This document shows positions 1 to 64,000 of a DNA stretch of 64,000 nucleotides, piece by piece. The notes under the pieces were generated by a model. The model saw nothing but the letters and a program-made list of their open reading frames with translations. It was not told where the DNA came from and searched no databases. Source of the stretch: Escherichia phage vB_EcoM-LTH01. Made by a program: the position numbers and the translations under genes. The stretch lies in the sequence record PP430345. The stretch is one strand, 5' to 3'. How positions within the stretch are numbered: position 1 is the first letter of the stretch; each line of letters opens with the position of its first letter.

Positions 1-44
1 AATGTAAAAAGTTATCAGAGAATGAATTAAGTCATCTTCAAGCT

Positions 45-266
45 ATGAGAGAAGCTTGGCATTCAGCAAAAGCTGGACTGAAAGTATGTGTTGTGACTGT
101 TTACGAATGTGACTGGTACACCATTTTGGGGAACTATTACGGAGTAATGAATCAGTATGTGGAAAAAGGCTTGATTTATCATCGTGTGGAAGATAGTATG
201 AATCCTGACTTACAGCTTGTGGCTGAAGATTTGGATAATGTACTAATAACTTTGGAGATGATCTAA
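45..266 (+). CDS. hypothetical protein (frame stays open to window start; may be 5'-truncated)
   Basis: 73-aa ORF; no in-frame stop between position 3 and the ATG at 45. Confidence 0.4.
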   Translation: MREAWHSAKAGLKVCVVTVYECDWYTILGNYYGVMNQYVEKGLIYHRVEDSMNPDLQLVAEDLDNVLITLEMI

Positions 267-409
267 TGAAAGAGTGTAACGATATTGTTGCGTTTGGATT
301 GAACATCGTGGAGTTTGGAACAGTGTGGTTTCTGATGCTAATAGCATTTGGTGTCAGTTTGGTTAAGTATCTTAACAAAGGTATTGGAGAGAGGAAAAGT
401 AAATCATGA
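266..409 (+). CDS. small hydrophobic protein (47 aa)
   Basis: ORF below track cutoff; TAATG overlap with upstream stop and ATGA overlap with next start; hydrophobic core FGTVWFLMLIAFGV. Confidence 0.3.
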   Translation: MKECNDIVAFGLNIVEFGTVWFLMLIAFGVSLVKYLNKGIGERKSKS

Positions 410-705
410 AATTGATCTTTAGTGATGAATTAAGCGAGCAGTTGGAAAACATCTTTCGTGCACAGGAAAAGCCTCGGTTCTACTTGTGGTGTACAGAACT
501 GAATGACCAGTTTAAATACCTCGAAGAAATCCTCGAAGGGAGGGGTGTAGAACTCACTGTGGCGAAAGTAAGACAGAACTGTGACAACTTATGCCTCTCT
601 GTGATTGGTGACGCTGACGAGGTTGCTTGGATGGATATGGCCCTATTGGTCTATTCACATAATCATCGTTATAAGCACCTTCTTGTTTTGGAGCATATGG
701 AATGA
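406..705 (+). CDS. hypothetical protein
   Basis: 99-aa ORF, ATGA overlap with next gene. Confidence 0.5.
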   Translation: MKLIFSDELSEQLENIFRAQEKPRFYLWCTELNDQFKYLEEILEGRGVELTVAKVRQNCDNLCLSVIGDADEVAWMDMALLVYSHNHRYKHLLVLEHME

Positions 706-1040
706 AAAAGTCTATTGTGGCGTACAAGTTGTTTAGAGTCAGGAAAGACGGTACAATAGGCCCCCTATTTATCAATAGATCTTTAGTCGTAGAAAAGAAT
801 AAGTGGATGGAAGCTGAAAATCATCCTACTCGGGGATTTTCTGTACGACCAGGTTGGCATTGTACACTTAAACCTGAAGCTCCTCATCTGAAGATAAACC
901 TTAAATCGGGAGAGATCCGTAAATGGTTCAAGGTTGAAGTTCAAGGCACTGTTAATTTTCAAAGACCTGAATCTCAAGGCGGCACTTGGATATTGGCAGA
1001 AAGATTACGCGTTCTGGAGGAGGTATCTGGCAGTGTGTGA
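702..1040 (+). CDS. hypothetical protein
   Basis: 112-aa ORF in operon-like packing. Confidence 0.5.
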   Translation: MKKSIVAYKLFRVRKDGTIGPLFINRSLVVEKNKWMEAENHPTRGFSVRPGWHCTLKPEAPHLKINLKSGEIRKWFKVEVQGTVNFQRPESQGGTWILAERLRVLEEVSGSV

Positions 1041-1272
1041 ATGTGATAATTGTAAGCTTGGGAAAAGGATCGGGGATGTTCGAGAATACCTGAAAGATCG
1101 CCCTGATCTTGTTGACACTCTTGATGAACTGTATAGTGAATACATTCATGTAAGTACGGATCTTGAGTGGCTTGAGAACGTTGTAAATAAAAGGTGGCCT
1201 AATTACCAGGGGTGTATGAAGGCTTATGGTTGGGTAGAGGACAAAAAGGAGACTAATGATGAAAGTTGTTGA
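1033..1272 (+). CDS. hypothetical protein (GTG start; track ORF begins at 934)
   Basis: track start would overlap upstream gene by >100 nt; in-frame GTG at 1033 preceded by GGAGGAGG. Confidence 0.4.
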   Translation: MCECDNCKLGKRIGDVREYLKDRPDLVDTLDELYSEYIHVSTDLEWLENVVNKRWPNYQGCMKAYGWVEDKKETNDESC

Positions 1273-1450
1273 TATAGAGATCAGTGAGAACATTGCTGGT
1301 GGGTATTCTCTTCTGGTATGTAATCGTGAAGGTGGTGAGATTGTTCACGGCTATAAGGTTGGTGGGATGGACACTGTAGAGTCATTCACTGTTCCTTTGG
1401 ACGTATTACTGGAAGCAATCAAGAATAACACCTACGATACTGAAGAGTGA
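1256..1450 (+). CDS. hypothetical protein
   Basis: 64-aa ORF. Confidence 0.45.
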   Translation: MMKVVDIEISENIAGGYSLLVCNREGGEIVHGYKVGGMDTVESFTVPLDVLLEAIKNNTYDTEE

Positions 1451-1454
1451 TGCT

Positions 1455-1826
1455 ATGACGACAGAGAAGAAGCCTTTTGACAAGACGGCCTTTGTTTTTA
1501 ATACGCCAGTTGAAAAACTTGAAGAATGTTTGTTGACATGCAATGAAGAGTTGAGTAGACTGCTCACTATTCCGAAACCGGACCCTTGGGTACAGGATCG
1601 TATCGACGATCTGTCTTATTGGTTGGGTATTTGGGAGCTACAGCTTCCTGACGCTAAGAGACGGAAGATGACAACCGTTCCTATGAGTGCGATAGAAAGA
1701 GTCGTGCTTGGGCTGTATGAGAAGCCAGAGGAGCCTAAAAAGGCTTGGACCAAACCGAAAAAGAAAGCACCACCAAAGGTGGAAAAGGAGAAGAAACGTG
1801 TCACAAAAAAGAAAAAGTCTGTCTGA
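1455..1826 (+). CDS. hypothetical protein with lysine-rich C-terminus
   Basis: 123-aa ORF; C-terminal KKAPPKVEKEKKRVTKKKK tail. Confidence 0.5.
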   Translation: MTTEKKPFDKTAFVFNTPVEKLEECLLTCNEELSRLLTIPKPDPWVQDRIDDLSYWLGIWELQLPDAKRRKMTTVPMSAIERVVLGLYEKPEEPKKAWTKPKKKAPPKVEKEKKRVTKKKKSV

Positions 1827-2199
1827 GAAATGGCTTAGTAACGGAATGTCAAACCAGTGGATTGATTCTGGATTGGCAACCTGCTTGAAAAAGCCAAACA
1901 AGACGCTCATCGAAGAAGAACCAAAAGATGAAGTTTTCGAATCTCCGAATGGAAGTGTTTGGATTGTGGCTGTCGATTACAGTGGACGGGTAACCGTCCT
2001 TAAAGCACCAAATATTCATCCTGCATTGCTTGACGAGGGTCCTGAAGCGGAGTATATTGGTCTTCCACCTGATTCAGATTCTGGCCCTGGTGTTTACCGT
2101 TGGACGTGTAGTTATCATGAAAGTAAGGATCGAGAATCTAATCTTGTGGACGGTTTTGAGTTTCATGTGGAGAAAGAAGAGGTTCTTTTCTCTGTTTAG
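1798..2199 (+). CDS. hypothetical protein (GTG start; track ORF begins at 1708)
   Basis: in-frame GTG at 1798 preceded by AAGGAG at 7-nt spacing; alternative ATG at 1846. Confidence 0.4.
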   Translation: MSQKRKSLSEKWLSNGMSNQWIDSGLATCLKKPNKTLIEEEPKDEVFESPNGSVWIVAVDYSGRVTVLKAPNIHPALLDEGPEAEYIGLPPDSDSGPGVYRWTCSYHESKDRESNLVDGFEFHVEKEEVLFSV

Positions 2200-2208
2200 G
2201 AGGAAACA

Positions 2209-2430
2209 ATGAGGATAAGTAAGAAGACTCATCCGTTTTATTTCACCAATGTCTATATGGGTGGGGAACTGAAGAAATCCAGCTTTGATGCTTGGTATCG
2301 AGGGATCAAAGCATTCGCATTTCTCCGTCGGAACATTGGTGGCATCATTAAAAAGAATGATCAGTTCTTTAAAGAGAATCCTGATTATGTTGAAGGTGCT
2401 CTTTGTGGAAAACTAAAGGAGACTAAATGA
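2209..2430 (+). CDS. hypothetical protein
   Basis: SD AGGAGG upstream; 73 aa. Confidence 0.5.
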   Translation: MRISKKTHPFYFTNVYMGGELKKSSFDAWYRGIKAFAFLRRNIGGIIKKNDQFFKENPDYVEGALCGKLKETK

Positions 2431-2762
2431 AATATCGGTTCAATGGCTACAAAACTAAATTTACCTCTCTTAAGTTTGTTGTTGGTAAGGTATATGATTT
2501 CAAAGATCGAGTTTTTGAAGTTGCTAATGAAGATGGGATCATGCTATCGGGTAGCGACGAGAATGGTACAACCGGAGTGATCGTATTTTTTAAGGACTAT
2601 GATTTCGAAGTTGTTGGGGAGGGAAGTCCTGAGATACGGTATATTGTTAGTGGCAAGAATGTAACTAAAGAGGTCTTTGAAGAGGTTAAAAAATCCCTAG
2701 AAGATCTTGACAAGATTGGGTTTGGTCTGGCAAAATACACATTAGAAATCAAAGCAAACTAA
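2427..2762 (+). CDS. hypothetical protein
   Basis: 111-aa ORF, ATGA overlap. Confidence 0.5.
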   Translation: MKYRFNGYKTKFTSLKFVVGKVYDFKDRVFEVANEDGIMLSGSDENGTTGVIVFFKDYDFEVVGEGSPEIRYIVSGKNVTKEVFEEVKKSLEDLDKIGFGLAKYTLEIKAN

Positions 2763-2771
2763 GGAGAAGTG

Positions 2772-4139
2772 ATGAGCGTAACTAAGATTATCGAACAACT
2801 GGCAGCAACCGGATCAACAAAAGAAAAAGAAGCGATCTTACGTAGTCATGCGGATAACGATGGCCTGCGTGAAGTATTTCGGGTAGCATATAGCAAAGAG
2901 TTAAACTTCTTTGTTCGCAGTTTTAAGGTTGATCCTGCAACTTTCCACCAAGGAAGCCGTAATCTGCAAGAGAGTATTGATCTTATCGTCAACGATGTTG
3001 CAAGCCGTATGTACACTGGGCATGAAGCTCGTGATGTTCTCACGAATGCCGTTCAACTGTGTGAAGAACCCGAAACCCTGATAAAGATCATCAACCGCGA
3101 TCTTGAGTGTGGTATCCAGACAACTCTGACCAACAAGGTTTGGAAGGACCTGATTACAGAGCCTCCTTACCAGAGCTATACTCTTTTCAAAGAGGATCTC
3201 CTTCGTAATTTCAACTATGAGGGTGCTTTCTCCGACGAGAAGATGGACGGACTTTATGCAGACATTATGGTTTGGCCTGAGCAGGTCATTTATCGTTCAC
3301 GATCAGGGAAAGAGCTTAATTTCCGGTGTATTACTTCACTTGAGCAAAACCTGAAAGAAAAAGCCAATTCTGATGGTCCTTTTGTTATGCACGGGGAAGG
3401 TTTAGTTATTGACCTGTCATACCCGCACGGGGTTCAACCACGAGAGATCGGTAACGGATATCTTAACCAAGATCCTGAAAACATTGATCCTAATCTGGTA
3501 CGTTTGGTTGTTTGGGATGTTGTTTCTATGGACGAGTATATCGCACGTAAATCCAAGAAAAAATATAAAGACCGTCGTAAGCAGGTTGAAAATATTGTCA
3601 ACTATGTTGATGAGTCTTCTCATTTCCAGATGATCCGTGGTCGTCAGATAGGCAGTCTTAAAGAGGCTATTGACCACTTTATCGAAATGCGTTTGCAGAA
3701 GAAAGAGGGTACGGTTCTTAAAGAAGCGAATATGCCTTGGGGAGATAACAAGACTAAGAAAGGGATCAAACTTAAAAATGAGTTCGATGTTGATCTTGAG
3801 GTTGTGGCGACAACGCCTCACAAGAAGAAGCCTGGGCTTATTGGATCTCTGGTCTGCCGGACTCGTGATGGACTTCTTGAAGTTGGTGCTGGGTCTGGAC
3901 TTACTGATGCGCTTCGTAAAAAGCCGAGTGAGTATTTCATTGGGCAGATTATTACGATCAAGGCTAATGACATTACTGATGCGGAGAATAAAGATCTGAA
4001 ATCGCTGTTTTTGCCACGTTTAAATTATAAGTTTGTTGAACTTCGCTTTGATAAGAGCGTAGCCAACAGCCTGGAAGAAGTGATCGAAGCATCGAACTCT
4101 CTTCTGGATCTTCTTCGTAAAATTGCAGAGGAGGTTTAA
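2772..4139 (+). CDS. ATP-dependent DNA ligase (T4 gp30-like)
   Basis: N-terminus IEQLAATGSTKEKEAILR resembles T4 ligase; KMDG (KxDG adenylation lysine motif); RDLECG; NAGSGL-like GAGSGL; LFLPRL C-terminal motif. Confidence 0.9.
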   Translation: MSVTKIIEQLAATGSTKEKEAILRSHADNDGLREVFRVAYSKELNFFVRSFKVDPATFHQGSRNLQESIDLIVNDVASRMYTGHEARDVLTNAVQLCEEPETLIKIINRDLECGIQTTLTNKVWKDLITEPPYQSYTLFKEDLLRNFNYEGAFSDEKMDGLYADIMVWPEQVIYRSRSGKELNFRCITSLEQNLKEKANSDGPFVMHGEGLVIDLSYPHGVQPREIGNGYLNQDPENIDPNLVRLVVWDVVSMDEYIARKSKKKYKDRRKQVENIVNYVDESSHFQMIRGRQIGSLKEAIDHFIEMRLQKKEGTVLKEANMPWGDNKTKKGIKLKNEFDVDLEVVATTPHKKKPGLIGSLVCRTRDGLLEVGAGSGLTDALRKKPSEYFIGQIITIKANDITDAENKDLKSLFLPRLNYKFVELRFDKSVANSLEEVIEASNSLLDLLRKIAEEV

Positions 4140-4141
4140 TA

Positions 4142-4603
4142 GTGGAAGCTTTAATTATCGCTGTTGTGGGGATTACACTTTACCTTTCCGTAATTTTGGG
4201 CGTTCCCGTGTTGCTTACTCGTAAGCCAGCAGGTAAGATCTTGAAGTTGATTCGTGAAGGATCTTCTCGGTTTGAGGTACATTCTGGAGTTTTTGTTCCT
4301 GAGGGCCATGAAGATCCTTGTGAGGATAATGATGATCTTTGGTATGTTGATTATACAATTGTTGATACGGTCACAGGTAAGGTTACTTACATTGAAAAGG
4401 TTTGTGGTATTATCTCCGATAGCCTTTTCGTAAATGGCGATCTGTTCTGGATGAATGATTATGAAGGTACACGACTTTACCACACCTGTCGTCGAATCGT
4501 TAAGCGACGTAATAAGGCTTCAAAAAAGGACAAACGATCTAAGTTCGAGATCGAAAAGGATGAAGCACGTAAAGTTGCACTAGAAACTTATAAAGACTGT
4601 TGA
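4142..4603 (+). CDS. membrane protein (N-terminal TM helix)
   Basis: GTG start after GGAGG; N-terminal ALIIAVVGITLYLSVILGVPVLL. Confidence 0.5.
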   Translation: MEALIIAVVGITLYLSVILGVPVLLTRKPAGKILKLIREGSSRFEVHSGVFVPEGHEDPCEDNDDLWYVDYTIVDTVTGKVTYIEKVCGIISDSLFVNGDLFWMNDYEGTRLYHTCRRIVKRRNKASKKDKRSKFEIEKDEARKVALETYKDC

Positions 4604-4656
4604 CAATGATAAGGGGCCATTATACATGACCCCAAGTTAAACGAAAGGAGATTAAA

Positions 4657-5394
4657 TTGAAATACAATGAATTGAGTACTGATCAAAAAACCTTTATTTC
4701 CGAGATGATTGATGTTAAGGGCAATAGCTTCTTTCGGGAAGCAGCAGAGCGAGTAAAAAATTGGAATTTTGTTGCTCGTGGTTTTCATGACTTCTCTGAA
4801 GATGTTTCAAAATTCCAAAAAACTCTTGTTATGGAAGAGTACAATGAACTTTATGATCTTGGTTTAACTAAAAAGAATCGTAAGGAAATCATAGATGCAC
4901 TTTGCGACTTGTTTGTAGTTGGATCATATTACAACTTCTTGAAAGGTGGTTCTGAAAACATCTGTCCTGCTGACAATGTTGGTACGTATAATCTGACTTC
5001 GCTTTATCGAACTCTTGATCAATTTATCGAGAGTGACAATACAAACGGGATCGTTATGGCGGTTGTTGCAATCATGCAGAACTCCAACTTTAATGCTCAT
5101 CGTGCTTTAAATGAGGTTTTGGATTCAAATGATTCCAAGATCCCAACCGTGAAAGAATTTACAGAAGGTTTCTACAAGACGTATTACTTTTTTGCAGAAG
5201 CTGATTTTGATCTTGATGCCATGATGCGTTTGGAAGCAGAACAGATTGAACTGCGTAACCGTAACCGTTATCATGGTGTGAAGGGAAGTATCGTAAAAGG
5301 TGGTGATGGTATGGATCGAGTAGTATTTAAAGATAAGAACGGCAAGATCATGAAGCCGATCACTTATTTTGAAGCAAACCTAGAGGGAATGTAA
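4657..5394 (+). CDS. hypothetical protein, possible MazG-like NTP pyrophosphohydrolase fold
   Basis: TTG start 9 nt after AAGGAG; EEYNELYDLG...EIIDALCDLFVVG resembles the MazG EExxE...DAxxD pattern (tentative). Confidence 0.5.
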   Translation: MKYNELSTDQKTFISEMIDVKGNSFFREAAERVKNWNFVARGFHDFSEDVSKFQKTLVMEEYNELYDLGLTKKNRKEIIDALCDLFVVGSYYNFLKGGSENICPADNVGTYNLTSLYRTLDQFIESDNTNGIVMAVVAIMQNSNFNAHRALNEVLDSNDSKIPTVKEFTEGFYKTYYFFAEADFDLDAMMRLEAEQIELRNRNRYHGVKGSIVKGGDGMDRVVFKDKNGKIMKPITYFEANLEGM

Positions 5395-5397
5395 TTA

Positions 5398-5574
5398 ATG
5401 CCGTTGTATTCTTACAAATGTGAAAAATGTGGTGAAGTTTTCGATCAAAATAGAAAGATCGCAGAACGTGAAAATGCTCCTTGCAAGTGTGGAGAGATTG
5501 CAGTAAAATGTTTGTCTGCTCCACGAGGAATTAAAAACGGTTATTGTGACCAGGGTAAAATGTTTGTACGATAG
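5398..5574 (+). CDS. zinc-ribbon protein (FmdB-like CxxC...CxC)
   Basis: 58-aa ORF MPLYSYKCEKCGEVFD...CKCGE; below track cutoff. Confidence 0.45.
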   Translation: MPLYSYKCEKCGEVFDQNRKIAERENAPCKCGEIAVKCLSAPRGIKNGYCDQGKMFVR

Positions 5575-5582
5575 GGGGAATT

Positions 5583-5927
5583 ATGAATCAAGAAAAAGAT
5601 GTTGAAAAACCTGGCTTACCTGTGTATGATGGTTCTCAGACTAAAATTTCTTTTGATGGTTTAGTTATTACGGGTCTTGCAAGTGGTAAAAAATATGCTC
5701 GTCGTCCAAACGGTTATCATGAGATCTATGTCAGTGCATTAAGTCCTTTTGTCCGTCAGTTCCAAATTGGACTAAAAGGTAATTTAACCTTGAAGATCCA
5801 TACGGGTTATGAAACATTTGCAACGTGTACTTTACCTTGTGAAACTGTAGCTCTGCTTGTGTCAGAGATCAGTGATGAAATCCCAGTCTTTCAGGTTGTT
5901 TTTAAAGAACTTAAAAATCCTGCTTGA
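5583..5927 (+). CDS. hypothetical protein
   Basis: 114-aa ORF, SD GGGGGAA upstream. Confidence 0.5.
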   Translation: MNQEKDVEKPGLPVYDGSQTKISFDGLVITGLASGKKYARRPNGYHEIYVSALSPFVRQFQIGLKGNLTLKIHTGYETFATCTLPCETVALLVSEISDEIPVFQVVFKELKNPA

Positions 5928-6012
5928 CATAAGATATTGAATGGGGTATTCTTACCCCATCGAAGCAAAGAAGTTAACTTACTATTTAAACATTAAAGAG
6001 GAGAAATACAAA

Positions 6013-6324
6013 ATGGCTAAATCTAAAACTGACCTGATCACTACCCTGCCTTCTGACCTGGAAGTTCGTAAGCGTCTGGCTAACATTGTTCAGGAAGGTG
6101 TTGAAGCTGTTCGTCGTCAGAAAGATGCTGCTGAAGATCTGAAAAGCATCCTGGCGATCACTAAAGAAGACCTGAACATCGACCCTAAATTCCTACGTAC
6201 CCTGATCAACGGTGAATATGATAAGCAAGATGCAGCAGAGAAGAAACGTGCAGCGCTTGAAAGCCAGATTGAACAACTGAACGAACTTGATATCTTGATG
6301 GGCCGTGAAGTTGGTGAAGAATAA
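6013..6324 (+). CDS. hypothetical protein (start moved to internal ATG with strong SD)
   Basis: AAAGAGGAGAAA SD 7 nt before ATG at 6013; track start 5941 lies inside a promoter/hairpin. Confidence 0.55.
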   Translation: MAKSKTDLITTLPSDLEVRKRLANIVQEGVEAVRRQKDAAEDLKSILAITKEDLNIDPKFLRTLINGEYDKQDAAEKKRAALESQIEQLNELDILMGREVGEE

Positions 6325-6364
6325 TATAAAGTTAATATCTTAAACTTCTATAAGGAGAAATTCT

Positions 6365-6586
6365 GTGAATATCAAAGAAGTTAATCCAGGGCAGACAGTT
6401 AAGTTCAACCCACTGGGTAATTATGAGGATCGCTATAATTTGTACGGTGTTCAAGTTGGTGATACAGGTGTTGTTGAATTCGTTGATGAAGAATGTGAAT
6501 ATGTCACTGTTGCATTCACACGTCAGGACGGTGTTATCGTTGATGGTTTCTACGCAGAAGCTGAAGATTTAGAACTCGTAGCTTAA
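6365..6586 (+). CDS. hypothetical protein
   Basis: GTG start after TAAGGAGAAA. Confidence 0.5.
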   Translation: MNIKEVNPGQTVKFNPLGNYEDRYNLYGVQVGDTGVVEFVDEECEYVTVAFTRQDGVIVDGFYAEAEDLELVA

Positions 6587-6649
6587 GTAACGATCGGGCC
6601 ACATTAGTGTGGCCCTTATAATGAAAAATACAAAAAAGGAGATACAAAT

Positions 6650-6892
6650 ATGAATATTAATTTTAACGACGCAACTTACGAAAAACTGAAATACCTGGCT
6701 ACTCTGGAAGGTCGATCAGTTGCAGCGTATATCTCCCAAAAGATGGATGAGCTTACAGGTCAACTGGTAAATGTTGAATATTCACTGAATGATATTCCAG
6801 AAGGTACGCCTCTTGCTCATATGGATCTAACTCCAAAGCCACGAATCGTAGATCGTGACACTGATGAACAAGATGGTTACGCAAATTGGTAA
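6650..6892 (+). CDS. hypothetical protein
   Basis: AAAAGGAGA SD; followed by intrinsic terminator. Confidence 0.55.
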   Translation: MNINFNDATYEKLKYLATLEGRSVAAYISQKMDELTGQLVNVEYSLNDIPEGTPLAHMDLTPKPRIVDRDTDEQDGYANW

Positions 6893-6902
6893 AAATTTTT
6901 AA

Positions 6903-6928
6903 GCCGCCCTTCGGGGCGGTTTTTCTTT
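6903..6928 (+). terminator. intrinsic terminator
   Basis: GCCGCCCTTCGGGGCGG hairpin followed by TTTTTCTTT. Confidence 0.75.
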
Positions 6929-6937
6929 ATCTATCTC

Positions 6938-6965
6938 TTGACACCTGCCTCCAGTTCTGTATAAT
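6938..6965 (+). promoter_or_regulatory. sigma70-like promoter
   Basis: TTGACA - 16 nt - TATAAT. Confidence 0.6.
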
Positions 6966-6994
6966 ACCTATATCAACCAACAACAGGAGATAAA

Positions 6995-7183
6995 ATGAAT
7001 ATTAAACTTACAAAAGAAATGATTGCCGTGTTTATGCAAATTTCGTCAGTTCGTGATGGGATGAGTAAAGAATCTAAGAGTATTAAGTTACCTGAAGTTG
7101 ACTCTCTCGTAACACTTCTTGAAAATGTTGGAGCACTTATTCTTCGTGAAATGACCAAGCAAGATTCTACTACAGAGGGGTGA
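6995..7183 (+). CDS. hypothetical protein
   Basis: first gene after a near-consensus promoter; SD CAGGAGA. Confidence 0.5.
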
Positions 7184-7187
7184 TCAA

Positions 7188-7652
7188 TTGAAAACTTTTA
7201 AAGAACGTATGGAATTGTTAGATAAAGCTTTGTCTCGTGAAACTCCAGAGAGTTTGTTTGAAAAACTACAGTCATACGGAAATGCTGATTACTCTTTCGA
7301 AGATATGATGGATGAGATTCCTGAGATCTGTTGGCAAACATGTTATTGGAATAACGATCAAAAAGTTCAACGTACTATTGTATGTGCAGCTAATCGGTTT
7401 AAATTGAAAGATGGTGGAACTCTGATTATCCCTGGATCTCGTCATTACTCTAAGGATATGGCAGAAGTGCTTGATGTGGTGGGGCCACAATTAGTATCTC
7501 AGCAAGTTTGTGGAGACGATCAAGGCTTTATCGACCAATACGGTAATTATTGGAATCGTGAAGAAGCAATGATTATTGCAACTTATGCCGGACAGGTACG
7601 TATCGAACGTGGTGGAAGTGAGAAAGAACTTTACTCGGAGGACCTTTACTGA
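7188..7652 (+). CDS. hypothetical protein
   Basis: TTG start after GAGGGG; 154 aa; conserved-looking IVCAANRF...GSRH segment of unknown family. Confidence 0.5.
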
Positions 7653-7924
7653 TGAACACTAAACAGCTTACTATTGAAGCTTTGCAGCTTAAGATAAAAC
7701 AAATCGAGTATCTTAACCAGATGATGAAAGAGGGTTGGGGTACGTATACTAATCAGCCTGCCTGGGAGGCTTTAGGTCATCCATACCTGAACGATGCTTG
7801 TAATGGTAATATTCCTCGTGATGGGTTGAAACCTTTCTTACGGGATATGTACATTAAGGTTAACGAAGAGATCATTGATTCCCTTTACTATCAGATCAGG
7901 AAACTCGAAAATGAGAGTAATTGA
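7652..7924 (+). CDS. hypothetical protein
   Basis: 90-aa ORF. Confidence 0.5.
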   Translation: MNTKQLTIEALQLKIKQIEYLNQMMKEGWGTYTNQPAWEALGHPYLNDACNGNIPRDGLKPFLRDMYIKVNEEIIDSLYYQIRKLENESN

Positions 7925-8111
7925 TTCTAAAAGTGATTATTTCAATTCTTTAAATGATAAGGACAAGACTAAGATTCGTCACTTCATCGTAGAGATGGGA
8001 TACACCAACTCTGAAGATTTGAAAGAGCATATTCTCGAATGTTACGTAGCTAAGAAATTTTCTTTGACAAGTAAGTGTTTAAATGAGATTATACAGCACT
8101 ACACGGCTTAA
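7911..8111 (+). CDS. hypothetical protein (start moved to internal ATG)
   Basis: track start 7875 overlaps upstream gene by 50 nt; ATG at 7911. Confidence 0.4.
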   Translation: MRVIDSKSDYFNSLNDKDKTKIRHFIVEMGYTNSEDLKEHILECYVAKKFSLTSKCLNEIIQHYTA

Positions 8112-8124
8112 GGGGGATAGTTGA

Positions 8125-8457
8125 ATGGGTAAATTAGTTGTTTTGGAAGTTCGGGCAGCAGACTTAGCAAAGGCAGTTGGTTTCTTTAAATTTGAAGATT
8201 CTGAATTTCGTGAGCGATGGGGACTTAACTTACCATCCAAAATCTGTGGTCTTTTTAAGGCAAGTCAGATCGAAGACCTGATTATTAAAAAGATTGTTAA
8301 TCTTGATGGTGTGGAATTTAATAATATTGTCGTTTTCGACGAAGACTTTGATTGGTCTGCCTATTGCAGCCTTTCAGATTGGATTGCTAAATTCCCGATG
8401 GCAGAAAACTGTTCTGTTTCAATTCCTGGATCTTTACTGGAGATTGTGAATGTATAA
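8125..8457 (+). CDS. hypothetical protein
   Basis: SD AAGGGGGA. Confidence 0.5.
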   Translation: MGKLVVLEVRAADLAKAVGFFKFEDSEFRERWGLNLPSKICGLFKASQIEDLIIKKIVNLDGVEFNNIVVFDEDFDWSAYCSLSDWIAKFPMAENCSVSIPGSLLEIVNV

Positions 8458-8686
8458 TCAAGATATCGAAACGATTAAAGAAAGGCTTAAGTTGATGACA
8501 GCTTCGCCCAATGTAACGACTAAGGATGTTGATCTTATTCGTCAAACACTTCATGTAATAAATTCATTAGAAGAGGAGATCAAGTCTCTCAATGTTGATG
8601 TAGGTTGTTACAAACATGCTTATGTTGCGTTTGCTGACATTACGAAGATTATGGCTCGGGAGTTAGAAAAATCGAAACATTCTTAG
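8450..8686 (+). CDS. hypothetical protein
   Basis: 78-aa ORF. Confidence 0.5.
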   Translation: MYNQDIETIKERLKLMTASPNVTTKDVDLIRQTLHVINSLEEEIKSLNVDVGCYKHAYVAFADITKIMARELEKSKHS

Positions 8687-8822
8687 GGGTTATCGTTTTA
8701 ATACTGGCATTCTACCTCTTCACAAGAGCGTGCTGGATTGGATTTTTCAGTACGCCTGACGGATTACTTTCGGTAGTGCTATTCTTGATTTCAATATCTG
8801 CATTGGATCTATAGGAGTTTTT

Positions 8823-9374
8823 ATGCGAGTCACTGATAAACATGTGTTCTTTTATTCTTATCGCGATGTTTTTAGTAATCATTACCAGGAGATCTCTCCA
8901 TTCTCAAACTTCGACCAGAAGATGAAGGGGGTTTATTTCCACACTGGTGAGCATTACATGATGTATGAAAAGGCTATGCTTTTCGGTGACAAAGCTTCAG
9001 CGGAAAGGATCATTAAGGCCGTAACGCCGCAAGGTGCTAAAACGCTCGGTCGTAAGGTAAAGAATTTTGATCAGGCAGTTTGGGATGAAAATAAATTTAA
9101 CATTGTGACCCGTTTAGTGTATAGTCGTATGTGTGATAATGGTAATCTCCGTGAACTTGCGGTAGGTTACCGTAAAAAGGGTTTGAAGTTTGTAGAAGCC
9201 TCGCCGAGAGATCGTATATGGGGGATCGGTATGGACGAGAATCATCCTATGGTAGATGATGAAAGTTTCTGGTATGGAGAGAATCTTTTGGGGAAAGCCT
9301 GGGACGAAGCAACGGATATGATTATCGATGTTTCGGAAGCTATGAATATGATTGGTAAATGTGAGGCATACTAA
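8823..9374 (+). CDS. NADAR-family protein (YbiA/DUF1768-like N-glycosidase / ADP-ribose processing)
   Basis: VFFYSYRDVFSNHYQ...FSNF...GEHYMMYEKAMLF...IWGIG pattern typical of NADAR domain. Confidence 0.65.
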   Translation: MRVTDKHVFFYSYRDVFSNHYQEISPFSNFDQKMKGVYFHTGEHYMMYEKAMLFGDKASAERIIKAVTPQGAKTLGRKVKNFDQAVWDENKFNIVTRLVYSRMCDNGNLRELAVGYRKKGLKFVEASPRDRIWGIGMDENHPMVDDESFWYGENLLGKAWDEATDMIIDVSEAMNMIGKCEAY

Positions 9375-9878
9375 ATGAAATTAACTATCGAATTAATCCC
9401 AAGCACAGCTTGGGACAACAACCTTCGGTCTTACCTTACCCAATCTGGTTGGGACAAAGTTCGTCGAAAGTGCTATCAAGAAGCAAACTACCACTGTGAG
9501 GTTTGTGGAGGTCAAGGTGGAAATGGACGTAAGCATCCATGTGAAGCTCACGAGGTATGGGACTTTGTTGATGGGGAAGTTGTGTTAAGGGGTGTGATCG
9601 CTTTATGTCCTCCTTGCCACGAAGTAAAACATATCGGTCGTGCTCAAGCGACTGGTAACATGACTCGTGCAATACGACACTTTATGAAAGTTAACGGTGT
9701 TGACAAGAAGGCTGCTGAAGAATACATTAGGCAAGCTGCGGCATTGTGGCGAGAAAGAAGTAAGCAAGAGTGGTCTTTGAATATCGATTATCTGTATGAA
9801 TACATGGGTAAAGATTTCAAATTCAAGCGACCAGTAAAAGAAGTTAAAGAAGACGAAGATTACGGCGAAGCATTTTAA
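9375..9878 (+). CDS. HNH-like zinc-finger protein (possible nuclease)
   Basis: CEVCGG...HPCEAHEVW...CPPCHEVKH cysteine/histidine motif. Confidence 0.45.
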   Translation: MKLTIELIPSTAWDNNLRSYLTQSGWDKVRRKCYQEANYHCEVCGGQGGNGRKHPCEAHEVWDFVDGEVVLRGVIALCPPCHEVKHIGRAQATGNMTRAIRHFMKVNGVDKKAAEEYIRQAAALWRERSKQEWSLNIDYLYEYMGKDFKFKRPVKEVKEDEDYGEAF

Positions 9879-9891
9879 TAAGGAGAGGTCT

Positions 9892-11001
9892 ATGGGTTAT
9901 CCGGTAATTGAAGATTGGTCAGGTATTATCGAAGACAACGTGGTTGTTGCACTTGATCTCGATCAAACTTGCTATGTTGCTGCGGCTGGTGCAGAAAAAA
10001 GAACGATCATCGCTCGACACAAGGAGACTGGAAGGGAAAAAGAATTTCGCAACAAAACAGAGTTTTGGGGTCGCCAAAAGAATGTTGTTGGTGGATGGTT
10101 AAAAGACCAAAACATTAATATGGAAGCAAAAGCGGTTGCTCGCGGAAAAGAATTTACTCCGTGGACCCGTGATGATTTCGAGATCATTGAAAAGCAAACT
10201 CCAGAACCAGTGGAGAACTGTCTTCACTTATTGAAGATTAAGATCAATGCTATTCTTGAACACGTAGGATCAGCAAACGGGCTTGGTGTTTTAGGTGGGA
10301 GTGGTAACTTCCGTCTTGCACTCCCGACCCCTGAGATCTATAAGGGTAACCGTGAAGATACTTTACGTCCTCTGTTGCTTGGGGAGACTCGTCGATATGT
10401 TCAGCAGAAGTATGGTGCGATCATTGTGGATGGTATTGAGGCAGATGATTATTTATCGATCCTTGGTTACAAAGGTTATTTAAATTATCGAAAGACTGGA
10501 AAGTTCAGTCATATTGTGGCATCCTTTGATAAGGATCAGGTTCAGGTTCCTTCTCTGTTGTTTAACACGATGCGTGATTCAACAGAGCGTACTTGGAAAC
10601 ATCCTGAACTCTGGTTGATTGATGATTCTATGGGTGAGATCTGGATGGAGTCTGGAAAGGTAAAAGGCTGGGGTAAGAAATTCTTCGGTTACCAAATGCT
10701 ATTTGGTGATGCAGCGGATAACGTTAAACCATATCAAACCTTCGAGGGTCTTCGCTTTGGTGAAACATCGGCTTTCCAGGTCATCTCCCCTTGTGCAGAC
10801 GAGAAGAGTATGTGGTTAGCTATTATTGATCAGTATAAGAAGTGGTTTCCTGAGGGTGTTGAATATACAGACCACTTAGGGAATCATCGTAAGTTTTCAG
10901 CGGGTCAGTGGGCTTCTGTCATTTTCCAGTGTGTTTATATGAAGCGCACAGAAAATGATAAGACAACATTATCCTCAACTTTAAAACGGGTAGGTATTTA
11001 A
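9892..11001 (+). CDS. 5'-3' exonuclease / flap endonuclease (FEN, T4 RNase H / T5 D15 family)
   Basis: VVALDLDQTCY acidic N-motif, YKGNRE (YKxNR) and GIEADDYLS (EADD) motifs. Confidence 0.7.
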   Translation: MGYPVIEDWSGIIEDNVVVALDLDQTCYVAAAGAEKRTIIARHKETGREKEFRNKTEFWGRQKNVVGGWLKDQNINMEAKAVARGKEFTPWTRDDFEIIEKQTPEPVENCLHLLKIKINAILEHVGSANGLGVLGGSGNFRLALPTPEIYKGNREDTLRPLLLGETRRYVQQKYGAIIVDGIEADDYLSILGYKGYLNYRKTGKFSHIVASFDKDQVQVPSLLFNTMRDSTERTWKHPELWLIDDSMGEIWMESGKVKGWGKKFFGYQMLFGDAADNVKPYQTFEGLRFGETSAFQVISPCADEKSMWLAIIDQYKKWFPEGVEYTDHLGNHRKFSAGQWASVIFQCVYMKRTENDKTTLSSTLKRVGI

Positions 11002-11312
11002 TGTCAGGCTTTTCTGAGAGTTTTGATGATGTTATGATCGCTGACGAAATTCGTGCAGCACTCGTTCCTGGCGCAAAGCGCCAGGTCTACAAGATTGAAG
11101 AACCTTGGACTATGCTGGAGGAGCCTTGGAGAATTCAATGGTTTGACAAGCGTGTTGATTCTATCTGTCAGGTCTATGTTGTTGGTGATCCGTTCTACGA
11201 TGAGAAATATGTAACTTTTATGGTTTACATGGACGGAGAAGTAAAGAACTATGTGTTCTTAATCGACCAATATCATTATCTTGATAATACCGAAGAAGGG
11301 GAATCAGCGTGA
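11001..11312 (+). CDS. hypothetical protein
   Basis: 103-aa ORF, ATGA-type overlap. Confidence 0.5.
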   Translation: MSGFSESFDDVMIADEIRAALVPGAKRQVYKIEEPWTMLEEPWRIQWFDKRVDSICQVYVVGDPFYDEKYVTFMVYMDGEVKNYVFLIDQYHYLDNTEEGESA

Positions 11313-11887
11313 AAATTTTATCCATCGATCAGAGTATGGCTTCTTGTGCATGTGTAGTTTTTGACGGTAATGAACCGATCTTTAAAGAAGTATTGAAAAC
11401 AACAGGATCTGCAAATGCCAAAGACTGGCAGATTCGTTTTGATAATCCTGTTGAGCAGATGGCATACATTTCTCGACACATTGCGGATATTTGTGAGTCT
11501 TTCCAGGTCGAGAAGATCGTGCTGGAGTCTTTGAGCTTTGGATCTGCTGGTAATGCCACAAGGGATCTTGCAGGATTATTTTTCTGTATTCAGTTGACAC
11601 TACTTCGAGATGGATATAGTATGGACAACATACACACCATTGCACCAACATCTGTTAAATCTTGGGCGCGAGGTAAATTACCTGGTGAGGAACAAGAGGT
11701 GATGAATGCAAAAGGTACGAAGATGGAAAAAATTAAAATGGATAAAGATCAAATGATGAAGGTTTGCGAGTTGATGGAACCTGGGTTTTTAGCTGGATAT
11801 TCAAAGACAGGTAAGAACGGCGGGGCTACAGATCTTGCAGATGCCTACTTAATTGGGAGATGCTACCTTGAACGAAACGGTTATTGA
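11309..11887 (+). CDS. RuvC-like Holliday junction resolvase
   Basis: ILSIDQSMASCACVVFDG start, VLESLSFG acidic motif, C-terminal GATDLADAYLIG (DxxDA). Confidence 0.6.
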   Translation: MKILSIDQSMASCACVVFDGNEPIFKEVLKTTGSANAKDWQIRFDNPVEQMAYISRHIADICESFQVEKIVLESLSFGSAGNATRDLAGLFFCIQLTLLRDGYSMDNIHTIAPTSVKSWARGKLPGEEQEVMNAKGTKMEKIKMDKDQMMKVCELMEPGFLAGYSKTGKNGGATDLADAYLIGRCYLERNGY

Positions 11888-12521
11888 ACGCTACGAATCT
11901 GAAGAGTTTTACCAGAGTAAGAAATTAGTGATCTGTTGGAATACCCTCGAAAGGGGGGATTTCATTGCTAAACTAAAGCACACTGCAAATAAGTTGGGGT
12001 TTGGTTCTTATCAGAAGGATCGTAGTGGTTACGATATAAACCTGTTTAATGAGCGATCTAAGCTGAACATGCACATTCAGACGATCAGTTCTGCACAGTG
12101 GTCTTTTTGGCAAAAAGTCAGAGGTATGTGTTTTGACGAAATCATCATCAGTGGGTATTCTTTTAAGTCTGTTTCTGATAAAGCTTCACTGAAAGAATTA
12201 CTTTATTTGACGAAGCAAAAAGGTAATCCGATTTTTGATAATGCTTTAAGGGTTTTTATAAACTCAAGTCGATCTGAATTCTTTAAGGATTTTGATTCGA
12301 ACGTTCCATCAGAGTTTAAAAATAATGTTGACAACAGTCTGTTTAGTAATATAAACTTTCCAATGTCACTTTATCGCTTCGGAATGGAAGAGTATTTTGA
12401 AAACCCTGTTGCACCTACACACGGTGAGTTCTTAATGGCTTTGGCCTTGGAGGGAGTACATGCGAGTACCGAGAGTGAGGAAGCGGCGGTCAAAGAGGCC
12501 ACTATTCACAGCGAAGGATAA
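11853..12521 (+). CDS. hypothetical protein
   Basis: 222-aa ORF; start uncertain (35-nt overlap with upstream). Confidence 0.45.
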   Translation: MGDATLNETVIERYESEEFYQSKKLVICWNTLERGDFIAKLKHTANKLGFGSYQKDRSGYDINLFNERSKLNMHIQTISSAQWSFWQKVRGMCFDEIIISGYSFKSVSDKASLKELLYLTKQKGNPIFDNALRVFINSSRSEFFKDFDSNVPSEFKNNVDNSLFSNINFPMSLYRFGMEEYFENPVAPTHGEFLMALALEGVHASTESEEAAVKEATIHSEG

Positions 12522-12564
12522 GGCAACTACACCTATCCGTGTTAAATTGAATAAGGATCTTTGG

Positions 12565-13038
12565 GTGAGTGGGTCGAAGGAAATAGCAAAATATCGTGAT
12601 GAAATATTGCTTGACCAACAGGGAGTTTGTGCTATACTAGGTGAAGTTATGGAGAAGCCTTGTTTAGACCATGATCACTTTGATGGAAAGGTTAGGGGTG
12701 TTATTGGAAGCACCCTGAACCTTTTCGAAGGTGGTGTACAAAAACTTTGGTCTAAACACATGGAAGATAAAACAGACTTGACAATGAGTGAAGTTCTACG
12801 TAGAATGGCTGACTATCTCGAAAGGGATTACTCTTCAAGAAAGTTTCATGGTGAGATTGTTGCTGACCTGAAAAAATATTTGAAGAGATTAAAGAAAGAA
12901 ACAATTGCAATGAACGCTTTATTGAGGTACAATGTAGTTATCGATGATAGTTTGGATAAAGGTGAAATGATAACTCTTTATGTGAAAGCGTTTATCGATA
13001 AACTTGAGGAGGGTTATCTGTATGAGTCAAGAAGTTGA
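12565..13038 (+). CDS. recombination endonuclease VII (T4 gp49-like resolvase)
   Basis: CAILGEVMEKPCLDHDHFDGKVRGVIGSTLNLFEG matches the endo VII CxxC...HLDHDH...GKVRG core; GTG start with AAGGA SD gives 157 aa, the length of T4 endo VII. Confidence 0.8.
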   Translation: MSGSKEIAKYRDEILLDQQGVCAILGEVMEKPCLDHDHFDGKVRGVIGSTLNLFEGGVQKLWSKHMEDKTDLTMSEVLRRMADYLERDYSSRKFHGEIVADLKKYLKRLKKETIAMNALLRYNVVIDDSLDKGEMITLYVKAFIDKLEEGYLYESRS

Positions 13039-13249
13039 CAATAACACCTACGGTTTACCAACCCTGCGGTTTTATTATCGCAATTGGAAAGGTGATTGTG
13101 GTTATCGTACTGTAACTGGTACGCCAGTGATGTGGTATGGTGAATCGCCGTATCATCGTGGCGAACAGTGGTTTATGAAAGCGTATGATGTAGATAAACA
13201 AGATATCCGTGACTTTGCTGTTGCCGATGTAATCGAATTTTTTAAATAA
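13022..13249 (+). CDS. hypothetical protein
   Basis: ATG 8 nt after GAGGAGGG; track start 13004. Confidence 0.5.
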   Translation: MSQEVDNNTYGLPTLRFYYRNWKGDCGYRTVTGTPVMWYGESPYHRGEQWFMKAYDVDKQDIRDFAVADVIEFFK

Positions 13250-13259
13250 GGAGTTTTTA

Positions 13260-14354
13260 GTGACTAATAAAGTAACTTTTACTGTTGAACAAGTTCTGCA
13301 ACTGATGAAACACGGTTTGTCTCAGCGCGAAGTAGCTCGCCAATTGGGTAAAGAGTCTCAGGAATCTACGGTTCGTAATATGATCCGTCGTGAAATTCAA
13401 AAGAATGATGTTTCAAGTGTTAAGGAACTCCTTGAAATCACCCCAGCTTATGAAGATTACGAAAACTATGCAGAATATATGCAGCAGAAAGAGTCAGGTG
13501 GGGAGTCTGTCGCTAAGATTGAAAAAGATTTCATTGAAAAGATCAAAGAGCAGAACCCAGGTGCTAAAGTTTTCCTTGGTGACATTGAAACATCTCCTTC
13601 TATAGCATATTCGTTTGGACGATTTAAACAGTTCATTGCACCGAAGCAGGTAATTATGGAACCGTACATGCTGACATTCGCTGGTAAGTGGCTGCACAAC
13701 CCATCGATCTTCAGCCGGAAGCTGACTGACTATCCAGAAGAGTTTGCACGAGATCACCAGTCAGATCGCAAGTTGATCGAAGACCTGTGGAAAGTTCTGG
13801 ACGAATGTGATATCTTTATCGCACATAATGCTCGCTTTGACCGTGGTTGGGCAAATCAGCGTTTCGCATATTACGGTATGCAACCGCCAAGCCCCTACAT
13901 CACGATCGATACATTGGCTGCACTGAAAGAAGCTTTCTCTCTTCCTTCAAATGCACTTGAAGCAGCATGTAACTATTTTGAACTTGATAGTCGTAAGCTG
14001 TCGCATGAAGGTTTCAGTCTGTGGCGACGTTGTGTTGAAGGTGACCCAACCGCATTTGAAGAGATGGAAGAATATAACATTGGTGATATTCCAACGCTGG
14101 AAGAACTGTATCTGACTGTACGACCTTTCATGCGGAAACATCCGAACATTGCATTGTTCCACAAAGATCAATCAACTATGCGTTGTGTTCGTTGTGGTAG
14201 TGACGACTTAGTTATTGAGGAAGGTAAGTCAGCAGTAACGTTCTTGTCTAAGTTCAAGGTGTATCGTTGCCAGGAATGTGGTTCTTGTGCACGAGATCGT
14301 CAGAATGTTCGCGAGAAGGCAGCGATGAAGAAAACGCTGGCAAACATTCTGTAA
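13260..14354 (+). CDS. DnaQ-like DEDD 3'-5' exonuclease with N-terminal HTH and C-terminal zinc ribbon
   Basis: GTG start; LSQREVARQLG HTH; FLGDIETSP (exo I), IFIAHNARFD (exo II), YNIGD (exo III); CVRCGS...CQECGSC. Confidence 0.65.
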   Translation: MTNKVTFTVEQVLQLMKHGLSQREVARQLGKESQESTVRNMIRREIQKNDVSSVKELLEITPAYEDYENYAEYMQQKESGGESVAKIEKDFIEKIKEQNPGAKVFLGDIETSPSIAYSFGRFKQFIAPKQVIMEPYMLTFAGKWLHNPSIFSRKLTDYPEEFARDHQSDRKLIEDLWKVLDECDIFIAHNARFDRGWANQRFAYYGMQPPSPYITIDTLAALKEAFSLPSNALEAACNYFELDSRKLSHEGFSLWRRCVEGDPTAFEEMEEYNIGDIPTLEELYLTVRPFMRKHPNIALFHKDQSTMRCVRCGSDDLVIEEGKSAVTFLSKFKVYRCQECGSCARDRQNVREKAAMKKTLANIL

Positions 14355-14362
14355 TTTTATTT

Positions 14363-14390
14363 AACCGCCCTTCGGGGCGGTTTTTTTTAT
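14363..14390 (+). terminator. intrinsic terminator
   Basis: ACCGCCCTTCGGGGCGG + T8. Confidence 0.8.
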
Positions 14391-14413
14391 TGTGAAAATG
14401 AGAGGAGATTAGT

Positions 14414-15052
14414 ATGAAATTCATTAATTTAAATGGTCCTGCTTTTTCTGGTAAAGATGCTCTTGCTAAAGAGATTGCAGAGTTAGTTACGGTAGATAAT
14501 AACGTAGGTATTCATGTTGAGTTTAAAGGTTCCCTTATCGATCTAGCTATTCGTATTGCAGGTATTAATCGTGAACTGTGGGATGCACTTTACCACCGCG
14601 ATTATAAAGAAGTACCTCAACCATATTTTAATGTTGCAGGTAAACAAGTGTCCCCACGTAACTGGCTGATCCATATCTCTGAGAATGTTGCGAAGCCTCT
14701 CTTCGGAGAAGAATACTTTGGTGTTGCTCTTGCCAAGCGTGTTAAAGATATTGCGAAAGGTATGGAAATGAATGGTTATACCTGTACGTTTATTAGCTCT
14801 GATGGTGGATTTGTTCATGAAAGTGTTCCGGTAGTGAAGGCGGTAAATGGCGATTACACATTGATCCGTCTGCACCGTACTGATCCACGAACTGGTAATA
14901 AATTAACTTTTGAAGGCGATTCTCGTAATTATATTTACTCTGAGAATTTTCCTGAAAGTGCACGACCTAGAGATTTCGACGTTGAAAACGTTAATGGTAA
15001 GCTAACTGAAACTGCAAAATTAATTATCAAACTCTCAGAGGGGAAAGAGTAA
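14414..15052 (+). CDS. deoxynucleoside monophosphate kinase (T4 gp1-like)
   Basis: N-terminal MKFINLNGPAFSGKDALAKEI resembles the T4 dNMP kinase P-loop region. Confidence 0.6.
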   Translation: MKFINLNGPAFSGKDALAKEIAELVTVDNNVGIHVEFKGSLIDLAIRIAGINRELWDALYHRDYKEVPQPYFNVAGKQVSPRNWLIHISENVAKPLFGEEYFGVALAKRVKDIAKGMEMNGYTCTFISSDGGFVHESVPVVKAVNGDYTLIRLHRTDPRTGNKLTFEGDSRNYIYSENFPESARPRDFDVENVNGKLTETAKLIIKLSEGKE

Positions 15053-15658
15053 ATGAAAAAAGCGATCATTGTGGATGTTGACTTAACTATCGTTGATTCT
15101 GGATGGCCTTGGTTGCACTGGATGGAAAGCATCTATAATATGGAGGCTGATTCTGACCTTATGGAAAAGGACATTAGCGAGAATGGGTATTTTGATTACA
15201 ATCTTTCTCGGTACTTTCCTGATCGCTGTAAGAAGGCTATCCCTCCATATGATTATTGGGAAGACCCTTTCTTGTATGATAAGATGTTCCCTATTGCGGG
15301 AGCAGTAGAGGCAATCAATAAGTTACATGCCGCAGGATTCCCTATTCGGTTTGTGTCTTATTGCAAGAAAGGTCATTTTAGTAGTAAAGTTCGTTTCTTG
15401 AAGCGACACTTCCCTAACCTGGATCTTGAAAATGGAACAGACGGGTGTGGTTTTTATGCTACAAAGTACAAGGCTGGAGTTTCGGGTGATTACATCATTG
15501 ATGATCGTAATAAATTTTTGAATCAATTTAGTGACAAGGTAGTAAAAATCAAGTATGATACACCCTTCAGTCAAGACGAAGAAGAGATCGGGTGTTACGA
15601 CTTGGTAACTAGCGATTGGGCATCAATTGCTGAATTTATTTTGGAGAGAGAATCTTGA
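15053..15658 (+). CDS. HAD-superfamily 5'(3')-deoxyribonucleotidase-like hydrolase
   Basis: IIVDVDLTIVD (DxDxT) motif I; C-terminal DD motif. Confidence 0.55.
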   Translation: MKKAIIVDVDLTIVDSGWPWLHWMESIYNMEADSDLMEKDISENGYFDYNLSRYFPDRCKKAIPPYDYWEDPFLYDKMFPIAGAVEAINKLHAAGFPIRFVSYCKKGHFSSKVRFLKRHFPNLDLENGTDGCGFYATKYKAGVSGDYIIDDRNKFLNQFSDKVVKIKYDTPFSQDEEEIGCYDLVTSDWASIAEFILERES

Positions 15659-15840
15659 GATGTGGTAAAGGAAGATGGGTAGTTAGGGAAGGTGATTATG
15701 TAGAGATCCTTTCTAAAGAAAAGGGAAGCCTTTTGGCTTCCTTCAAAGTAAAAAGCGACATGTGCAAAGAAATGTTTGACATGTATCTTCACATTATGTA
15801 CGATATTAGCGTTGATTACAAAATCAGGAAAATAAAATGA
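15655..15840 (+). CDS. hypothetical protein
   Basis: 61-aa ORF with overlapping start. Confidence 0.4.
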   Translation: MRCGKGRWVVREGDYVEILSKEKGSLLASFKVKSDMCKEMFDMYLHIMYDISVDYKIRKIK

Positions 15841-16043
15841 ATATAGTATTTTTCGAAGGTGAAGATTGGGAAGGTATTTATGTTGACGGTAAGTTAGTGT
15901 TAGAAGGCCACAGGGTAGACATTAAGGAATTTATTTCTTACTTGGCAAAGAAAAGACTTGCTAACTTAGAGATTGTAAGGGAAAATGATTTGAGTAGTCC
16001 AATTGAAGATTACTTGCCACAATTTGTTGAAGATTTAAATTAA
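15837..16043 (+). CDS. hypothetical protein
   Basis: 68-aa ORF. Confidence 0.5.
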   Translation: MNIVFFEGEDWEGIYVDGKLVLEGHRVDIKEFISYLAKKRLANLEIVRENDLSSPIEDYLPQFVEDLN

Positions 16044-16059
16044 TAGAGAGGAGATTTGA

Positions 16060-17088
16060 ATGTCCATGATTGAAGCCCGTATTATTGCAGATTCTGTTGG
16101 CTATCGTAGTAAAGCTCGTATCACCACGTTTGAATTGACCTATCCTCGATTCATTCACTCAGAACTTATGACACACCGACTGTTTAGTAGAAATGCAATG
16201 TCTTCTCGTGCAGTGCCGATCAAGACAATGGTTAAACTGATCCGTGAAAATATGGCAATGCCTGTTCGATTTGGTGCTAACCAACCTGGTATGCAGGATA
16301 AAGGAACAGAACATGATGGTAAAGTATGGTATGATTGGGTGGAAGATACAAGTGGCGTGTGTCATGAACTGTACTGTACCGGACGAGAAGCTTGGGCGAA
16401 GGCTGCGGAAAATGCCTGTGAATGGGCAGAACGTTTCGAGGCAGCGGGGTTCCATAAGCAGATTGCTAACCGATTGATCGAGCCGTTCCAGATGATGAAG
16501 ACTATCGTTACAGCAACAGAATTTGAAAACTTCTTCTGGTTACGTGTTGATGCAGACGCAGACCCAACGATCGAAGTATTGGCTAAGAAAATGCACGAAG
16601 CTTATAAAGCTTCTACTCCAGAATGGTTACAACCTGGTGTGTGGCATACGCCTTACGTAGACCATTGTTTCGACTCTGGACCTTTGGGTGATGGGCATAT
16701 TTTTGCAGGGTATTGTGTACAGGATGAAGATGGAAATCACATTATGCTGTCCGAAGAAGAGGCTTTGTCTATCTCTTCCTCTTGTTGTGGACAGGTAAGT
16801 TATCGTCGTCTTAACAATACGAAAGATAAGGCTTTGGATATTTATGCCAAGCTCGTATCCGGTAAAAAGGTCCACGCTTCTCCGTTCGAGCATCAGGCGA
16901 AGGAGATAGAAGAGACATTTGAACCCGATGAAGTACAAGACGGTTACAATATGGTAAATGTCCCTTGGTGTTCAGCATCTTGGGAAGAGGGTATTACTCA
17001 CGTAGATCGTGACGGTAACTTCTGGAGTGGAAACCTGAAAGGGTTTGTTCAACATCGTCAGTTAATTCCTGGTCATGTTGCAAAATAA
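16060..17088 (+). CDS. thyX: flavin-dependent thymidylate synthase ThyX
   Basis: ThyX signature ELMTHRLFSRNAMSSRA (RHR...SxR). Confidence 0.9.
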   Translation: MSMIEARIIADSVGYRSKARITTFELTYPRFIHSELMTHRLFSRNAMSSRAVPIKTMVKLIRENMAMPVRFGANQPGMQDKGTEHDGKVWYDWVEDTSGVCHELYCTGREAWAKAAENACEWAERFEAAGFHKQIANRLIEPFQMMKTIVTATEFENFFWLRVDADADPTIEVLAKKMHEAYKASTPEWLQPGVWHTPYVDHCFDSGPLGDGHIFAGYCVQDEDGNHIMLSEEEALSISSSCCGQVSYRRLNNTKDKALDIYAKLVSGKKVHASPFEHQAKEIEETFEPDEVQDGYNMVNVPWCSASWEEGITHVDRDGNFWSGNLKGFVQHRQLIPGHVAK

Positions 17089-17091
17089 GTG

Positions 17092-17152
17092 TTGACATTG
17101 GTTAGTTAATTTTATATTATTATCGGCGCTGGGGCATATTGCCCCTCTTTTT
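17092..17152 (+). promoter_or_regulatory. promoter followed by short GC hairpin
   Basis: TTGACA - 17 nt - TATTAT, then GGGGCATATTGCCCC + TCTTTTT. Confidence 0.5.
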
Positions 17153-17176
17153 AAAATGTTGTACGAGGAGATTAAA

Positions 17177-17650
17177 ATGGGTTTTAAGAAAGAAGTTAAA
17201 TACGGTGCAGTAACTCTGGATTTCATTTTGGAATGTGCAAAAATCATGAACTTCGACCCGAAGGATGACAAAACTCTTCGTAAAGTCCTTCACCTGATCG
17301 GTTTCCAAGTTTCAATTCTGAATGAAGAGACTGGTGAGTATAAACCTTGCCAGATTGACCGAATTAACCGAGTGAATGTGCGTTGTATTGATAAACCGTA
17401 CCTTTGCCGTGAAACAACAGTGTTTTCTGGACGTTTACGTGACAAATCAGAATTCCCACTGGTAGATATCTACGAAAAGATGGATATCTTAGATGTTAGC
17501 AGTTCTAAAGCAACAGCTTTTGTTAATTCTTTGGATTTTGATATTCCGGTTGTTGAAAAAGTGAATACCCGTAAATACACACGAAAAGAAGATCGTTCTG
17601 AAACAATCGTTATGGATCTTCCTGAGTTTTCTGAGACACTGATTAAATAA
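17177..17650 (+). CDS. hypothetical protein
   Basis: ATG after GAGGAG; track start 17156 lies in promoter/hairpin region. Confidence 0.5.
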   Translation: MGFKKEVKYGAVTLDFILECAKIMNFDPKDDKTLRKVLHLIGFQVSILNEETGEYKPCQIDRINRVNVRCIDKPYLCRETTVFSGRLRDKSEFPLVDIYEKMDILDVSSSKATAFVNSLDFDIPVVEKVNTRKYTRKEDRSETIVMDLPEFSETLIK

Positions 17651-17664
17651 TAAGGAGAAATTTT

Positions 17665-17913
17665 ATGGGTAAAGCTAAATTAACAGTTCCGGTTGAGCAG
17701 ACTAAGTGGTTCCAACGTGGTTTTGCAAGCAAGCATGAATACTTGGGTTGGTTGCAGTTTAATGATCTGGTTGATGATTCGTTTGGTTATGACGACACTT
17801 ACCACGATCAGTACTCTGGATTAACTGTTCGATTAGGTGAACCGACATTTGAAAATGTCGATAAATATGATACACTGATCAACAAGTCTGCAACTAAAAC
17901 TGAAACTAAATAA
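17665..17913 (+). CDS. hypothetical protein
   Basis: TAAGGAGAAA SD. Confidence 0.5.
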   Translation: MGKAKLTVPVEQTKWFQRGFASKHEYLGWLQFNDLVDDSFGYDDTYHDQYSGLTVRLGEPTFENVDKYDTLINKSATKTETK

Positions 17914-17924
17914 GGAGAAATAAA

Positions 17925-20183
17925 TTGGGTATTACTGTTCGTAAGCGTAATGGTTCTGTAGAGAAATTCGAAGCTGAGAAGATCAACCGTGTTGTAGTTT
18001 GGTCTTGTGAAGGGGTTAATGATGTAAGTCCTTCTGATATCCTGATGAAATCTCAGATTCAGATGTATGATGGTGTAGAAACCGACGCGATTCACGATAC
18101 CCTGATCAAGTCCGCAGCGGACCTAATTAGTGTAGAAAGTCCAAACTATCAGTATCCAGCAGCACGTCTGCTTCTGTTTAAACTGCGTAAGCAGGCTTAT
18201 GGTGGTTTTGAACCTCGTCCACTGTACGCTCACATTCTTATGACTGTAGCTCGCGGTAAATACGATGAACATCTGATTTCAGATTACACGAAAGAAGAGA
18301 TTGAATTTTTAGATACAGTTATCGATCATGACCGTGATTTTGATTACACTTACGCAGCTATGCGTCAGTACGAAGATAAATATCTGGTCAAGGATCGTGT
18401 AACAGGTGAAATCTTTGAATCTCCTCAGACAGCACTGATGCTGATCGCAATGTGCTTGATGAGTAAAGAAGATCCTAAGAAGCGTCTACAAAAAGTGATT
18501 GATCTGTACAACATGGTTTCTACCATGAAGGTTTCTCTGCCTACTCCGATTATGGGTGGTGTACGAACTCCGACTCGCCAATTCAGTTCTTGTGTTCTGA
18601 TTGAATCAGGTGATGATATTAACCAGATCTTTGCAGCAGTTGAAGCACAAGGTAAGTATGCAGCACAGCGAGCAGGCATTGGTTTGAACTTTGGCGCTAT
18701 TCGTGGACAGGACGCTCCTATTCGCGGTGGGGAAGTTAAACATGCAGGTACGGTCGGCATTGTTCGAATGTATCAAGAATCTTTAGGTTGGGCATCTCAA
18801 GGTGGTCTGCGTAAAGCTTCAGCTAACTACTTTTATCCGATTTGGCACTGGGACTTTGAAAACCTGATCGTAATGAAGAACAACCGTGGTACTGAAAGCA
18901 CCCGTGCACGACATGTTGATTATGGTGTGCAGATCAATAAGTTCTTCTATACTCGCTTACAGAAAGGTGGCAAGATCAGTTTCTTCCATCCAAACGTAGC
19001 AAACGGTGATCTGTATAAATACTTCTTCTCGGATCAAGAAGCATTTGCAGAACTGTATGAGAAATTGGAGGCAGATCCTTCCATTCCTCGCAAAGAGCTT
19101 GAAGCGACTGATGCTTTCACTCGTTTAGCTCAAGAACGTAGCCAGACAGGTCGTATTTATATTCAGAACGTTGACCATTGCAATAGCAACAGTCCGTTCC
19201 TTCCTGATGTGGCTCCGATTAAGCAGTCTAACCTGTGTATGGAAATTGCATTACCTACGGCTCCGATCAATAACATTAAGGACCCGAAAGATTCTGGTGA
19301 AGTTGCACTGTGTACTTTATCAGCAATCAACCTCGGGAAGATTGAGAAGCTTGAAGATTTAGAAGAACCTGTTATGATCACGGTACGTGCTCTTGATAAC
19401 CTACTTGATTATCAGAACTATCCTGTTCTTGCAGCAGAGAAAACGTTACTGCGTCGTACTTTGGGTATTGGCTGGACTAACTTGGCGTATTACTTAGCTA
19501 AACGTGGACTTAAATATAGTTCGCCGGAAGCTGCCAATGAAGTTCATAAACTTGCGGAAGCATTCCAGTTCTACCTGCTGAAAGCTTCTGTTCAGTTGGC
19601 GAAAGAGCGTGGTGCTTGTGAGTGGTACGATCAAACATCTTATTCTCGTGGCATCTTACCTATCGATCGCTACAAGAAAGAAGTTGATCAGTTACATACC
19701 GCAGAATTGCAACAAGATTGGGAAAGTTTGCGTCTGGATATCGCATTGCACGGATTACGTAACTCAACGTTGTCCACAATGATGCCTTGTGAAACATCAA
19801 GCCAGATTACTAACTCTACCAACGGCATTGAACCTCCTCGTGGTCCAGTGACGTTTAAGAAGTCACCTGCGGGTATGCTTCCGACGCTGGTTCCTGGTGT
19901 TGGTGAGGAAGGTGTGGTGTACGAGTACAAATGGGATATGAATGGACCGACAGCTTATCTTAACCTGATGGCTATCATCCAGAAGTTTATTGACCAGTCG
20001 ATCTCGACCAATACTTTCTACAAACCTTGGGATTATCCAGGTGGCAAACTGCCGATTAAGATTGTACTGCGTGATCTGATGTATGCTTACAAGATTGGCC
20101 TGAAGACCGTTTACTATCAAGAAACTCGTGATGGTGAAGATGAAGAAGATGATGGCTGCGAATCAGGGGCTTGTAAATTGTGA
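17925..20183 (+). CDS. nrdA: ribonucleoside-diphosphate reductase alpha subunit (class Ia)
   Basis: TTG start after AAGGAG; ATP-cone VRKRNGSVEKFEAEKI; conserved catalytic core and C-terminal CxxxxC. Confidence 0.95.
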   Translation: MGITVRKRNGSVEKFEAEKINRVVVWSCEGVNDVSPSDILMKSQIQMYDGVETDAIHDTLIKSAADLISVESPNYQYPAARLLLFKLRKQAYGGFEPRPLYAHILMTVARGKYDEHLISDYTKEEIEFLDTVIDHDRDFDYTYAAMRQYEDKYLVKDRVTGEIFESPQTALMLIAMCLMSKEDPKKRLQKVIDLYNMVSTMKVSLPTPIMGGVRTPTRQFSSCVLIESGDDINQIFAAVEAQGKYAAQRAGIGLNFGAIRGQDAPIRGGEVKHAGTVGIVRMYQESLGWASQGGLRKASANYFYPIWHWDFENLIVMKNNRGTESTRARHVDYGVQINKFFYTRLQKGGKISFFHPNVANGDLYKYFFSDQEAFAELYEKLEADPSIPRKELEATDAFTRLAQERSQTGRIYIQNVDHCNSNSPFLPDVAPIKQSNLCMEIALPTAPINNIKDPKDSGEVALCTLSAINLGKIEKLEDLEEPVMITVRALDNLLDYQNYPVLAAEKTLLRRTLGIGWTNLAYYLAKRGLKYSSPEAANEVHKLAEAFQFYLLKASVQLAKERGACEWYDQTSYSRGILPIDRYKKEVDQLHTAELQQDWESLRLDIALHGLRNSTLSTMMPCETSSQITNSTNGIEPPRGPVTFKKSPAGMLPTLVPGVGEEGVVYEYKWDMNGPTAYLNLMAIIQKFIDQSISTNTFYKPWDYPGGKLPIKIVLRDLMYAYKIGLKTVYYQETRDGEDEEDDGCESGACKL

Positions 20184-20223
20184 CAATGAATAACCACCCT
20201 TTGGGGTGGTTCTGAGGAGGAAT

Positions 20224-20412
20224 ATGAAGTTTATCTCGTGGTTCTTTATTGATCGTTGGACATTTAAACGGCAGGCAAAAAGATTCGGAACGAAATATCC
20301 AGGTTGTGGCACAGAGATCTATATGGCTGCACTTCGTAACAATCTTGCTGGTTGTCGAGACAATAAATATATTGCAAAAGATATGTTTAAGATTCTCAAC
20401 AAGTACAATTGA
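20224..20412 (+). CDS. hypothetical small protein
   Basis: ATG after GAGGAGG; track GTG start 20206 lies in a hairpin. Confidence 0.4.
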   Translation: MKFISWFFIDRWTFKRQAKRFGTKYPGCGTEIYMAALRNNLAGCRDNKYIAKDMFKILNKYN

Positions 20413-20418
20413 AATTAA

Positions 20419-20469
20419 CCGCCCTTCTGGGCGGTTTTTTATTGACTTTGATAACGTAATCTGTATAAT
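20419..20469 (+). promoter_or_regulatory. fused terminator-promoter module
   Basis: CCGCCCTTCTGGGCGG + T6 running into TTGACT - 16 nt - TATAAT. Confidence 0.65.
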
Positions 20470-20498
20470 AAACCACATAAAAGAGACAGGAGGAAAAG

Positions 20499-20840
20499 AT
20501 GAAGATTTGGCTTGATGATTTGAGAGATCCGAAAGATTACGGGCATGATGATGCCACCTGGTTTAAAAATTCTGACCAGTTTATCGAGTTCCTTGAGGAC
20601 CCTAATAAAATGTATCGTCGGGTAACAGAATGGCATTTCGACAATGACCTCGGTGAAGATTCAAAAGAAGGTTACCGCTGCTTAGAAATGTTAGAAGAAA
20701 AGCTTGTGTTTGGCAAACCGATCCTGTATCCTGCTGTTCTGTTTGTTCACACTTCAAATCCGAGTGCCGCACAAAAGTTTATGGCAGCAAAGGAAGTCTT
20801 TAAGCGATATGGGATTGAAATTTTAAGAAATAACTATTGA
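20499..20840 (+). CDS. hypothetical protein
   Basis: first gene after terminator-promoter module; SD AGGAGGAAAAG. Confidence 0.55.
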   Translation: MKIWLDDLRDPKDYGHDDATWFKNSDQFIEFLEDPNKMYRRVTEWHFDNDLGEDSKEGYRCLEMLEEKLVFGKPILYPAVLFVHTSNPSAAQKFMAAKEVFKRYGIEILRNNY

Positions 20841-20864
20841 TTTCCTGGTAAGTTTAGGTATAAT
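20837..20864 (+). promoter_or_regulatory. promoter upstream of nrdB
   Basis: TTGATT - 16 nt - TATAAT. Confidence 0.5.
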
Positions 20865-20895
20865 GGTTTTCAGATTAGCGAAGAGGAGATAATAA

Positions 20896-21993
20896 GTGAG
20901 TTACACAACTTTTAACAAAAACCAGTTTGATTTTATGGAACAACCGATGTTCTTTGGCGAGTCTGTTAACGTTTCTCGTTATGACAAGCAAAAACACAAC
21001 AAATTTGAAAAGCTGACAGAAAAGCAGTTGGCATTCTTCTGGCGACCGGAAGAAATCGATGTGACCCGTGACCGAATTGACTTTATGGGATTACCTGATC
21101 ATGAAAAACATATTTTCATTAGTAACCTTAAGTATCAAACATTGCTTGATTCAGTTCAAGGGCGTGGCCCGAATGCAGTATTACTTCCAATTGTTTCTGA
21201 CCCAGCTTTGGAAACTTGGATTGAGACTTGGGGTTTCAGTGAAACAATCCACAGCCGTTCATATACACACATTATTCGAAATGTATTTAGTGATCCTTCT
21301 GCAATTCTTGATGAGATCATGAAAACTCCAGAAATTCTGGAACGTGCAGATGCAGTTACGAAGCTGTATGACGATTTATTCCAGTTGAACAGTCGTTACG
21401 CTTTGAACTTGCCAGTCGATCGTTATGCACATGCACGAGCACTGTATCTGTGTATGCACAGTATTAATGCTTTGGAAGCAATCCGCTTCTATGTGAGTTT
21501 TGCATGTTCGTTTGCATTTGGTGAGCGTAGTATCATGACTGGCAACACCAACATTATCGAACTGATCGCTCGTGATGAAGCATTGCATTTGTCGGGTACT
21601 CAGTATATTCTGAACGAAATGCAGAGTGGTCGTGAAGGTGACCTTATTGCACGAGTCGCAGAAGATTGTAAAGATGAAGCCCGTGAGTTGTTCTTACAGG
21701 CACGACAGCAAGAACGTGATTGGGCAGAATACCTGTTCAAAGATGGTTCGATGGTTGGACTGAATAAAGAGATCCTGTGGCAATACGTAGATTATATGGC
21801 TGACCAACGTATGCGAGCAGTTGGTTTAGATAGTTTCATCGGTAAGCCACTGAAGAACCCGATCCCTTGGATCAATAGCCACCTGAATACTAAAAACGTC
21901 CAGGTGACTCCACAGGAACTAGAAAATGGTCAATATCTGTCTGGTCAGGTTGACTCTTCAGTAAGTGCATCTGACTTCGATTTCGAACTTTAA
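20896..21993 (+). CDS. nrdB: ribonucleoside-diphosphate reductase beta subunit
   Basis: GTG start; di-iron ligand helices (EALHL... ERSIMTG), own promoter upstream. Confidence 0.95.
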
Positions 21994-22033
21994 TAAGCTG
22001 GGCCGAAAGGCCCTTAACCTGGAGATTCTAAAA

Positions 22034-22228
22034 GTGAAAAAACTTATTTGTACTTTTGCAGTGGAAGGTTTTGTGTTTGAACAGAATTCTGTTTATGAGG
22101 GATCAGATGATCTCCAATATGTGAGCACTGATCTTGGTGTACCTTGGGCATTGAATGAAGATATTAAAGTTCGTGAAAATTATTACGAAATTGAATCAAC
22201 AGTGCTTGCAACGTTCAAAGAAGTGTGA
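22034..22228 (+). CDS. hypothetical protein
   Basis: GTG start after GGAG; track start 21965 overlaps nrdB. Confidence 0.35.
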   Translation: MKKLICTFAVEGFVFEQNSVYEGSDDLQYVSTDLGVPWALNEDIKVRENYYEIESTVLATFKEV

Positions 22229-22265
22229 TTAAATAGTTTTGTTTTCTGGATAAAGGAGATTGATA

Positions 22266-22553
22266 ATGAGTAATGTGATTTTTGGTAAAGTAAACTGCCC
22301 ATTCTGTGACAATGCAAAAACCCTCCTTGGTCAGAAAGGTTATGAGTATGAGTATATTGACGTGGGTGCAAACTCTGGCAATCTGCAAGAGATGGTTAAA
22401 AAGGTAAGCGATGCTGTTGGTTATGTTCCACGTACAGTTCCTCAGATTTTTATTGACAGCGAGTACGTTGGTGGCTACACTGAACTGGTAGCAAAGAATT
22501 TGCCGAGCAAAGTAGAACTTGACTTCAATAACGATGACCTGGGAGATCTGTAA
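22266..22553 (+). CDS. glutaredoxin (NrdC-like)
   Basis: CPFC active site in VIFGKVNCPFCDNAK; AAGGAG SD. Confidence 0.8.
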   Translation: MSNVIFGKVNCPFCDNAKTLLGQKGYEYEYIDVGANSGNLQEMVKKVSDAVGYVPRTVPQIFIDSEYVGGYTELVAKNLPSKVELDFNNDDLGDL

Positions 22554-22963
22554 TGACTAATACCGTTGATAAAATTGAAAAAGAACTGACTGATCGTGAG
22601 CGTCTGCTTCATAAAATTGCAAAGTACGTTGTTGGTAAGGCAATTGACGCAAACCTTGAGGTGGCAGTGATGACACTGGACTTCCTGAAAGGTATTGAAG
22701 ATAAGACAGAAGAAGATATCATTAAGGTCCGAAATCAACAGAAGATCGTTGAAGCGATGACTTCTGAAAATTACGAAAAGGTAATGCAGAATGCGATCGT
22801 GGAAAATATGGATTCGTTATCCACTGAACATCTTCAACGCTTTGTAGACGAAATTGAATATTCAGAAGCTATCGCTGAAGTTCAGTTGAAAATGTCTGTG
22901 GCGATGAAAGAGATCCAAGATGATTTGATCTTGGGGTATGTAAAAACTGAAGTTACTCACTAG
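22553..22963 (+). CDS. hypothetical protein
   Basis: 136-aa ORF. Confidence 0.5.
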   Translation: MTNTVDKIEKELTDRERLLHKIAKYVVGKAIDANLEVAVMTLDFLKGIEDKTEEDIIKVRNQQKIVEAMTSENYEKVMQNAIVENMDSLSTEHLQRFVDEIEYSEAIAEVQLKMSVAMKEIQDDLILGYVKTEVTH

Positions 22964-22971
22964 GAGACTTA

Positions 22972-23355
22972 ATGGGATTTGTATTAGGTAAACGGAGTAT
23001 TGAACGTCTTAAGGGCGTTCATCCCGACTTGGTTGAAGTTGTGAAACTGGCAATCAAAAAGAGTACGATTGACTTTACTGTTGGTGAAGGTCTACGTACA
23101 ATAGAAACCCAACGTAAGTATGTTGCAGAAGGTAAGAGTAAGACGATGAATAGTCGTCATCTGACCGGACATGCTGTAGATTTGTGGCCTTTGGTTAACG
23201 GATCGGTTACTTGGGACTGGAAATATTATTACCCGATGGCAGAAGCTGTTAAGGATGCAGCAAAAGAATTAAACATCCCGATTGAGTGGGGCGGTGATTG
23301 GACTTCATTTAAAGATGGTCCTCATTTCCAACTCCCTCATAAACTCTACCCTTAA
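22972..23355 (+). CDS. peptidase M15 family (L-alanyl-D-glutamate peptidase, endolysin-like)
   Basis: GLRTIETQ...SRHLTGHAVDLWP...GGDW...GPHFQ resembles the T5-type endolysin zinc-ligand pattern. Confidence 0.7.
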   Translation: MGFVLGKRSIERLKGVHPDLVEVVKLAIKKSTIDFTVGEGLRTIETQRKYVAEGKSKTMNSRHLTGHAVDLWPLVNGSVTWDWKYYYPMAEAVKDAAKELNIPIEWGGDWTSFKDGPHFQLPHKLYP

Positions 23356-23370
23356 GAAGCGAGGTACTCT

Positions 23371-24123
23371 ATGCAACGTCATACTAATCGTAAATCTCGT
23401 CAGGATCGTCGTGAAGAGAAGCGTTCAAAAGGCCGTCAGGTAACACCTAAAGCATATGAAGAGTTGAAAAAACCTATTACTCCAAAGAACCGATTCCAAA
23501 AGGAATTGTTATCCCTGGTTAACGAGAAGGAAGTTGTTTTCGTTAACGCTCCGGCGGGTACAGGTAAGACATTTGTCATTATGAGTACCGTTATTGATTG
23601 GCTGAAGCAAGGTAAGATTGAAAAGATCGTCCTTACTCGACCAACATTGGGAATGGGGAACAGCCTCGGGTTACTACCTGGGACTATCCGTGAGAAATTC
23701 GAGCCTTTCCTTCAGGCACTTATTCAGGTTATTCAGCAACGCTACGGTCACGGTTTCTTTGAAACTCAGTTGGGTTGTGGTAACATTGAATTTGTTCCTC
23801 TGGAATATATCCGTGGACGTTCTTTCGATAATGCGGTTGTTATTGTCGATGAGTTTCAGAACACAGATGAAGATACGGCTTACACGATTATGACTCGTAA
23901 AGGTGAAAGTTCTAAGCTGTTCTGCTTAGGCGATATCACACAGAACGATATGCGTAATCGTGAAACTGGATTAGAATGGGCAATCGAATTCATTGATCGT
24001 CATGAACTTTACGACTTTGCTGACTATGTGGAAGCAACAAGTGAAGAAATTGTCCGTAGTCCATTCTGTAAGGCAGTTGTTAAAGCTCGTGAAAGGGATC
24101 TTAAAGGAGGTAATTTAGTTTGA
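23371..24123 (+). CDS. phoH: PhoH-like ATPase
   Basis: Walker A NAPAGTGKT, Walker B VIVDEFQN. Confidence 0.9.
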   Translation: MQRHTNRKSRQDRREEKRSKGRQVTPKAYEELKKPITPKNRFQKELLSLVNEKEVVFVNAPAGTGKTFVIMSTVIDWLKQGKIEKIVLTRPTLGMGNSLGLLPGTIREKFEPFLQALIQVIQQRYGHGFFETQLGCGNIEFVPLEYIRGRSFDNAVVIVDEFQNTDEDTAYTIMTRKGESSKLFCLGDITQNDMRNRETGLEWAIEFIDRHELYDFADYVEATSEEIVRSPFCKAVVKARERDLKGGNLV

Positions 24124-26198
24124 TTATTGCAAAACGTGACGGGCGTGAAGAAACCTTGTGCACGGATAAGATCGGAGCAGCCCTTCGGGGCGCTCTTTTA
24201 TCTGCTGGCACTAAAGCCGATATTGATAAACTTATTGCTAAAGTTGTCAGCCAGATTGAAGGGAAAGACCGTGTATCGGTAGAAGAGATTCATAAGGTTG
24301 TTGAAAATACTCTAATGAGTCAGAAAAATCTTCAAGATGCTGCTCGATGCTATATCGAATATCGTCATGACAGAGATTCAATTCGTGAAGGTAAAGGTAA
24401 ACTTTATGCGGATATTAGTGGATTTTTGGATCAGACGGCTGAAGAATTTACTCGTGAGAATGCGAATAAGCCCAGCAACTTGGTAAATACTCATCGAGAT
24501 TTACTGGCAGGTATTTTGAGTAAACATATTAGTGTTAATCAAATCTTACCGAAAGATCTTGCGGCTTGGCACAATGACGGATACGGCCACATTCATGATT
24601 TGGATTATCTGGTTAGTCCTTTGACAAACTGTTGCCTGGTTAACTATCGGGATATGCTGGAAAATGGTTTTAAGATTGGTAACGCAAAGATTGAAAAACC
24701 TAAATCTATTGGTGTAGCAACAACAGTTCTAACACAGATTATTCAGGCTGTAGCATCCAGTCAATACGGAGGACAAACATGTGCTCATATTGATGAGGGT
24801 TTGAAAACATATGTTGAGATGAGCCACAAAAAGAATGTTGAGTTTTTAGAAAAGATCGGAAAACCTAATGAATCTTTAGCAATGGAAATGACAGACAGGG
24901 ATGTGTATGATGCAATGCAAACTCTGGTTTATCAGGTTAATACTTTAATGAGTGTTAACGGTCAATCACCTTTCATTACGATCAGCATGGGTCTTGAAAC
25001 TTCAGAGTTTGGGAGAATGATTACCAAAAACTACCTAAAGGTCCATACCGAGGGGCTTGGTAAAGATAAGGTAACTCCAGTTTTTCCGAAGGTTGTCTTC
25101 TTTTTGCAAGATGGTGTAAACCTGAAGCCAGATGATGTTAATTATGATCTGAAACAAATGGCAATGCAGTGCTGTGTTGAAAGGATCTATCCTGACTTCA
25201 TCTCTGTGCCATTAAATAAAGAGGTTACTGGATCTTCAGATGGGAAAGTTACAAGTATGGGTTGTAGGAGCTTCCTTTCCAAATTTACGACAGAACATGG
25301 AGAGAAGTATGATGGGAGGTTCAACCTGGGTGTTGTGTCGATCAACCTACCATTGATTGCGGCAGAGTATAAAGCCAAAGGTGGTAATTTTTATGCACTT
25401 CTTGACCAGCACATGGAAAACGCATATGAATCGCATATGGTTCGTGTCAACCGACTTAAAAATGTAAAAGCTTCTCAAAACCCCACGCTTTTTATGGAAG
25501 GAGCTTTGGCAAGACTGGGAGCTAACGAAAAGATCGGTAAGTTATTCTACGATGGGTATGCCTCAATCAGTGTCGGGTATGTGGGATTATCTGAAACTGT
25601 TGAGATTATTGTTGGGAAAAAGGATAAGGGTTTGGCGGTAATGATCCTCAATCACATGAAAATAAAATGTGATGAATTTAAAGAGCGCTCACGTATTTCC
25701 TTTAGCCTCTACGGAACACCTGCTGAGAGTTTATGTTATCGTTTCGCTACCAAGCTTAAGGAAAAATATCCAGGGGTTCTTGATCGGGATTACCTTACAA
25801 ACTCCTTTCATGCACCTGTTTGGGAACATTCAGATCCTTTCAGTAAATGGAAGTACGAGTCAGGTTTTGCAACAATAAGTTCTGGTGGTAATATCGGGTA
25901 CGTTGAAACGCCAAACTTGAAAAATAACATTAAGGCGCTTGAAACATTGATCGACTATGGTTATGATACTATACCTTACTTTGGTGTCAATCAACCTGTG
26001 GACCAGTGCTTTAAGTGTAACTTTAGTGGTGAGTTTCATGCAACAGCAAAAGGTTTTGAATGCCCTTGTTGCGGGAATAAAGAAGAAGGAACAATTTCAG
26101 TAATCCGACGGGTTTCTGGTTATTTATCGGCTCCGAATGCAAGACCTTATAATAAGGGTAAGATGCAGGAGGTCTTACAAAGGGAAAAACACGTTTGA
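24120..26198 (+). CDS. nrdD: anaerobic ribonucleoside-triphosphate reductase
   Basis: TTG start; ATP-cone; C-terminal glycyl-radical motif RVSGYL and Cys cluster CFKCNF...CPCCG. Confidence 0.9.
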   Translation: MIIAKRDGREETLCTDKIGAALRGALLSAGTKADIDKLIAKVVSQIEGKDRVSVEEIHKVVENTLMSQKNLQDAARCYIEYRHDRDSIREGKGKLYADISGFLDQTAEEFTRENANKPSNLVNTHRDLLAGILSKHISVNQILPKDLAAWHNDGYGHIHDLDYLVSPLTNCCLVNYRDMLENGFKIGNAKIEKPKSIGVATTVLTQIIQAVASSQYGGQTCAHIDEGLKTYVEMSHKKNVEFLEKIGKPNESLAMEMTDRDVYDAMQTLVYQVNTLMSVNGQSPFITISMGLETSEFGRMITKNYLKVHTEGLGKDKVTPVFPKVVFFLQDGVNLKPDDVNYDLKQMAMQCCVERIYPDFISVPLNKEVTGSSDGKVTSMGCRSFLSKFTTEHGEKYDGRFNLGVVSINLPLIAAEYKAKGGNFYALLDQHMENAYESHMVRVNRLKNVKASQNPTLFMEGALARLGANEKIGKLFYDGYASISVGYVGLSETVEIIVGKKDKGLAVMILNHMKIKCDEFKERSRISFSLYGTPAESLCYRFATKLKEKYPGVLDRDYLTNSFHAPVWEHSDPFSKWKYESGFATISSGGNIGYVETPNLKNNIKALETLIDYGYDTIPYFGVNQPVDQCFKCNFSGEFHATAKGFECPCCGNKEEGTISVIRRVSGYLSAPNARPYNKGKMQEVLQREKHV

Positions 26199-26677
26199 AC
26201 ATCTGCGGATATGAAAGCACAGACTTCATCAACGGGGAGGGTGTAAGAACCTCCCTGTGGGTTAGTGGATGCAGTCATAAGTGCAAAGGCTGTTTTAATC
26301 AAAAGGCATGGTCATATAGTTACGGAAAAGAATTTGCAGATGAAGATATGGAGAGATTGAAAAAAGATCTTTCTCGTAATTTTATCAGTGGATTATCGAT
26401 CATGGGTGGAGAACCTCTTGACCCTGAGAATATTGATATTGTAAAAAGAATCATCAAGGAAGTAAAGTCGTCCTTTGGTGAGAGTAAAGATATCATGGTG
26501 TGGACAGGGTATCTTTTTGAAGATTTAGATGAGGAAATAAAGAAACACGTTGACTTAATCATGGACGGTAAGTATAATGAAAACAAACCTACAACTAAAA
26601 GATTCAGGGGATCAGATAACCAAAGGCTTTGGAAAAAAGTTAATGGGTACTGGTCAACTGAAGATGAAGGAGGTTAA
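26195..26677 (+). CDS. nrdG: anaerobic RNR activating protein (radical SAM)
   Basis: CSHKCKGC radical SAM cluster motif; overlapping start with nrdD stop. Confidence 0.85.
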   Translation: MNICGYESTDFINGEGVRTSLWVSGCSHKCKGCFNQKAWSYSYGKEFADEDMERLKKDLSRNFISGLSIMGGEPLDPENIDIVKRIIKEVKSSFGESKDIMVWTGYLFEDLDEEIKKHVDLIMDGKYNENKPTTKRFRGSDNQRLWKKVNGYWSTEDEGG

Positions 26678-26678
26678 A

Positions 26679-27296
26679 GTGCCAGCTTATACAGGAATAG
26701 GTTCAAGGGAGACTCCTGAAGAAATATTAAAAATTATGGAAGATGCAGGTTGGAGATTAGCAAGAGTTGGGTACACATTACGATCTGGTGGTGCAGGTGG
26801 CGCAGATGCAGCATTCCAAAGGGGTATGCAGAGGTTTCATGAAGATTGTAATATGACCCAATCACCGAGTAGACTTGCAGAGATATATGTTCCTTGGAAT
26901 AACTTTAAAGGTGGACAGGGACTTAAGGACCTGTATAATATCTCTCTGAATGAAATCGACAAAGATTTCCCACAGCATAAAGAGATGCGTTGGGATTGGG
27001 TGAAAGAAGTTCATGGTGGTTGGGATAAGTTGAGTCAGGGAGCAAGGAAGTTGCACGAAAGAAACGTACACCAGATTTTTGGTAAAAATCTTTCAAATGC
27101 ATACTTGATGCAAAGTAAATTTGTGATATACTACGCAAAGGAAACAAGAACGGGCAATCCCAAGGGTGGCACTGCTACAGCAGTCAATCTTGCAAAGAAG
27201 AGTGGAGTAAGAACACTTAATCTTTGGAAAGAAGACAACATCACAGTGCTTGAGAATTTCTTAGTTAACTTGGAGTCAAAACGTGGTCTTAGATAA
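26679..27296 (+). CDS. DprA/Smf-like (SLOG-superfamily Rossmann) protein
   Basis: GTG 5 nt after GAAGGAGG; GIGSRETP...GYTLRSGGAGGADAAFQRG and C-terminal GGTATAVNLAKKSG. Confidence 0.5.
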   Translation: MPAYTGIGSRETPEEILKIMEDAGWRLARVGYTLRSGGAGGADAAFQRGMQRFHEDCNMTQSPSRLAEIYVPWNNFKGGQGLKDLYNISLNEIDKDFPQHKEMRWDWVKEVHGGWDKLSQGARKLHERNVHQIFGKNLSNAYLMQSKFVIYYAKETRTGNPKGGTATAVNLAKKSGVRTLNLWKEDNITVLENFLVNLESKRGLR

Positions 27297-27600
27297 AGCA
27301 AAGATGTTAAACAACACTTATGCACTTGGTCGTCCTAAAAAAGAAAAGAATTTCGTTGTTGGTATGTGGGTCAATCAGGACCTTTGGACGACAGATGGCA
27401 AAAATAAACTAATCTGTAATTTTAAAGACATGGTTCAGTGGAAGTATTTTCTTGAAAGTAAGGAGTACGTTTCCGAGGTTGAGTTGAAAACTGGTGATCG
27501 TGTGAAAGAGGAAGATGAAGACGGAATTGAAAATTGGTTCTATGTAATCCACAAGATCGCAGAGAACGACGGGAAGTTTAAATATTTAATCGGAATTTAA
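27283..27600 (+). CDS. hypothetical protein
   Basis: 105-aa ORF. Confidence 0.45.
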   Translation: MVLDKAKMLNNTYALGRPKKEKNFVVGMWVNQDLWTTDGKNKLICNFKDMVQWKYFLESKEYVSEVELKTGDRVKEEDEDGIENWFYVIHKIAENDGKFKYLIGI

Positions 27601-27608
27601 GGGGTGAT

Positions 27609-28079
27609 ATGGATAAGGGTATGTACGCAACAGTTGATCATCGTAAACTGATGGAATTGAAAAATTGTGGGGCTATTGTTCCTGATCGTATTGAAGAAAT
27701 CGCAACAGCCCTGTTCGAAGAGTTAATATTTGGAATTAAGACTTTGCGTAAAAACAACGATGAGTATCGTGGATGGTTTTCTCGCTTATTCTTAGGCTCT
27801 CTTAGTATCGATCAGGAAGTTGATATTATGTTCTCTACTCGAAAAGAGTTGATAGAGCATTTATCAGCCATTGAGGTCCCAAGTAAGTTATGTCCAATCA
27901 CGGAAGAACTTAAAGAGCAGATTATCTTTTTAGATCGTGCGGCACTTTACACTGCCGAAGCAGCAAAGATTCTTGATATGTTCAAACGTCATCATGAAGT
28001 AATTGTTGACTCTGATCATTCTGTCGTAGTAGACTGGGTTCTGCAAAACGCTACCCGCATCCGTACTTTAATTAGCTAA
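27609..28079 (+). CDS. hypothetical protein
   Basis: 156-aa ORF. Confidence 0.5.
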   Translation: MDKGMYATVDHRKLMELKNCGAIVPDRIEEIATALFEELIFGIKTLRKNNDEYRGWFSRLFLGSLSIDQEVDIMFSTRKELIEHLSAIEVPSKLCPITEELKEQIIFLDRAALYTAEAAKILDMFKRHHEVIVDSDHSVVVDWVLQNATRIRTLIS

Positions 28080-28091
28080 GGGGGAATTAAT

Positions 28092-28937
28092 ATGGAAGAA
28101 ATCGTAATGAATGGTCCGGCAAAAAACATTTGGGTGTCTCCAGTAACTTCTAACGATTGGCGTATTTATGTTACGGATCTGCACAATTCACCTGAAGCAC
28201 ATATCGAGGCTGTTGACCTGATTCGTTCAGCACCAGAAGGTGATATTGTAAATCTGTACATTACTTCTTGCGGTGGTTATTGTGATATCGCAGATATGTA
28301 CATGACAGCGATCTCTGAAGCTAAGGCGACTGTTGTGACACACGGCATTGGTGAAGTGGCAAGTGCTGCAACAATGATCTTCTTATCTGGTCATGTTCGA
28401 ATTTGTCGTCCAGGTTCTCATTACATGTTTCACAACGTCCAGATGAGTATGGGTGGTGACTCGGCGCTGGTATTTAAACGTAGCGATTTCTACAAAGACC
28501 TGTTCAAAGAGAAATACTACGATCTGTACAAGGGTGTTATGACAGAAGATGAACTCGTTGAACTGTTTGATCGTGCTGGCGAAATTTACTTCACTTCCTC
28601 TCAGATGCAAGCCCGTTTGACCGCTGAAGATGAAGCAATTAAAAAGCAAATGGAAGCCGATCAACAAAATACAGGGGGGATTAAGGTTGAAGGGTCAATC
28701 GAATCGAGTGATGTTGATGATGCGAAGGAAATCGGAGAGGGAGAATTTGAAATCGTCCTCGACGAAGGCTACGCCAAAAAATTCAACATCTTTACTCTTA
28801 ACCCGCGAGACTTTGACGAGTACAACCTCGACGAACTAGACGAGATTGCGGAATGTTTCGGTGTTGAACAGTACGTTTATTATCGTGACGAGTTAATTGA
28901 ACAGATCATCACTGCGGCGAAAGAAGGGGGCAAATAA
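28092..28937 (+). CDS. ClpP-like serine protease with acidic C-terminal extension
   Basis: ITSCGGYCDIADMYMT...GEVASAATMIFLSG...MFHNV catalytic Ser/His context; acidic tail. Confidence 0.7.
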   Translation: MEEIVMNGPAKNIWVSPVTSNDWRIYVTDLHNSPEAHIEAVDLIRSAPEGDIVNLYITSCGGYCDIADMYMTAISEAKATVVTHGIGEVASAATMIFLSGHVRICRPGSHYMFHNVQMSMGGDSALVFKRSDFYKDLFKEKYYDLYKGVMTEDELVELFDRAGEIYFTSSQMQARLTAEDEAIKKQMEADQQNTGGIKVEGSIESSDVDDAKEIGEGEFEIVLDEGYAKKFNIFTLNPRDFDEYNLDELDEIAECFGVEQYVYYRDELIEQIITAAKEGGK

Positions 28938-28939
28938 GA

Positions 28940-29449
28940 GTGGCAGCATTGAAACCTAAAGCAGAGCGCCGTGAAAATGATCGCTATGAAACTCCGAAAT
29001 GGGCAGTAGATGCTTTCTTGAATTTAGTTCCAATCCGTCAGGATTGGACTTATCTGGAACCTTGCAGAGCCTCTGGAAGTTTTTATAATGAAATGCCAAT
29101 TGGTTCAGCCTGGGGAGAGATTCAAGAAGGTGTTGATTATCTTGCAACTAAATACAATAAGGTAGATTGTGTGTTAACTAATCCACCTTACAATTTAGCT
29201 CAAGAGTTTGTAGAAAAAGCGCACAAGGATGCTGATGTAGTGATCATGCTTCTTCGTTTAGGTTTCCTTGAGAGTACCAAACGTGTTGAGTTCTGGAAGC
29301 AATACCCTGTTGATCACTTAGTTACTTTATCTAAGCGACCTTCTTTTACTGACGATGGTAAAACAGATGGTGCAGCATATGGTTATTTTATTTGGGATAA
29401 AAAAGGTAAACTTGGTTTAACAAAACCTTTTTACTGGATTCACCCTTAA
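28940..29449 (+). CDS. DNA N6-adenine methyltransferase (short phage Dam type)
   Basis: YETPKWAVDAF, EPCRASGSF (motif I) and LTNPPYN (motif IV NPPY). Confidence 0.7.
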   Translation: MAALKPKAERRENDRYETPKWAVDAFLNLVPIRQDWTYLEPCRASGSFYNEMPIGSAWGEIQEGVDYLATKYNKVDCVLTNPPYNLAQEFVEKAHKDADVVIMLLRLGFLESTKRVEFWKQYPVDHLVTLSKRPSFTDDGKTDGAAYGYFIWDKKGKLGLTKPFYWIHP

Positions 29450-29455
29450 ATTTAA

Positions 29456-29509
29456 AGGTCACCTTTGGGTGGCCTTTTTTATTGACTTGAATTCATGGAT
29501 GTGTATAAT
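29456..29509 (+). promoter_or_regulatory. fused terminator-promoter module
   Basis: AGGTCACCTTTGGGTGGCCT + T6 running into TTGACT - 16 nt - TATAAT. Confidence 0.65.
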
Positions 29510-29534
29510 GATAGTCATCAACTAGGAGAACATA

Positions 29535-29864
29535 ATGAAATATTACATTTACTTTCGAAGAGTGTTTGGTATCAAGACAAAGAAATTAGAAGGCTACGAG
29601 ATGAAGGTCACCCTTGAAACTCTCAACAACCTTGAAGATTACGATGTTATTCCTGTTGCACCAAAGTCAGAAGATGAGTATAATCGTTTTGAAAGGATGC
29701 TTAAGTTAGTTGAGTGTCCGATCGATAATATTTCTTTTGTTAAGCAAGACCCGCTTGAAATCATCAACTATCTTCGTGGTCAAAAGCAAGACATTAAGAG
29801 AAATACAAACTGGAAAGAAGAAATAAAAGATTGGTCTTTAAACTTAAGAGGGGAAAGAGTATGA
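29535..29864 (+). CDS. hypothetical protein
   Basis: first ORF after terminator-promoter module. Confidence 0.5.
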   Translation: MKYYIYFRRVFGIKTKKLEGYEMKVTLETLNNLEDYDVIPVAPKSEDEYNRFERMLKLVECPIDNISFVKQDPLEIINYLRGQKQDIKRNTNWKEEIKDWSLNLRGERV

Positions 29865-30025
29865 CTAGAAATGGTAGTTCAGCATACGAGAAGGGCCGAG
29901 CAGCCGGATTCAAGTTTGGGATGTTCAAGAGAAACAACCCGTATGATCCAAACACCATGCCGGAGCAATTTCAAGATTGGGAATCAGGATTTACAAAAGG
30001 GTATCAAGAAAAGGGGTGGTTATGA
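29861..30025 (+). CDS. hypothetical small protein
   Basis: ATGA overlap; SD GAGGGGAAAGAG; track start 29831. Confidence 0.4.
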   Translation: MTRNGSSAYEKGRAAGFKFGMFKRNNPYDPNTMPEQFQDWESGFTKGYQEKGWL

Positions 30026-30066
30026 GTGGATATGTGGGGATGGAAATAATAGGAGAAGAGAGAGTA

Positions 30067-31317
30067 ATGAAAGTTTACTTGGTAGGTGGCGCAGTTCGTG
30101 ATGAACTGATGAGTGTTGAAAGTAAGGATCGGGACTATGTAGTCGTCGGCGCGACCCATGAAGAAATGATTGAAAAGGGATTTACTAAGGTTGGTGCAGC
30201 TTTCCCTGTGTACCTTGAACCAAACACAAAAGAAGAGTACGCTCTTGCTCGAACGGAAAGATCAACAGGTCCTGGTTATCACGACTTCGAGGTTGTGTTC
30301 TCTCCCGACGTTACAATTGAACAAGACCTGATGCGAAGAGATTTGACCATTAATGCTATTGCCAAGGATCTTTCTACGGGTGAAATTATTGACCCTTGCG
30401 GTGGTGTACTCGATATTGAACTTCGTCGGTTACGTTGTGTATCCACTAAAGCATTTATCGAAGACCCTTTACGTGTATACCGATTAGCCAGATTACATGC
30501 CAGATACGGCGGCGAGTTTACAATTGATCCTGAGACTTGGGGAATGTGCAAGGATGTTGATTTAAGTGCATTGCCAAAAGAGCGTAAATTTGCAGAGATT
30601 AAGAAATGCTTTAGTGATCAGTCAGAAATGAATAAACCTTCGGTAATGATCCGTATGTTGACTCAACTGGGAGAATTTCCTGAGCTTGTGGATTTATACG
30701 ATGTTGTTCAACCCAAGGAGCACCACCCTGAAGGTGATGCATTTGTTCACACTTTACTTTGCATGGATTATGCCCAAGCGACTCGTGCAAGTGAAGCTGT
30801 GAAGTGGGCAGTTCTGTGTCACGACTTAGGGAAATGCATTTATTGGTTAACAGGTAAATTGCACGGGCATGAAGAACATGGTATCAAGTTGACTGAACAA
30901 GTTTGCGATCGCTTTGGTGTTCCTAACAATTGGAAGAAGTTAGCTTTAGCTGTAACTGAGCACCATACACGACTTCACCGTATCAAAGAGATGAAGCCAA
31001 AGAAAGTTTACGACTTGTTGGTAGCCTTACGTGGTGAAAAGGACCAGGCATTCCTTTCTGAGTTTATTGACGCTTGCATCTGTGATGCTCGTGGTCGTGG
31101 CCCTGAAAAAATGTTTGACAACTACACCCAGCCTTTGGTATTATTCTCAGCACTGGCGGGGATTGTTCAAAACAGCGTTGCAATCTCAAAAGAAAGTAAA
31201 GAGATTTCTGAAAGATTTGCTGGACGTCCAGAAGAGATCAAGAATAGAATCCGAAATGTAAAAGTAAGGTACGTTACACAATACATCGATAAGATGAAGG
31301 AGAGTGAAAATGGTTGA
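30067..31317 (+). CDS. cca: CCA-adding tRNA nucleotidyltransferase with HD domain
   Basis: MKVYLVGGAVRDELM head motif; HD motif LCHDLGK; ~416 aa like bacterial Cca; track start 29977 is an upstream extension. Confidence 0.85.
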   Translation: MKVYLVGGAVRDELMSVESKDRDYVVVGATHEEMIEKGFTKVGAAFPVYLEPNTKEEYALARTERSTGPGYHDFEVVFSPDVTIEQDLMRRDLTINAIAKDLSTGEIIDPCGGVLDIELRRLRCVSTKAFIEDPLRVYRLARLHARYGGEFTIDPETWGMCKDVDLSALPKERKFAEIKKCFSDQSEMNKPSVMIRMLTQLGEFPELVDLYDVVQPKEHHPEGDAFVHTLLCMDYAQATRASEAVKWAVLCHDLGKCIYWLTGKLHGHEEHGIKLTEQVCDRFGVPNNWKKLALAVTEHHTRLHRIKEMKPKKVYDLLVALRGEKDQAFLSEFIDACICDARGRGPEKMFDNYTQPLVLFSALAGIVQNSVAISKESKEISERFAGRPEEIKNRIRNVKVRYVTQYIDKMKESENG

Positions 31318-31633
31318 AGGTTATTTGATCGGTTGTCTTATTAGTTGCCCACTTTGGTTCTTACTGATCAAATTACGGCAGAAGGGTTTTAACATTCCGT
31401 TCCCCAAGGATAGTGAAGACCTGTATATCCTAGAACCCCTGAACAATGAAAATGTAAATTTACGTATGGTCATGGTTGGTTGGCTATGTGCAACATTCTT
31501 CTGGTATCTTGTTTACCCAATTATTATCTGTGTTGCAATTGGGTCGTACTTGGTGTTCGGTATAAAAAGTTTATGTGGCCTTACTATAGGGAATGATAAA
31601 TTACTAACTAAGATCTTTGGGGTTAAAAAATGA
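31310..31633 (+). CDS. small membrane protein (paralog 1 of tandem pair)
   Basis: WFLLIKLRQKGFNIPFP motif and two TM segments. Confidence 0.5.
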   Translation: MVEGYLIGCLISCPLWFLLIKLRQKGFNIPFPKDSEDLYILEPLNNENVNLRMVMVGWLCATFFWYLVYPIIICVAIGSYLVFGIKSLCGLTIGNDKLLTKIFGVKK

Positions 31634-31950
31634 CAAGTTTATTAACGTATATTTTATGTTGCATTATAAGTTCTGCCGCTTGGTTCTTGTTAATCAAGCT
31701 TCGCCAGGGTGGGTTTCGTATCCCTTTGCCAGAAAACAGTAACTTACTCGACCCTTTAAATCACGGAAATGTTAATTATAAACTCCTGATGCTAGGTTGG
31801 TTAATAATGACTGTATTCTGGTTTGTAGGGTGGCCTTTCTTGATTTTGTTTTATGCTCTTGCGTGGATTGTTTATTCAACTATGGTTGTTTATAATCTAA
31901 CGATTGGTAATGAAAAGTTTGCAAAACGAATTTTTGGAGGTAAGAATTGA
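31630..31950 (+). CDS. small membrane protein (paralog 2 of tandem pair)
   Basis: WFLLIKLRQGGFRIPLP motif shared with upstream gene. Confidence 0.5.
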   Translation: MTSLLTYILCCIISSAAWFLLIKLRQGGFRIPLPENSNLLDPLNHGNVNYKLLMLGWLIMTVFWFVGWPFLILFYALAWIVYSTMVVYNLTIGNEKFAKRIFGGKN

Positions 31951-32402
31951 AAACTCGGATGTACGTATTGGTAAACAGCTACATGATGGGAATCCAAGCA
32001 GGTATCCAAGCAGCACATGCAGCAGCAAACCTTGTAGGTCATTATGGCTTTGCCTATGCCGATCGATATGATGACAGATACAACCTTGTAGATCAGTGGC
32101 AAAGCAAAGACCAAACAATGATCTTGTTGAACGGAGGCTATCAATCGAAGATGCTTAATTTTGCAGAAGGATTTTTAGCTCCAAACATAGAGAAGATTCC
32201 TTACGCATTTTTCTGCGAGGAGAATGATTCTTTGAATGGTGCACTTACGGCTATTGCTTTTATTCTTCCTCAACATATGTGGGATGTTAAGTTAGTTGAT
32301 GGTCGTTGTCCTCTTTTCTCTGATACAATCGATCATAAGTATACGCAAAAAGAAATGGACTTTATCGAAGCATTTAAATCTTTCAAGCTTAAGCAGGGGT
32401 AA
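31947..32402 (+). CDS. hypothetical protein; tentative PTH2-like peptidyl-tRNA hydrolase fold
   Basis: MYVLVNSYMMGIQAGIQAAHAA loosely resembles the PTH2 VVRxDLxMxxGKxAAQxxHAA motif. Confidence 0.45.
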   Translation: MKTRMYVLVNSYMMGIQAGIQAAHAAANLVGHYGFAYADRYDDRYNLVDQWQSKDQTMILLNGGYQSKMLNFAEGFLAPNIEKIPYAFFCEENDSLNGALTAIAFILPQHMWDVKLVDGRCPLFSDTIDHKYTQKEMDFIEAFKSFKLKQG

Positions 32403-32404
32403 CT

Positions 32405-32803
32405 ATGAAAGTTTCTGAATTGATTGAAGAGTTGCAGAAGTGCCGACCAGATGATAAGGTGTCCATCCCTGTTGAGGTAGGGCATGTAACAATTGGCGGG
32501 ACACCACGCCGTGAAGTAGAGGCAGTGTACAGAGGATTTGACTGGGACAGCAAGCAAGTATTTTTGCATATTTGTGCAGATGAACGCTTGACAGTAATGT
32601 CTAAAGAGGAGTATATTGAACTCATCCGATACAAGCAGTTGGTTAGCGGAATGCGTGGTAAGCAGGACATTGAGCATCTGTCGGATGTATTTGTGAAGAA
32701 AGACTTTGTTATCGAGCGCCTCCAGCGCTTGTCACACGTCGAAGAGTTAGAAACTTTCGAGATCTCGAATCTCATTTCTGAAATTATTGAGGAGAAATTA
32801 TAA
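32405..32803 (+). CDS. hypothetical protein
   Basis: 132-aa ORF. Confidence 0.5.
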   Translation: MKVSELIEELQKCRPDDKVSIPVEVGHVTIGGTPRREVEAVYRGFDWDSKQVFLHICADERLTVMSKEEYIELIRYKQLVSGMRGKQDIEHLSDVFVKKDFVIERLQRLSHVEELETFEISNLISEIIEEKL

Positions 32804-33198
32804 TGACTGCACCAATTTTTGAATACGTTACACTGATCTCTTTCTTTATCTTGGGGCTGATTATCCAGATAGTGGCAGTTGCCTATTACAATCTGAACAT
32901 CGATACCATGAAAAATAAAATCGTATATCAGAAAAAGAAAAGTGTAATTGGTTATTTGTTTACATTCCTTCTATCAGGTTTTGCAATGTACCTCTCATAC
33001 TCTCTGATGCTTTGGGCGGGTAATGTTTCAGATATTGCCACCGCGATTTTAGTGATTCACTGGACTGGTGTAATTTATAGTACAATGATGTGCTTTAAGA
33101 AAAAGCTTAAAATCACCAGTCATGGACTTTATGGGAGCTTCTTTTATACGTTGACACTTGTTGTGTTGATGATCATTTATGGTGTGAAATGCCTATAA
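32803..33198 (+). CDS. membrane protein (multi-pass)
   Basis: four hydrophobic segments. Confidence 0.5.
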   Translation: MTAPIFEYVTLISFFILGLIIQIVAVAYYNLNIDTMKNKIVYQKKKSVIGYLFTFLLSGFAMYLSYSLMLWAGNVSDIATAILVIHWTGVIYSTMMCFKKKLKITSHGLYGSFFYTLTLVVLMIIYGVKCL

Positions 33199-33288
33199 AT
33201 AAAAAAGATTGCACAAGCTGCGTAAACTTTATAAAGATTAAACAGGCCAACTGGGTTGGCTTGTGTGACTTACATGATTGGAGGATAA

Positions 33289-34416
33289 ATGGAAAATTCA
33301 GTTGTGAGTGCTGGAAAGGTAAAAAGTATCGTAGAGAAGATGGAAAAGCATCCAGACGTAGCAAAGGTCTTGATGTTGAGTCTGGCAGGATCTCATGCGT
33401 ATGGTACGAATAACGAAGGCAGTGATATTGATATTCGTGGGGTTTTTGTTGCAACTCCAAATGTGGTTCGTACCCCATTCAAAGAGGTTACTGAATTAAA
33501 CATCCCTGGTGAAGAGGATGCCAAGATCTACGAGTTGGGAACTTTCCTTCAACTGTTTTCGAAGATGAACCCAAATATCATTGAACTGGGTTTTACTGAT
33601 CCGAAAGCCACATTGTACGAGCACGAAGCTTGGAAAGAGATGAAAGAACATTTCTACTCCTTACTGTCTCGTGAAGTTGCATTTCGCTTCAGTGGTTATG
33701 CAATGTCTCAGTTAAAGCGGATCAAGGGTCACAACAAACACATTAATAATCCGCAACCAAAAGAGCCACCAACTCAATTTGACTATTTCCGTCTGGTGCA
33801 GAGCTATCTCGGAGAAGGTGAGTTGAAGTATGAAGACTTTGTTCGTAAATTTAAAAACATGGAAGGCTTCTGTACTCTGGTTCCTTACGGTGGTAACATT
33901 TACGGTGTTGTAGAAGATCGTAGTGAAGATGTTCAACCAATGTTTAATAAAGATGGTTCTATCCGTAAGCTGGATTATGAAGAAATCCCAGAGGAGGTTA
34001 AAAGAGGTAAGACACTGATGATTGTTAAGTATTGTGCAGACGATCATAAATGGGCCAAGGATAAACATCACAACTACTGGGAGTGGGTTAAGAATCGTAA
34101 CGAGAAGCGTCATGAACTGGAAGAGAAGTTCGGTTACGACACTAAACATGCTATGCATTTGGTCCGGCTTCTTCGGATGGGTGAAGAAATCCTCACAGAA
34201 GGTAAAGTTTTAGTGAATCGACCAGACGCTGAAGAACTCCTCGCAATCCGAAATGGTGAATACCGCTATGAAGAAATTGTTGACTGGGCTGAAGAAAAAG
34301 ATAAAATGATCACAGATGTTCTTTATAAGCAATCGAGCTTACCGAAGAAAACAGATCTGAAGATTGTTGAAAAACTTATTCTGGAGGCACAAGACAAGGT
34401 ATGGAAGGAAACCTAA
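33289..34416 (+). CDS. Pol-beta-superfamily nucleotidyltransferase
   Basis: LSLAGSHAYGTNNEGSDIDIRGVF = GS-x(9)-DxD NTase motif; ~300-aa helical C-terminal region. Confidence 0.6.
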   Translation: MENSVVSAGKVKSIVEKMEKHPDVAKVLMLSLAGSHAYGTNNEGSDIDIRGVFVATPNVVRTPFKEVTELNIPGEEDAKIYELGTFLQLFSKMNPNIIELGFTDPKATLYEHEAWKEMKEHFYSLLSREVAFRFSGYAMSQLKRIKGHNKHINNPQPKEPPTQFDYFRLVQSYLGEGELKYEDFVRKFKNMEGFCTLVPYGGNIYGVVEDRSEDVQPMFNKDGSIRKLDYEEIPEEVKRGKTLMIVKYCADDHKWAKDKHHNYWEWVKNRNEKRHELEEKFGYDTKHAMHLVRLLRMGEEILTEGKVLVNRPDAEELLAIRNGEYRYEEIVDWAEEKDKMITDVLYKQSSLPKKTDLKIVEKLILEAQDKVWKET

Positions 34417-34889
34417 TCTATGAAAAAATAATCACTGCTCTGAACATGGATGTTCAGCGAGAAAGATTTTTCGTTATCCGATGGATTGAGGAAAGATTAG
34501 CAAAAGATCAAGATAACGAAAAAGAATTGATAGAGGAAGTTACTGTAAGACTTACTGAGGAGTTTTCTTACAAGGTAAGCAACGGTATAGTTCAAAACGT
34601 GATTTTGTTTTCCGAGATAGATGACTTCTTCATGGAGAAAGATAAGCCTACGATCGATGAACTTAAACTTCTTGAAGCTTCTATGCCAAAAATGTTCGCT
34701 TGGTTAAGTAGACTCTGTGTTGAAATACAGGAGGCATTTGATCATCCTCACTCTTGCAGTATAGACTATCATCCTCGTGAGGCTGTTTGTAGTGGACAAG
34801 GGTGCGGAAGGATAGGTTTTGTAAACTACAAAGATTCAGAAACCAATTGGCAATTCTTCTGTGGAAGATCTCCACGGTGTTGCCCATAA
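34401..34889 (+). CDS. hypothetical protein with Cys/His-rich C-terminus
   Basis: HPHSCSIDYHPREAVCSGQGCGRIG...FCGRSPRCC. Confidence 0.45.
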   Translation: MEGNLIYEKIITALNMDVQRERFFVIRWIEERLAKDQDNEKELIEEVTVRLTEEFSYKVSNGIVQNVILFSEIDDFFMEKDKPTIDELKLLEASMPKMFAWLSRLCVEIQEAFDHPHSCSIDYHPREAVCSGQGCGRIGFVNYKDSETNWQFFCGRSPRCCP

Positions 34890-34902
34890 GGGGAGAGGAA
34901 AA

Positions 34903-35406
34903 ATGAAAATTTTAAAATTACTAACGAAACTCCATAACGAAAATAAGGTTATCGAATTTCATACGGAGCAAGAACTCAACTTCTTCGGAAGTTTCAGTAC
35001 AGAGGACAATCTTGTCGAAGGATTTTTTAAATTTAAAAATTTCGATACCCTCTTTGTTGTGGAGTCTTTAGAATACATTGTGTATTTCGAAGGTGTTTGG
35101 CGTTTAGCTGCTGGAAAATTTCGTGTTGTCGGACATGAAGAGATCGAAGAACAAAAACCAGGTTATCATCTGGATACTTTCCCTCGTGGAGAACTTGGAG
35201 AGATCACTAAGATTCAAGAAGAACTTGATGAACTTAAGGATGCAGCCAAACAAAAATGCAAGATCATGGAGTTGGTAGAGCTTTCTGATCTGGTCGGTGC
35301 TATGGAAGCCTACCTGAATAAGCATCATCCAAACACTTCACTGGAAGACCTGATGGTTATGTCAAAAATCACTAAACGTGCATTCCAGAATGGTAAGCGA
35401 GGCTAA
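34903..35406 (+). CDS. hypothetical protein, possible MazG-like helical domain
   Basis: ATG after AAGGGGAGAGGAAAA; ELGEITKIQEELDELKD...ELVELSDLVGAMEAYL. Confidence 0.5.
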   Translation: MKILKLLTKLHNENKVIEFHTEQELNFFGSFSTEDNLVEGFFKFKNFDTLFVVESLEYIVYFEGVWRLAAGKFRVVGHEEIEEQKPGYHLDTFPRGELGEITKIQEELDELKDAAKQKCKIMELVELSDLVGAMEAYLNKHHPNTSLEDLMVMSKITKRAFQNGKRG

Positions 35407-35407
35407 A

Positions 35408-35986
35408 ATGTCAAACATTGACTTCACATTATTTATTGATGCTCATAGTTGGTGGAAATGTAAAGGTTTCAATGATAAGGTTGTCCCAAGCTATGTAGAT
35501 GATGAAGCTATGGACCATACATGCCCCGAAGATGTTACTGATCTTCGCATTGTCCAGAACGGGAAATATGCAGTGGCTTCAGCAGAGCAATCATTCCTTC
35601 AACTCGACAAAGAGGGGAAGTTGGAAGATGGCAGTTGGATGGCTGTGACTCCATGCTTTCGTGATGAGATGGTTCTTGATGATATTCATTTCAATATTTT
35701 CTTAAAGATGGAACTGTTTAGAAGTGCCAGTAGTAAAAAGAATGCAGAGAAGATTTCTCACGAGATCGCAAAAGATGCCATATCGATGTTTACCCTCTTA
35801 GGGATTCCTCGTGACGTACTCTTTTTAGTTAAGACTCCGATCGGTTACGATGTTTATTGTGACGATATGGAGATTGGGTCCTACGGTGCTCGAAAAACAC
35901 TCACTGGTAAATGGTATGCATACGGAACTGGCCTGGCTGAACCAAGGACTTCGATCGCGATTCAAAAATATCGAGGAAATGAATAA
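35408..35986 (+). CDS. hypothetical protein; tentative minimal class-II aminoacyl-tRNA-synthetase-like core
   Basis: VTPCFRDE...HFNIF (motif-2-like fRxE) and YGTGLAEPRTSIA (motif-3-like GxGxxxxR); start moved to ATG after stop overlap. Confidence 0.45.
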   Translation: MSNIDFTLFIDAHSWWKCKGFNDKVVPSYVDDEAMDHTCPEDVTDLRIVQNGKYAVASAEQSFLQLDKEGKLEDGSWMAVTPCFRDEMVLDDIHFNIFLKMELFRSASSKKNAEKISHEIAKDAISMFTLLGIPRDVLFLVKTPIGYDVYCDDMEIGSYGARKTLTGKWYAYGTGLAEPRTSIAIQKYRGNE

Positions 35987-36187
35987 AATTTCACATTAAG
36001 GTATACCCTATGGGTCAGATCTGGTCCATAGGTATTTTCTATGTATTAAAATCGATTTAAGTTATTTAAATACTTTTTTGAAGTCTTGTTGTAAAAATTA
36101 ACAACATAGTGTTCATGACCGATCTTCGCTGTTGTATTTTTTCATAATATGATAAAATGTGTTCAGCTTAGTGGAAGGATGGTCATT

Positions 36188-36646
36188 ATGTACTTTACAT
36201 ATGTAAGTCAACTCCCTATGTTAGCTGACAACGTGGAACTAAATTCTGGAAAGAGATTGGAGTTTTTTGACGGATTCGTCAGAAGGGCCAGTCCCGATCA
36301 GGAAGGATTTAGAGCATACGTTTTTTATGACAAGTTCCGTTCGGTCAGTTATCGGGTGACAAAGGATGGTCTTCTCATAGAAAGTTATGATGGTAAAAAG
36401 TATCACAGCAGCTTTGTCGCAAACACAGAAGGTACATTTAAGTACACACCTTTTGCGGAAAATGCTGAAGATATCCATGTTAACTCTTTCATTATTTTGA
36501 CAAACAAGATGGAGAAGGAGTACAGACGCAGATCAACTTTCATGGGAAAACTTAAGCGAGTAACCTCTGACCCCATTATGATAATTTTTGTTGCAATTGG
36601 ATTTCTGTATGCTATAGTTACTGCATTCGTGGTGATTAGTAGCTAA
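36188..36646 (+). CDS. tail-anchored membrane protein
   Basis: C-terminal IMIIFVAIGFLYAIVTAFVVISS; ATG after GGAAGGA; track start 36149. Confidence 0.45.
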   Translation: MYFTYVSQLPMLADNVELNSGKRLEFFDGFVRRASPDQEGFRAYVFYDKFRSVSYRVTKDGLLIESYDGKKYHSSFVANTEGTFKYTPFAENAEDIHVNSFIILTNKMEKEYRRRSTFMGKLKRVTSDPIMIIFVAIGFLYAIVTAFVVISS

Positions 36647-36652
36647 CTTTAG

Positions 36653-36684
36653 GCCAGTCACCGAAAGGTGGCTGGCTTTTCTTT
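36653..36684 (+). terminator. intrinsic terminator
   Basis: GCCAGTCACCGAAAGGTGGCTGGC + TTTTCTTTT. Confidence 0.7.
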
Positions 36685-36697
36685 TATGGGGGTTTTA

Positions 36698-37219
36698 ATG
36701 AGTAAACGTAACATTGAGAATCATGTTCTGAATGCGTATGGTAAAGGTGCTCGTTGGATTGGTTGGGATCATTGGATCAAGCACCAGCCTTTCTTTAAGG
36801 CGGCAGAAAAGAAAATTGAAGAGTCTGTTGCAGTTGGGAATCGCAAAAGCATCTACGTTTATGCGATATCTGAATCAAATTGGTCAACTCCTGCAATAAC
36901 TTTGTATCTTGATGGAAACACAGGAGAACTGGAATGTGTCAAAATCCTGAGCGTAGATGATGTTTACACGGTATTAAATATCTATCGTGATTCAACTGTA
37001 TTGATTAAAAGAAATGAGGCCCAAGTGGTGTTTGAGGACTTATTTCAAAACCCTACGCATCCGACAGATGAAGAACTCGATCTTTTCACGGCGTTGTATG
37101 GGGATGATGATATTCTTCTTGACTTGAACCCAATGTTCTTCCAGCGTGTTCAACATCTGAACAAAGCTGCTGTAAAGAATGCTATGAAATTTATTGTTGA
37201 CGAGGACATACCATTTTGA
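36698..37219 (+). CDS. hypothetical protein, member of C-terminal ALYPE-motif paralog family
   Basis: C-terminal DEELDLFTALYGDD; ATG after terminator; track GTG start lies inside the hairpin. Confidence 0.5.
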   Translation: MSKRNIENHVLNAYGKGARWIGWDHWIKHQPFFKAAEKKIEESVAVGNRKSIYVYAISESNWSTPAITLYLDGNTGELECVKILSVDDVYTVLNIYRDSTVLIKRNEAQVVFEDLFQNPTHPTDEELDLFTALYGDDDILLDLNPMFFQRVQHLNKAAVKNAMKFIVDEDIPF

Positions 37220-37671
37220 AAACTAAAGAGATAATCGAGAGATTGAGCAGGCAGTGGACTTTTAATGCCCTAGGTAAAAACAGATACCGGAACAATATTT
37301 TTAAGAAGGGTGAAAAATGGACTCAATCCGAAGGAATGTCGGCATCCGTGAGTTTTAGAATCCCACTGGACAAGGCTGACAAAAGGATAAACATAAGTTC
37401 AAACAGGCATCTTTTTCAATGGAGAACATCCAAAGATTCTATTGGGAAACCTGATCGTTTCGTTTTTGTTACTTATGGCGACAAGAGCGGGACAAAACGA
37501 ATAGTCCTTGAAGAGTATTTCTTCGATCCAACAGATATACTTGAAGAGGAGATAGAGATGTTTGAAGCGTTGTTCCCTGAAATTTCAAGGTATATCCTTG
37601 CAATGGGGGAAGCTTTAGATGAGGCAGAGATAAAAATTCAAGAGAGGGTAGAAAATGTCATTGTACGATAA
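37216..37671 (+). CDS. hypothetical protein, ALFPE-motif family member
   Basis: TTG start; C-terminal EEEIEMFEALFPEI. Confidence 0.5.
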   Translation: MKTKEIIERLSRQWTFNALGKNRYRNNIFKKGEKWTQSEGMSASVSFRIPLDKADKRINISSNRHLFQWRTSKDSIGKPDRFVFVTYGDKSGTKRIVLEEYFFDPTDILEEEIEMFEALFPEISRYILAMGEALDEAEIKIQERVENVIVR

Positions 37672-38026
37672 AAATATGAAAGGTTTCTTCAATAATACCG
37701 GAGGGAATACCTTTGTGAAGACAGGTGCATCGCCATTACCTATGACGGGTTTTCCTATTCCAAATCCCCCAACTACGACAATTGATAGGGAGGGAGCAAT
37801 ATCTCAAGGTTTTATGACAAAACGTTTGACGTTGAAATACAAAGGGATTTTGATAGAGGGTGTCTTCAATGAGCAGATTTTGGATTTCTTTGCTGACCCT
37901 ATGAACATAGAGAAAGAAGAGATACTTCTCTTAGAGGCTGCAAATCCAAAGTGGGCAGAGGTCCTCAAGGGGGCTTTTCGACAAGGTTGGTTGAATGAAC
38001 AAGCAGATAAACTTTTTTACGAATAA
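37655..38026 (+). CDS. hypothetical protein, family member (degenerate motif)
   Basis: KEEILLLEAANPKW. Confidence 0.5.
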   Translation: MSLYDKNMKGFFNNTGGNTFVKTGASPLPMTGFPIPNPPTTTIDREGAISQGFMTKRLTLKYKGILIEGVFNEQILDFFADPMNIEKEEILLLEAANPKWAEVLKGAFRQGWLNEQADKLFYE

Positions 38027-38035
38027 GGTGATAAA

Positions 38036-38275
38036 ATGGTTGACGAGAGGAAGCTGAATCTTGTATATTATCTCTTACCGGAGCGGGATAGAGAAGAATA
38101 CTTCACTTCCCAAACCACAGAAGGGAGAGCAGAGGATTGGAAATTCTATGAATCTGTTCATCCCGAAAAGGTAAGAGAGATACTCATGGTTTGTGAGAAA
38201 ATCGATGGTGATCTCGCAAAATCTTTAATCGAATACGTAAAAATAAAAGAAAACTTAACAAAATCAGGAGACTAA
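38036..38275 (+). CDS. hypothetical protein, family member
   Basis: YYLLPERDREEYFTSQ...AEDWKFYESVHPEK. Confidence 0.5.
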   Translation: MVDERKLNLVYYLLPERDREEYFTSQTTEGRAEDWKFYESVHPEKVREILMVCEKIDGDLAKSLIEYVKIKENLTKSGD

Positions 38276-38278
38276 CGA

Positions 38279-38440
38279 ATGAATACCAAATTTTTGAAAC
38301 GTGTAATTGCTATCTGGGCGGGTTCTGTTGTTGTTGGTGCAGCATGTGTTGCAGCAGATCTCAAAATGGTTGAAGCTATCATTGTCGCAGTCCCTGCTGG
38401 GTTCCTTATCGGTACAGCTGCTGCTCGGTACATCAAATGA
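38279..38440 (+). CDS. small membrane protein (53 aa)
   Basis: ATG after GGAG; hydrophobic; ATGA overlap with next gene. Confidence 0.35.
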   Translation: MNTKFLKRVIAIWAGSVVVGAACVAADLKMVEAIIVAVPAGFLIGTAAARYIK

Positions 38441-38745
38441 AAAATGAAACTTGGCGTTATGGTGAATTCGGTTATTACTTTGTTGACAGCATCGAAAGAG
38501 ATCGGTACTTTACATCGGGAGACTCTTACGAAGACCGACTGGAAGATTGGAACCTCTTTGCAGCGTTGTTTCCAGAAAGGGCGAATCAAGTTTACAAGTT
38601 GATCGAAGAGAAAATTCTTCGTGCTGAAGAAGAAATGAAGTACAAGATGATGATTCGTGATTTCTCAGAAAGAAACGAGTCAAGGGCGGCAACCCTTCTT
38701 GAAGTCAGAACTGCACTGGCTAATTTGGAGGAAAATGATGATTAA
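38437..38745 (+). CDS. hypothetical protein, family member
   Basis: YYFVDSIERDRYFTSG...LEDWNLFAALFPER. Confidence 0.5.
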   Translation: MKNETWRYGEFGYYFVDSIERDRYFTSGDSYEDRLEDWNLFAALFPERANQVYKLIEEKILRAEEEMKYKMMIRDFSERNESRAATLLEVRTALANLEENDD

Positions 38746-38989
38746 GATATTCAGTTTGGATGGTGGTCAGGGTTGGGCAACAGATGCGAAAACCGCAATT
38801 CTTTTGATGTTTCCTGGTTTAAAGGGTAGCGATATCTTTTTGTCAGGGGAAGTGGTAAAAGAGATGGAGAAGATAGATAATGAGACTCATGAAATCTTCT
38901 TCAATGAGCCAGAAGAGGGGAAACCCGTGCTGTTCAACTCTACTAAAGAAGGGTTGTTAAAAGAGATGAATTTGCTAGGTATGATTTAA
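38738..38989 (+). CDS. hypothetical protein
   Basis: ATG 6 nt after GGAGG; track start 38657. Confidence 0.45.
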   Translation: MIKIFSLDGGQGWATDAKTAILLMFPGLKGSDIFLSGEVVKEMEKIDNETHEIFFNEPEEGKPVLFNSTKEGLLKEMNLLGMI

Positions 38990-39111
38990 ACGCTCTCAGA
39001 ACGATTCTAACGAGGTCTACGACGAGGTAAGGTGATTTATCATTCCCTTAAGAAAACCTCGTCAAAATCGCTTCTGCGGGGCTTATATTTGATATGTAGA
39101 GAGATTATTAA

Positions 39112-39468
39112 ATGACGACGATTGTAATTAACGAAGTTACGGGACAAGTGTACAAGGAGAGAGGTCCTGTTACAGAAGAACATGTAGACTGGTACGGCTT
39201 TGAAGCTCTCGGGATGGAGATCGATAGTATGATCGCTAACCGGATATTTGAAGATAACTCTGTCGAAGAGGAGTACAGAGGTATCTACGATGCAATTAAG
39301 CGGGAAGGTAAATTCACCAAAGGGCTTAAAAAACGGGCAGCGGATTTGGAGAATGTCGTGATATTTTTCAGGATGCCTCTTAGAGCACAAAGAGAATTAC
39401 TTGCCAAACAAAGATTAGAGAGAGGGGTATTTGAATATGAAACTGAAATGTCTGAACGTGATTGCTGA
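39112..39468 (+). CDS. hypothetical protein
   Basis: 118-aa ORF after 120-nt intergenic region. Confidence 0.5.
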   Translation: MTTIVINEVTGQVYKERGPVTEEHVDWYGFEALGMEIDSMIANRIFEDNSVEEEYRGIYDAIKREGKFTKGLKKRAADLENVVIFFRMPLRAQRELLAKQRLERGVFEYETEMSERDC

Positions 39469-39670
39469 TTTTAAAGAAGTTTTTCCGAAAGGTGAATTGT
39501 TTGATGCAACAGAACTTCGGAATGATTTCTGCGATGTGGTTGGTAAGCGGCCTAAGAAGAATGATACTCCGTGGACAGGAGTCCAATCGCTAGGGCATGT
39601 GGTTGTCCTTGGCGTAGCAAAGTTCGAGATTGTTGGTGCTCTAGATAAGGAATCCTCCGATGGCGTATGA
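39437..39670 (+). CDS. hypothetical protein
   Basis: ATG after AGAGAGGGG; track start 39431 (TTG). Confidence 0.4.
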   Translation: MKLKCLNVIADFKEVFPKGELFDATELRNDFCDVVGKRPKKNDTPWTGVQSLGHVVVLGVAKFEIVGALDKESSDGV

Positions 39671-40163
39671 AGCATTTAAGGAAGTCTATGAAATACTCAT
39701 TCGAGATTGGAATTGGAAAAAGATCAGACATACTCAGTATCTTCGTCAACTGATCTATACGGGGGACCACAGCTTTCGCCGAGATATGAAGATTAGTCAA
39801 AGAGTGGGAAAGACCAAGTTTAAATTTCAACGTGGTCGTGGATACTATGACGAGGGTTTTAAGGTTCAGGAAGTACCACGCTTCTGTGTTTCAACATTGC
39901 CGAATGCGAATGGTAAAGGATCTAGGATCTCCTGGATGGCTACCTGTAACAATGAAATCTTCATGGGTGTCCGAAAGGCAGGGTGTAAGGATTGGCAGAT
40001 ATTCAATCTTGACGAGTATTTCGAAGATATTCAAAAACCCACAGATGATGAGATTGACTTCGTTAATGTCCTCTATCCTGAGTTTATAAGAGATCTTCCA
40101 AAACTGAAACCAGGGTTGGATGAGGTTCATAAAGAGTTGCGATGGAGGTTCGGTGGATATTAA
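39660..40163 (+). CDS. hypothetical protein, family member
   Basis: C-terminal DDEIDFVNVLYPEF. Confidence 0.5.
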   Translation: MAYEAFKEVYEILIRDWNWKKIRHTQYLRQLIYTGDHSFRRDMKISQRVGKTKFKFQRGRGYYDEGFKVQEVPRFCVSTLPNANGKGSRISWMATCNNEIFMGVRKAGCKDWQIFNLDEYFEDIQKPTDDEIDFVNVLYPEFIRDLPKLKPGLDEVHKELRWRFGGY

Positions 40164-40359
40164 ATATGAGAATGGTACAAGGGTAAGGATCACAAGAGGG
40201 AAGAATAAAGGCATGACAGCGAGGATAAGTTATATGGCTGATCCACATCACCTCTCGTCAGAGCGAAGATTCTATCTTGTTTTAGACAATCGTAAGGATT
40301 TCTTCGGTAAATCCTTTGTCCTGATGAACGAATCAGGATTCTATGTAATCAGGGGTTAA
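40150..40359 (+). CDS. hypothetical small protein
   Basis: GTG after GGAGG; track start 40120 overlaps upstream by 44 nt. Confidence 0.4.
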   Translation, partial: SVDIKYENGTRVRITRGKNKGMTARISYMADPHHLSSERRFYLVLDNRKDFFGKSFVLMNESGFYVIRG

Positions 40360-40360
40360 T

Positions 40361-40576
40361 ATGCTTAAGCTGGCTAAGGGTTTGAAATTTAGGGGGAAAG
40401 AAATAAATTGCCTTCTACCTATCCCTGTGGTAGAATACTTGGAAATGGAAGAGTGCGAAGATATCGATGAGGATATTTACATCATGATTTGTGCTCTCTA
40501 TCCCGAATGGAAAGATATGGTTGATCAAGCATTTATGACTTTTGGAGGATTGTATAATGAAAGTTCGGATCGTTAA
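40361..40576 (+). CDS. hypothetical protein, family member
   Basis: EDIDEDIYIMICALYPEW. Confidence 0.5.
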   Translation: MLKLAKGLKFRGKEINCLLPIPVVEYLEMEECEDIDEDIYIMICALYPEWKDMVDQAFMTFGGLYNESSDR

Positions 40577-40769
40577 AGTTCGGAAAGGTGAATCAACGCA
40601 TTACGAAGTTCATCGTAAAGTGTTTAACTTGTTTTGGGTAACTGTCCGTATTGGCCCACACGAAGAGTGGAAATTTGAAACATACGGTGAGGCTGTTGGT
40701 GTAGTTAATACGATGAAAGGATGGTACAGCGCAGATCATCGTGAGATTCTTAAAGAGGAGGTCATTTAA
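40557..40769 (+). CDS. hypothetical protein
   Basis: ATG 8 nt after GGAGG; track start 40542. Confidence 0.45.
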   Translation: MKVRIVKVRKGESTHYEVHRKVFNLFWVTVRIGPHEEWKFETYGEAVGVVNTMKGWYSADHREILKEEVI

Positions 40770-41107
40770 TGGTCGAACAAACAGAGATTGAACATCTGAT
40801 TGAAATGGCTAAAAAAGACCATGAACTTGCCAAAGAACTGACGACTGTTTTTATGTGGGAATACAACGCAGAAAAATACTTTCGTATTGAAAACATGGTA
40901 GAAGATTACTTCCCTTTGCTCTACAAGGTGAGCTATATCGTTAAGTTTCTGATTACGAACATCAGCGTACATAGCCGGATGGAAGAGTTAGCCGATTCGA
41001 AGTTTAAGAGCCAAATTGCAGAGGCTCTTGTTGAATCGTACACCATTGGCTTGAAAGATTTCTTGAGTGAACTGGCTCATGCTGTGGAAAATACTGAAGA
41101 ATTATAA
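40769..41107 (+). CDS. hypothetical protein
   Basis: 112-aa ORF. Confidence 0.5.
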   Translation: MVEQTEIEHLIEMAKKDHELAKELTTVFMWEYNAEKYFRIENMVEDYFPLLYKVSYIVKFLITNISVHSRMEELADSKFKSQIAEALVESYTIGLKDFLSELAHAVENTEEL

Positions 41108-41124
41108 TAACTAAGGAGAATAAA

Positions 41125-41304
41125 ATTAAAAATTTAACGAAAGTAATTGACAACATCATTCGTAACGGGCATTATGAAGACCAAGAAGACGAGATGCTTT
41201 ACAGCTACGAAGACTCTGAACTGACTGGTAATTTTGGTGTGTGGAATGAATCAAGTAGTCTGGGGGTTTTTCGTGGTGATGAGTTCATCTTAGGTATTTA
41301 CTAA
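41125..41304 (+). CDS. possible small protein with non-canonical ATT start
   Basis: 180-nt open frame; AAGGAG 6 nt upstream of ATT; no ATG/GTG/TTG near the 5' end. Confidence 0.2.
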   Translation: MKNLTKVIDNIIRNGHYEDQEDEMLYSYEDSELTGNFGVWNESSSLGVFRGDEFILGIY

Positions 41305-41318
41305 ACGAGGAGAAATTT

Positions 41319-41426
41319 ATGAGCATTTGGAAAAACAACGTGCCTGCAACAAACAAAGTGACTTTTACCAAAACCGAGATCACTGTGATGGTCATTGCAA
41401 CATTCATCGTTTTAGTGCTGCTGTGA
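41319..41426 (+). CDS. tiny hydrophobic peptide (35 aa)
   Basis: GAGGAGAAAT SD then ATG; TM-like EITVMVIATFIVLVLL. Confidence 0.3.
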   Translation: MSIWKNNVPATNKVTFTKTEITVMVIATFIVLVLL

Positions 41427-41433
41427 TGTTACT

Positions 41434-41661
41434 ATGCTTAAGTTCATGAATAGATTTGTGAATAGATACAGGATCGTACTAATTGAATATAATCATACAC
41501 ATGCAGGCAAAAAGGTTACTTATGCCTTGCAAAAACGAATAGGTTTTTTCTTTTGGTACACAATGACAAAGTGTGATAGTAAATCTCAGACTGAATACTA
41601 TTACAGCAGGGTAAAAGATAAATCCGACAAACTGGTAAAGATCATAGGTTACAGAGAATAA
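41434..41661 (+). CDS. hypothetical protein
   Basis: 75-aa ORF. Confidence 0.45.
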   Translation: MLKFMNRFVNRYRIVLIEYNHTHAGKKVTYALQKRIGFFFWYTMTKCDSKSQTEYYYSRVKDKSDKLVKIIGYRE

Positions 41662-41671
41662 GGGGCAAAAC

Positions 41672-41878
41672 ATGATTTCTTCAGAGCAGGTTCAATTTTG
41701 TGAATTAAAACAGGATTTCGGGCAGCACAAGAAAGGTGATCGATTTGAGTTTCACTTTGGTAACACTTATCGTGACCCACGTAGAACTTTCGTTGTTGAT
41801 ACCCACTCTGGAGCAATGGTGTTTTGGGAAGAGGACTTTATGAAATTGTTTTTCACGGAGGGTATCGTTGAAATTTGA
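41672..41878 (+). CDS. hypothetical protein
   Basis: 68-aa ORF, SD AAGGGG. Confidence 0.5.
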   Translation: MISSEQVQFCELKQDFGQHKKGDRFEFHFGNTYRDPRRTFVVDTHSGAMVFWEEDFMKLFFTEGIVEI

Positions 41879-41939
41879 AAATAATGAAGAAAAACAAGGG
41901 TATGTGTCTACAGTACCTGAAAGTAAGTCTCGCTCCTTT

Positions 41940-41969
41940 TTGGACTTTGTAAGGAAAAACAGGTATAAT
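41940..41969 (+). promoter_or_regulatory. promoter upstream of RCC1-like gene cluster
   Basis: TTGGAC - 18 nt - TATAAT, followed by GGAACC...GGTTC hairpin and SD. Confidence 0.5.
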
Positions 41970-42044
41970 AGTAAAGTAGATAATGAAACAAAGGAACCTC
42001 TTTATGGGGTTCTTTGTGGTATTCCAAAACAACAGGAGAATTAA

Positions 42045-43244
42045 ATGTTAGAAATGTTGAACTTAGGTGCTGTGGCCTCTCTACCGCCGATTGATGGTGA
42101 AATTTCACCTGAATTTATCCAAGCGCAGCAATCGATAGTTATGTATCTTCACAGGCCAACTGGCAATCTTTACGGGTATGGTAATGCACCTGTATACCGA
42201 TTCGGAGACGGTATCCCAACAGAAGTGCCGAGCTTTAAACTTATCTATTCAAACTGTAAATATTTCTGGTTGGGTCAGGCTAGTACACTTGTTGCAACAA
42301 ACGATGATAAATTCTATTATGCTGGGGTCAGAAACGCATTTCCACCACTGGGGACAGGTGGTGGTAACGTTGCTTACTTTACTGAAGTTACAGTACATTT
42401 TAACAATATTGGTGTGACACCTGATGATATAAAAACTCTGGCGCTCGGTAGCGGATCTTGTAGGCTTCTGACAAAAGATGGTCGTGTTTTCTGCTGTGGT
42501 CTTAACTCTAATGGTGAGTGTGGGAACGGTACAAGAAATATGATTGCAAACTTTGTCCAGATCACCAATATGGGACCTATATCTCAATTGGCTACAAGGG
42601 CTTTCGGTACTCATTTCTTAACTGAAGATGGCAGGGAATTCTTTGCAGGGTACGATGCTTACGGGGAAAGTGGCCTAGGTGCTCTTAACAGCCACTTACA
42701 AACTCCAACATTGGTTACTTCGGGTGTTAAAAACATAATTGTTGCTACGGTATGTACTTGGAGAATAATGCAAAATGGAGACGTGTATTGGAGCGGTTTG
42801 AATACTCAAGGTTCTGCGGGAACAGGTTCATTTAACAACGCAGGTACGGTCCTAAGACCTATAAAAAACGATGCCTTGAGTGGAAACTTACCGGAGGGTG
42901 ATTTATTATATCCATCAGGCATCCAAACAGGTGATGCAACGGGTGCTCCGATCATTTGTTTCGGGAGAAACACTATCAAAAACGGTGGTGAAAACGGATC
43001 AGGTCAAGTGGGTGATGGTGTAAGTTATACATCGGTATATAACTATGTGGACATGTACAAACCTGCAACCTTCGGAGATAAAAAGGTTATTGGGGTGGCT
43101 AAAGATTATGTACGATCATTTATCTTAACTGAAGATTATCAATTGTTTGCCGCAGGTGGTAGAACAGCAAGTGGATGGACACTCCCTGATGGAGGGACCA
43201 GTGTTACACCCATGCGCCTCATGGCTAGTATGCCTTGGTACTAA
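42045..43244 (+). CDS. RCC1-like Gly-rich repeat protein, paralog 1 of 4
   Basis: starts MLEMLNLG; repeated G-x-N-x-x-G-x-x-G-x-G units such as CCGLNSNGECGNGT and WSGLNTQGSAGTGS. Confidence 0.7.
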   Translation: MLEMLNLGAVASLPPIDGEISPEFIQAQQSIVMYLHRPTGNLYGYGNAPVYRFGDGIPTEVPSFKLIYSNCKYFWLGQASTLVATNDDKFYYAGVRNAFPPLGTGGGNVAYFTEVTVHFNNIGVTPDDIKTLALGSGSCRLLTKDGRVFCCGLNSNGECGNGTRNMIANFVQITNMGPISQLATRAFGTHFLTEDGREFFAGYDAYGESGLGALNSHLQTPTLVTSGVKNIIVATVCTWRIMQNGDVYWSGLNTQGSAGTGSFNNAGTVLRPIKNDALSGNLPEGDLLYPSGIQTGDATGAPIICFGRNTIKNGGENGSGQVGDGVSYTSVYNYVDMYKPATFGDKKVIGVAKDYVRSFILTEDYQLFAAGGRTASGWTLPDGGTSVTPMRLMASMPWY

Positions 43245-43257
43245 TAAGGAGAATAGA

Positions 43258-44391
43258 ATGTTAGAGATGTTAAATTTATCTGGCGCGGCAGGGAAGGTCC
43301 CATTTAAGTTGAAAAAGTTTGATATTACAGCAAGCGAAAGTATTCACTTGCTTAGTGAAGCTGGCAATCTGTACTCAATATCACCTACAAATGTAAACTT
43401 ATCGGGAACGGGTGTTACCACAACGCAGTGGACGTTAGTCTCTTCGGGTGTAGATGACTTCTGGGCTGGGCAAGCTTCGCTCTTGTTCAAAACAAAAGGG
43501 GGATCGTGGTTTATTACAGGGTATAACTTCTTCGTACCTAGAGTAGAGAATACGCCCGTTGACGTAACGGCTAAGGTAATGGCAATCAATAAGCCGATAA
43601 GAAAAATAGAAATGGGTGCTAATGCGATCGCTTTCCTTTATACAGATAATACTCTGGCAGTTGCGGGATCAGGCCCCCATTTAGGCTTAGGTTCCAATAC
43701 TTCAGTCCCGAATTTAACTTATGTTGAACCACCAAATACTTCGTTGGGTATCAAAGATGTTGCGATATTGGATACTTCAGTTACTACCTGGATTATAAGC
43801 GGGGGTGATGTATACGGATGTGGAAACGGGGCTTACTCTAAGTTTTCTTCTTCCAACGGGACAGGCCAAAGGACCTCTTTTGTTAGGATACCAAACCCAA
43901 TAAACTCAGCACCACTTGCATTAAAGACTGGATATGAGTGCGTGTATATTTCAGGCTCACGCACAGACGGGGATGAATTGATACTCGGCTTAGGTAGCAA
44001 CGCATATGGGTCATTAGGTGCAGCATCTACTGTTGCAACTGTAACTGACATATCTGTAGTCACAAGCAGTGTTTATTCACCCGCTTACGGGTTTTACCCT
44101 CTCGCCCAAGGTCTTGTGAGGAGAATAAATAACAATATCGGTATTACGGGGAGGACTGCGGGGACAGGCTGGGGATTGGGAACTCAGACGTATTACGGTA
44201 TTACTAGAATAACCACTACAGCAAGTCCGTTATGGGGTCAAATATTTCAAAGGGGTGAGTATACAAACACTTACGTTCTGGCAGAAGATGGTATTTTGTA
44301 TGGGTCGGGTGGGGCTTCAACAGGTAAATTACCTGGTTACACAACAGATCAGTCAACCTATGTGCCACTGGACCTTACCGGACTTGAATAA
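43258..44391 (+). CDS. RCC1-like Gly-rich repeat protein, paralog 2 of 4
   Basis: AAGGAGAATAGA SD then MLEMLNLSG; track start 43147 overlaps paralog 1. Confidence 0.7.
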   Translation: MLEMLNLSGAAGKVPFKLKKFDITASESIHLLSEAGNLYSISPTNVNLSGTGVTTTQWTLVSSGVDDFWAGQASLLFKTKGGSWFITGYNFFVPRVENTPVDVTAKVMAINKPIRKIEMGANAIAFLYTDNTLAVAGSGPHLGLGSNTSVPNLTYVEPPNTSLGIKDVAILDTSVTTWIISGGDVYGCGNGAYSKFSSSNGTGQRTSFVRIPNPINSAPLALKTGYECVYISGSRTDGDELILGLGSNAYGSLGAASTVATVTDISVVTSSVYSPAYGFYPLAQGLVRRINNNIGITGRTAGTGWGLGTQTYYGITRITTTASPLWGQIFQRGEYTNTYVLAEDGILYGSGGASTGKLPGYTTDQSTYVPLDLTGLE

Positions 44392-44400
44392 GGAAAAATT

Positions 44401-45540
44401 ATGTTAGAGATGATGAACTTAGGTTCTGTCGAATTGCCAGAAGTGGAAGGTAACGTTAAGAAATTCGCCGCCGGAGGTACGGGGATTGTTGTACTTATGA
44501 AATCCGGCAACGCCTACGGTATCGGAGATCAATACTTCAGCGGTACAGGGGGGAATGTTACAACATGGAGGCTTCTGGCAAGAAACGTTGCAGATATATG
44601 GGCTGCAACTGGCTCTGTGCTTATGAGGACAACCGCAGATAGATGGTTGTTTATGGGGTTTAACCAATATTTTAATACTGGTTTTGGAACTACGATAACC
44701 ACCCCCAGAGATATAACTACAGATATGCCTATACCCGAAGGATTTGAGATCAAGCAGTTGGTACTCGGGTATCGTAACTTGGCTGTTGTCTTTACCAATG
44801 GGCGGTATGCAATGTGCGGGACTAATAACGCAGGAGGTCTGGGGACAGGGGACACTTTTGCAGTAAGAACCTTAACCTTAAGAACTGACTTCACAAACGT
44901 TGAAAAAATAGATCTTGATTGGGCAACCTACGACACATCTTATCTTCTTACCCAAGCTGGTGAAGTTTATGTATCAGGTGTTTCAAATAATGGACAAAAC
45001 GGGACAACTTCAAACACTACAACTTGGTTTAGGCAAAGCCCAATTAGTGGTGGTACGGTAGTTGACATAATCGCGACAACGCTTGGGTTTTTTAGGGTTG
45101 TACTTTTAAATGGTAATTACTACGTCTACGCACAAGGGCGAAGTTCGTCAGGGAGTCTTGGGGTAAATAACTCAGGTAACATAAACGTTCTTTCACCCTC
45201 ATTGGTATTTTCTAATGTACCTTCAAGACCTCCTTTGTACATTGGTCACCTTAGCGCCCGTATTCTCCACCCCGAAGAAAGGGTATACTATACAGGGGCG
45301 GCTACGGGTAGTTTACAAGGAGCAGGTGCACAATTTCAGTCGTCGTATTCAGTATTTACACGGCTTGCAGAGACTGTACCGTATGGTGGAGAATATTCAT
45401 CCCTAAAAGGTGGCTATGTTGCACACTACTATGTAGATAAAGGAAACCTATATGGTGTCGGTAATAGCAGTGCAGGATTGCTCCCAGGTTACATAGGTAC
45501 ACAACTCTTCGAATTTACACCGTTGGAATTGCCGGAGTAA
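44401..45540 (+). CDS. RCC1-like Gly-rich repeat protein, paralog 3 of 4
   Basis: MLEMMNLG start; CGTNNAGGLGTGDT; C-terminal LLPGY...LELPE. Confidence 0.7.
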   Translation: MLEMMNLGSVELPEVEGNVKKFAAGGTGIVVLMKSGNAYGIGDQYFSGTGGNVTTWRLLARNVADIWAATGSVLMRTTADRWLFMGFNQYFNTGFGTTITTPRDITTDMPIPEGFEIKQLVLGYRNLAVVFTNGRYAMCGTNNAGGLGTGDTFAVRTLTLRTDFTNVEKIDLDWATYDTSYLLTQAGEVYVSGVSNNGQNGTTSNTTTWFRQSPISGGTVVDIIATTLGFFRVVLLNGNYYVYAQGRSSSGSLGVNNSGNINVLSPSLVFSNVPSRPPLYIGHLSARILHPEERVYYTGAATGSLQGAGAQFQSSYSVFTRLAETVPYGGEYSSLKGGYVAHYYVDKGNLYGVGNSSAGLLPGYIGTQLFEFTPLELPE

Positions 45541-45562
45541 AAAACTTCAAAAGGGGAATTAA

Positions 45563-46714
45563 ATGTTAGAAATGATGAACTTAGGCACTGTTAAACTTCC
45601 TGCGGGAGGAGGCAGGGTCAAGAAGTTTGCAGCGGGGCAACAAGGCATCGTTGTACTTATGGAGTCTGGGAAACTCTATGGTCGCGGAAGTCAGTATTTT
45701 AGTGGTACAGGGTCTACTGTAAACACTTGGAAACTGCTAGGAACAGATATCGCAGACGTATGGACGGGTCCCGTATCAACTCTTGCAAGGACAACAGACG
45801 ACAGATGGTTGTTTATGGGATTGAACCAATATTTTAACACTGGTTTTGGGACAACATGGTCCGCGCTGACGGATGTTACAGTGGATATGCCTATCCCTGT
45901 TGGCCTTACGGTTAAGCAGGTAGTGATGGGATACATAAACGTTGCAGTAGTCTTTGCAAATGGACAATATGCCATGTGTGGGACAAATGTCTCCGGTGGA
46001 TTGGGTGTTGGTAACACATCACCTGTGAGAACCTTAACATTAAGGACCGATTTTACGAACGTGGAGAAGATAGACCTCGATTGGGGGACATATGATACCT
46101 CCTATCTTCTTACCCAAGCTGGTGATGTTTATGTGGCCGGACAATCTTCTTATGGTCAAAACGGAACACAGTCTAGCTCCACAACTTGGTTCAGGCAAAG
46201 TTCAGTTAGCGGCGGGACAGTGGTAGATATAGTTGCAACAACCTTAGGGTTCTTCAGGATCGTTCTTTCATCAGGGAGTTACCGAATATATGCGCAAGGG
46301 AGGGACATAAACAATAGTCTTGGAACTAACACCACAAGCAACACACCTCGACTGGCCCCTGTATTAGTTCTTTCGGGAATAGCAAGTGCAGTAAGACCAA
46401 GGGTATATATCAGTCACTATGCTGCCCGAGTTATAGATAGCGATGGAGTAGTATACTTTACAGGACAAGGGACGGGAGATCTACAGGGTGTTGGGACCAC
46501 ACCTCAACCAACGTATCGTGTTTTTTCACAGCTTGACCCAATAGTTCCGTCCGTAGGTGATTATTTTTCCACAAGATCTCAGTACCTGACTAACTATTAT
46601 TTGGAAGATGGTGTTCTGTATGGTGTTGGTCAGGGTGCTCAAGCAACACAGTTACTACCTGGTTATGGAACGACACAGGTTCTGACTTTCTCTGTTCTGG
46701 AATTACCGGAATAA
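45563..46714 (+). CDS. RCC1-like Gly-rich repeat protein, paralog 4 of 4
   Basis: MLEMMNLG start; CGTNVSGGLGVGNT; C-terminal LLPGY...LELPE; followed by terminator. Confidence 0.7.
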   Translation: MLEMMNLGTVKLPAGGGRVKKFAAGQQGIVVLMESGKLYGRGSQYFSGTGSTVNTWKLLGTDIADVWTGPVSTLARTTDDRWLFMGLNQYFNTGFGTTWSALTDVTVDMPIPVGLTVKQVVMGYINVAVVFANGQYAMCGTNVSGGLGVGNTSPVRTLTLRTDFTNVEKIDLDWGTYDTSYLLTQAGDVYVAGQSSYGQNGTQSSSTTWFRQSSVSGGTVVDIVATTLGFFRIVLSSGSYRIYAQGRDINNSLGTNTTSNTPRLAPVLVLSGIASAVRPRVYISHYAARVIDSDGVVYFTGQGTGDLQGVGTTPQPTYRVFSQLDPIVPSVGDYFSTRSQYLTNYYLEDGVLYGVGQGAQATQLLPGYGTTQVLTFSVLELPE

Positions 46715-46730
46715 CAAATTAATAAACACA

Positions 46731-46754
46731 AACCGCCTTTGGGCGGTTTTTTAT
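46731..46754 (+). terminator. intrinsic terminator
   Basis: AACCGCCTTTGGGCGGTT + T6. Confidence 0.8.
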
Positions 46755-46924
46755 TACCTATCGCTTCACAGAACGCATCGTAACGACCTAAACTGACTAA
46801 CCTACCCGAATGTATACCCTACTTAAATAACCTCGTGAGAAGCCTTCTAAGAGGCTTTAAAAAGTTCTTGCATTCTCCCATTTTGTCCTGTACATTAAGT
46901 TCATCAACTAAACAGGAGGCTAAC

Positions 46925-47089
46925 ATGACACCACAAGAAAAATACTTTGACCTAATGGCAATGATCGAGGCATACGCAAACGCTGTTTCTGACTTCGAGG
47001 ATAAACCTTGGGACAGGGATAAAGTACGGAAAGTGGCGACAATGCACACAGAATTACAAGAAAAGGTTGCAGAGTACACCGGAAACTAA
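46925..47089 (+). CDS. hypothetical small protein
   Basis: ATG after ACAGGAGG; track start 46835 has no SD. Confidence 0.4.
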   Translation: MTPQEKYFDLMAMIEAYANAVSDFEDKPWDRDKVRKVATMHTELQEKVAEYTGN

Positions 47090-47124
47090 TATACTGGGCA
47101 TATCAAATCAAAGAGGAGAACAAA

Positions 47125-47592
47125 ATGTACAGCTTAACAGTCTATCGTCGTGAATTTCCTGAACATACATCCAGCTATTTCTTTGCTTTCTGCACCCCTG
47201 ATCGTAAAGAACTGATCCAGAAGCTTGCAGATGAGATGTTCAAAGAAGCCTTAGCTCAGGATTATGACATTTCTAAAGGGGTTAGCTACTATACTAACTG
47301 GAATGATTTTATCGTCGGCATTGATGGCTATATGGGTGCTTGCTGGTCAAGTGGCAAGACTGCAACGCCGGAATGTTTAGAACTCGACGACAAAATCGAT
47401 GCTATTCTGGCAGAGGCATATGATATCTCTGAGCAAATGCTGAAAGATAAGTATGGCGAACTTCTTAAAGAGGTGCAAGAAGAGCGCAATCAAGAAGCAA
47501 AAGCAAAACTTCTGGCATTGATCGAAGAATATGAAATTCCTTTCGACCAAGCCGTTGAAAACATTCAGAAATTAATCATTAGCAAAAAGTGA
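47125..47592 (+). CDS. hypothetical protein
   Basis: AAAGAGGAGAA SD. Confidence 0.5.
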   Translation: MYSLTVYRREFPEHTSSYFFAFCTPDRKELIQKLADEMFKEALAQDYDISKGVSYYTNWNDFIVGIDGYMGACWSSGKTATPECLELDDKIDAILAEAYDISEQMLKDKYGELLKEVQEERNQEAKAKLLALIEEYEIPFDQAVENIQKLIISKK

Positions 47593-47602
47593 GGAGGTTA
47601 TA

Positions 47603-47887
47603 ATGGAAAAGAAACGTCGTGCGGGTATGTTAGATAATCAATTTTTCTGTCCATTTAAGTTCCATGCGGAGTATAATCGAGGAGAATTTGAGATGAACGC
47701 TACTAATCTGGCAAGCATTCAAGAGGTGATCTACGGTGATGGTCACGTAGAGTACATCTTTTGGGATGAGTCAGACCTCGCTATGCCAGCAGGGTTTACT
47801 CTGGAAGATGCAAAGACCTCATTCCGTACTTATTGCACAGATTACCTCGGTGATCCTAAGCCAGTGGACTTCTATGACTGGAAATAA
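47603..47887 (+). CDS. hypothetical protein
   Basis: GAGGAGG SD. Confidence 0.5.
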   Translation: MEKKRRAGMLDNQFFCPFKFHAEYNRGEFEMNATNLASIQEVIYGDGHVEYIFWDESDLAMPAGFTLEDAKTSFRTYCTDYLGDPKPVDFYDWK

Positions 47888-48023
47888 AGACAACCCGAAC
47901 GCCCTTTGGGAGAATTGTGACTACCTTTTATGGCCTAACTGGTATCATTACTTGACTTATGGCATTATCTTAGTGTTAATCGCATCCGTCGCCGTACTGT
48001 CGGCTATGGAGCAACTACGATGA
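47874..48023 (+). CDS. small membrane protein (49 aa)
   Basis: internal ATG of track ORF 47766; TM segment LTYGIILVLIASVAVL. Confidence 0.3.
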   Translation: MTGNKDNPNALWENCDYLLWPNWYHYLTYGIILVLIASVAVLSAMEQLR

Positions 48024-48206
48024 CTGCTGGGGTAGTGATCGCGCTACCACTACTGATACTGGCGTTCTCCATGATTATGGTGGACATTATGGAGAAAGGA
48101 CGATGAATCACACTGACACAAAGAAGGGTCAGTGGGGCACTTGGTGAACACTTAACATCAGGGTTTAAATCATAATTACCCTATCGACAATAAAGAGGAA
48201 ATTACT

Positions 48207-48416
48207 ATGAAAACTGTACGCATTGAAGACGTTGATTTCGACGAAACCGAGGTTAGCATCAAGAAGTCTGGGATCGGCAACCTCGTCTCTGTAGACTTCA
48301 ATCCCGATGAATATGAAGAAGGAAATACATTAATGTATTATACACCAGAGGCAGCACGTAAGCTTGCGGCAGCACTTATCACCGCAGCAGACGAAGCAGA
48401 GCAGGGTGAGAAGTGA
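48207..48416 (+). CDS. hypothetical protein
   Basis: AAAGAGGAAA SD. Confidence 0.5.
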   Translation: MKTVRIEDVDFDETEVSIKKSGIGNLVSVDFNPDEYEEGNTLMYYTPEAARKLAAALITAADEAEQGEK

Positions 48417-48419
48417 GAT

Positions 48420-48539
48420 ATGAACATTTACGAAATGGTAACAGTTGAGCACGTCCTGTTTGACCTTAATAACGGATACATTAACGTTTGTTGCGGTGAT
48501 ACATTAACTTCAATTGTTAAATTGGAAATTGAAGATTAG
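48420..48539 (+). CDS. small protein (39 aa)
   Basis: ORF packed exactly between neighbours. Confidence 0.3.
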   Translation: MNIYEMVTVEHVLFDLNNGYINVCCGDTLTSIVKLEIED

Positions 48540-48541
48540 AT

Positions 48542-48736
48542 ATGGTATACCGTACATTTGAAGAATGGAAAAAGAAAGGTCGTGTCGTCGTAAAAGGAGA
48601 GGAAGCTGCGGGATTCCTTAAGGACGGCACGGCATTGTTCTCTAAAGAGCAGACAAAGAAAACACCAACTAAATTATACACTCACAACCAAGGGTACGAC
48701 TCATGGTACATGGGTGATGAGTATGAATACTATTGA
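48542..48736 (+). CDS. hypothetical protein
   Basis: 64-aa ORF. Confidence 0.45.
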   Translation: MVYRTFEEWKKKGRVVVKGEEAAGFLKDGTALFSKEQTKKTPTKLYTHNQGYDSWYMGDEYEYY

Positions 48737-48747
48737 TAAGAGGTAAT

Positions 48748-48984
48748 ATGGCACACTATAACTTTCAAGAAATTAAAAGAGGTGCATACTTCGGTCATGT
48801 GGACGGCCCTAATGACGAAGTGTTCAGGAAATCGGGGACGTTTACGTTCTACGATGTTAAGAGCAAAGACTGTCTGGACATTCGAGAGACGACTTGGAGA
48901 CATAACTTCAGTAGTGATGAACGTCCTTTCGTGTTGGCACAGGTAGAAATTAAGGTCGATATCACTTGGAGGCCGGAATGGTAA
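48748..48984 (+). CDS. hypothetical protein
   Basis: ATG after AAGAGG; track start 48733. Confidence 0.45.
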   Translation: MAHYNFQEIKRGAYFGHVDGPNDEVFRKSGTFTFYDVKSKDCLDIRETTWRHNFSSDERPFVLAQVEIKVDITWRPEW

Positions 48985-49364
48985 ATAAAATCGCACATCG
49001 TTGGAATGGTACACGTAAATCTTTGGCAGAAGAGGCCGAAAGGCGTAAAGAACAAGAGGAGAAGATTGTTTCTGGCTCTGTACGTAGGATCTATATAGAA
49101 CCGAAAGATAAGAAGGTAATTTATGACGGAACAGAGGCGCAATTTGTCTACGAAATAGCTAAGAAGGATGCAGATGCCCTTGGGTTTACTCAGAGCTACC
49201 TTGAGTATGCCTACGATAATGGAATTGAATCTATCATCCTTCAAGAAGATAAAGATAAATCTCAATACAAGTCAGTAAAAGCACAGAGCTACAGAATTGT
49301 TAAGCTTGTCAATCTATTTGACATTGACAATCCAACGTATGCCCTCAGACGACTGGCTGTATGA
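48978..49364 (+). CDS. hypothetical protein
   Basis: ATG after GGAGG; last + strand gene, followed by terminator. Confidence 0.5.
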   Translation: MVNKIAHRWNGTRKSLAEEAERRKEQEEKIVSGSVRRIYIEPKDKKVIYDGTEAQFVYEIAKKDADALGFTQSYLEYAYDNGIESIILQEDKDKSQYKSVKAQSYRIVKLVNLFDIDNPTYALRRLAV

Positions 49365-49377
49365 TCCTGAACTACAG

Positions 49378-49404
49378 AGAGCACCCCAAAAGTGGGTGCT
49401 TTTT
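49378..49404 (+). terminator. intrinsic terminator closing the + strand block
   Basis: GAGCACCCCAAAAGTGGGTGCT + TTTTT. Confidence 0.75.
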
Positions 49405-49429
49405 GCATCTGGATTGCAACCAAACTCAT

Positions 49430-50400
49430 CTGCTCATCCCAAAATGTTGTACACCTCTCCAAAATGTTGTGCCCACCAAACTATATAGTCCTTCCAAACT
49501 GTTGTACTCCAGCTACAATAATGCCCAAATATCGTACAACGATTCCCACAAATATCGATTCATCCCAAAATTAGGTAGTTTGCCTAAAGAGTAACCACTA
49601 CTTGGCCTACTGAGGCGCATCTTTTGCCACAGAGTTACCTCCCTTCCCTATACATCCATCCCTCATAGTTTAGAATTTCCAGTATATGTCTACTCTGAGT
49701 GGACCTCCATCATGAATTTTAAACGACAACTTTTTAGTTTTTATACCCTCCCGCCAAAATTTTGAGTCACCTCTTATGGGGTATGCCGCCTGTGAATATC
49801 CCACAAAATATCTCACAGGTCATAAAATATACCTCCCCGCCAAATTTTATGATGGATACTCCACGGGGGTGGGTCCATTATTTATCCTGCCCAAATATAT
49901 CTAAAGGGGGTAGCCTAAAGAGGCTCGCCAGTAGTGTCCCTTGACCTTGTTCCTCGTCAGCAAGAAAGAAGAGGATGTTTGCATCTTTTTTGTTGAGTGC
50001 GTTGGCACTGTTGCCAGGCACGGCGACCGTGGGGGAGGGGGAGGGGGTCGGATGTTTTCAAAATATCCAGGAAGTCAAGCATTATTTCTATTTATTTTCA
50101 ATCCACAATACATCTTTGATTCGACTTGTCAAGAAAAATGTTGTGCTCTTCCAACAATAAAGTTAAAGATTTCTATTGACTTCTGAATCTGATTTAGAAT
50201 ACTGATTTCAATCTGCATTTAACATAATACAACTTATACGCACTACAAGCGACTTGCAAGCGCCCTTCTTCCAGTCCAACAAGTGAGGCGACCTCAAGCC
50301 CCGCCAGGTCTGGCCCCTTCCAACTTGTGAGAAGAATAATCCCAACTTGTTACTATCCAACTGTGAATTATTCCAACTGTACAGAAGCGACTCCATCAGG
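49430..50400. repeat. iteron-like short direct repeats (CCAA-N-TGT family)
   Basis: CCAAAATGTTGT x2, CCAAACTGTTGT, CCAACAAGTG, CCAACTTGTG, CCAACTTGTT, CCAACTGTG, CCAACTGTAC in an ORF-free region. Confidence 0.5.
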
Positions 50401-50534
50401 GCCATCAATAGCCTGAGCGCCCCGCCATACTCTGGCAATAAAAGCAAGAAAAAATTTATTTTGGGAGAGAAGAGAGAAGAGAGTTTTACCTAGCAATATT
50501 CTATTGTCTGTTCATTCTGTGGGCAAGTAACAGC

Positions 50535-50600
50535 CTTTTACGGCCTCTTTGTGTACTGTGCATCCTCTTTGTGTACCCTACAGCCTCTTTGTGTGGTCAC
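50535..50600. repeat. triple direct repeat CCTCTTTGTGT
   Basis: three copies at ~22-bp spacing. Confidence 0.55.
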
Positions 50601-50714
50601 ACTAACGGCCTTCCTATTGACTAGCTATTCACTTTATATGAATAACAAAGCATTAAATAATTCAATATTATCTTCGATAATGTATTGACAAAAGATAAAA
50701 GATTACTACAAGTA

Positions 50715-50828
50715 GACACTATAAAACGAGGAAACGAAGAGAACAGATAGCAACAATCTGTTTCGTTGATATCGGTTATCACCGATGACCGCATAGCGGT
50801 AGGAGGGGTATACTCGTTTTATAGTGTC
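50715..50828. repeat. nested inverted repeat (long hairpin/cruciform)
   Basis: GACACTATAAAACGAG ... CTCGTTTTATAGTGTC 16-bp perfect inverted repeat enclosing ACAGAT/ATCTGT and ATCGGT/ACCGAT palindromes. Confidence 0.55.
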
Positions 50829-51084
50829 GCTCCCTACGGTCGCGCCACCTCCATACTCTGGCAATGGTATCTCTTTAAAACTGCTTTCTTTGTGGGCAAG
50901 ATAGTTCTTTCTTTGTGTGTTTTGTTGTGGTAAGCTATCAGATTAGTTTTGATTTTTGGGAGAGAGATTCCAAAGGGTGATTGGATTGATGGGTAAAGTA
51001 AGTTAGAGGGGTTAGATAGGATAAGATGATCCAAATAGGGAAGAGATTAATAGAGTTGGGAGAGTCACGCCGATGGATATGATA

Positions 51085-51105
51085 AGGGCCGCTATTGCGG
51101 CCCCT
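51085..51105 (-). terminator. intrinsic terminator closing the minus-strand block
   Basis: minus strand GGGCCGCAATAGCGGCCC followed by TTATCAT. Confidence 0.5.
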
Positions 51106-51119
51106 GATTATGTTACCTC

Positions 51120-51539
51120 TTAAAGTGCTTCATAGATTTCATAGTAGCGATTTGCCAGATCATTACGAAAGCGGAATTTTTCATCACGTTTGATAATCAG
51201 GTCTTTAAAGCCAAAATCTTTCAGTGCTTCATTAACTTTACTGCGGCTTACTTTCATGTTGTCCTGTGCATCACCGATAAATTTGTTGCTGTGCTGCATT
51301 GCTTTAATTTCTTCTTCCAGAACCAGGGCAACTACACGAACCGGATCAAGGCGATAATCGTTAACATCCATACGGCATTGTAAACGGCTTTTAACGTCTG
51401 CCACTGGATAAACTGCAACCTCTTCCCCATCAACATTGACGATAACCAGTTTACCATCAATTTCAAAACCTTTGGCGGCGCTACCGTGACAAAAAGCGTT
51501 ATCGAAAGAGTAAGCCGGATTAGTTGATTTGATGTTCAT
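51120..51539 (-). CDS. hypothetical protein (possible KilA-N/Bro-N-like N-terminal domain)
   Basis: 139-aa ORF with promoter upstream; FEIDGKLVIVNVDGEEVAVYPVADV loosely Bro-N-like. Confidence 0.55.
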   Translation of the reverse strand: MNIKSTNPAYSFDNAFCHGSAAKGFEIDGKLVIVNVDGEEVAVYPVADVKSRLQCRMDVNDYRLDPVRVVALVLEEEIKAMQHSNKFIGDAQDNMKVSRSKVNEALKDFGFKDLIIKRDEKFRFRNDLANRYYEIYEAL

Positions 51540-51671
51540 GTCGTTGTCCTTTGTTTTGTTGTTTGCTGCTAGAGATATAACTATACTGCAAAATTGACTT
51601 TCTTGTCAATAGAGGGAATTGTAAATTAATGGAATATTTACAAAGGGGGCATATAACCCCCGTTTTCGATA

Positions 51672-51941
51672 TTACTTAGTATACCCTTTAAACCACTCCT
51701 GCCAGGCCTGGTTATGTTCTGCCTCATCACGACGAATCTGTTTTTGCTCCGCAAGTCGGATCTCATCTTCGAGGTAGCCCAGGATATCGGCCTTTTTGAC
51801 TTTCTGCAACTTCCAATCATCAGCTTTGTGGCTGAATACCTTATAAGCCTTCTCACATACTTCTTTTTTGCTCCCTTTCTGAACTTCAAGGATACGGTAA
51901 GCCATATGCTGAACTACTTTAAGCTGGTCGATGCGATTCAT
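51672..51941 (-). CDS. hypothetical protein
   Basis: 89-aa ORF with balanced composition; preferred over overlapping 51638..51889. Confidence 0.5.
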   Translation of the reverse strand: MNRIDQLKVVQHMAYRILEVQKGSKKEVCEKAYKVFSHKADDWKLQKVKKADILGYLEDEIRLAEQKQIRRDEAEHNQAWQEWFKGYTK

Positions 51942-51996
51942 GATGTTAATCCTGTTAGGTCAGTTAGTGGGCCTTTCGGCCCGTTTGATTATTCTA

Positions 51997-52272
51997 TTAT
52001 GAGCGTCTGGCAAATTCAAGAGTTTTTTCTTCGAAATCTTCTTGAGCTTGCCACAATACTGATTGCATCATGTGATTAGCATCAGTGAAACCGTTGCTTT
52101 TAGCAAACTTATCCGCGCCGCCTTCTTCTGCGTATTCTGCATTCATAGCTGCAACATTATGATACTCGATGTTATTGAGGTAAGGACTTGCTACACCGTC
52201 AACATCTGTAGCCACTACCATATCCCAAAACTCAGTGATTTCTTTGTCTAATTTGGCGTTAAGTTGTAACAT
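51997..52272 (-). CDS. hypothetical acidic protein
   Basis: 91-aa ORF downstream of TTGACA promoter. Confidence 0.55.
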   Translation of the reverse strand: MLQLNAKLDKEITEFWDMVVATDVDGVASPYLNNIEYHNVAAMNAEYAEEGGADKFAKSNGFTDANHMMQSVLWQAQEDFEEKTLEFARRS

Positions 52273-52792
52273 TTTGTACCCTTTTTGATGTTTTGAATGT
52301 TTGCCCTACGAGAGATATAATAGTATACAACTTACTTTTGTGTCAACAATCTTTTTAACTTCTTTTCTTGTTTCTTTCTTTCTTTCCTGGTGCTCTTTTG
52401 TTTCTCACAGTTTAACACTTCGATCGCAATCTCAGTAGAAGGTGTCTAGGAGCGCCCCTTTTCGGGACTTACTCAACGTGCCCTTTCTCAACACTTGCCA
52501 GCCTTTTTCATCTGGACGATTCGAAAACTTAGAAACTTTCTGATACTTTATCGGATTCGACTTCTCAGAACTTACATCATAGAGTAACTACTTTGCATCA
52601 CTGCTTCGCTGCCCTACGTGATAAATAATAATATAACGGTAGTCCGGTGTCAATAGGTAGAATTGTAAAGATTTGATAGATTTTATTTTATTTTTGGTGA
52701 GTATTGATAGTTATTTACTATCGCCATATAGAGGGGTCGTCCAGTGATTACCTTCCCCTGTCCCCAGTTGCCGCCCGTTTGATAAGAATAGC

Positions 52793-52823
52793 AAAAAAGG
52801 GCCGAACAAGTCAAGCCCTTTTG
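52793..52823 (-). terminator. intrinsic terminator
   Basis: minus strand AAGGGC...GGCCCTT hairpin + T6. Confidence 0.55.
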
Positions 52824-52829
52824 TTGAGG

Positions 52830-53090
52830 TTAATAAACAGACCAGGGTATTTTTAACATTCCGTTAATCTCTATCGTTTGCTCAAGTATGGCCCTGTTGA
52901 TAAATGATGTTATTGCTTTAATGTCTACTTGTTCGAACGTATCAGAGTAGCACCAACTATAAGCGCCAGAATCATCCTTTGAAGGATACACTTGTACAAG
53001 GAGATCGCCACCTGGTTGATCAATCAGTTCAACACATAACTTTAATGCTTTTGCCTCTTCTACCGCATTAATTAACATTGCAATGCTCAT
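52830..53090 (-). CDS. hypothetical protein
   Basis: 86-aa ORF; terminator downstream. Confidence 0.5.
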   Translation of the reverse strand: MSIAMLINAVEEAKALKLCVELIDQPGGDLLVQVYPSKDDSGAYSWCYSDTFEQVDIKAITSFINRAILEQTIEINGMLKIPWSVY

Positions 53091-53293
53091 ATTTCGCCCC
53101 CTATGAAGTCTGATCGATTGCTTTCTGTCATGCGTTTATGTAAATCAGATAATTTTGAAATGGCTTCCAATGTATCGCTTTCTAACGATGAATCTAGATA
53201 GCTCTCATCGTTGATAACCTTCCGTCTATGGTGATAGCGTAATACAGATAAAGCCTTTTTAATGTCGGATGAGCTAATCATTGAAATACTCAT
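53087..53293 (-). CDS. hypothetical protein
   Basis: 68-aa ORF, overlapping stop/start with downstream gene. Confidence 0.5.
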   Translation of the reverse strand: MSISMISSSDIKKALSVLRYHHRRKVINDESYLDSSLESDTLEAISKLSDLHKRMTESNRSDFIGGEI

Positions 53294-53341
53294 TATTGTT
53301 TCTCTTTGGTTGACTTGGGGCGTTGCCGCCCCTTATTAATA

Positions 53342-53587
53342 TTAGAATTGGCGAGTAAGGCGGTCGGTGTTTTCCTGCATTACAACCTTACCTGTTGCTA
53401 CCATTTCTTTGATTTTTTCATCATTAATAATGTTGTTGTTCTCTTTAATCCACTTCCAACGATTACCCATCAAGGTATCCCCTTTTAATGCATAATACCA
53501 AACGTTGTTGGGCATCTTGATCCAGGCTGTACCGCGTGAATTTTTAGGATCGTGATAGATATTGCCAATTTTAGTTGTCTGGTACAT
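53342..53587 (-). CDS. hypothetical protein
   Basis: 81-aa ORF with promoter, palindrome and SD AAAAGG. Confidence 0.5.
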   Translation of the reverse strand: MYQTTKIGNIYHDPKNSRGTAWIKMPNNVWYYALKGDTLMGNRWKWIKENNNIINDEKIKEMVATGKVVMQENTDRLTRQF

Positions 53588-53686
53588 GATTTTTTACCTT
53601 TTCCAGTGGGCTGCACCATTGCCGCCCTACGTGATAAATATTAGCATATTGACGATCCGTGTCAATAGTTTTCCATTAATATTTCA

Positions 53687-54088
53687 TTACAGACCTAGGA
53701 TAGCCCGTACTTCGTTACGTTCTTTGGCCTCAGTCATGATCATACTTAAAATAGCTGGATTAATATAACCTTTTTCCATAGCCTCGCGAACTGGAACATC
53801 ATAAGCCCCAAAACCAGTGCGAACGATACGCACATCATTAAGATTAGTATTATAGATACCGCCCAAATACACGGCCTTGAATACTGCATCAACGCTATAC
53901 TCGATGTTACCATCATTTACGTTTTCAATCTCGATGTTACGAGATACCGCCCAACGTTTACAGCTTCCAATCAGGTAACATTGCTCTTTTGTCAGATTAC
54001 CATTGGATACTGCATATTTGAGGGCTTCAGGGCCGAAAGTTTTAGCAATGTTGGCAACGTCAGCGTAAGAGGTGATTGTAAAGTTCAT
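53687..54088 (-). CDS. hypothetical protein
   Basis: 133-aa ORF; promoter and GCGGCA palindrome upstream; SD GGAG. Confidence 0.55.
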   Translation of the reverse strand: MNFTITSYADVANIAKTFGPEALKYAVSNGNLTKEQCYLIGSCKRWAVSRNIEIENVNDGNIEYSVDAVFKAVYLGGIYNTNLNDVRIVRTGFGAYDVPVREAMEKGYINPAILSMIMTEAKERNEVRAILGL

Positions 54089-54172
54089 GATGATAACTCC
54101 AGTCAGTGAGCGGCAACATTGCCGCCCCTACAAGATGAATATTAACAGATTAAGGATTTATGTCAATACTTT
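54089..54172 (-). promoter_or_regulatory. early promoter + GC palindrome unit
   Basis: minus strand AAAAAGTATTGACA - 16 nt - TAATAT, then GCGGCAATGTTGCCGC palindrome, SD GGAG. Confidence 0.55.
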
Positions 54173-54559
54173 TTATTCGATATTGATTAAATTGTTGTTG
54201 TCAATGTAGGCTGACACGTTCGGCATAAATTTAGCGGCATTTGTTAAACGGTTAGCCGTGTTAGTGGTGTATGTTTCAGGACGATCCCAAAAGCCTACGC
54301 CGTGACCGTTGCGTGTAAGATGTAAATCATTCCCTATCTGGATCGCTGTTGCACCGTCAGCCATTGCCTCAGAGATAGCGGCGATATTGGCATTAATGAA
54401 GGCTGTTACATCCTGGGCGATCCGGTCGTTTGCGTCCTGGGAGAAGTCATAAGGATCAAGGTTATCGATATGCTCCCCGTGCTGATCCGTTGCTGATTCA
54501 GCGAAAATAAAGGCTTCTTTGTAACCGTCGATAATTGTATTGATGATTTCTTGTTTCAT
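54173..54559 (-). CDS. hypothetical protein
   Basis: start moved to MKQEI; track N-terminus (54586) runs through the palindrome. Confidence 0.5.
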   Translation of the reverse strand: MKQEIINTIIDGYKEAFIFAESATDQHGEHIDNLDPYDFSQDANDRIAQDVTAFINANIAAISEAMADGATAIQIGNDLHLTRNGHGVGFWDRPETYTTNTANRLTNAAKFMPNVSAYIDNNNLINIE

Positions 54560-54603
54560 TTCATTTATTCCTTTATATGGCGGCATTGTTGCCGCCCTGT
54601 TGA

Positions 54604-54777
54604 TTAGTAGTCTTCTTCTTCGCTGTTGTAATACTTGATCCCGTTCTCATCTGTAACGGTGATGTTTTCCTGGCCTAACAAGGAAAGCTCATGAGCGTAG
54701 CGAATTGCATCGCTTAAATTGTCCATCCAATGGATGTTAATGCCTTTGCGAGAGATGTGGAAAATAGTCGGGATCAT
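54604..54777 (-). CDS. small protein (57 aa)
   Basis: SD AAGAGGAAAC upstream; below track cutoff. Confidence 0.35.
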   Translation of the reverse strand: MIPTIFHISRKGINIHWMDNLSDAIRYAHELSLLGQENITVTDENGIKYYNSEEEDY

Positions 54778-54790
54778 TTGTTGTTTCCTC

Positions 54791-54895
54791 TTAACCGATA
54801 CCGTGGGAAGATAGGATCATATTAGCCATAGTTGCAATCACTCCAACCGATAAAGTTAAACCGATAATTGCTACCGTGAAAACTTTCTCTGACAT
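54791..54895 (-). CDS. tiny membrane peptide (34 aa)
   Basis: hydrophobic MSEKVFTVAIIGLTLSVGVIATMANMIL; SD AAAGGG; follows promoter/palindrome unit. Confidence 0.3.
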   Translation of the reverse strand: MSEKVFTVAIIGLTLSVGVIATMANMILSSHGIG

Positions 54896-54970
54896 GATTT
54901 TACCCTTTTTCAGTGAGCGGCGCTATTGCCGCCCTACGTGGTACACTTTACCAGATTATTAATTGCCGTC
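54896..54970 (-). promoter_or_regulatory. early promoter + GC palindrome unit
   Basis: AAAAAAGTAGTTGACG ... TAAAGT ... GGGCGGCAATAGCGCCGCTC. Confidence 0.55.
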
Positions 54971-55098
54971 AACTACTTTTTTCGAATTATTTTGTGCCCT
55001 TTTAAAAGCCCGAGGGTAAGCCAGGGCGTAAATAGCGTCAAGTAAGGTGATTGCATACTTTCGCCGTTTTAGGCTGTTACAGGACCATTTATCGCCTC

Positions 55099-55377
55099 TT
55101 AACGGTTATAAATATTGTGGATAGTGATAAAGGTTCTACGACCATACGCCGCCAAATCGGGATTGATCCAGGCATTATCTAACATCGTTTCAAGGATGAT
55201 AGAATCATCATGCAAAGCATCATAGAAATCAGCATGAACGATCGTTTCAATATCGTCTGATGTTAGCTCTGTATTCAGCTTACAGGTTGCTTGCAAATCA
55301 GCTTCACGCTTCCAATCTCCAAGATTAGTAGTCAGAATGTTGGTGATCTCTTCGGTGGATAATTTAGTAATAGTCAT
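55099..55377 (-). CDS. hypothetical protein
   Basis: start moved to MTITKL after SD AGAGAGGA; track N-terminus crosses palindrome. Confidence 0.5.
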   Translation of the reverse strand: MTITKLSTEEITNILTTNLGDWKREADLQATCKLNTELTSDDIETIVHADFYDALHDDSIILETMLDNAWINPDLAAYGRRTFITIHNIYNR

Positions 55378-55435
55378 GATAGATATCCTCTCTTTTCTCT
55401 TTAATAAGGCGGGAACTATTCCCGCCGCTTTATGA

Positions 55436-55675
55436 TTATTTGATAATGAAAGCGTAGCCGCTGCCGTCCGGTGTTTCACCGCTTGCAACGATATTCCAAT
55501 CAATATCTGTTGTCATCTTCAATTTTGTAATTAACACTTCTGCCGCCAGTTTATGGGCTTCGTTGATCTCGGCTACCGGATAGGCTATAGTGATATCTGT
55601 CAACCAACATTTTGCTTTGATGCGAGCGCCACGGGTATTAGTAGGAGGAAGAAATTTAGTGATAATAGTTTGCAT
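55436..55675 (-). CDS. hypothetical protein
   Basis: 79-aa ORF; TTTACA-N16-TACAAT promoter upstream. Confidence 0.5.
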   Translation of the reverse strand: MQTIITKFLPPTNTRGARIKAKCWLTDITIAYPVAEINEAHKLAAEVLITKLKMTTDIDWNIVASGETPDGSGYAFIIK

Positions 55676-55751
55676 GGTCTTTACCTTTCTTTGGTTGGCT
55701 TTATTGCCTGATTTGTATTGTACTTACTTTGTTGTTTTTGTAAAGCTATTT

Positions 55752-55970
55752 TTAAATCTTTGTGAGGATTATACACTCAGTGGGGATGTTCCCCACACTT
55801 ACGATCATTGACCTGATTTGTGTAACCTTCATATTCAGCCGACAACAAATGGCGGTGAATAATCTCATCTGTTTTTCTACTTCTCCATCTTTGCAGATCC
55901 ATACGGTGGATTCACCTGGCGCAAGATTCTTAAGGATCTCGGTCTTACCTGTAATGTTGACAATATTCAT
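55752..55970 (-). CDS. hypothetical protein
   Basis: SD GAGGAATAA upstream of ATG. Confidence 0.4.
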   Translation of the reverse strand: MNIVNITGKTEILKNLAPGESTVWICKDGEVEKQMRLFTAICCRLNMKVTQIRSMIVSVGNIPTECIILTKI

Positions 55971-56195
55971 TTTATTATTCCTCAGTGTAGCGAGTGTCGT
56001 AAAGTACAGCGGCGGCAGTAGCAGAACATACAGCGACCAGGAGAGAAACTAAGAAAATTGCCATCATGATAATCACCTTTGAGTTTTTTCGTTTTGGGCT
56101 ATCTCGCCCCGTTGAAAGTACTATACTACTACCCAATGTTTGTTGCAACTACTTTTTAAAACTTTTTATAACTTTCTTTTAAGTGCATGAATTAA

Positions 56196-56348
56196 TTAAA
56201 ATTCATAAAGGATAACATTAAATTCATCAATGATTTGGGCCTTATGATATCCTCCCTTTGCCAGCTTGTAAGCCGTGCACAAATCAAAAAAGGTCCGGCT
56301 GATCGGTGACGATGATTCTGTTTCCCAGGTCAATAACTTATACACCTT
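56196..56348 (-). CDS. hypothetical small protein (GTG start)
   Basis: track start 56411 overlaps upstream gene by 53 nt; GTG after GAGG. Confidence 0.3.
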   Translation of the reverse strand, partial: KVYKLLTWETESSSPISRTFFDLCTAYKLAKGGYHKAQIIDEFNVILYEF

Positions 56349-56358
56349 ACACCTCAAT

Positions 56359-56565
56359 TTAGTTTGAATATTTATAATCTTCTGACCAGTAAATAACTTT
56401 AATCCCTGCATATCCTGTAAAAACAGACAATGCAGCGAAAGCTATGCTAATACCTATTGCCCCAGGAAACAAAGATCCTATGGCGACGATTAAAGATAGC
56501 CCTGCAATAGCCAGGAGGGTAGTCGCAATAAAGCTAACAAAGTTATATACAATTTTCTTTTTCAT
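56359..56565 (-). CDS. small membrane protein
   Basis: two TM segments; promoter TTGACG-N17-TATAAT upstream. Confidence 0.5.
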   Translation of the reverse strand: MKKKIVYNFVSFIATTLLAIAGLSLIVAIGSLFPGAIGISIAFAALSVFTGYAGIKVIYWSEDYKYSN

Positions 56566-56591
56566 TTCTATAAATCCTATTTCGTTTGCCT

Positions 56592-56637
56592 ATGCCGTCC
56601 ATTATAGGTACGGCACAAGCCAACGTCAACAAGTTTT
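56592..56637 (-). promoter_or_regulatory. promoter with palindrome spanning the -10
   Basis: TTGACG - 17 nt - TATAAT with TGCCGT...ACGGCA inverted repeat around the -10. Confidence 0.45.
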
Positions 56638-56802
56638 TTAAATTAGTTTAGTACCTGGCTTGTTAAGGTGGCGCTTTGCCATTTTAACCGCTGTTACTTT
56701 ACTATGACCAGCTTCACGATAAAAGTTAACCAGACGTTTCAAGTTTTCTTTCTTCTCAGCCTTATTGGGCCAATTTACATAAGATAAATTTTGCGGATTC
56801 AT
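56638..56802 (-). CDS. hypothetical basic protein
   Basis: start at MNPQN with ATGA overlap to upstream stop. Confidence 0.45.
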   Translation of the reverse strand: MNPQNLSYVNWPNKAEKKENLKRLVNFYREAGHSKVTAVKMAKRHLNKPGTKLI

Positions 56803-57101
56803 TTGCTTTTTTCCTCGTAGAAACAAGCTGCAACAAAACCAATAATTACAGTGTTCACTTCCGATTTTGGGATCGGATGGCTACTACCTGATGCGATAAC
56901 TTCACCGCCGTTGGTCAAGGTATAGATTAAAACAGACGTAGCAGGTTCTTTACCTTCCTTGACTGTTAGCACGGCTTCGCTATCTTCAAAGTCACCATTA
57001 TCTTTTTTGCGTTTAAAGACCATTGACTTTTTGCCCATAGCTACAAAGATACTTTCGTCAAGTGAATCTAAAAAGAAATACTCATTTGCTTTGGTAAACA
57101 T
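56799..57101 (-). CDS. hypothetical protein
   Basis: 100-aa ORF; TTGACG promoter upstream. Confidence 0.5.
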   Translation of the reverse strand: MFTKANEYFFLDSLDESIFVAMGKKSMVFKRKKDNGDFEDSEAVLTVKEGKEPATSVLIYTLTNGGEVIASGSSHPIPKSEVNTVIIGFVAACFYEEKSK

Positions 57102-57161
57102 GATTATGCCTCATTTGTCGATTTGTTACAGTTTAAATTAAAATGACCTTCACGTCAACTA

Positions 57162-57341
57162 TTAATTTGCTACTTTTTTCTGATAGCCTTCACGAAAGTA
57201 AGCGCGGATTTGGCCCAAAGATAAACGCATGTCGTTTTTGAGGGAGCTAATAGAGTAAGCCTTGTTTTTTATGATTTCGTGGTGTCCGGTTCCGTTACCA
57301 ATGATAATGTTTACAGTAGCTACCATCATACTTGCTTTCAT
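57162..57341 (-). CDS. small protein (59 aa)
   Basis: follows promoter + GGCGGGGA palindrome unit; below track cutoff. Confidence 0.4.
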   Translation of the reverse strand: MKASMMVATVNIIIGNGTGHHEIIKNKAYSISSLKNDMRLSLGQIRAYFREGYQKKVAN

Positions 57342-57402
57342 TTTGTTGGCCTTTCGTTTTGTGGCGGGGAAACACTCCCCGCCTGATGTGATATATTATA
57401 CT

Positions 57403-57654
57403 TTACGCTTTTAACTTTGCAAGTGATTTATTAAACATTTCAGCGGTAATATTTTTACCCGTTGGTTGTACTTTATCCAGGATCTTTTGGTGTGCACTAC
57501 GTCCGAAAGAATAAGATCCATAAGCCGTTAGCCAATAGTCGCCATTTTGGTTTACATGCACCGCACAATAAGGTACTCCACGGGATTCATCACTAATGAA
57601 GTGAGATACTGTACCCGTTACATTAGCCGTCGTAGTTTTGATTTGTTCTAACAT
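57403..57654 (-). CDS. hypothetical protein
   Basis: 83-aa ORF; promoter/palindrome/SD CCTAGGAG unit. Confidence 0.5.
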   Translation of the reverse strand: MLEQIKTTTANVTGTVSHFISDESRGVPYCAVHVNQNGDYWLTAYGSYSFGRSAHQKILDKVQPTGKNITAEMFNKSLAKLKA

Positions 57655-57741
57655 TTCTCTTACTCCTAGGACATAGGCGGGAAGTGTTCCCGCCTTCTAT
57701 GTAATATAGTTTACTCGTTTTCTCTATGCTGTCAATGATAA
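57655..57741 (-). promoter_or_regulatory. early promoter + GC palindrome unit
   Basis: TTGACA ... GGCGGGAACACTTCCCGCC ... SD. Confidence 0.5.
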
Positions 57742-58122
57742 TTACATATCTTTTTTGCGTTTAACATCAACAGCGTTCGAATAAACAGGGATGTTATTGT
57801 CACGGCAAAAGCGGGAAAGGTAACTATACTCTGAAAACTCTTTTCCTTCCAGGTTGATAACCTTGCTAAATTCTTCCAGTGCCACGGTATCGAAATGATC
57901 ACCATAGCCATATTTGAACGGCACGCTAACTACCTCAACCAATTTACCAGCGATCTCCACGTCTACACTTAAAGAGAAATAAGTATTACCGTATGATTGT
58001 TGGAACCAACGGCGGGCCAGGACGTGCACCGCTTCCACGTTTGACAGCTTGATTTTAGAATCTGCATTCAGAGTAACCATATCAGCATAATCGCAAACGT
58101 TAGTATTTTTAGCCATTTTCAT
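57742..58122 (-). CDS. hypothetical protein
   Basis: 126-aa ORF; promoter TTGACT-N17-TAAATT and palindrome upstream. Confidence 0.55.
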   Translation of the reverse strand: MKMAKNTNVCDYADMVTLNADSKIKLSNVEAVHVLARRWFQQSYGNTYFSLSVDVEIAGKLVEVVSVPFKYGYGDHFDTVALEEFSKVINLEGKEFSEYSYLSRFCRDNNIPVYSNAVDVKRKKDM

Positions 58123-58205
58123 AATCTCTTTTTGTTTAGCGGGGCCATTCCCCGCCTGATGTGATTAATTTACTTGTTTTGTTTCTTTCAGTCAACTACT
58201 TTTTC
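58123..58205 (-). promoter_or_regulatory. early promoter + GC palindrome unit
   Basis: AAAAAGTAGTTGACT - 17 nt - TAAATT, GGCGGGGAATGGCCCCGC. Confidence 0.55.
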
Positions 58206-58208
58206 AAA

Positions 58209-58502
58209 TTATTTTTGCAATGCACGTTGTAAGTTTTCAGCGTCCAGATTATCAATCATGTAGCTCATAACTTCTTTTACTTCTTGCAAGTCTTCCTCTG
58301 TTAATTCCTCACCTTCCGGCATAGGTTCAACCTCAGGCGATGCGATACAGGCCGGATTAATCCAACGGCGATCTTGCTCATACGCCGTAGTAACAATCTC
58401 ACACGCTAAAGGATCATCGAATGACTCAACTACATAATCATCACATTGGCGAACGGCGGCAGCACCATAAAAACAAAATCCTGCAAAAACTTCGTATAAC
58501 AT
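58209..58502 (-). CDS. hypothetical acidic protein
   Basis: start moved to MLYEVF after SD AAAGGTGA. Confidence 0.5.
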   Translation of the reverse strand: MLYEVFAGFCFYGAAAVRQCDDYVVESFDDPLACEIVTTAYEQDRRWINPACIASPEVEPMPEGEELTEEDLQEVKEVMSYMIDNLDAENLQRALQK

Positions 58503-58587
58503 AATAATCACCTTTGGGTTATCTTCATCTCGTCTTGATGAAACTAATATACATCCTCTCAAAAATGGATGCAAGAAGTTTTTTAAA

Positions 58588-58815
58588 TTATTTTCTAATT
58601 ATCTTTACTGCCTGGATAGTCTCGCAAGATGACGGATCAACAATCAACAATTGGCTTACGCTGACCTTTATTTCTTCCCTAGAGGCCGTAGCAGTGATTG
58701 AACGTGTAACGCTGGTATAATCCTTACCTTGCGGGATTAGATACGTTATAGACGTTCCCAGGGCGTTGTTTTTGAGGAAGCGGATCACTTCTGTAAGTGA
58801 AAGAATATTGATCAT
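58588..58815 (-). CDS. hypothetical protein
   Basis: start moved to MINIL (SD GGAG); track N-terminus lies in terminator hairpin. Confidence 0.45.
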   Translation of the reverse strand: MINILSLTEVIRFLKNNALGTSITYLIPQGKDYTSVTRSITATASREEIKVSVSQLLIVDPSSCETIQAVKIIRK

Positions 58816-58834
58816 GTCTGTTCTCCATAAAGAA

Positions 58835-58862
58835 AGGCCCACATTATAGCGGGCCTTGATTG
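58835..58862 (-). terminator. intrinsic terminator
   Basis: minus strand AGGCCCGCTATAATGTGGGCCT + TTCTTT. Confidence 0.6.
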
Positions 58863-59003
58863 TTAAAGATCGATTGTATTAGTGATCCATTCGTGCCGCT
58901 TGTTCTCTCGCTTATCTTTTACTTTCTTCTTCTTACATTCTTGATAAGTATTGAAATCAAGTTTTTTAGTTTTGATGATTTTTTGTCGGTTTGTATTAGT
59001 CAT
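58863..59003 (-). CDS. small basic protein (46 aa)
   Basis: K/R-rich ORF followed by intrinsic terminator. Confidence 0.35.
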   Translation of the reverse strand: MTNTNRQKIIKTKKLDFNTYQECKKKKVKDKRENKRHEWITNTIDL

Positions 59004-59006
59004 ATG

Positions 59007-59318
59007 TTAAGCCCTGCGTTTAGTTTGTTGTTCGTGGTAATATTGACGCTCGTCAATAATGTCGTGAATCTCTTCTTCTGTACTGCGGTACACTTCAAAA
59101 ATTATCTCAGCCCCAAGTGACTGGCGATACTGCATAGCGCCAACCGCATCAATCTCTAACATCGGACCATAGTCACGGGATGATCCAACCTTACCACGGT
59201 AACGATACTCAAAGTAACAAAACATTTTATCACGCCTTTTATTGAAGTAACTCATTGTAATTGATGTGGCGATGTAACCTATGCCGAGTAAACCTATGAT
59301 GCTAACAATATCATTCAT
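59007..59318 (-). CDS. membrane-anchored protein
   Basis: start at MNDIVSIIGLLGIGYIA (TM) after SD AAGGA. Confidence 0.45.
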   Translation of the reverse strand: MNDIVSIIGLLGIGYIATSITMSYFNKRRDKMFCYFEYRYRGKVGSSRDYGPMLEIDAVGAMQYRQSLGAEIIFEVYRSTEEEIHDIIDERQYYHEQQTKRRA

Positions 59319-59382
59319 CTTTGTGTCCTTGTTTCTTTTAATCTTGCCCCTGAATACTAATAGGGGCAATGTTAAAAGTCAA

Positions 59383-59592
59383 TCAAAAACTTTCTTTAAT
59401 GATTTGGTCGAGGCGCTCACTTGTTTTCAGTTTTCCCATTTGTTCAAGTTTAACGCTGACCTGATTGAGAATATTTTCGGCTTGCTCAGGGTAAAGATCA
59501 GTAGCTTTCCAAAATGCCTGACGTGCGCCAGATTCTACGGCAACGGCTAAAACTTCCTCTCGAACGTCATTGATTGTTTTTTCATTGATCAT
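59383..59592 (-). CDS. hypothetical protein
   Basis: 69-aa ORF, SD AAAGGTGA. Confidence 0.5.
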   Translation of the reverse strand: MINEKTINDVREEVLAVAVESGARQAFWKATDLYPEQAENILNQVSVKLEQMGKLKTSERLDQIIKESF

Positions 59593-59622
59593 TTTATCAC
59601 CTTTCTATTTTTGCGTTGTATA

Positions 59623-59805
59623 TTAACGATAGTCATCATAAGCAATATTGATAAGTTCGAAATATTTTTCGAAAGCTTCATCAATGCAATCAAGTTCTGC
59701 GATCATTCTGCCATATTTCACAACATAAACCAGACTAGAAGAATCATAGGACAAAGTAACATCGTTAACGCCTTCGATCTTTGTAGTTGCAATCAGTTCT
59801 GTCAT
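59623..59805 (-). CDS. hypothetical protein
   Basis: 60-aa ORF after promoter and GGGGGAA palindrome. Confidence 0.5.
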   Translation of the reverse strand: MTELIATTKIEGVNDVTLSYDSSSLVYVVKYGRMIAELDCIDEAFEKYFELINIAYDDYR

Positions 59806-59900
59806 TTTTCAATCTCTCTTTTTGTTTATGGGGGAAGATGTTTCCCCCTATTCGTTAATTATCTTACTTCTTTATACTCTTTCCGTCAACTACTTTTTTA
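59806..59900 (-). promoter_or_regulatory. early promoter + GC palindrome unit
   Basis: AAAAAAGTAGTTGACG - 17 nt - TAAGAT, GGGGGAAACATCTTCCCCC. Confidence 0.55.
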
Positions 59901-59903
59901 ATC

Positions 59904-60236
59904 TTAGTTTTCTTCTTCTTCTGATTCATCACTGTAAGCACTTTCTAACGTCTCGCCAGTGTAATCATCGATTAAAGAGTCATCATTGTAGTTCACCTGG
60001 ACACCGACGATATAGAATGAGCGCTCATCGGGATCATTGAAATTAATGTTTTGGATATTAGCCATCACCGTATTGATACCTAAAACACTTCCATCGTCAG
60101 TTACAAAATACTGGTATCTCTCATAACCACCACTATTGAAACCAAAATTGATATTTGGGATACCTTTGTCAATGTTGATAGCTTGAGCAATAAAATCATT
60201 TTCAAAGTTAGTCTGCACGATAGATAAAAAGCCCAT
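59904..60236 (-). CDS. hypothetical protein with poly-acidic C-terminus
   Basis: start at MGFLSIV after SD AAAGAGAAGAGAG; C-terminal SDESEEEEN. Confidence 0.5.
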   Translation of the reverse strand: MGFLSIVQTNFENDFIAQAINIDKGIPNINFGFNSGGYERYQYFVTDDGSVLGINTVMANIQNINFNDPDERSFYIVGVQVNYNDDSLIDDYTGETLESAYSDESEEEEN

Positions 60237-60325
60237 TTTGATTTCTCTCTTCTCTTTTGGCGGGGCCATTCCCCGCCTGATGTGATTAATTTACTTGTTT
60301 TGCTTGTTTGTGTCAACTACTTTTT
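60237..60325 (-). promoter_or_regulatory. early promoter + GC palindrome unit
   Basis: AAAAAGTAGTTGACA - 17 nt - TAAATT, GGCGGGGAATGGCCCCGCC. Confidence 0.55.
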
Positions 60326-60329
60326 CTTT

Positions 60330-60569
60330 TTACATTCCAACCATCGCGGCACGGATTGCAGTAGTACTATATTTGAAGCCGTCCGGTGTTTTATCTTGTC
60401 CAGTTTGGCCTAAAAATAACATCATATCACGGGCCGCCTCATTACGGTTAGTATTAGCATGGATAAATTCTTTTGCCATCTGATATAATGACTCTTCGTT
60501 ATTAATCCATAATGAAACATTCCAATGAGTTTTGTTTTTGTGACCGTTGAAAGTTTTAGATTTAGCCAT
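60330..60569 (-). CDS. hypothetical protein
   Basis: 79-aa ORF; promoter TTGACT-N17-GATAAT upstream. Confidence 0.5.
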   Translation of the reverse strand: MAKSKTFNGHKNKTHWNVSLWINNEESLYQMAKEFIHANTNRNEAARDMMLFLGQTGQDKTPDGFKYSTTAIRAAMVGM

Positions 60570-60660
60570 GATGATATTCTCTCTTTTTGATTTTTACTAC
60601 TTGATAAAAGTTATTATCCCAGCACTATCGGCTTAAGTCAATAGTGCTAGATTAAAACTT

Positions 60661-60873
60661 TCAACTAACAATAGTTAATGTGAAATTATAATCACCATTT
60701 TGATAAAGGACTTTATCCCCGAAAGTGCCAACACGTTTCATATTCAAGCGGATACCAAAAAGATCCTGGATATCTTTGAGATTCCGAACGCCTGTAATAT
60801 CTTTATTCAATACTTCATGGTCAGAGAATAAAACTTGTTTTGCATGTTTTAACAGTGTCACGATATTAGCCAT
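60661..60873 (-). CDS. hypothetical protein
   Basis: 70-aa ORF; full promoter/palindrome/SD unit. Confidence 0.5.
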   Translation of the reverse strand: MANIVTLLKHAKQVLFSDHEVLNKDITGVRNLKDIQDLFGIRLNMKRVGTFGDKVLYQNGDYNFTLTIVS

Positions 60874-60951
60874 TTTGATTTCTCTCTTTGATTTGGCGGC
60901 GCTATTGCCGCCCTACGTAATACAGTTTACTCTTTTTCTTCTTGCTGTCAA
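60874..60951 (-). promoter_or_regulatory. early promoter + GC palindrome unit
   Basis: AAAAAAGTAGTTGACA ... GGGCGGCAATAGCGCCGCC. Confidence 0.55.
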
Positions 60952-61092
60952 CTACTTTTTTGCTTTCTTTTCTGCTTCAACCTGGTCAGCCCACGTTTTA
61001 CCCCATACTTGACTATTGTAATGATACTGGCATAAAGCAACACCGCGACGCAGACCAGCAATAGACTTTTTACCACACTGGCAAGTTTTCAT
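60952..61092 (-). CDS. small zinc-finger-like protein (46 aa)
   Basis: MKTCQCGKK...CQYHY; SD AAGAGGAAA; below track cutoff. Confidence 0.35.
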   Translation of the reverse strand: MKTCQCGKKSIAGLRRGVALCQYHYNSQVWGKTWADQVEAEKKAKK

Positions 61093-61176
61093 CTTAGTTT
61101 CCTCTTAGTGGGGAGAACTATTCTCCCCTTGATGTAATGTATTATACTTTATTCGTTTTACTTTGCAACTACTTTT
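61093..61176 (-). promoter_or_regulatory. early promoter + GC palindrome unit
   Basis: AAAAAAGTAGTTGCAA - 16 nt - TATAAT, GGGGAGAATAGTTCTCCCC. Confidence 0.55.
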
Positions 61177-61404
61177 TTAAATCAATTCATCCAGGCATAA
61201 CAGGCGATCAACATTGAGATCGGTTAGGCTGATAGTTGGCACCTGGTAAGATTCGATATACTCGACGCTCGACCATTGACCAAAGTTAGCAACGGCCCAT
61301 TCGTTCAAGATTTTAGAAGATTCATTAATCTTTTTGCTTGTTACAACTGCTACAACCTGGGAGTTACCAACTGTACCGGATACACGAACAATAAGGATAG
61401 CCAT
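61177..61404 (-). CDS. hypothetical protein
   Basis: start at MAILIV after SD AAAGAGA; track N-terminus crosses palindrome. Confidence 0.5.
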   Translation of the reverse strand: MAILIVRVSGTVGNSQVVAVVTSKKINESSKILNEWAVANFGQWSSVEYIESYQVPTISLTDLNVDRLLCLDELI

Positions 61405-61500
61405 AATTTTAATCTCTTTGATGTGAGGCGGCACTATTGCCGCTCTCGATGTAAAACATTATACGTTAATCTAATTACTTTGCAAGTACTATTTGCTACA
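61405..61500 (-). promoter_or_regulatory. early promoter + GC palindrome unit
   Basis: TTGCAA - 16 nt - TATAAT, GAGCGGCAATAGTGCCGCCTC. Confidence 0.55.
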
Positions 61501-61530
61501 AAATTCGTAAATCTTGCCGCTGTCAATTAC

Positions 61531-61803
61531 TTACAATAAGAAATCTACATCTTTCGCTTTTAGGTTAGTATCAACCATCAAAGGATTGTTATAGTCAACA
61601 AAACGAGTAGTTTTCTCAATAGCGAAGCCTAGATACTCTTGCTTGTTGAAAATACATTCTTTCTTAAATGTTTCTTGCGCTACGGCGATCGCTGCATCCA
61701 GGGATAAACGTCCGTCAATATTGATGTTAGCAAATGATCCGCCACCGCTCATAGGTTTACCAGTAAGGCCAGTTACGATCATTGTTGCGCTATATGATGC
61801 CAT
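61531..61803 (-). CDS. hypothetical protein
   Basis: 90-aa ORF with palindrome and SD AGAAGAGAAA. Confidence 0.5.
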   Translation of the reverse strand: MASYSATMIVTGLTGKPMSGGGSFANINIDGRLSLDAAIAVAQETFKKECIFNKQEYLGFAIEKTTRFVDYNNPLMVDTNLKAKDVDFLL

Positions 61804-62018
61804 AATATTTTCTCTTCTATTTGTGAGTCGGGAACTATTCCCGCCTTGATGTAAGTATCTTATTACTATTTGTATTTCATTTCAAGCTATTTTTGACGGT
61901 CACTTGTTTTTCTTATGACTTACAAGTTGTCTACTTATGTTGCCCCGTCTTGATGTGATACATTCTACGCTTTTAATCAGCACTGTCAACAACATTTTCA
62001 ATATTATTTTCATAAAAG

Positions 62019-62046
62019 AAAGGCCCGCACAATGGCGGGCCTTAAC
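62019..62046 (-). terminator. intrinsic terminator
   Basis: minus strand AGGCCCGCCATTGTGCGGGCCT + TTCTTTT. Confidence 0.65.
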
Positions 62047-62049
62047 ATA

Positions 62050-62349
62050 TTAATTGCAGATTATTTTACCTGAAAACTCTTCCACGCCTTCAACCTGGAT
62101 TGATAAGCTACCTTTCTTTGTCGCTGGATCGTAATGGATTATCAGCGTACTGGCTTTACCTTCCTGATATAAAACACCGTCAGTAAATGCCGCCGGATTG
62201 ATCTGGAAAGGCTTAACAAATTTGTTGCCTGTTTCATGGTCCAGCATATGAGCTTTACAATCTATCAAGTTAGCACCGTAAAACTTAGTACCGTGCGCCA
62301 AAAATGGTATACACAATAAAGCAGTAAGTGCAATAACTTTAATCATCAT
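62050..62349 (-). CDS. secreted/periplasmic protein (signal peptide)
   Basis: N-terminal MMIKVIALTALLCIPFLAHG signal-peptide-like; terminator downstream. Confidence 0.55.
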   Translation of the reverse strand: MMIKVIALTALLCIPFLAHGTKFYGANLIDCKAHMLDHETGNKFVKPFQINPAAFTDGVLYQEGKASTLIIHYDPATKKGSLSIQVEGVEEFSGKIICN

Positions 62350-62504
62350 TCTTGATCCGCTGTAAATTCACAAAAGGCCCGCTTTGTACTGCGATCGCGT
62401 TTAGTTTTATTCAGCTTCTTACCTTTGAGATTCAATGTTTCATTCCATGCTTTACGCTCTTTCGTAATGTTGATTTTTTCAATGTTAGTGTTTTGGCTAG
62501 TCAT
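62346..62504 (-). CDS. small basic protein (52 aa)
   Basis: ATGA overlap with downstream gene; SD CAGGAG. Confidence 0.35.
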   Translation of the reverse strand: MTSQNTNIEKINITKERKAWNETLNLKGKKLNKTKRDRSTKRAFCEFTADQE

Positions 62505-62567
62505 GTTAATACTCCTGGATAATGTTATTTAGTGAGGGGCAAATTTGCCCCGTTAATGTTTTGGCTA
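62505..62567 (-). promoter_or_regulatory. GC palindrome in 5' leader
   Basis: GGGGCAAATTTGCCCC upstream of SD CAGGAG. Confidence 0.4.
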
Positions 62568-62780
62568 TTAGTGTTTATTGATCGACAGTGTACCGGATTT
62601 AATAGATACCTTCCATCCTTCTTGTGTTTTGGTCGGTGCACTTACAGTTAAGCCACGGGCTTTAATCTGTTTTGCAACGCTTCGGGCTTCCTCGCGAGTC
62701 CGGTAGCCTGGCATGGTATTTACCATTTCGACGCGAGCAACAGAAGATACACGGGATTTTTTAATGATGATTTTAGCCAT
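62568..62780 (-). CDS. hypothetical basic protein
   Basis: start at MAKIIIKK after SD AGGA. Confidence 0.5.
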   Translation of the reverse strand: MAKIIIKKSRVSSVARVEMVNTMPGYRTREEARSVAKQIKARGLTVSAPTKTQEGWKVSIKSGTLSINKH

Positions 62781-62868
62781 TTTGTTCATTCCTATCAGTT
62801 TTATTGCCGCACCGTTGCGGCGTTACGTGGTATAATTTAATTTACTTCTTTCTTTCTGTCAATACTTT

Positions 62869-63204
62869 TTATTTAAAATATTTGCTTTCGTACTGGTAAG
62901 GCTTACCGTCAGCAGTGTAAACAACAAAGTAACCCGCACGATCCGATTGTTTCAATGTGATCAATTTGTCGTTGCATTCTTTAACAGTCCCCACATAAAC
63001 TATTTGCGGCGATGCCTGGTAGGAGGTAACAGGCTTGCCCACTGGATCGGATTCGAAGCGTAGGACCATTGCATCACGGTTTACACTATCGTAACCCTTG
63101 AAAAATTCAATCTTGTTTTCTTCTTTCTTGTAACGAGTAACACGGCTGTAACCTTGTTGCGCCGCTTGCTGGCCTTCAATGAAATACTTAGTGACTAGTG
63201 CCAT
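62869..63204 (-). CDS. hypothetical protein
   Basis: 111-aa ORF. Confidence 0.5.
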   Translation of the reverse strand: MALVTKYFIEGQQAAQQGYSRVTRYKKEENKIEFFKGYDSVNRDAMVLRFESDPVGKPVTSYQASPQIVYVGTVKECNDKLITLKQSDRAGYFVVYTADGKPYQYESKYFK

Positions 63205-63215
63205 TTTAAAAATCC

Positions 63216-63401
63216 TCAGAAAGTTTTAACTGTTTTATTTGCTTGGAAAGTGTAAGTCTGTACGATACCAAAACGATCGCGAAGTTGCAAGATATTTCTA
63301 TTTACTCTTACAGTATGCTCTTTGTTGCTTACTACAGTGTGCAAATGCCCCTCATGTTGGAAACGTTCGCCAGGATTTACGTTTGTAATTCTTTTATTCA
63401 T
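63216..63401 (-). CDS. hypothetical protein
   Basis: 61-aa ORF; TTGACG-N17-TAGTAT promoter upstream; SD AAAGGG. Confidence 0.5.
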   Translation of the reverse strand: MNKRITNVNPGERFQHEGHLHTVVSNKEHTVRVNRNILQLRDRFGIVQTYTFQANKTVKTF

Positions 63402-63597
63402 TTTGTTGTTGCCCTTTTATTTGTTTACTTGTTGGCATGTCGCCGTTCGATGAGATGAATACTACGCTACCAGATTCACCACGTCAACATTATTTTCAAT
63501 CTTTTTTAATTTCTTTTTCCTTGCTATATAAAGGAAGATCATTTATAGTCTTTTTACCGCGCCAACCAGGGCGCACAATAGAAGAAAGGGCGATACT

Positions 63598-63876
63598 ATG
63601 ACTACCATCACTACTGCTACTACTTTGCATCTTATGCACTCGTTAGGCTGGCAAGGTGGCACGGTCTACCAAGTAGCAAGCGCAACAGGCTTAGACGTTA
63701 ATACTATCCTTAACCTGGCGGATCGAAAGGTGGAAGATATGGACTACCTTGATACGTTTACCGATGGTTACCTTTGGGCGTGTGCTGGCGGGAAAGAAAG
63801 CAAGATACCGCCGAACGCTAAGGGCGACGTGTATTTTTGGTTAGGCGTTCTTACCTGGCAAGAAGATAAAAAATAA
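63598..63876 (+). CDS. hypothetical protein (divergent from minus-strand array)
   Basis: 92-aa ORF; SD AAAGGG. Confidence 0.5.
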   Translation: MTTITTATTLHLMHSLGWQGGTVYQVASATGLDVNTILNLADRKVEDMDYLDTFTDGYLWACAGGKESKIPPNAKGDVYFWLGVLTWQEDKK

Positions 63877-63878
63877 TG

Positions 63879-63907
63879 TTGACAACGGCCCCGCCAGGGG
63901 CCATAAT
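63879..63907 (+). promoter_or_regulatory. promoter with GC palindrome in spacer
   Basis: TTGACA - 17 nt (GGCCCCGCCAGGGGCC palindrome) - CATAAT. Confidence 0.45.
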
Positions 63908-64000
63908 GCTTACATAGGAAAACAATCGCCATCCCCACGGCGTAAAGGCGGGGCTAACATACCAGGCATCGCCGCCAGGTTGTAAGGTGGATCGCCGGTA

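Follow-up and report, generated by a model that had tools for sequence, protein, structure and literature searches.

Which substrate does a phage nucleotidyltransferase (NTase) serve when its gene lies among genes for tRNA-end repair? Escherichia phage vB_EcoM-LTH01 (sequence record PP430345) raises this question with a gene in the 64,000-nucleotide stretch analysed here, hereafter called the window. The original prediction, made from the letters of the sequence, was a Pol-beta-superfamily nucleotidyltransferase of unknown specificity, for which RNA 3'-end repair, synthesis of a nucleotide second messenger or a role as modifying enzyme were offered as possible functions. Here, we document the family membership of the protein, an intact and conserved active site, its domain architecture and a conserved gene linkage, and weigh the possible functions against them.

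The gene is a single long open reading frame (ORF) of 375 codons plus stop, listed with an ATG start and preceded by a Shine-Dalgarno sequence (Table 1). At its stop, it overlaps with the following ORF of the same direction, which starts at 34401. The gene has a GC content of 0.41, compared to 0.40 for the window. The source phage belongs to the Vequintavirinae (rV5-like) with an Escherichia host. At the DNA level, the gene is 98% identical to its counterpart in Escherichia phage A7_1 and 95% identical to that in UPEC06, both rV5-like myoviruses of the Vequintavirinae with genomes of ~140-150 kb, in which it is labelled 'hypothetical protein' or 'nucleotidyltransferase' (the latter in UPEC06). 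Judged from its sequence, the ORF is real and intact, with search scores far beyond chance.

Table 1 Features of the NTase gene, its product and its surroundings, with positions in the window
Feature	Position	Strand	Basis or remark
Terminator-like hairpin, then promoter-like TTGACT-16-TATAAT	29454-29477; 29482-29509	+	consensus scan
CCA-adding/repair enzyme, PolyA_pol head and HD domain	30067..31317	+	2 kb upstream of the NTase gene
PTH2-like hydrolase (PHROG 3668)	31947..32402	+	E 1.7e-37
Shine-Dalgarno sequence GGAGG	33280..33284	+	4 nt before the ATG, read from the sequence
RlaP-family (PF10127 / PHROG 388) nucleotidyltransferase gene	33289..34416	+	Pfam, PHROG, DNA identity
Minimal NTase core, residues 25-112	33361..33624	+	alignments, model strands
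G34-S35	33388-33393	+	conserved NTase motif
D46-x-D48	33424-33432	+	conserved NTase motif
Third carboxylate D77	33517-33519	+	conservation and position
Helical linker, residues 113-162, motif GYAxSQLKRIKGHxKWxNNPQP	33625..33774	+	helix 130-153
Variable beta-rich insert, residues ~163-249 (~87 aa)	33775..34035	+	strands, alignment gaps
C-terminal helical domain, residues 250-375	34036..34413	+	conserved
Block G282-Y-D-T-K286-H-A-M-H290-L-V-R293	34132-34167	+	most conserved in the protein
Minimal class II aminoacyl-tRNA-synthetase-like protein, ~200 aa	35378..35986	+	last gene of the putative unit
Putative terminator, 11-bp stem and T-run	36007..36032	+	intergenic gap after the array

Pfam searches placed the protein in the RlaP family (PF10127, described there as 'RNA repair pathway DNA polymerase beta family') with a score of 68.6 bits (gathering cut-off 23, E 8.8e-19), while the NTP_transf_2 (21.2 bits, cut-off 21) and Polbeta models gave weaker matches. 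PHROG 388 'nucleotidyltransferase' was matched over the full length (E 3.9e-79). A word-indexed search returned 5117 homologues at E<=1e-3, the top matches all carrying PF10127, and 6758 clusters were found at E<=1e-3 in an exhaustive search of 50%-identity representatives. The RlaP alignment of the phage protein pairs residues 15-145 with profile positions 9-140 of 249 only. Three short relatives (P0219, P0175 and P0198; 281-297 aa, ~40% identical) match positions 20-248 of the same profile and align to the query at residues ~25-165 and ~250-375, with query residues ~165-250 appearing as an insertion. Because these short relatives match the whole profile and align to both halves of the phage protein, RlaP membership covers both halves, the homology of the C-terminal one being transitive, via the short relatives. 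On the strength of profiles and alignments, the phage protein is an RlaP-family (PF10127) nucleotidyltransferase of Pol-beta fold. The choice between a CD-NTase and an RlaP/MNT-type C-terminal domain, which had been left to a later check, thus falls on RlaP (PF10127).

The N-terminal GS...GSDIDI signature of the original prediction reads LSLAG34S35HAYGTNNEG44S45D46ID48IRGVF in the protein. Two alignments (A1 and A2) show no variation at G34, S35, D46, D48 and D77. In a set of 121 representatives at <=50% mutual identity, G34 and S35 are conserved in 97%, D46 in 96% and D48 in 98%, position 77 is D in 92% and E in 7%, and E99 of an NPNxxE motif reaches 97%. From its conservation and position, not from coordinates, we infer a role of D77 as third metal ligand. 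The catalytic acidic triad D46/D48/D77 is present and conserved in these 121 divergent relatives, which, together with the RlaP match, bears out the assignment to the Pol-beta superfamily. Conservation (n = 121) extends into the linker, where G136, Y137, A138, Q141, H148 and P161 are each at least 92% conserved. It is highest in the C-terminal domain, at W266, R270, N271, R274, E278, D284, K286 (100%), H290 and R293. These C-terminal residues are predicted to line the cleft for NTP and RNA. In relatives of the phage protein, a recurrent intein interrupts the GYDTKHAMH motif between GYD and TKHAMH; an intein at this site probably marks an active-site element of the family.

The AlphaFold2 model, built on 69 sequences, reached a mean pLDDT of 93.1 and a pTM of 0.80. 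It consists of an alpha/beta NTase core (strands 24-33, 48-55 and 79-82), helices spanning residues 113-162 with the long linker helix 130-153, and an all-helical part from 250 to 375 with a long last helix (357-374). Between the two domains, the model places a beta-rich insert with strands at 167-172, 195-201, 204-209 and 242-248. It falls on alignment gaps in P0219, P0175 and P0198 and is absent from short canonical RlaPs; its columns are occupied at 0.43-0.87 (n = 121) and its net charge is -3. The Pfam profile aligns to the N-terminal half only because this insert of ~87 aa splits the two domains. The '~300-aa helical region' that had been expected downstream of the signature therefore holds for residues 113-162 and 250-375, while residues ~163-249 are beta-rich in the model.

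What do the proteins with the most similar folds suggest about the substrate? The best solved-structure matches to the model were the ANT(4') kanamycin nucleotidyltransferase, MNT antitoxins and Hailong HalB, in which, as in the phage protein, a minimal NTase fold is followed by a helical (HEPN-like) domain. Such likeness, together with weak MntA sequence matches, would fit an MNT/ANT/DrrA-type nucleotidylyltransferase of proteins or small molecules, which might for instance AMPylate and thereby neutralise a HEPN RNase or another defence protein of the host. We consider this improbable since the likeness is confined to the shared NTase fold (TM 0.2-0.3, 4-18% identity), the NCBIfam MntA model of type VII antitoxins scored 18.9 bits, under its cut-off of 60, and neither a HEPN toxin neighbour nor a conserved Rx4-6H is present; in addition, the RlaPs assayed so far left E. 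coli proteins unmodified (10.64898/2025.12.29.696909). The phage protein has 375 residues and no adjacent HEPN gene, and the Rx4-6H motif of HEPN-type RNases was not conserved in the C-terminal helical domain of the 121 representatives. A sequence search of PDB chains with the single protein gave only a marginal MNT match (E 0.73), and the same search with a 69-sequence profile gave none. Aminoglycoside or lincosamide nucleotidyltransferases of the ANT(4')/LinB type were rejected as well, as no close structural or sequence match was found. Taken together, family and structure searches leave the suggested role as a modifying enzyme of small molecules or proteins unsupported.

The proposed second-messenger synthesis fared no better. 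A CD-NTase/cGAS-like or HalB-like enzyme could make nucleotide signals or free oligonucleotides that manipulate host immune signalling or act as decoys. However, no CD-NTase or cGAS/DncV-like family was matched in Pfam or NCBIfam, the CdnD structures 7to3 and 7d48 were hit with a Foldseek probability of just 0.04-0.05, and the C-terminal domain is the helical one of RlaPs, not that of CD-NTases. Neither an effector-like nor a receptor partner gene lies nearby, and the neighbourhood is tRNA-related. Such a synthase appears highly improbable to us. Class II CCA-adding and poly(A) polymerases (PF01743) likewise add nucleotides to RNA 3' ends without a template and share the Pol-beta fold, but form a different family. 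The NTase ORF has no PF01743 match, whereas the neighbouring ORF 2 kb upstream does and encodes the true CCA enzyme of the phage, so that identity as a CCA-adding or poly(A) polymerase was discarded.

Biochemical data on the family come from PfRlaP of P. fluorescens and PaRlaP of P. aeruginosa, which were assayed in a preprint of December 2025 (Carruthers, Fatma, Huang; bioRxiv 10.64898/2025.12.29.696909). Both label E. coli RNA, but not DNA or protein, and add 1-2 NMP to the RNA 3'-OH, using any NTP and also dATP, with Mn2+ or Co2+ as best metals (10.64898/2025.12.29.696909). Their preferred end is the 3' end at the break (5' half) of a cleaved-tRNA mimic, and they partly restored the aminoacylation of a tRNA from which one anticodon-loop nucleotide was missing before ligation (10.64898/2025.12.29.696909). 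The authors proposed that RlaP is an antidote to nucleotide-excising ribotoxins such as RloC, and pointed to two problems of their own, namely that a 3'-OH product is incompatible with RtcB and that nucleotide choice is non-specific (10.64898/2025.12.29.696909). In the PfRlaP crystal, an NTase domain with three strictly conserved aspartates is joined to a C-terminal helical domain, whose terminal helix packs back onto the NTase domain (10.64898/2025.12.29.696909). Compared by description, the phage protein resembles PfRlaP and PaRlaP in Pfam family, in its site of GS, DxD and third Asp and, going by the predicted model, probably also in the order of an NTase domain and a C-terminal all-helical part that ends in a long helix; by analogy, addition of 1-2 NMP onto the RNA 3'-OH may be presumed for it. 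It differs from them in its greater length, owing to the insert of ~87 aa, and in its genetic context, as the gene is not part of an rtcB-rtcA operon and has a CCA-adding enzyme and a PTH2-like hydrolase as partners.

The preprint lists many viral RlaP members, including NrdC.11 of phage T4 (10.64898/2025.12.29.696909), and restoration of lost nucleotides by phage RlaPs had been predicted by comparative genomics (PMC7824862; PMC6514570). Our search of the literature on NrdC.11, PF10127 and phage tRNA-repair anti-defence brought up no work on the function of a phage RlaP. NrdC.11 is a PF10127 member of SSN cluster 5 according to the preprint (10.64898/2025.12.29.696909), and was absent from our tblastn results at E<=1e-5, being too divergent; T4 has its own Pnkp/Rnl1 repair system. 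Closer relatives are the NTases of PHROG 388 from PVP-SE1 (gp166), Cronobacter phage CR9, Pectobacterium phage phiTE and Vibrio phage D69, which are full-length homologues with 43-66% identity.

In this phage, the NTase gene lies in a co-directional array that begins with the gene of the CCA-adding enzyme. The ORF of the latter is listed from a TTG at 29977, with the ATG at 30067 as the likely start. Its product matches Pfam PolyA_pol (69.8 bits), HD (35.1 bits) and PHROG 2244, and reaches E 5e-114 with the NCBIfam model 'multifunctional CCA addition/repair protein', a score under the model's own cut-off. The array also holds two paralogous small membrane proteins and, besides the NTase gene, two further genes without assigned function. 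The assignment of the hydrolase to PTH2 is weak: Pfam PTH2 was matched below threshold (E 0.0097), and with the family profile (A3) the top two PDB matches were archaeal peptidyl-tRNA hydrolase 2 structures (2zv3, E 0.0037; 1xty, E 0.12). Equally weak is the class II aminoacyl-tRNA synthetase (aaRS)-like assignment of the last gene product, which matches PHROG 4806 'histidyl tRNA synthetase' (E 1.5e-55) and, far under the cut-off, NCBIfam serS (E 2e-4). Its stretches TPCFRDE and GTGLAEPR resemble, by our reading, class II motifs 2 and 3, and no PDB match was obtained by sequence or profile search. The array from the CCA gene via the NTase gene to the aaRS-like gene may form one transcription unit; its boundaries are only suggestive because counts of promoter and terminator sites in the region do not exceed those expected from shuffled sequences.

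No tRNA gene was found in the 64,000-nt window. UPEC06 has five tRNA genes elsewhere in its genome, and all five encode CCA; the phage CCA enzyme would thus be unneeded for tRNA maturation, which fits a role in repair. A tblastn search of the window and of 121 kb of UPEC06 detected no RtcB, Rnl1 or Thg1, and Pfam and PHROG scans of large ORFs yielded an ATP-dependent DNA ligase but no RNA ligase, with Rnl2-type ligases covered only via the Pfam scans of selected large ORFs. Given that no RNA ligase was recognised, the sealing of a repaired anticodon loop would be either missing or left to the host. E. coli hosts have their own RtcB. At 20499..20840 of the window, we also observed a protein with a cREC 'cyclic-phosphate processing receiver' domain (67 bits versus 27). 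This domain is predicted to process 2',3'-cyclic phosphate RNA ends (PMC7824862).

Is this neighbourhood a peculiarity of rV5-like phages? A CCA-adding gene accompanies the homologue in 18 of 80 viral loci, at 1-4 kb and in the same orientation, and in 12 a PTH2-like gene lies between or beside the CCA and NTase genes. The CCA, hydrolase and NTase genes are contiguous and overlapping in one locus (L058), the CCA and NTase genes overlap by 10 nt in another (L019), the gene order is reversed in a third (L070), and the hydrolase gene precedes the CCA gene in a fourth (L043), while all other flanking ORFs are unique to each of the four. Because the order is rearranged and the other flanks are locus-specific, the linkage is not mere inherited synteny. 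The same trio is present in PVP-SE1 and in Vibrio phage D69. The latter differs from our phage, in which neither gene was found, by having Thg1 (tRNA-His guanylyltransferase) and RnlA (RNA ligase 1) nearby, so that all five genes lie within 9 kb. T4-like environmental phages account for 55 of the 80 viral loci, with the gene between uvsX and uvsY/uvsW and gp32 nearby; this uvsX-gp32-uvsW replication block is uninformative with regard to RNA. In 43 loci, no tRNA gene was found closer than 10 kb to the homologue.

The 80 bacterial loci, mostly from Myxococcota and Planctomycetota (~30% identity), usually carry the gene alone. Four of them have RtcB at up to ~3 kb, one has a Thg1-like gene, and one has genes for both a CCA enzyme and a hydrolase. 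Neighbourhood clustering of these 80 loci gave no conserved partner, and the top bacterial 'clusters' were discarded as antisense artefacts of high-GC DNA. The linkage to RNA ligases that gave RlaP its name is thus a frequent, not a universal association. All recognisable conserved partners are tRNA-acting enzymes, and the presence of CCA/HD and PTH2-like partners in several otherwise unrelated phage backgrounds points to tRNA repair.

Following this argumentation, we suggest that the phage protein is probably a template-independent RNA 3'-terminal nucleotidyltransferase that mends tRNAs damaged during infection. RNA 3'-end repair is the one of the three originally suggested roles that is favoured by both the biochemistry of the family (10.64898/2025.12.29.696909) and the gene neighbourhood. 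The original 'unknown specificity' can therefore be narrowed to a predicted action on RNA 3' ends. In the proposed mechanism, G34-S35 and the carboxylates D46, D48 and D77 would hold the NTP and two metal ions, and 1-2 NMPs would be joined to the RNA 3' end in a divalent-metal-dependent and template-independent reaction. In this way, the NTase could restore nucleotides lost from tRNAs that were cut or trimmed by ribotoxins of the host, in concert with the CCA-adding/HD enzyme and the PTH2-like hydrolase, whose genes are co-directional with its own. Since its gene is found with other genes of tRNA-end repair, the NTase most likely belongs to the normal equipment with which the phage mends host-attacked tRNAs. 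The activity on RNA, carried over from the bacterial RlaPs, the tRNA substrate and the counter-defence role are what we infer for the phage enzyme.

But, why should a phage keep an RlaP next to a CCA-adding enzyme rather than next to a ligase? With unchanged chemistry, the target could be the 3' acceptor end of tRNAs instead of breaks in the anticodon loop, and no ligase would be needed. The PTH2-like hydrolase would then strip an (N-acyl)aminoacyl or peptidyl group, the CCA enzyme would rebuild CCA, and its HD domain would clear 3'-phosphate or cyclic-phosphate ends. The two conserved partners, CCA-adding/HD and PTH2-like, both work at the acceptor end, a class II aaRS-like gene ends the same array, the phage lacks a recognised RNA ligase, and the phage tRNA genes (UPEC06) already encode CCA. 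Moreover, bacterial RlaPs label full-length tRNA-sized RNA, too, although in the same study they favoured the anticodon-side 3' end of a nicked tRNA mimic (10.64898/2025.12.29.696909). The idea is also drawn from the neighbourhood only, in which the PTH2 and aaRS assignments are weak, and relatives sometimes lie beside RnlA or RtcB. Ligation could further be supplied by RtcB of the host E. coli. We regard an acceptor-end target as rather unlikely. In the same tentative sense, the RlaP of this clade might have been uncoupled from ligases, so that CCA/HD, PTH2-like and RlaP proteins form a module of ligation-free acceptor-end repair, in which nucleotides upstream of CCA are re-added after over-trimming or toxin damage and the insert may aid substrate choice.

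Extension of intact tRNAs might also be turned against the host. As a MenT-like weapon for host shutoff, the enzyme would tail the 3'-CCA of host tRNAs and block their charging; toxins of the MenT type are known to act by tailing acceptor ends (cited in PMC13219725), and RlaPs do extend intact RNA of tRNA size when given total E. coli RNA (10.64898/2025.12.29.696909). However, such a weapon would poison the phage's own tRNAs and translation, the genes linked to the family encode repair enzymes (CCA, RnlA, RtcB and Thg1) and not antitoxins, and family members occur widely in Myxococcota as chromosomal genes that stand alone. Hence, we find a shutoff function hardly credible. The resemblance on which this and the alternatives of nucleotidylylation and signal synthesis rest is at the level of the fold only.

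The repair of damaged tRNAs remains our preferred reading. A precise annotation of the gene is now possible, in which a predicted RlaP-family RNA 3'-terminal nucleotidyltransferase takes the place of 'hypothetical' or the generic 'nucleotidyltransferase'. The family as such is already known, having a Pfam model, a PHROG, a recent characterisation and relatives labelled nucleotidyltransferase. Points of interest are the clade-specific insert, the ligase-free and rearrangement-resistant module of CCA, PTH2-like and RlaP-like genes, and the recurrent intein in the GYDTKHAMH motif; the one lead to follow up is the linkage with a CCA-adding enzyme where no ligase was recognised. RlaPs are thought to help cells and phages rescue tRNAs from ribotoxins that remove nucleotides in addition to cutting. 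An rV5-like coliphage with an RlaP beside a CCA-adding enzyme and a PTH2-like hydrolase, and without a recognised RNA ligase, offers a tractable E. coli system for the in vivo role of RlaP, and one suited to asking whether ligase-independent repair of the acceptor end exists. If true, the acceptor-end module would be a tRNA-repair pathway in its own right and serve as a counter-defence to toxins aimed at the acceptor end.

Many homologues of the phage nucleotidyltransferase, an RlaP-family protein (680-760 aa in these homologues), carry an insertion of ~320-350 aa, which splits the otherwise invariant motif of the C-terminal helical domain as GYD|TKHAMH (P0121, P0123, P0124, P0126, P0130, P0166, P0168, P0173, P0192, P0231). 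In the numbering of the phage protein, the insertion point lies between D284 and T285, corresponding to position 34140/34141 of the window. The insertion starts with a Cys (C[YH]..DTEFLT) and its last residues read VTRxNGKxxxxGN; the residue after it is Thr, Cys or Ser. Judged from their sequence, these ends are hallmarks of an intein; a match to LAGLIDADG_3 was weak and sub-threshold. The insertion site marks GYD|TKHAMH as functionally critical.

Features in the window and at loci outside it
Feature	Coordinates	Strand	Remarks
NADAR-domain protein	8823..9374	+	128 bits
nrdA	17925..20183		5' neighbour of cREC_REC gene
cREC_REC ('cyclic-phosphate processing receiver') protein	20499..20840	+	113 aa, stand-alone domain
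nrdB	20896..21993		3' neighbour of cREC_REC gene
Two small membrane proteins	31304..31633 and 31630..31950	+	Tandem paralogues, both PHROG 17692
'Hydrolase'	31947..32402	+	PHROG 3668
Perfect 6-bp hairpin	33246..33260		GCCAAC-TGG-GTTGGC, in 90-nt gap upstream of nucleotidyltransferase gene
Class II aminoacyl-tRNA-synthetase-like protein	35378..35986	+	~200 aa, motifs TPCFRDE, GTGLAEPR
Four tandem paralogous genes	42045..46714	+	379-414 aa, RCC1-like beta-propeller repeats
Insertion-bearing homologue	Locus L012 2162-4213
UPEC06 'GTP pyrophosphokinase'	Locus L005 22230-22793 (UPEC06 118229-118792)		187 aa
UPEC06 tRNA genes	Locus L003 28318-30060		n = 5, upstream of terminase gene; specificities Met, Tyr, Pro, Gly, Gln

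Upstream of the nucleotidyltransferase gene, the 'hydrolase' resembles peptidyl-tRNA hydrolase 2 (Pth2), of which it seems to be a divergent form: its profile matched two Pth2 structures, 2zv3 at E 0.0037 and 1xty at E 0.12. Its gene accompanies those of the CCA-adding enzyme and the nucleotidyltransferase across several unrelated phage backgrounds, and in the window the membrane-protein pair sits between it and the CCA-adding enzyme. The hairpin is located 20 nt 5' of the Shine-Dalgarno sequence of the nucleotidyltransferase gene and has no T-run on the + strand. Downstream, the synthetase-like product was assigned to PHROG 4806 'histidyl tRNA synthetase' with a weak SerS match; it contains no tRNA-binding or anticodon-binding domain, and a PDB sequence search yielded no match.

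Up to 47.6 kb, every ORF of at least 150 aa lies on the + strand. GC skew is positive over 1-50 kb and mostly negative thereafter, with the sign switch near 50 kb (~48000-52000). The RCC1-like genes gave Pfam RCC1 and RCC1_2 matches at or above cut-off in some cases and WD40_RLD matches below it.

In the close relative UPEC06, the 'GTP pyrophosphokinase' (PHROG 990 phosphohydrolase) holds an HD_4 (SpoT-type hydrolase) domain only, which makes it a small alarmone-hydrolase-like protein rather than a synthetase. The 3' CCA is gene-encoded in all five UPEC06 tRNAs. The NADAR protein is labelled 'swarming motility protein ybiA' in this phage; NADAR proteins are an ADP-ribose-processing family discussed as phage counter-defence or RNA-repair accessories. 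There, the cREC_REC protein (PHROG 1479; Pfam 67 bits versus a cut-off of 27) bears the annotation 'RNA ligase 1 and tail attachment protein', which apparently stems from domain transfer. The protein itself may be an RNA-end-processing partner.

What the first reader, a model, noticed from the sequence alone, without database searches (positions are those of the whole stretch)
35408..35986. Minimal class-II aminoacyl-tRNA-synthetase-like core protein
VTPCFRDE...HFNIF and YGTGLAEPRTSIA resemble class II motif 2 and motif 3 in a protein of only ~190 aa, suggesting a stripped-down amino-acid-activating fold (compare AsnA, EpmA/PoxA, HisZ).
Basis: inference. Interest (0 to 1): 0.55.

Follow-up and report, generated by a model that had tools for sequence, protein, structure and literature searches.

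The report
Phage mini seryl-tRNA-synthetase core plus pyrophosphatase partner
The gene really does encode a 192-residue, stripped-down copy of the catalytic core of seryl-tRNA synthetase. It belongs to a large, uncharacterised phage family that almost always sits next to, or is fused with, a small HisE/MazG-type nucleotide pyrophosphatase, so it looks like half of an unstudied two-enzyme module and not a real tRNA synthetase.

Summary

The window comes from a Septuagintavirus-like E. coli phage of the Vequintavirinae. The protein belongs to PHROG 4806. GenBank records label members "histidyl" or "seryl tRNA synthetase" without any experiment.

The new result is a partner gene. The gene just upstream (34903..35406) is separated by one base and ends in an 80-aa HisE/MazG-like domain (PHROG 6408, function unknown) with an invariant EExxE...ExxD motif.
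- It lies close to the core gene (within about 1.3 kb where measured) in 67 of 69 dereplicated lineages.
- It matches the core almost 1:1 across GenBank phages (277 versus 273 records).
- It is fused to the core in at least 15 proteins.

My best reading is that the core activates serine, or a close analogue, and acts together with a nucleotide pyrophosphohydrolase on a nucleotide-type acceptor. The acceptor is unknown. I rate this a new variant of a known kind, interest about 0.6.

The parts
35408..35986 (+). Stand-alone SerRS-type class II catalytic core, 192 aa (PHROG 4806). Motif 1 Pro is P27. The S58-A59-E60 segment aligns with SerRS 'TAE'. Motif 2 is T81-P82-C83-x-R85-x-E87 ... F98-x-K100-x-E102. 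E155-x-x-S158 aligns with SerRS 'E-x-S-S'. Motif 3 is T174-G175-x-A177-E178-P179-R180.
34903..35406 (+). Partner gene, 167 aa from the ATG used in the UPEC06 annotation (the mechanical ORF starts at a GTG at 34861). The C-terminal ~80 aa form a HisE/PRA-PH/MazG-like all-alpha NTP pyrophosphohydrolase domain (PHROG 6408). The N-terminal ~85 aa are a lineage-specific, poorly modelled beta-rich domain.
35146..35403 (+). The HisE/MazG-like domain itself: GYH, K-I-Q-E-E-L-D-E-L-K-D-A (EExxE), E-L-S-D (ExxD), T-K-R-A-F-x-N-G-x-R. These positions are invariant or nearly so in the family.
34401..34889 (+). 162-aa protein (PHROG 12113, function unknown) ending in a Cys-rich zinc-ribbon-like tail, CSGQGC...FFCGRSPRCCP. 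The same tail is fused to the C-terminus of the aaRS-like core in other phages, so it is probably a lineage-specific accessory of the module.
35399..35410 (+). Coupling junction: GAGG Shine-Dalgarno, partner stop TAA (35404-35406), 1 nt, then the ATG of the core gene.
36007..36032 (+). Terminator-like hairpin (11-bp stem) followed by a T-run, 21 nt after the stop codon. The core gene therefore appears to close the transcription unit.
33289..34416 (+). RlaP-type (RNA-ligase-associated Pol-beta) nucleotidyltransferase. It overlaps the next gene by 16 nt and opens the tightly packed four-gene block. This is context, not a universal part of the module (9 of 69 lineages).

Best explanation
SHOWN. 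The ORF encodes a 192-aa stand-alone class II aminoacyl-tRNA-synthetase catalytic core derived from seryl-tRNA synthetase. It is a member of a large phage family (PHROG 4806). It is translationally coupled to, co-inherited with, and in other genomes fused to an ~80-aa HisE/MazG-type nucleotide pyrophosphohydrolase domain (PHROG 6408).

INFERRED FROM CONSERVED RESIDUES. The core binds ATP-Mg2+ and serine, or a very close analogue, and forms the aminoacyl-adenylate. It cannot recognise tRNA-Ser the canonical way, because it has no N-terminal helical arm and its motif-2 loop is six residues shorter and net acidic.

BEST GUESS FOR THE WHOLE MODULE (inference). This is a two-enzyme, nucleotide-directed aminoacyl-transfer system. 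The partner cleaves a nucleoside triphosphate, possibly a modified one, to NMP + PPi. The SerRS-like core transfers the activated amino acid to an adenosine-type acceptor, which would be either a free nucleotide or the 3'-terminal nucleotide of a tRNA or RNA, without tRNA-body recognition. The logic resembles MazZ + PurZ, where a MazG-type enzyme feeds an NMP to an amino-acid-ligating enzyme, but the chemistry would be aaRS chemistry. The module would serve the phage's tRNA and nucleotide maintenance programme.

CONFIDENCE BY LAYER. Identity of the fold and its SerRS ancestry about 0.95. Obligate functional coupling to the HisE/MazG-like partner about 0.9. Amino-acid adenylation activity about 0.7. 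The specific nucleotide-acceptor mechanism about 0.3.

For: Catalytic residues: P27, E60, T81, P82, C83, R85, F98, K100, E102, E155, G175, A177 and R180 are identical in six phage members and E. coli SerRS and invariant in 54 family members. T174 sits six residues before the motif-3 Arg, the position of the Ser-OH-binding Thr380 of T. thermophilus SerRS (my recollection of Belrhali et al. 1994). The alignment is collinear with insertions removed.

Not a canonical SerRS: TIGR00414 scores 20.3 bits against a 301.65 cut-off; the protein starts at motif 1; the motif-2 loop is 14 residues versus 20 and has median charge -3; family median pI is 5.0. The role of the helical arm and the motif-2 loop in tRNA binding is taken from PMC9427863.

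Partner coupling: found close by on the same strand (within about 1.3 kb where the gap was measured) in 82 of 85 loci and in 67 of 69 groups dereplicated at 80% identity; 1-nt gap here; 277 versus 273 GenBank phage records with near-identical host breakdown; fusions P0135, P0148, P0173, P0198, P0199, P0200, P0204, P0226, P0276 and L093-L095, L097-L099.

Partner identity: PF01503 sub-threshold in 4 of 4 members; profile hits to three HisE structures at E 0.17-0.55, collinear from the N-terminal (S/G)Y through EExxE and ExxD; Foldseek top two are HisE, probability 0.97 and 0.95; the acidic motif is invariant.

Context: CCA-adding enzyme, a weak PTH2-like hit and RlaP lie upstream here. tRNA genes or RNA-repair genes lie within 8 kb in 27 of 60 loci. 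In CcrSC the gene sits inside the tRNA array, and in the phi92-like phage PD06 it sits next to a YqeY gene.
Against: No biochemical data exist for any member, and I found no paper on the family. The partner's assignment to HisE/MazG rests on three weak but concordant signals, none individually significant (E 0.005-0.5). The acceptor is not identified by anything computed here. No product such as seryl-NMP has a known role in phage biology. The only universal neighbour is the partner; tRNA and RNA-repair neighbours occur in under half of the lineages and could simply reflect the general early-gene, nucleotide-metabolism region of large phages. The assignment of Ser-binding residues relies on sequence alignment plus remembered T. 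thermophilus numbering, not on a superposition with ligand.
Confidence: 0.4

Rival explanations
1. It is a genuine, extremely reduced seryl-tRNA synthetase, as GenBank and some genome papers assume. It would charge host or phage tRNA-Ser, or tRNA acceptor ends generally, to sustain translation or to protect tRNA 3' ends from host toxins. The partner would play an auxiliary role in nucleotide or pyrophosphate handling.
For: The SerRS-type active site is conserved. The gene is embedded in or near tRNA gene arrays in 16 of 60 loci and in CcrSC. It lies near the CCA-adding enzyme, RlaP, an RNA ligase, PTH2-like and YqeY genes. The literature takes the SerRS annotation at face value (PMC8953757). 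Engineered class II 'urzymes' of similar size can acylate tRNA (my knowledge of Carter-lab work, not checked here).
Against: The N-terminal helical arm that SerRS needs to recognise tRNA-Ser is absent, and the motif-2 loop that enters the acceptor stem is shorter and acidic. The position aligned with the acceptor-binding Arg of the motif-2 loop (R254 in Drosophila SerRS2, PMC10570016) is a conserved His (H94). The family is acidic (pI 5.0). The protein scores 20 bits against a 302-bit cut-off on the serS model. This reading does not explain why a HisE/MazG-like enzyme is obligatory and sometimes fused. In L098 the fused module lies 0.9 kb from a complete canonical SerRS, so there it is not a replacement.
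Confidence: 0.2
2. It is a dinucleoside-polyphosphate (Ap4A/Np4N) module. Without a tRNA acceptor, the SerRS-like core would use seryl-adenylate to adenylylate ATP or other NTPs and make Ap4N alarmones or cap precursors. The HisE/MazG-like domain would hydrolyse them or their NTP precursors, as a synthetase/hydrolase pair that sets alarmone levels during infection.
For: SerRS is a documented Ap4A synthase through the adenylate intermediate (my recollection of Belrhali et al. 1995, not checked here). The core keeps every ATP and adenylate contact but has no tRNA-binding elements. The partner is a nucleotide pyrophosphohydrolase-like domain fused or adjacent to it.
Against: MazG/HisE-type enzymes are not known Ap4A hydrolases. 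Coupling synthesis and hydrolysis in an invariant 1:1 module has no obvious benefit for a lytic phage. Nothing computed here points specifically to Np4N.
Confidence: 0.1
3. It aminoacylates a protein or peptide, in the manner of EpmA or of the SerRS-derived amino acid:[carrier protein] ligases. The core would transfer the activated amino acid to a side chain or thiol of a protein partner, for example the Cys-rich zinc-ribbon protein encoded two genes upstream, or a host factor.
Against: The zinc-ribbon component is restricted to one sub-lineage (5 of 85 loci), whereas the HisE/MazG-like partner is universal. Pfam scans of a few adjacent genes found no carrier-protein (PP-binding) gene near the core. 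This reading gives no role to the pyrophosphohydrolase.
Confidence: 0.08
4. It is a HisZ-like regulatory subunit. The aaRS-like core would not turn over substrate. It would sense an amino acid and ATP, and allosterically control the pyrophosphohydrolase, tying nucleotide hydrolysis to amino-acid supply.
Against: HisZ and other pseudo-aaRSs such as SLIMP lose the catalytic residues (PMC10570016). Here the motif-2 and motif-3 arginines, the Mg2+-binding Glu and the adenine-stacking Phe are invariant in the 54 aligned family members, in a family of more than 1000 clusters.
Confidence: 0.08
5. It is a pre-replicative nucleotide modification pathway for phage DNA, an analogue of MazZ/PurZ or gp56/gp42. 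The partner would convert a dNTP to dNMP and the core would attach an amino acid to the base. The modified nucleotide would then be re-phosphorylated and built into DNA.
For: The enzyme logic is the same as in Z-genome phages, where a MazG-type (d)GTPase acts with an aspartate-ligating PurZ (my knowledge, not checked here). The module often lies among nucleotide-metabolism genes such as RNR, dUTPase, dCMP deaminase and NAMPT.
Against: Vequintavirinae and their relatives, which carry the module, are 'exceptionally susceptible' to six restriction systems (PMC8594841), which argues against genome-wide base replacement. The module spans phage lineages with very different, already explained DNA modifications (T4-like Acinetobacter phages, Campylobacter phages). 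No dedicated kinase or polymerase co-varies with it.
Confidence: 0.06
6. It is an anti-defence binder or degrader of amino-acid-nucleotide immune signals, such as His-ADPR or SAM-AMP-like molecules. The adenylate pocket would capture the conjugate and the pyrophosphohydrolase would cleave it.
For: Class II cores bind aminoacyl-adenylates very tightly. The module is confined to virulent phages and sits in accessory early regions. It is almost absent from cellular genomes: 19 loci among 185,579 species representatives, all but one (a 775-bp contig fragment) in metagenome-assembled genomes.
Against: There is no match to any PADLOC defence-related model and no literature link. Nothing suggests the serine-type pocket fits His or SAM. 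This reading is purely speculative.
Confidence: 0.05

Closest known systems
Seryl-tRNA synthetase (bacterial type), catalytic domain
   Different: It lacks the ~100-residue N-terminal coiled-coil arm and the C-terminal tail. It has five deletions inside the core, including 6 residues of the motif-2 loop. It is 192 aa against 430 aa. It scores 20 bits on the serS equivalog model (cut-off 302). It always has a HisE/MazG-like partner.
Amino acid:[carrier protein] ligases (Bll0957 / Atu2573 type, SerRS-derived)
   Different: Those descend from methanogen-type SerRS, are about 300 aa, use an active-site zinc and sit next to a carrier-protein gene (my knowledge of Mocibob et al. 2010). Here bacterial-type SerRS structures match better, no carrier-protein gene was seen in the few neighbours scanned, and the partner is a pyrophosphohydrolase.
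HisZ + HisE of histidine biosynthesis
   Different: HisZ derives from HisRS, is catalytically dead and works with HisG. Here the core derives from SerRS and keeps its catalytic residues, and no hisG-type neighbour recurred in the neighbour clustering. The resemblance probably explains the 'histidyl tRNA synthetase', 'HisZ' and 'PRA-PH' labels seen in databases.
MazZ + PurZ of Z-genome (2-aminoadenine) phages
   Same: Works-like analogy only. A small phage MazG-family NTP pyrophosphohydrolase is encoded next to an ATP-dependent enzyme that ligates an amino acid to a nucleotide.
   Different: PurZ is an adenylosuccinate-synthetase homologue, not a class II aaRS. The carrier phages here are restriction-sensitive. 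No homology to either protein was tested.
AsnA, EpmA/PoxA/GenX
   Same: Both are stand-alone class II cores that activate an amino acid without charging tRNA.
Engineered class II 'urzymes'
   Same: Similar idea and size range: a minimal class II core retaining motifs 1 and 2 (and 3) that still activates amino acids.
   Different: Those are laboratory truncations. This is a natural, widely conserved protein of 175-205 aa under purifying selection. The comparison is from my own knowledge, not a tool result.

Membership tests
Class II aaRS catalytic-core superfamily | Antiparallel beta-sheet core with motifs 1 (Pro), 2 (fRxE ... F) and 3 (gxgxgf(d/e)R) | tested here: met
Canonical seryl-tRNA synthetase (TIGR00414 / EC 6.1.1.11) | Full-length match above the curated cut-off | tested here: not met
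   20.3 bits against a cut-off of 301.65; only residues 18-147 match.
Canonical seryl-tRNA synthetase (TIGR00414 / EC 6.1.1.11) | N-terminal antiparallel coiled-coil arm (PF02403) that binds the tRNA-Ser variable arm or T-loop | tested here: not met
   The protein begins at the motif-1 helix; alignments start at SerRS residue ~179-186. There is no PF02403 hit. A true SerRS in L098 shows the domain for contrast.
Canonical seryl-tRNA synthetase (TIGR00414 / EC 6.1.1.11) | Residues binding seryl-adenylate (motif-2 Arg/Glu, stacking Phe, Glu of KxE, Mg-binding Glu-x-x-Ser, Thr six residues before the motif-3 Arg, motif-3 Arg) | tested here: met
   R85, F98, E102, E155, S158, T174 and R180 are invariant and E87 nearly invariant, and all align with the SerRS positions. 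The residue roles come from my recollection of T. thermophilus SerRS structures; no ligand superposition was possible.
Canonical seryl-tRNA synthetase (TIGR00414 / EC 6.1.1.11) | Specific serylation of tRNA-Ser | not testable with these tools
   This needs an aminoacylation assay.
PHROG 4806 ('histidyl tRNA synthetase') | Full-length profile match | tested here: met
   E 2.1e-55, residues 2-187 on profile positions 3-186 of 190. The PHROG name is an annotation, not a tested function.
HisZ (ATP-PRT regulatory subunit) | HisRS-derived, catalytically degenerate, partnered with short-form HisG | tested here: not met
   SerRS ranks above HisRS and HisZ. The catalytic residues are retained. No HisG-type neighbour recurred in the 85 loci.
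Amino acid:[carrier protein] ligase | Adjacent phosphopantetheinyl carrier-protein gene; methanogen-type SerRS ancestry with active-site zinc | tested here: inconclusive
AsnA / EpmA (class IIb stand-alone cores) | AspRS/AsnRS/LysRS-type core | tested here: not met
PRA-PH / HisE / MazG all-alpha NTP pyrophosphohydrolases (partner protein) | Profile match above the Pfam gathering score | tested here: inconclusive
   PF01503 scores 13.9-17.5 bits against a cut-off of 21.3 in 4 of 4 members. The PDB profile search gives HisE at E 0.17-0.55. Foldseek ranks HisE first, probability 0.95-0.97 but E 0.5.
PRA-PH / HisE / MazG all-alpha NTP pyrophosphohydrolases (partner protein) | Metal-binding EExxE ... 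ExxD motif on two long helices | tested here: met
   E106, E107, E110, E126 and D129 are invariant in 26 sequences and again in 32 sequences. The three helices are modelled at pLDDT >90.

The most novel reading that the evidence does not exclude
The pair is a tRNA-independent aminoacyl-nucleotide system. This would be the smallest natural class II 'synthetase' (175-205 aa), one that has replaced the tRNA body with a nucleotide handled by a fused or adjacent HisE/MazG-type enzyme. It would make, or destroy, an amino-acid-nucleotide conjugate that large virulent phages use during infection, for example as a tRNA-free aminoacyl donor, an alarmone, or a decoy for conjugate-type immune signals. It would also be a natural counterpart of the laboratory 'urzymes' invoked for the origin of class II synthetases.
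Probability: 0.3. Interest if true: 0.85.

Novelty: new variant of a known kind. Interest (0 to 1): 0.6.

Why it matters
tRNA-free paralogues of aminoacyl-tRNA synthetases (AsnA, EpmA, HisZ, aa:CP ligases) have each revealed unexpected chemistry. This family is smaller than any of them. It is very widespread in large lytic phages, with about 1,200-1,700 clusters at 50% identity, and it occurs in workhorse E. coli phages of the rV5, phi92 and phAPEC8 groups. It is currently mislabelled as a histidyl- or seryl-tRNA synthetase.

Its invariant pairing and fusion with a HisE/MazG-like pyrophosphohydrolase of unknown function turns two database orphans (PHROG 4806 and PHROG 6408) into one testable two-enzyme module. 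Solving it would correct a propagated annotation error. It would define the minimal natural class II active site. It may also uncover a new nucleotide- or tRNA-end-directed reaction in phage infection. If instead it proves to be a plain helper SerRS, the find is modest.

Tried and rejected
- Pfam, NCBIfam and single-sequence PDB searches with the protein alone gave only sub-threshold or spurious hits. A family profile was needed.
- tRNA scan of the window: no tRNA genes.
- BLAST-level clustering of neighbours found no universally conserved neighbour other than the partner; the best others reach 9 of 69 lineages or fewer.
- Accessory domains fused to the partner gave no Pfam hit. These are the N-terminal beta-rich domain here, and a domain with an invariant H-x-H...H pattern in L022, L028, L032, L042, P0267 and P0268. 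A profile of the H-x-H domain found nothing meaningful in PDB sequences. My impression that it resembles the cysteine-dioxygenase cupin motif is therefore unsupported.
- PADLOC: no defence-system model matches the core, the partner or the zinc-ribbon protein.
- Eight literature searches (plus one rejected for a malformed term) found no experimental or comparative study of the family. The jumbo-phage survey PMC7824862 does not mention it. The classic SerRS structure paper PMC450221 is not held, so residue roles rest on memory.
- DNA-hypermodification reading: downgraded because carrier phages are restriction-sensitive.
- 'Cellular gene' reading: rejected. The 'Burkholderia pseudomallei' member P0052 sits in a typical Vequintavirinae-like phage context. 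Only 19 loci, all but one (a 775-bp contig fragment) in MAGs, turned up among 185,579 species genomes.
- The recurrence of tRNA-Cys genes near the module (seven loci) was considered as a clue to the acceptor. Those loci may be related phages and other tRNA-rich loci lack tRNA-Cys, so I left it as an observation.
Full report
**1. The observation**

The ORF list and the raw sequence show an open frame ending at 35986. The biologically sensible start is the ATG at 35408. It is preceded by GAGG (35399-35402) and lies one base after the TAA stop (35404-35406) of the upstream gene. The longer GTG-initiated version (35378) overlaps that gene and has no counterpart in homologues.

A terminator-like hairpin (11-bp stem, 36007-36032) followed by a T-run lies 21 nt after the stop. 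The window itself is 94-96% identical to Escherichia phages A7_1, UPEC06, A5-4, A73 and W70, which are Septuagintavirus-like Vequintavirinae.

**2. Is it a class II core?**

Alone, the sequence gives only sub-threshold database hits: PF00152 at 13 bits, serS TIGR00414 at 20 bits against a cut-off of 302, and nothing meaningful in PDB sequences. PHROGs places it full length in PHROG 4806, 'histidyl tRNA synthetase' (E 2e-55). GenBank phage records call homologues 'putative seryl-tRNA synthetase', 'histidyl tRNA synthetase' or 'hypothetical'.

The family evidence is as follows.
- A 54-member family alignment (A1) has 21 invariant columns, most of them in or next to the motif segments.
- As a profile it hits SerRS structures (Aquifex 2dq3 E 3e-7, then a series of other SerRSs) ahead of AspRS and PylRS.
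- hhalign against E. coli SerRS gives 92% probability.
- AlphaFold2 with this alignment gives pLDDT 94.6 and pTM 0.90.
- Foldseek finds 606 PDB chains at E<=1e-3; the 50 listed are all PylRS or SerRS catalytic domains.

**3. Active site and what is missing**

Adding the E. coli SerRS catalytic domain to the family alignment and a seven-sequence alignment show collinear correspondences.

| Segment | Phage protein | E. coli SerRS |
|---|---|---|
| Motif 1 | VVPSYV (P27) | YVPYLV |
| 'TAE' segment | VASAEQSF | LIPTAEVPL |
| Motif 2, first strand | TPCFRDE | TPCFRSE |
| Motif 2, second strand | FLKME | FDKVE |
| Mg-binding segment | EIGS | EISS |
| Motif 3 | YGTGLAEPR | NGSGLAVGR |

Thirteen of the columns that are identical between the six phage members and E. 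coli SerRS are also invariant across the family: P27, E60, T81, P82, C83, R85, F98, K100, E102, E155, G175, A177 and R180. By my recollection of the T. thermophilus SerRS-adenylate structures (not verifiable here), these include:
- the motif-2 Arg and the adenine-stacking Phe;
- the Glu that binds the serine hydroxyl (E279, aligned with E102);
- the Mg-binding Glu/Ser pair (E345/S348, aligned with E155/S158);
- the Thr six residues before the motif-3 Arg (T380, aligned with T174);
- the motif-3 Arg.

Amino-acid activation, most likely of serine or a near-isostere, is thus the expected first half-reaction.

What is absent is everything SerRS uses for tRNA. The N-terminal helical arm is gone; alignments start at SerRS residue ~180. 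The motif-2 loop is 14 instead of 20 residues and has median net charge -3, against +2 by my count for E. coli. The position that aligns with the acceptor-binding loop arginine is a conserved histidine. The family is acidic, with median pI 5.0. The roles of the arm and the loop are taken from PMC9427863 and PMC10570016.

**4. The family**

An exhaustive profile search finds 1684 clusters at 50% identity with E<=1e-3, and 1178 of them reach E<=1e-30. Of the 150 best, most are 175-205 aa.

Among GenBank phages, 273 records carry it. The hosts include Escherichia, Acinetobacter, Caulobacter, Pectobacterium, Cronobacter, Microcystis, Brevundimonas and Campylobacter. In IMG/VR the carriers are mostly contigs of 100-580 kb.

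Among 185,579 species-representative prokaryotic genomes only 19 loci turn up, all but one (a 775-bp contig fragment) in MAGs. The one 'Burkholderia' member sits in a typical phage context. No solved structure and no paper on the family were found. One genome paper simply states that the homologue 'encodes SerRS' and notes MazG genes two and three genes away (PMC8953757).

**5. The partner: the main new finding**

Clustering all ORFs from 80 viral loci plus the window merged the target with an ~80-aa ORF that lies immediately beside it in 56 of 79 loci. An HMM of that ORF finds it:
- on the same strand, with gaps of up to about 1.3 kb, in 82 of 85 loci;
- in 67 of 69 groups after dereplication at 80% identity;
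- in 17 of the 19 MAG loci.

In GenBank phages it occurs in 277 records with essentially the same host breakdown as the core's 273: Escherichia 112 versus 111, Acinetobacter 59 versus 61, Caulobacter 13 versus 13, and so on.

It is fused to the C-terminus of the core in P0135, P0148, P0173, P0198, P0199, P0200, P0204, P0226 and P0276, and in L093-L095 and L097-L099. In this window it forms the C-terminal 80 residues of the upstream gene (34903..35406), which adds a lineage-specific N-terminal domain.

The domain is PHROG 6408, 'unknown function' (E 2e-42 and 2e-36). Its consensus is GYH..I.KG..G..SKI.EE..E..DA..Q......ELSD..GA.E.Y....DL..M...TKRAF..G.R, and the EExxE and ExxD acidic residues are invariant.

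Three independent but individually weak signals identify it as a HisE/PRA-PH/MazG-type all-alpha NTP pyrophosphohydrolase.
- PF01503 matches at 13.9-17.5 bits in 4 of 4 members.
- Profile hits to three HisE structures and a Sulfolobus MazG protein reach E 0.17-0.55, with collinear alignment from the N-terminal (S/G)Y onwards.
- Foldseek ranks HisE 2a7w and 1yvw first (probability 0.97 and 0.95, 25-30% identity), followed by MazG proteins. The model's three helices have pLDDT >90.

**6. Other context**

Here the module closes a tight block: RlaP nucleotidyltransferase (33289..34416), then a 162-aa protein with a zinc-ribbon-like tail (34401..34889), then the partner, the core and the terminator. 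Further upstream lie a CCA-adding enzyme with an HD domain (29977..31314) and a weak PTH2-like protein (31947..32402).

Counts across dereplicated lineages:

| Neighbour | Lineages (of 69) |
|---|---|
| RlaP nucleotidyltransferase | 9 |
| CCA-adding enzyme | 8 |
| DUF4326 | 7 |
| PTH2-like | 6 |
| NAMPT | 6 |
| T4 Rnl1-like RNA ligase | 5 |

tRNA genes lie within the fetched 8 kb in 16 of 60 loci. A tRNA gene or one of the RNA-repair genes lies there in 27 of 60. In Caulobacter phage CcrSC the gene is inside the tRNA array. In the phi92-like phage PD06 it is followed by a YqeY-domain gene. The zinc-ribbon tail (C..C...CG.SPRCCP) recurs upstream in the Certrevirus-like loci and is fused to the core in P0069 and P0075. 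These associations suggest the tRNA, RNA-repair and nucleotide-metabolism neighbourhood of large phages, but only the partner is universal.

**7. Mechanism**

Shown:
- a SerRS-derived catalytic core;
- an obligate HisE/MazG-like partner.

Inferred from residue conservation:
- the core forms seryl- (or similar) adenylate;
- the partner is an active metal-dependent nucleotide pyrophosphohydrolase.

Inferred from what is missing:
- tRNA-Ser cannot be recognised canonically.

My preferred model (about 0.3 for the specific mechanism) is nucleotide-directed aminoacyl transfer. The natural acceptor of a synthetase is the ribose of a terminal AMP residue. A core that has lost the tRNA body, yet is welded to an enzyme that makes NMPs from (possibly modified) NTPs, is most simply read as acting on a nucleotide-sized acceptor or on exposed RNA 3' ends. 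The enzyme logic parallels MazZ + PurZ of Z-genome phages.

The rivals, in order of my estimate, are:
- a true mini-SerRS (0.2), weakened by the missing arm, the acidic loop, the unexplained partner and its coexistence with a full SerRS in L098;
- an Ap4N synthetase/hydrolase pair (0.1);
- protein or peptide aminoacylation involving the zinc-ribbon protein (0.08);
- a HisZ-like regulatory subunit (0.08), weakened by the intact catalytic residues;
- DNA hypermodification (0.06), weakened by the exceptional restriction sensitivity of Vequintavirinae (PMC8594841);
- an anti-signal sponge or hydrolase (0.05), with no PADLOC or literature support.

**8. Comparison, novelty and verdict**

It works like, and descends from, SerRS, but it fails the membership tests for a canonical SerRS (score, arm). 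It is a member of PHROG 4806. It is not HisZ, AsnA or EpmA. Membership of the aa:CP ligases is inconclusive and unlikely.

The aaRS resemblance is already embedded in public annotation, so that part is not new. What appears unreported is the recognition that this is the smallest natural class II core family, and that it forms an invariant, sometimes fused, module with a HisE/MazG-like enzyme.

I rate it a new variant of a known kind with interest 0.6. The module is well defined, widespread and experimentally tractable, and its chemistry is unknown. It is not yet shown to be anything more exotic than a helper enzyme.

Noticed in passing
window 34401..34889; also L007 7620-7712, L008 7218-7313, L009 7605-7700; proteins P0069, P0075: A Cys-rich, zinc-ribbon-like C-terminal tail (C..C ... 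(F/Y)CG.SPRCCP-stop) ends the PHROG 12113 protein two genes upstream of the core. In other phages the same tail is fused to the C-terminus of the aaRS-like core. It therefore looks like a lineage-specific third component of the module.
   Followed up: partly
L022 6797-7615, L032 7154-7981, L042 7064-8011, L028 7334-8008; proteins P0267, P0268: In several unrelated loci the HisE/MazG-like partner is fused to a ~190-aa domain with invariant FGLGF.Q.K, H-x-H and a distal His. This 3-His pattern reminded me of cysteine-dioxygenase-type cupins. No Pfam or PDB sequence match supports that.
   Followed up: partly
L018, L032, L040, L042, L046, L053, L054: tRNA-Cys(GCA) genes, often duplicated, recur within a few kb of the module in seven loci. 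Two loci also carry suppressor-like tRNAs with a CUA anticodon. This may reflect shared ancestry of those phages and not function.
   Followed up: no
L098 804-2099 and 2983-3798 (Nanoarchaeota-labelled MAG contig JAGQJW010000007.1): A complete canonical SerRS (PF02403 arm + PF00587 core) lies 0.9 kb upstream of a fused core + HisE-like gene. The mini-core is therefore not a replacement for SerRS there. Fused versions are concentrated in MAGs labelled CPR or DPANN, on contigs of up to 905 kb.
   Followed up: partly
window 29977..31314, 31947..32402, 33289..34416: A run of tRNA and RNA-end maintenance genes lies upstream on the same strand: a CCA-adding enzyme with an HD domain, a weak PTH2-like protein (16.6 bits, below threshold) and an RlaP nucleotidyltransferase. 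No tRNA gene occurs anywhere in the 64-kb window.
   Followed up: partly
window 36668..38745 (ORFs 36668-37219, 37216-37671, 37655-38026, 38036-38275, 38437-38745): Downstream of the terminator is an array of small same-strand ORFs. Several share a C-terminal acidic motif of the type '(D/E)..EE...F.A..PE'. In the clustering they fall into multi-copy paralogue families (clusters 11 and 12). Their function is unknown.
   Followed up: no
database labels: PHROG 4806; JGI names; GenBank products: Annotation is inconsistent and probably wrong. The core is called 'histidyl tRNA synthetase' or 'seryl-tRNA synthetase'. The partner is variously 'hypothetical', 'phosphoribosyl-ATP pyrophosphohydrolase', 'HisZ' or even 'endonuclease IV'. 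At least one genome paper repeats the SerRS function as fact (PMC8953757).
   Followed up: yes
Acinetobacter T4-like phages, e.g. L002/L039 (Acj61); AB-Navy1 and AB-Navy71: In Acinetobacter Twarogvirinae the partner is divergent (about 36-40% identity). Judging from matches in two different, related Navy phages, it may lie about 2 kb from the core instead of next to it. In Acj61 my HMM did not detect it within 8 kb. There the core lies near nrdC.10 and nrdC.11, the latter being an RlaP-type nucleotidyltransferase.
   Followed up: partly

Follow-up and report, generated by a model that had tools for sequence, protein, structure and literature searches.

Escherichia phage vB_EcoM-LTH01 (sequence record PP430345; LTH01 hereafter), placed in the Vequintavirinae near Septuagintavirus, encodes four consecutive proteins, P1 to P4, that are, according to structure models, free-standing seven-bladed RCC1-like propellers of about 40 kDa. 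All four are currently labelled "hypothetical protein". Within the window (the whole 64,000-nucleotide stretch of DNA that was analysed), the genes occupy positions 42045-46714 of the plus strand, where the first-pass annotation had reported four consecutive genes of 377-399 aa. Their common MLEM start, already noted in the first-pass annotation, belongs to a tag that is predicted to be disordered, lies outside the propeller closure and has relatives at the N-termini of tail-fibre proteins. New here are the conservation of this tag, its apparent portability, the tail-fibre-locus relatives in four phage groups and the acidity of the proteins, which speaks against DNA condensation. We tentatively favour a reading of P1-P4 as accessory binding heads that dock by their tags onto the tail or its fibres, a possibility in which docking, tail location and ligand binding are all things that we infer. 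The features are as follows.

41868-42044, plus strand: 58-aa ORF with a TTG start, abutting P1 and annotated in UPEC06 and A73
41941-41969, plus strand: sigma-70-like element TGGACT-17-TATAAT, inside the 58-aa ORF
42045-43244, plus strand: P1, RCC1-like propeller of 399 aa with C-terminus MPWY, jumbo-phage-like subfamily
42045-42068, plus strand: N-terminal tag of P1
43258-44391, plus strand: P2, RCC1-like propeller of 377 aa, the most divergent paralog
43258-43281, plus strand: N-terminal tag of P2
44401-45540, plus strand: P3, RCC1-like propeller of 379 aa, A73/W70-type allele of the hypervariable slot
44401-44424, plus strand: N-terminal tag of P3
45563-46714, plus strand: P4, RCC1-like propeller of 383 aa, UPEC06/L007-type allele of the hypervariable slot
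45563-45586, plus strand: N-terminal tag of P4
46730-46749, no strand assigned: bidirectional intrinsic terminator, AAACCGCC-TTTG-GGCGGTTT plus a T-run, closing the four-gene unit

The co-oriented genes are separated by 13, 9 and 22 nt (P1-P2, P2-P3 and P3-P4, respectively). The mechanical ORF list extends P2 back to a TTG at 43147; its start was set at the ATG at 43258 on account of an AAGGAG ribosome-binding site and the match to annotated orthologs. Small non-structural genes flank the array, and no further copies or fragments were found in the 64-kb window beyond 42-46.7 kb.

The RCC1-like repeats first recognised by inspection were recovered far beyond chance in Pfam, PHROG and PDB sequence matches. 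All four proteins match Pfam PF25390 (E-values from 7.6e-10 to 3.8e-26, below the very high curated cut-off of that model, 150 bits) and PHROG 4219 (6.5e-29 to 7.8e-52). RCC1 repeat models exceeded their cut-offs in P1 (PF00415 and PF13540) and P4 (PF13540), and the PDB sequence matches were UVR8, RPGR and RCC1 (3e-13 to 5e-8). The seven-bladed propeller for which structure prediction had been suggested appears in confident AF2 models of P1 (pLDDT 81.3) and P4 (pLDDT 88.9, pTM 0.88), each with 28 strands in seven blades; a loop insertion in P1 (residues 291-297) has low model confidence. In both models a single blade is made up of the first three strands and the C-terminal one, and in P4 the ring is closed by strands in 19-42 together with the C-terminal strand 373-378. 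The chains of P1-P4 stop 5-10 residues past the closing strand, with no Ig-like or fibre extension. The nearest known structures were UVR8 (Foldseek E-value 4.5e-24, TM 0.76-0.80), RPGR and RCC1, and HERC2 was also matched. All family members retain an LP(G/D) motif, and P3 and P4 do share the C-terminal LLPGY...LELPE ascribed to them. Eukaryotic UVR8, RPGR, RCC1 and the HERC2 RLDs match P1-P4 in their seven-bladed fold and in the glycine-rich signature of their repeats; however, their identity to the LTH01 proteins is only 14-19% and the phage offers no Ran, chromatin or UV-B context. Eukaryotic RCC1 functions should not be transferred to P1-P4.

The tags read MLEMLNLG (P1), MLEMLNLS (P2) and MLEMMNLG (P3 and P4), so the MLEM(L/M)NLG start described for all four genes holds for P1, P3 and P4, whereas position 8 of P2 is S, not G. 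When a family alignment of 35 sequences was compared across 375 windows of eight residues, MLEMMNLG ranked first for conservation; the family-wide consensus is M-[LIF]-E-[ML]-[MLI]. The N-terminus is predicted to be disordered (pLDDT below 50 at residues 1-15 in P4 and 1-21 in P1), and since P4 is closed by 19-42 and 373-378, its residues 1-15 would form an extra appendage outside the propeller. A "velcro strand" role for the conserved N-terminus was rejected, as closure is complete without residues 1-15 and these have low confidence in both models. Tag codons vary synonymously between paralogs while the protein sequence is kept, and P3 and P4 have no identical nucleotide tract, which makes nucleotide-level constraint or gene conversion an unlikely cause of tag conservation.

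No other credible tag-bearing ORF was found in the 64-kb window, and across the window plus 50 kb of phage W70 a tag is carried only by the paralogs and W70_106. In the jumbo phage WPEC5, 11 tandem genes open with MLPF(A/V)RM..YGN, and one array member, glycine-rich but not RCC1-like and 245 aa long, has only the 12-aa tag in common with the others (11/12 identical). By sequence comparison the tag appears to be portable, heading an unrelated protein in WPEC5.

Tagged propellers also occur in tail-fibre loci. W70_106, a virion protein whose gene closes the tail-fibre module, begins with MIPFPIINFGGG and is homologous to the array family across its first 107 aa (hhalign E-value 4.7e-5; PHROG 4219 E-value 1.6e-8). 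The "tail protein" encoded by PVP-SE1 gene 40 combines a propeller with a Big_2 Ig-like domain, begins with MYPIPCLF and is matched from residue 9 (hhalign probability 97%, E-value 1.1e-10; Foldseek E-value 1.6e-20). Phapecoctavirus gp128 opens with MFPIPIF, and the Vequintavirus "lateral tail fiber protein with intimin domain" with MLPIPLL. The ten N-termini compared align collinearly, and in PVP-SE1 gene 40, gp128, the Vequintavirus intimin protein and W70_106/CB7_37 the tag is followed by LP..G.(I/V)KK and the first blades, as in P1-P4. These relatives are virion or tail proteins with an RCC1-like propeller; they differ from P1-P4 in running on into Big_2 Ig-like or long fibre regions, in being encoded in the tail-fibre locus and in having P rather than E at tag position 3.

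If P1-P4 are accessory binding heads, the N-terminal peptide M-L-E-M-(L/M)-N-L would be a short, flexible and lineage-specific incorporation signal through which the propeller docks to a component of the tail or its fibres; N-termini are arranged in the same kind of way in the lateral tail-fibre proteins of Vequintavirinae and Phapecoctavirus that have a propeller at their head. Docked propellers would then serve as lectin- or adhesin-like ligand-binding heads, with P1 and P2 as conserved fixtures and the third slot (P3/P4) as an exchangeable, fast-evolving position of which LTH01 holds two alleles at once. Receptor binding, which the first-pass annotation linked to such tandem arrays, is a candidate role. 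Classical receptor-binding proteins differ from P1-P4, which are predicted to be globular and lack fibre and trimerisation domains. Observations counted against the placement on the tail were this globular shape, the distance from the structural module, the missing TGNTAAAATA motif (see below), the differing tags, the lack of single-face variation and the CB7 proteome without an RCC1-like protein.

Direct orthologs lie at the same genomic position in Septuagintavirus W70 (W70_237/238/239), A73, A5-4, A7_1 and UPEC06; gene order is conserved with A73 and UPEC06, at 61-99% identity. Virion proteomics, proposed with the first-pass annotation, is positive for W70: all three orthologs were detected in purified virions by ESI-MS/MS (PMC11370258). 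Their spectrum counts (233, 196 and 141 for W70_237/238/239) fall within the portal/baseplate range when scaled by size, and they exceed those of several baseplate proteins in this shotgun analysis of gradient-purified particles (PMC11370258). GAP32 gp001 was detected in GAP32 virions, and at least six RCC1-like paralogs in those of phAPEC6. Pectobacterium phage CB7 has orthologs of W70_107/112/106, and neither its proteome nor the paper mentions an RCC1-like protein. Co-purification of abundant late cytoplasmic proteins, for example fibre-assembly helpers or host-GTPase regulators, would suit the non-structural gene location and the fact that the virion evidence consists only of shotgun MS of gradient-purified particles. 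We regard it as very unlikely, given that W70, GAP32 and phAPEC6, three unrelated phages in as many unrelated studies, yielded the proteins independently and that all three W70 paralogs were recovered with counts above those of several baseplate proteins.

Eukaryotic RCC1 works on chromatin via Ran and nucleosomes; to our knowledge, bacteria and phages lack Ran and nucleosomes, and there is no Ran in E. coli or phage. The names "DNA condensation protein" and "regulator of chromosome condensation", carried over from eukaryotic RCC1, nevertheless imply a DNA condensation or inner-body protein, a role put forward as speculation in PMC11370258 and PMC7247149. P1-P4 are acidic and of low charge (pI 5.4-5.8; K+R 23-26 versus D+E 25-31), with a slightly negative net charge, which argues against DNA condensation. 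The size-scaled W70 counts resemble those of portal and baseplate proteins rather than a bulk DNA-coating protein, and relatives sit in tail-fibre loci. We consider this role extremely improbable and the database label "DNA condensation protein" a mislabel for phage RCC1-like virion proteins.

P3 and P4 share 62% amino acid identity, whereas every other pair is at about 25%. By these comparisons the paralogy of P1, P2 and P3/P4 is ancient, and a single slot is here filled in tandem by two old alleles, P3 and P4. Of the proposed tandem quadruplication with divergence, true paralogy stands; the event was not recent, P3 and P4 being old alleles with 50-77% nucleotide identity. Identity to the A73 and UPEC06 orthologs is 93-99% for P1 and 96-97% for P2, and the 90%-identity clusters of both contain W70/A73 records, including W70_238. 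W70-type phages have three propeller genes and LTH01 four: P3 corresponds to the third gene of the A73/W70 type (84% to A73, 68% to UPEC06) and P4 to the UPEC06 type (75%; 87% to L007). Overall, P1, P2 and the flanking genes are 84-100% identical to those of relatives, as against 61-84% for slot 3. Compared with the near-identical relative L006, P4 contains a mosaic patch with 70% nucleotide identity in otherwise 98-100% identical sequence. The paralog repertoire, proposed for comparison with the first-pass annotation, varies among related phages, with one, three or four copies (counted from exact-protein look-ups) and a hypervariable third slot; an IMG/VR scan with P4 as query returned no relatives. 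The evolution of slot 3 resembles, at the sequence level, that of host-interaction genes. Variation across slot-3 alleles rises toward blades 5-7. Face-specific diversification of the propeller was rejected for want of a signal (mean pairwise identity 0.65 in odd loops, 0.64 in even loops and 0.73 in strands).

These patterns bear on a further proposal, in which tag and propeller form only a virion-proximal attachment domain and the free copies are adaptors, caps or spacers that bind no ligand. The long fibre proteins (604-1878 aa) carry their propeller N-terminally, where attachment to the particle usually occurs, with Ig-like or intimin domains distal, and P1 and P2 are conserved as much as their housekeeping neighbours, both as such an anchor would have it. 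Yet the hypervariability, mosaicism and two alleles of slot 3 are hard to fit with a pure adaptor, and the 11-13 copies in jumbo phages exceed plausible structural need; we find a mere anchor quite unlikely.

RCC1-like proteins recur in the virions of large phages of enterobacteria, where a single genome can encode as many as 13. The impression that a tandem array is unusual for RCC1-like folds was mistaken: the jumbo phages phAPEC6, 121Q and WPEC5 hold 11-13 copies (11 in phAPEC6, 13 in 121Q). Rak2-like/Asteriusvirus arrays (GAP32, phAPEC6, 121Q, WPEC5) resemble that of LTH01 in consisting of free-standing, N-terminally tagged, virion-detected tandem propellers about 380 aa long; P1 and the jumbo-phage proteins have a C-terminal PW(DT)Y motif in common, and P0004 bridges both groups. 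They differ in their tag (MLPFARMVKYGN versus MLEMMNLG), in a far higher copy number and in a sequence identity of only 25-32%. A "hairy whisker" role in jumbo phages was discarded, the hairy phage CBB lacking the family. The representative search was dominated by giant multi-repeat bacterial proteins, with only about 15 full-length single-domain clusters. The cellular relatives recovered are large proteins of several domains. They either join RCC1-like domains to Ig-like ones (Big_1, He_PIG or TIG) or carry up to 32 matched stretches, an adhesin-like make-up.

The main rival to accessory binding heads places the propellers inside the head, with the tag as a capsid-targeting signal, for injection with the DNA. 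Such cargo, likened to the T4 capsid-targeting sequence and the P1 DarB packaging signal, would comprise tight protein-binding inhibitors, like the RCC1-like propeller BLIP-II, directed at host defence or other host proteins, and the variable slot would follow host defence diversity. In T4, a short conserved N-terminal peptide heads divergent internal proteins (IPI-III, Alt) whose genes lie away from structural ones. The conserved, predictedly disordered and apparently portable tag agrees with packaging, as do the low to moderate virion abundance and the location of the genes among early-type small genes distant from the structural module, like those of T4 internal proteins; by W70 numbering, the propeller genes (W70_237-239) and the structural module (W70_106-137) are about 100 gene numbers apart. 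Anti-defence loci, too, typically have divergent multi-copy arrays and a hypervariable slot, and the phAPEC6 authors suspected an inner-body role. Against it, the W70 head protease is of the XkdF/S78_2 type (PF14550, Peptidase_S78_2) rather than the T4 gp21/S77 type, and the capsid protein is of the lambda-E type (PF03864). In the family alignments the tag is not followed by a conserved (L/I)xE cleavage site, and in LTH01 only paralogs carry the tag. The closest architectural relatives are tail-fibre-locus proteins with Ig-like domains, and passage through the tail tube would probably require the folded propeller, at about 40 kDa, to unfold. T4 internal proteins are basic, unlike the acidic P1-P4. 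Membership in a T4-style capsid-targeting system was rejected on the protease type and the missing cleavage motif, and packaged cargo as a whole appears unlikely.

A broader proposal, which we rate as doubtful, treats the tag (M-hydrophobic-P/E-hydrophobic...) as a general, portable plug-in signal that loads interchangeable cargo, mainly RCC1-like propellers but also unrelated domains, onto a common virion docking site in at least four enterobacterial myophage lineages (Septuagintavirus/Certrevirus-like, Seunavirus/Vequintavirus, Phapecoctavirus and Rak2-like jumbo phages). Arrays of 1-13 genes with the tag would then act as cartridges in which host-interaction modules can be swapped, a previously undescribed route to a multivalent particle. 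Within W70, tags differ between the P1-P4 type (MLEM...) and W70_106 (MIPFP...), so that a common docking site is not required. Should the tag be an incorporation signal and the propellers surface heads, some of the machinery that sets host range in Vequintavirinae-type therapeutic phages would be explained, a widespread annotation corrected and a handle of 8-12 residues gained for displaying foreign domains on virions. Injected cargo would instead represent a new class of packaged host-targeting proteins.

The array had been credited with its own promoter and terminator. The former is weakly supported: TGGACT-17-TATAAT is a plausible candidate operon promoter as far as sequence goes, but it lies within the 58-aa ORF, which is itself 84-93% identical in amino acids to its counterparts in relatives, and promoter-like matches around the array are not enriched (16 versus 14.2 in shuffles). 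In its favour, the -10 part, TATAATAGTA, appears as TAAAATAGTA in a distant relative, so that a TA(T/A)AATAGTA element is kept 5' of the first propeller gene even there. In gaps of the W70 structural module a candidate late-promoter motif, TGNTAAAATA, is enriched (4 versus 0.66 expected); it was not found on the plus strand near the propeller array, and a late promoter common to array and structural module was dismissed because it is missing 5' of the propeller genes. The terminator, in turn, is borne out by a strong hairpin with an 8-bp stem (5 G-C pairs) and a T-run, 15 nt past the P4 stop codon.

The array comprises four tandem, co-oriented genes for RCC1-like propeller proteins (P1 to P4, in 5' to 3' order), with a candidate promoter in front and a terminator behind:

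41868-42044, + strand: 58-aa ORF, annotated in relatives, containing the candidate promoter
41941-41969, + strand: candidate promoter TGGACT-17-TATAAT, within the 58-aa ORF
42045-43244, + strand: P1, 399-aa ORF
43258-44391, + strand: P2, 377-aa ORF
44401-45540, + strand: P3, 379-aa ORF
45563-46714, + strand: P4, 383-aa ORF
46730-46749, both strands: strong bidirectional intrinsic terminator, 15 nt past the end of P4

The first-pass annotation described four paralogs starting with MLEM(L/M)NLG, and this holds with S at position 8 of P2: the first eight residues are MLEMLNLG, MLEMLNLS, MLEMMNLG and MLEMMNLG, respectively. The true start of P2 is an ATG preceded by an AAGGAG site, the ORF list starting at a TTG further upstream. 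Intergenic gaps are 13, 9 and 22 nt. P3 and P4 share 62% identity, and every other pair approximately 25%. The proposed terminator was recovered, whereas the proposed promoter stands only in part. A distant relative without the remaining sequence retains the -10 core and the following AGTA ahead of its first propeller gene, which makes the element plausible, although unproven, as the operon promoter; however, promoter-like matches are not enriched in the propeller region and the element lies inside an ORF. The operon is located about 3 kb ahead of a convergence of + and - strand genes (window ~49400-50500), where cumulative GC skew is maximal (near 50 kb) and where the gene numbering of relatives wraps (A73_264 to A73_1).

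Each of P1-P4 is matched by the RCC1-like domain profile PF25390 of Pfam (E 1e-10 to 4e-26) and by PHROG 4219 (E 1e-29 to 1e-52); RCC1 repeat models from Pfam exceed the cut-off in P1 and P4, and P1 matches UVR8, RPGR and RCC1 chains (E 3e-13 to 5e-8). AlphaFold2 modelling on a 35-sequence alignment answered the earlier question of a seven-bladed propeller: the P4 model (pLDDT 88.9, pTM 0.88) has 28 strands in seven blades of four, the ring being closed by strands 19-42 together with the C-terminal strand 373-378. Foldseek against PDB placed UVR8 on top (E 4.5e-24, TM 0.76-0.80), followed by RPGR, HERC2 and RCC1. The P1 model (pLDDT 81.3) contains a disordered loop insertion at 291-297. The LLPGY...LELPE end conserved in P3 and P4, also seen in the first pass, corresponds to the final loop and closing strand.

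P1-P4 correspond exactly to WWT49391-94, proteins of Escherichia phage vB_EcoM-LTH01 that are each named "hypothetical protein". The nearest published genomes, Septuagintavirus A73, W70, A5-4 and A7_1 plus UPEC06 (88-90% nucleotide identity), each have three propeller genes. In a gene-by-gene comparison, P1, P2 and the flanking genes are 84-100% identical to relatives, while the third position of the array (slot 3), occupied in the window by both P3 and P4, is hypervariable: identity to the slot-3 genes of the two relatives compared, A73 and UPEC06, is 84% and 68% for P3 and 75% and 61% for P4. Since P3 and P4 share only 50-77% nucleotide identity (lowest in blades 5-7), the fourth gene is not a recent duplication, and the "tandem quadruplication" of the first-pass annotation is better described as two old alleles of one slot placed in tandem. 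Metagenomic contig L006 carries the same four genes, and its P4 is 98-100% identical to that of the window at the nucleotide level except for a local patch at 70%, which indicates mosaic exchange. Among further relatives, L007 has three genes, with either allele in slot 3, L008 has three in a different order and L010 a single one, so the suggested comparison of paralog repertoires did reveal variation. By tblastn the family occurs in 61 phage records, among them those of many jumbo phages and of ~145-155 kb phages infecting Enterobacter, Cronobacter, Pectobacterium and Klebsiella. Full-length single-domain relatives form only ~15 clusters among 1.8 billion representatives; the superfamily has ~71,000 matches.

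Published proteomics place counterparts of these proteins in virions, a point that the first pass proposed to check: the W70 counterparts W70_237, 238 and 239 were all found in purified W70 virions by ESI-MS/MS, with 233, 196 and 141 spectra (PMC11370258). Scaled by size, these counts resemble those of portal, tape-measure and baseplate proteins, unlike those of capsid proteins. The W70 authors named the proteins "regulator of chromosome condensation 1" and guessed at a role in DNA encapsulation (PMC11370258), but this database reading of DNA condensation is poorly supported; P1-P4 are acidic (pI 5.4-5.8). Of the eleven RCC1-like genes in jumbo coliphage phAPEC6, at least six have products in virions, and its authors suggested an inner-body or DNA-ordering role (PMC7247149). 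GAP32 gp001 likewise occurs in virions, and 121Q has 13 copies, the "hairy" phage CBB having none (PMC5259590). Tandem RCC1-like virion proteins are therefore an already described, uncharacterised kind, and the view that such an array is unusual for this fold has to be dropped. The main rival, that the propellers are packaged and injected cargo acting as protein-binding inhibitors, is unlikely, and a purely structural adaptor role slightly more so; the W70 head protease is of XkdF/S78_2 type and its capsid protein of lambda-E type, so a T4-like capsid targeting and cleavage system would not be expected in these phages.

The conserved N-terminal peptide (tag) is the most conserved of 375 eight-residue windows in the family alignment (consensus M-[LIF]-E-[ML]-[MLI]-..-G), and its codons differ synonymously. 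It lies outside the propeller closure, with pLDDT < 50 in both models. Jumbo phage WPEC5 has eleven tandem genes, all with the N-terminus MLPF(A/V)RM(V/F)(K/D)YGN. One member of that array (3446-4183) encodes a glycine-rich protein of 245 aa, assigned to PHROG 4474 and without a Pfam match, that has no RCC1 similarity and shares only the 12-residue tag (11/12 identical); heading an unrelated body, the tag thus appears to be portable.

The same N-terminal layout is found in tail-fibre-locus proteins, and the ten N-termini compared align collinearly. W70_106, a virion protein encoded last after tail fibre W70_107, starts with MIPFPIINFGGG, of a tag class different from that of P1-P4, and shows family homology over 107 residues. 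PVP-SE1 gene 40, a 604-aa "tail protein" closing the fibre locus, combines an RCC1-like propeller with Big_2 and starts MYPIPCLF; its homologs, in 208 phage records, include Phapecoctavirus gp128 (MFPIPIF; RLD and Big_2) and the Vequintavirus "lateral tail fiber protein with intimin domain" (MLPIPLL). Also in W70, the annotated side tail fibre W70_129 (11517-13100) has collagen triple-helix repeats (Pfam E 1.3e-47); it is abundant in virions (728 spectra) and missing in A5-4 and A7_1 (PMC11370258).

In the best-fitting reading, free-standing propellers would be built into the particle by means of the tag. The tail or its fibre apparatus is the most likely site, since every relative whose genomic or structural context is known belongs to a tail-fibre locus. 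Three observations suggest a role in binding: the adhesin-like company (Ig-like domains) of prokaryotic RCC1-like domains, the hypervariable, mosaic slot 3, and the presence of two of its alleles. Against this reading, the P1-P4 genes are distant from the structural module and the proteins have no fibre or trimerisation domains. The difference in tag class between P1-P4 and W70_106, and the lack of the candidate structural late-promoter motif ahead of the array, count against it too, as does slot-3 allelic variation, which picks out no single propeller face. The array is a real four-gene variant within a documented, functionally uncharacterised class of phage virion proteins. What is new is recognition of the tag as conserved, predicted disordered, apparently portable and common to tail-fibre proteins, and of the hypervariable slot; together they open the question of function to specific, inexpensive experiments.

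TGNTAAAATA, a candidate late promoter of this phage group, has four copies in W70 (3078, 13747, 20698 and 24196), all in coding-strand orientation and in gaps between genes of the structural module (0.66 expected; four reached in 1/100 shuffles). In the window it does not occur on the + strand, and so not upstream of the propeller array.

The C-terminus is MPWY in P1 and its orthologs and LPWDTY in a jumbo-phage paralog (WPEC5 969-2111); metagenomic protein P0004 is 32% identical to P1 yet has the jumbo-type tag MIPFARIVQYGN, which suggests that phage lineages have exchanged propeller bodies and tags. On the minus strand of A73 (15560-15760), 60 nt of the slot-3 gene recur 3.7 kb downstream in opposite orientation, copied from its most conserved part (codons 166-185, NVEKIDLDWSTYDTSYLLSQ) and flanked by a 47-nt direct duplication; the homologous window site (50420-50473) is undisturbed, with TCTTCTCTCCCAA microhomology, and the insertion looks like an illegitimate-recombination scar. 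PVP-SE1 gp179 (3001-3303, 100 aa) matches only the first 88 family residues (42% identity) and is followed by 2.2 kb (3303-5545) without annotated genes or further family similarity, possibly a decayed propeller gene copy.
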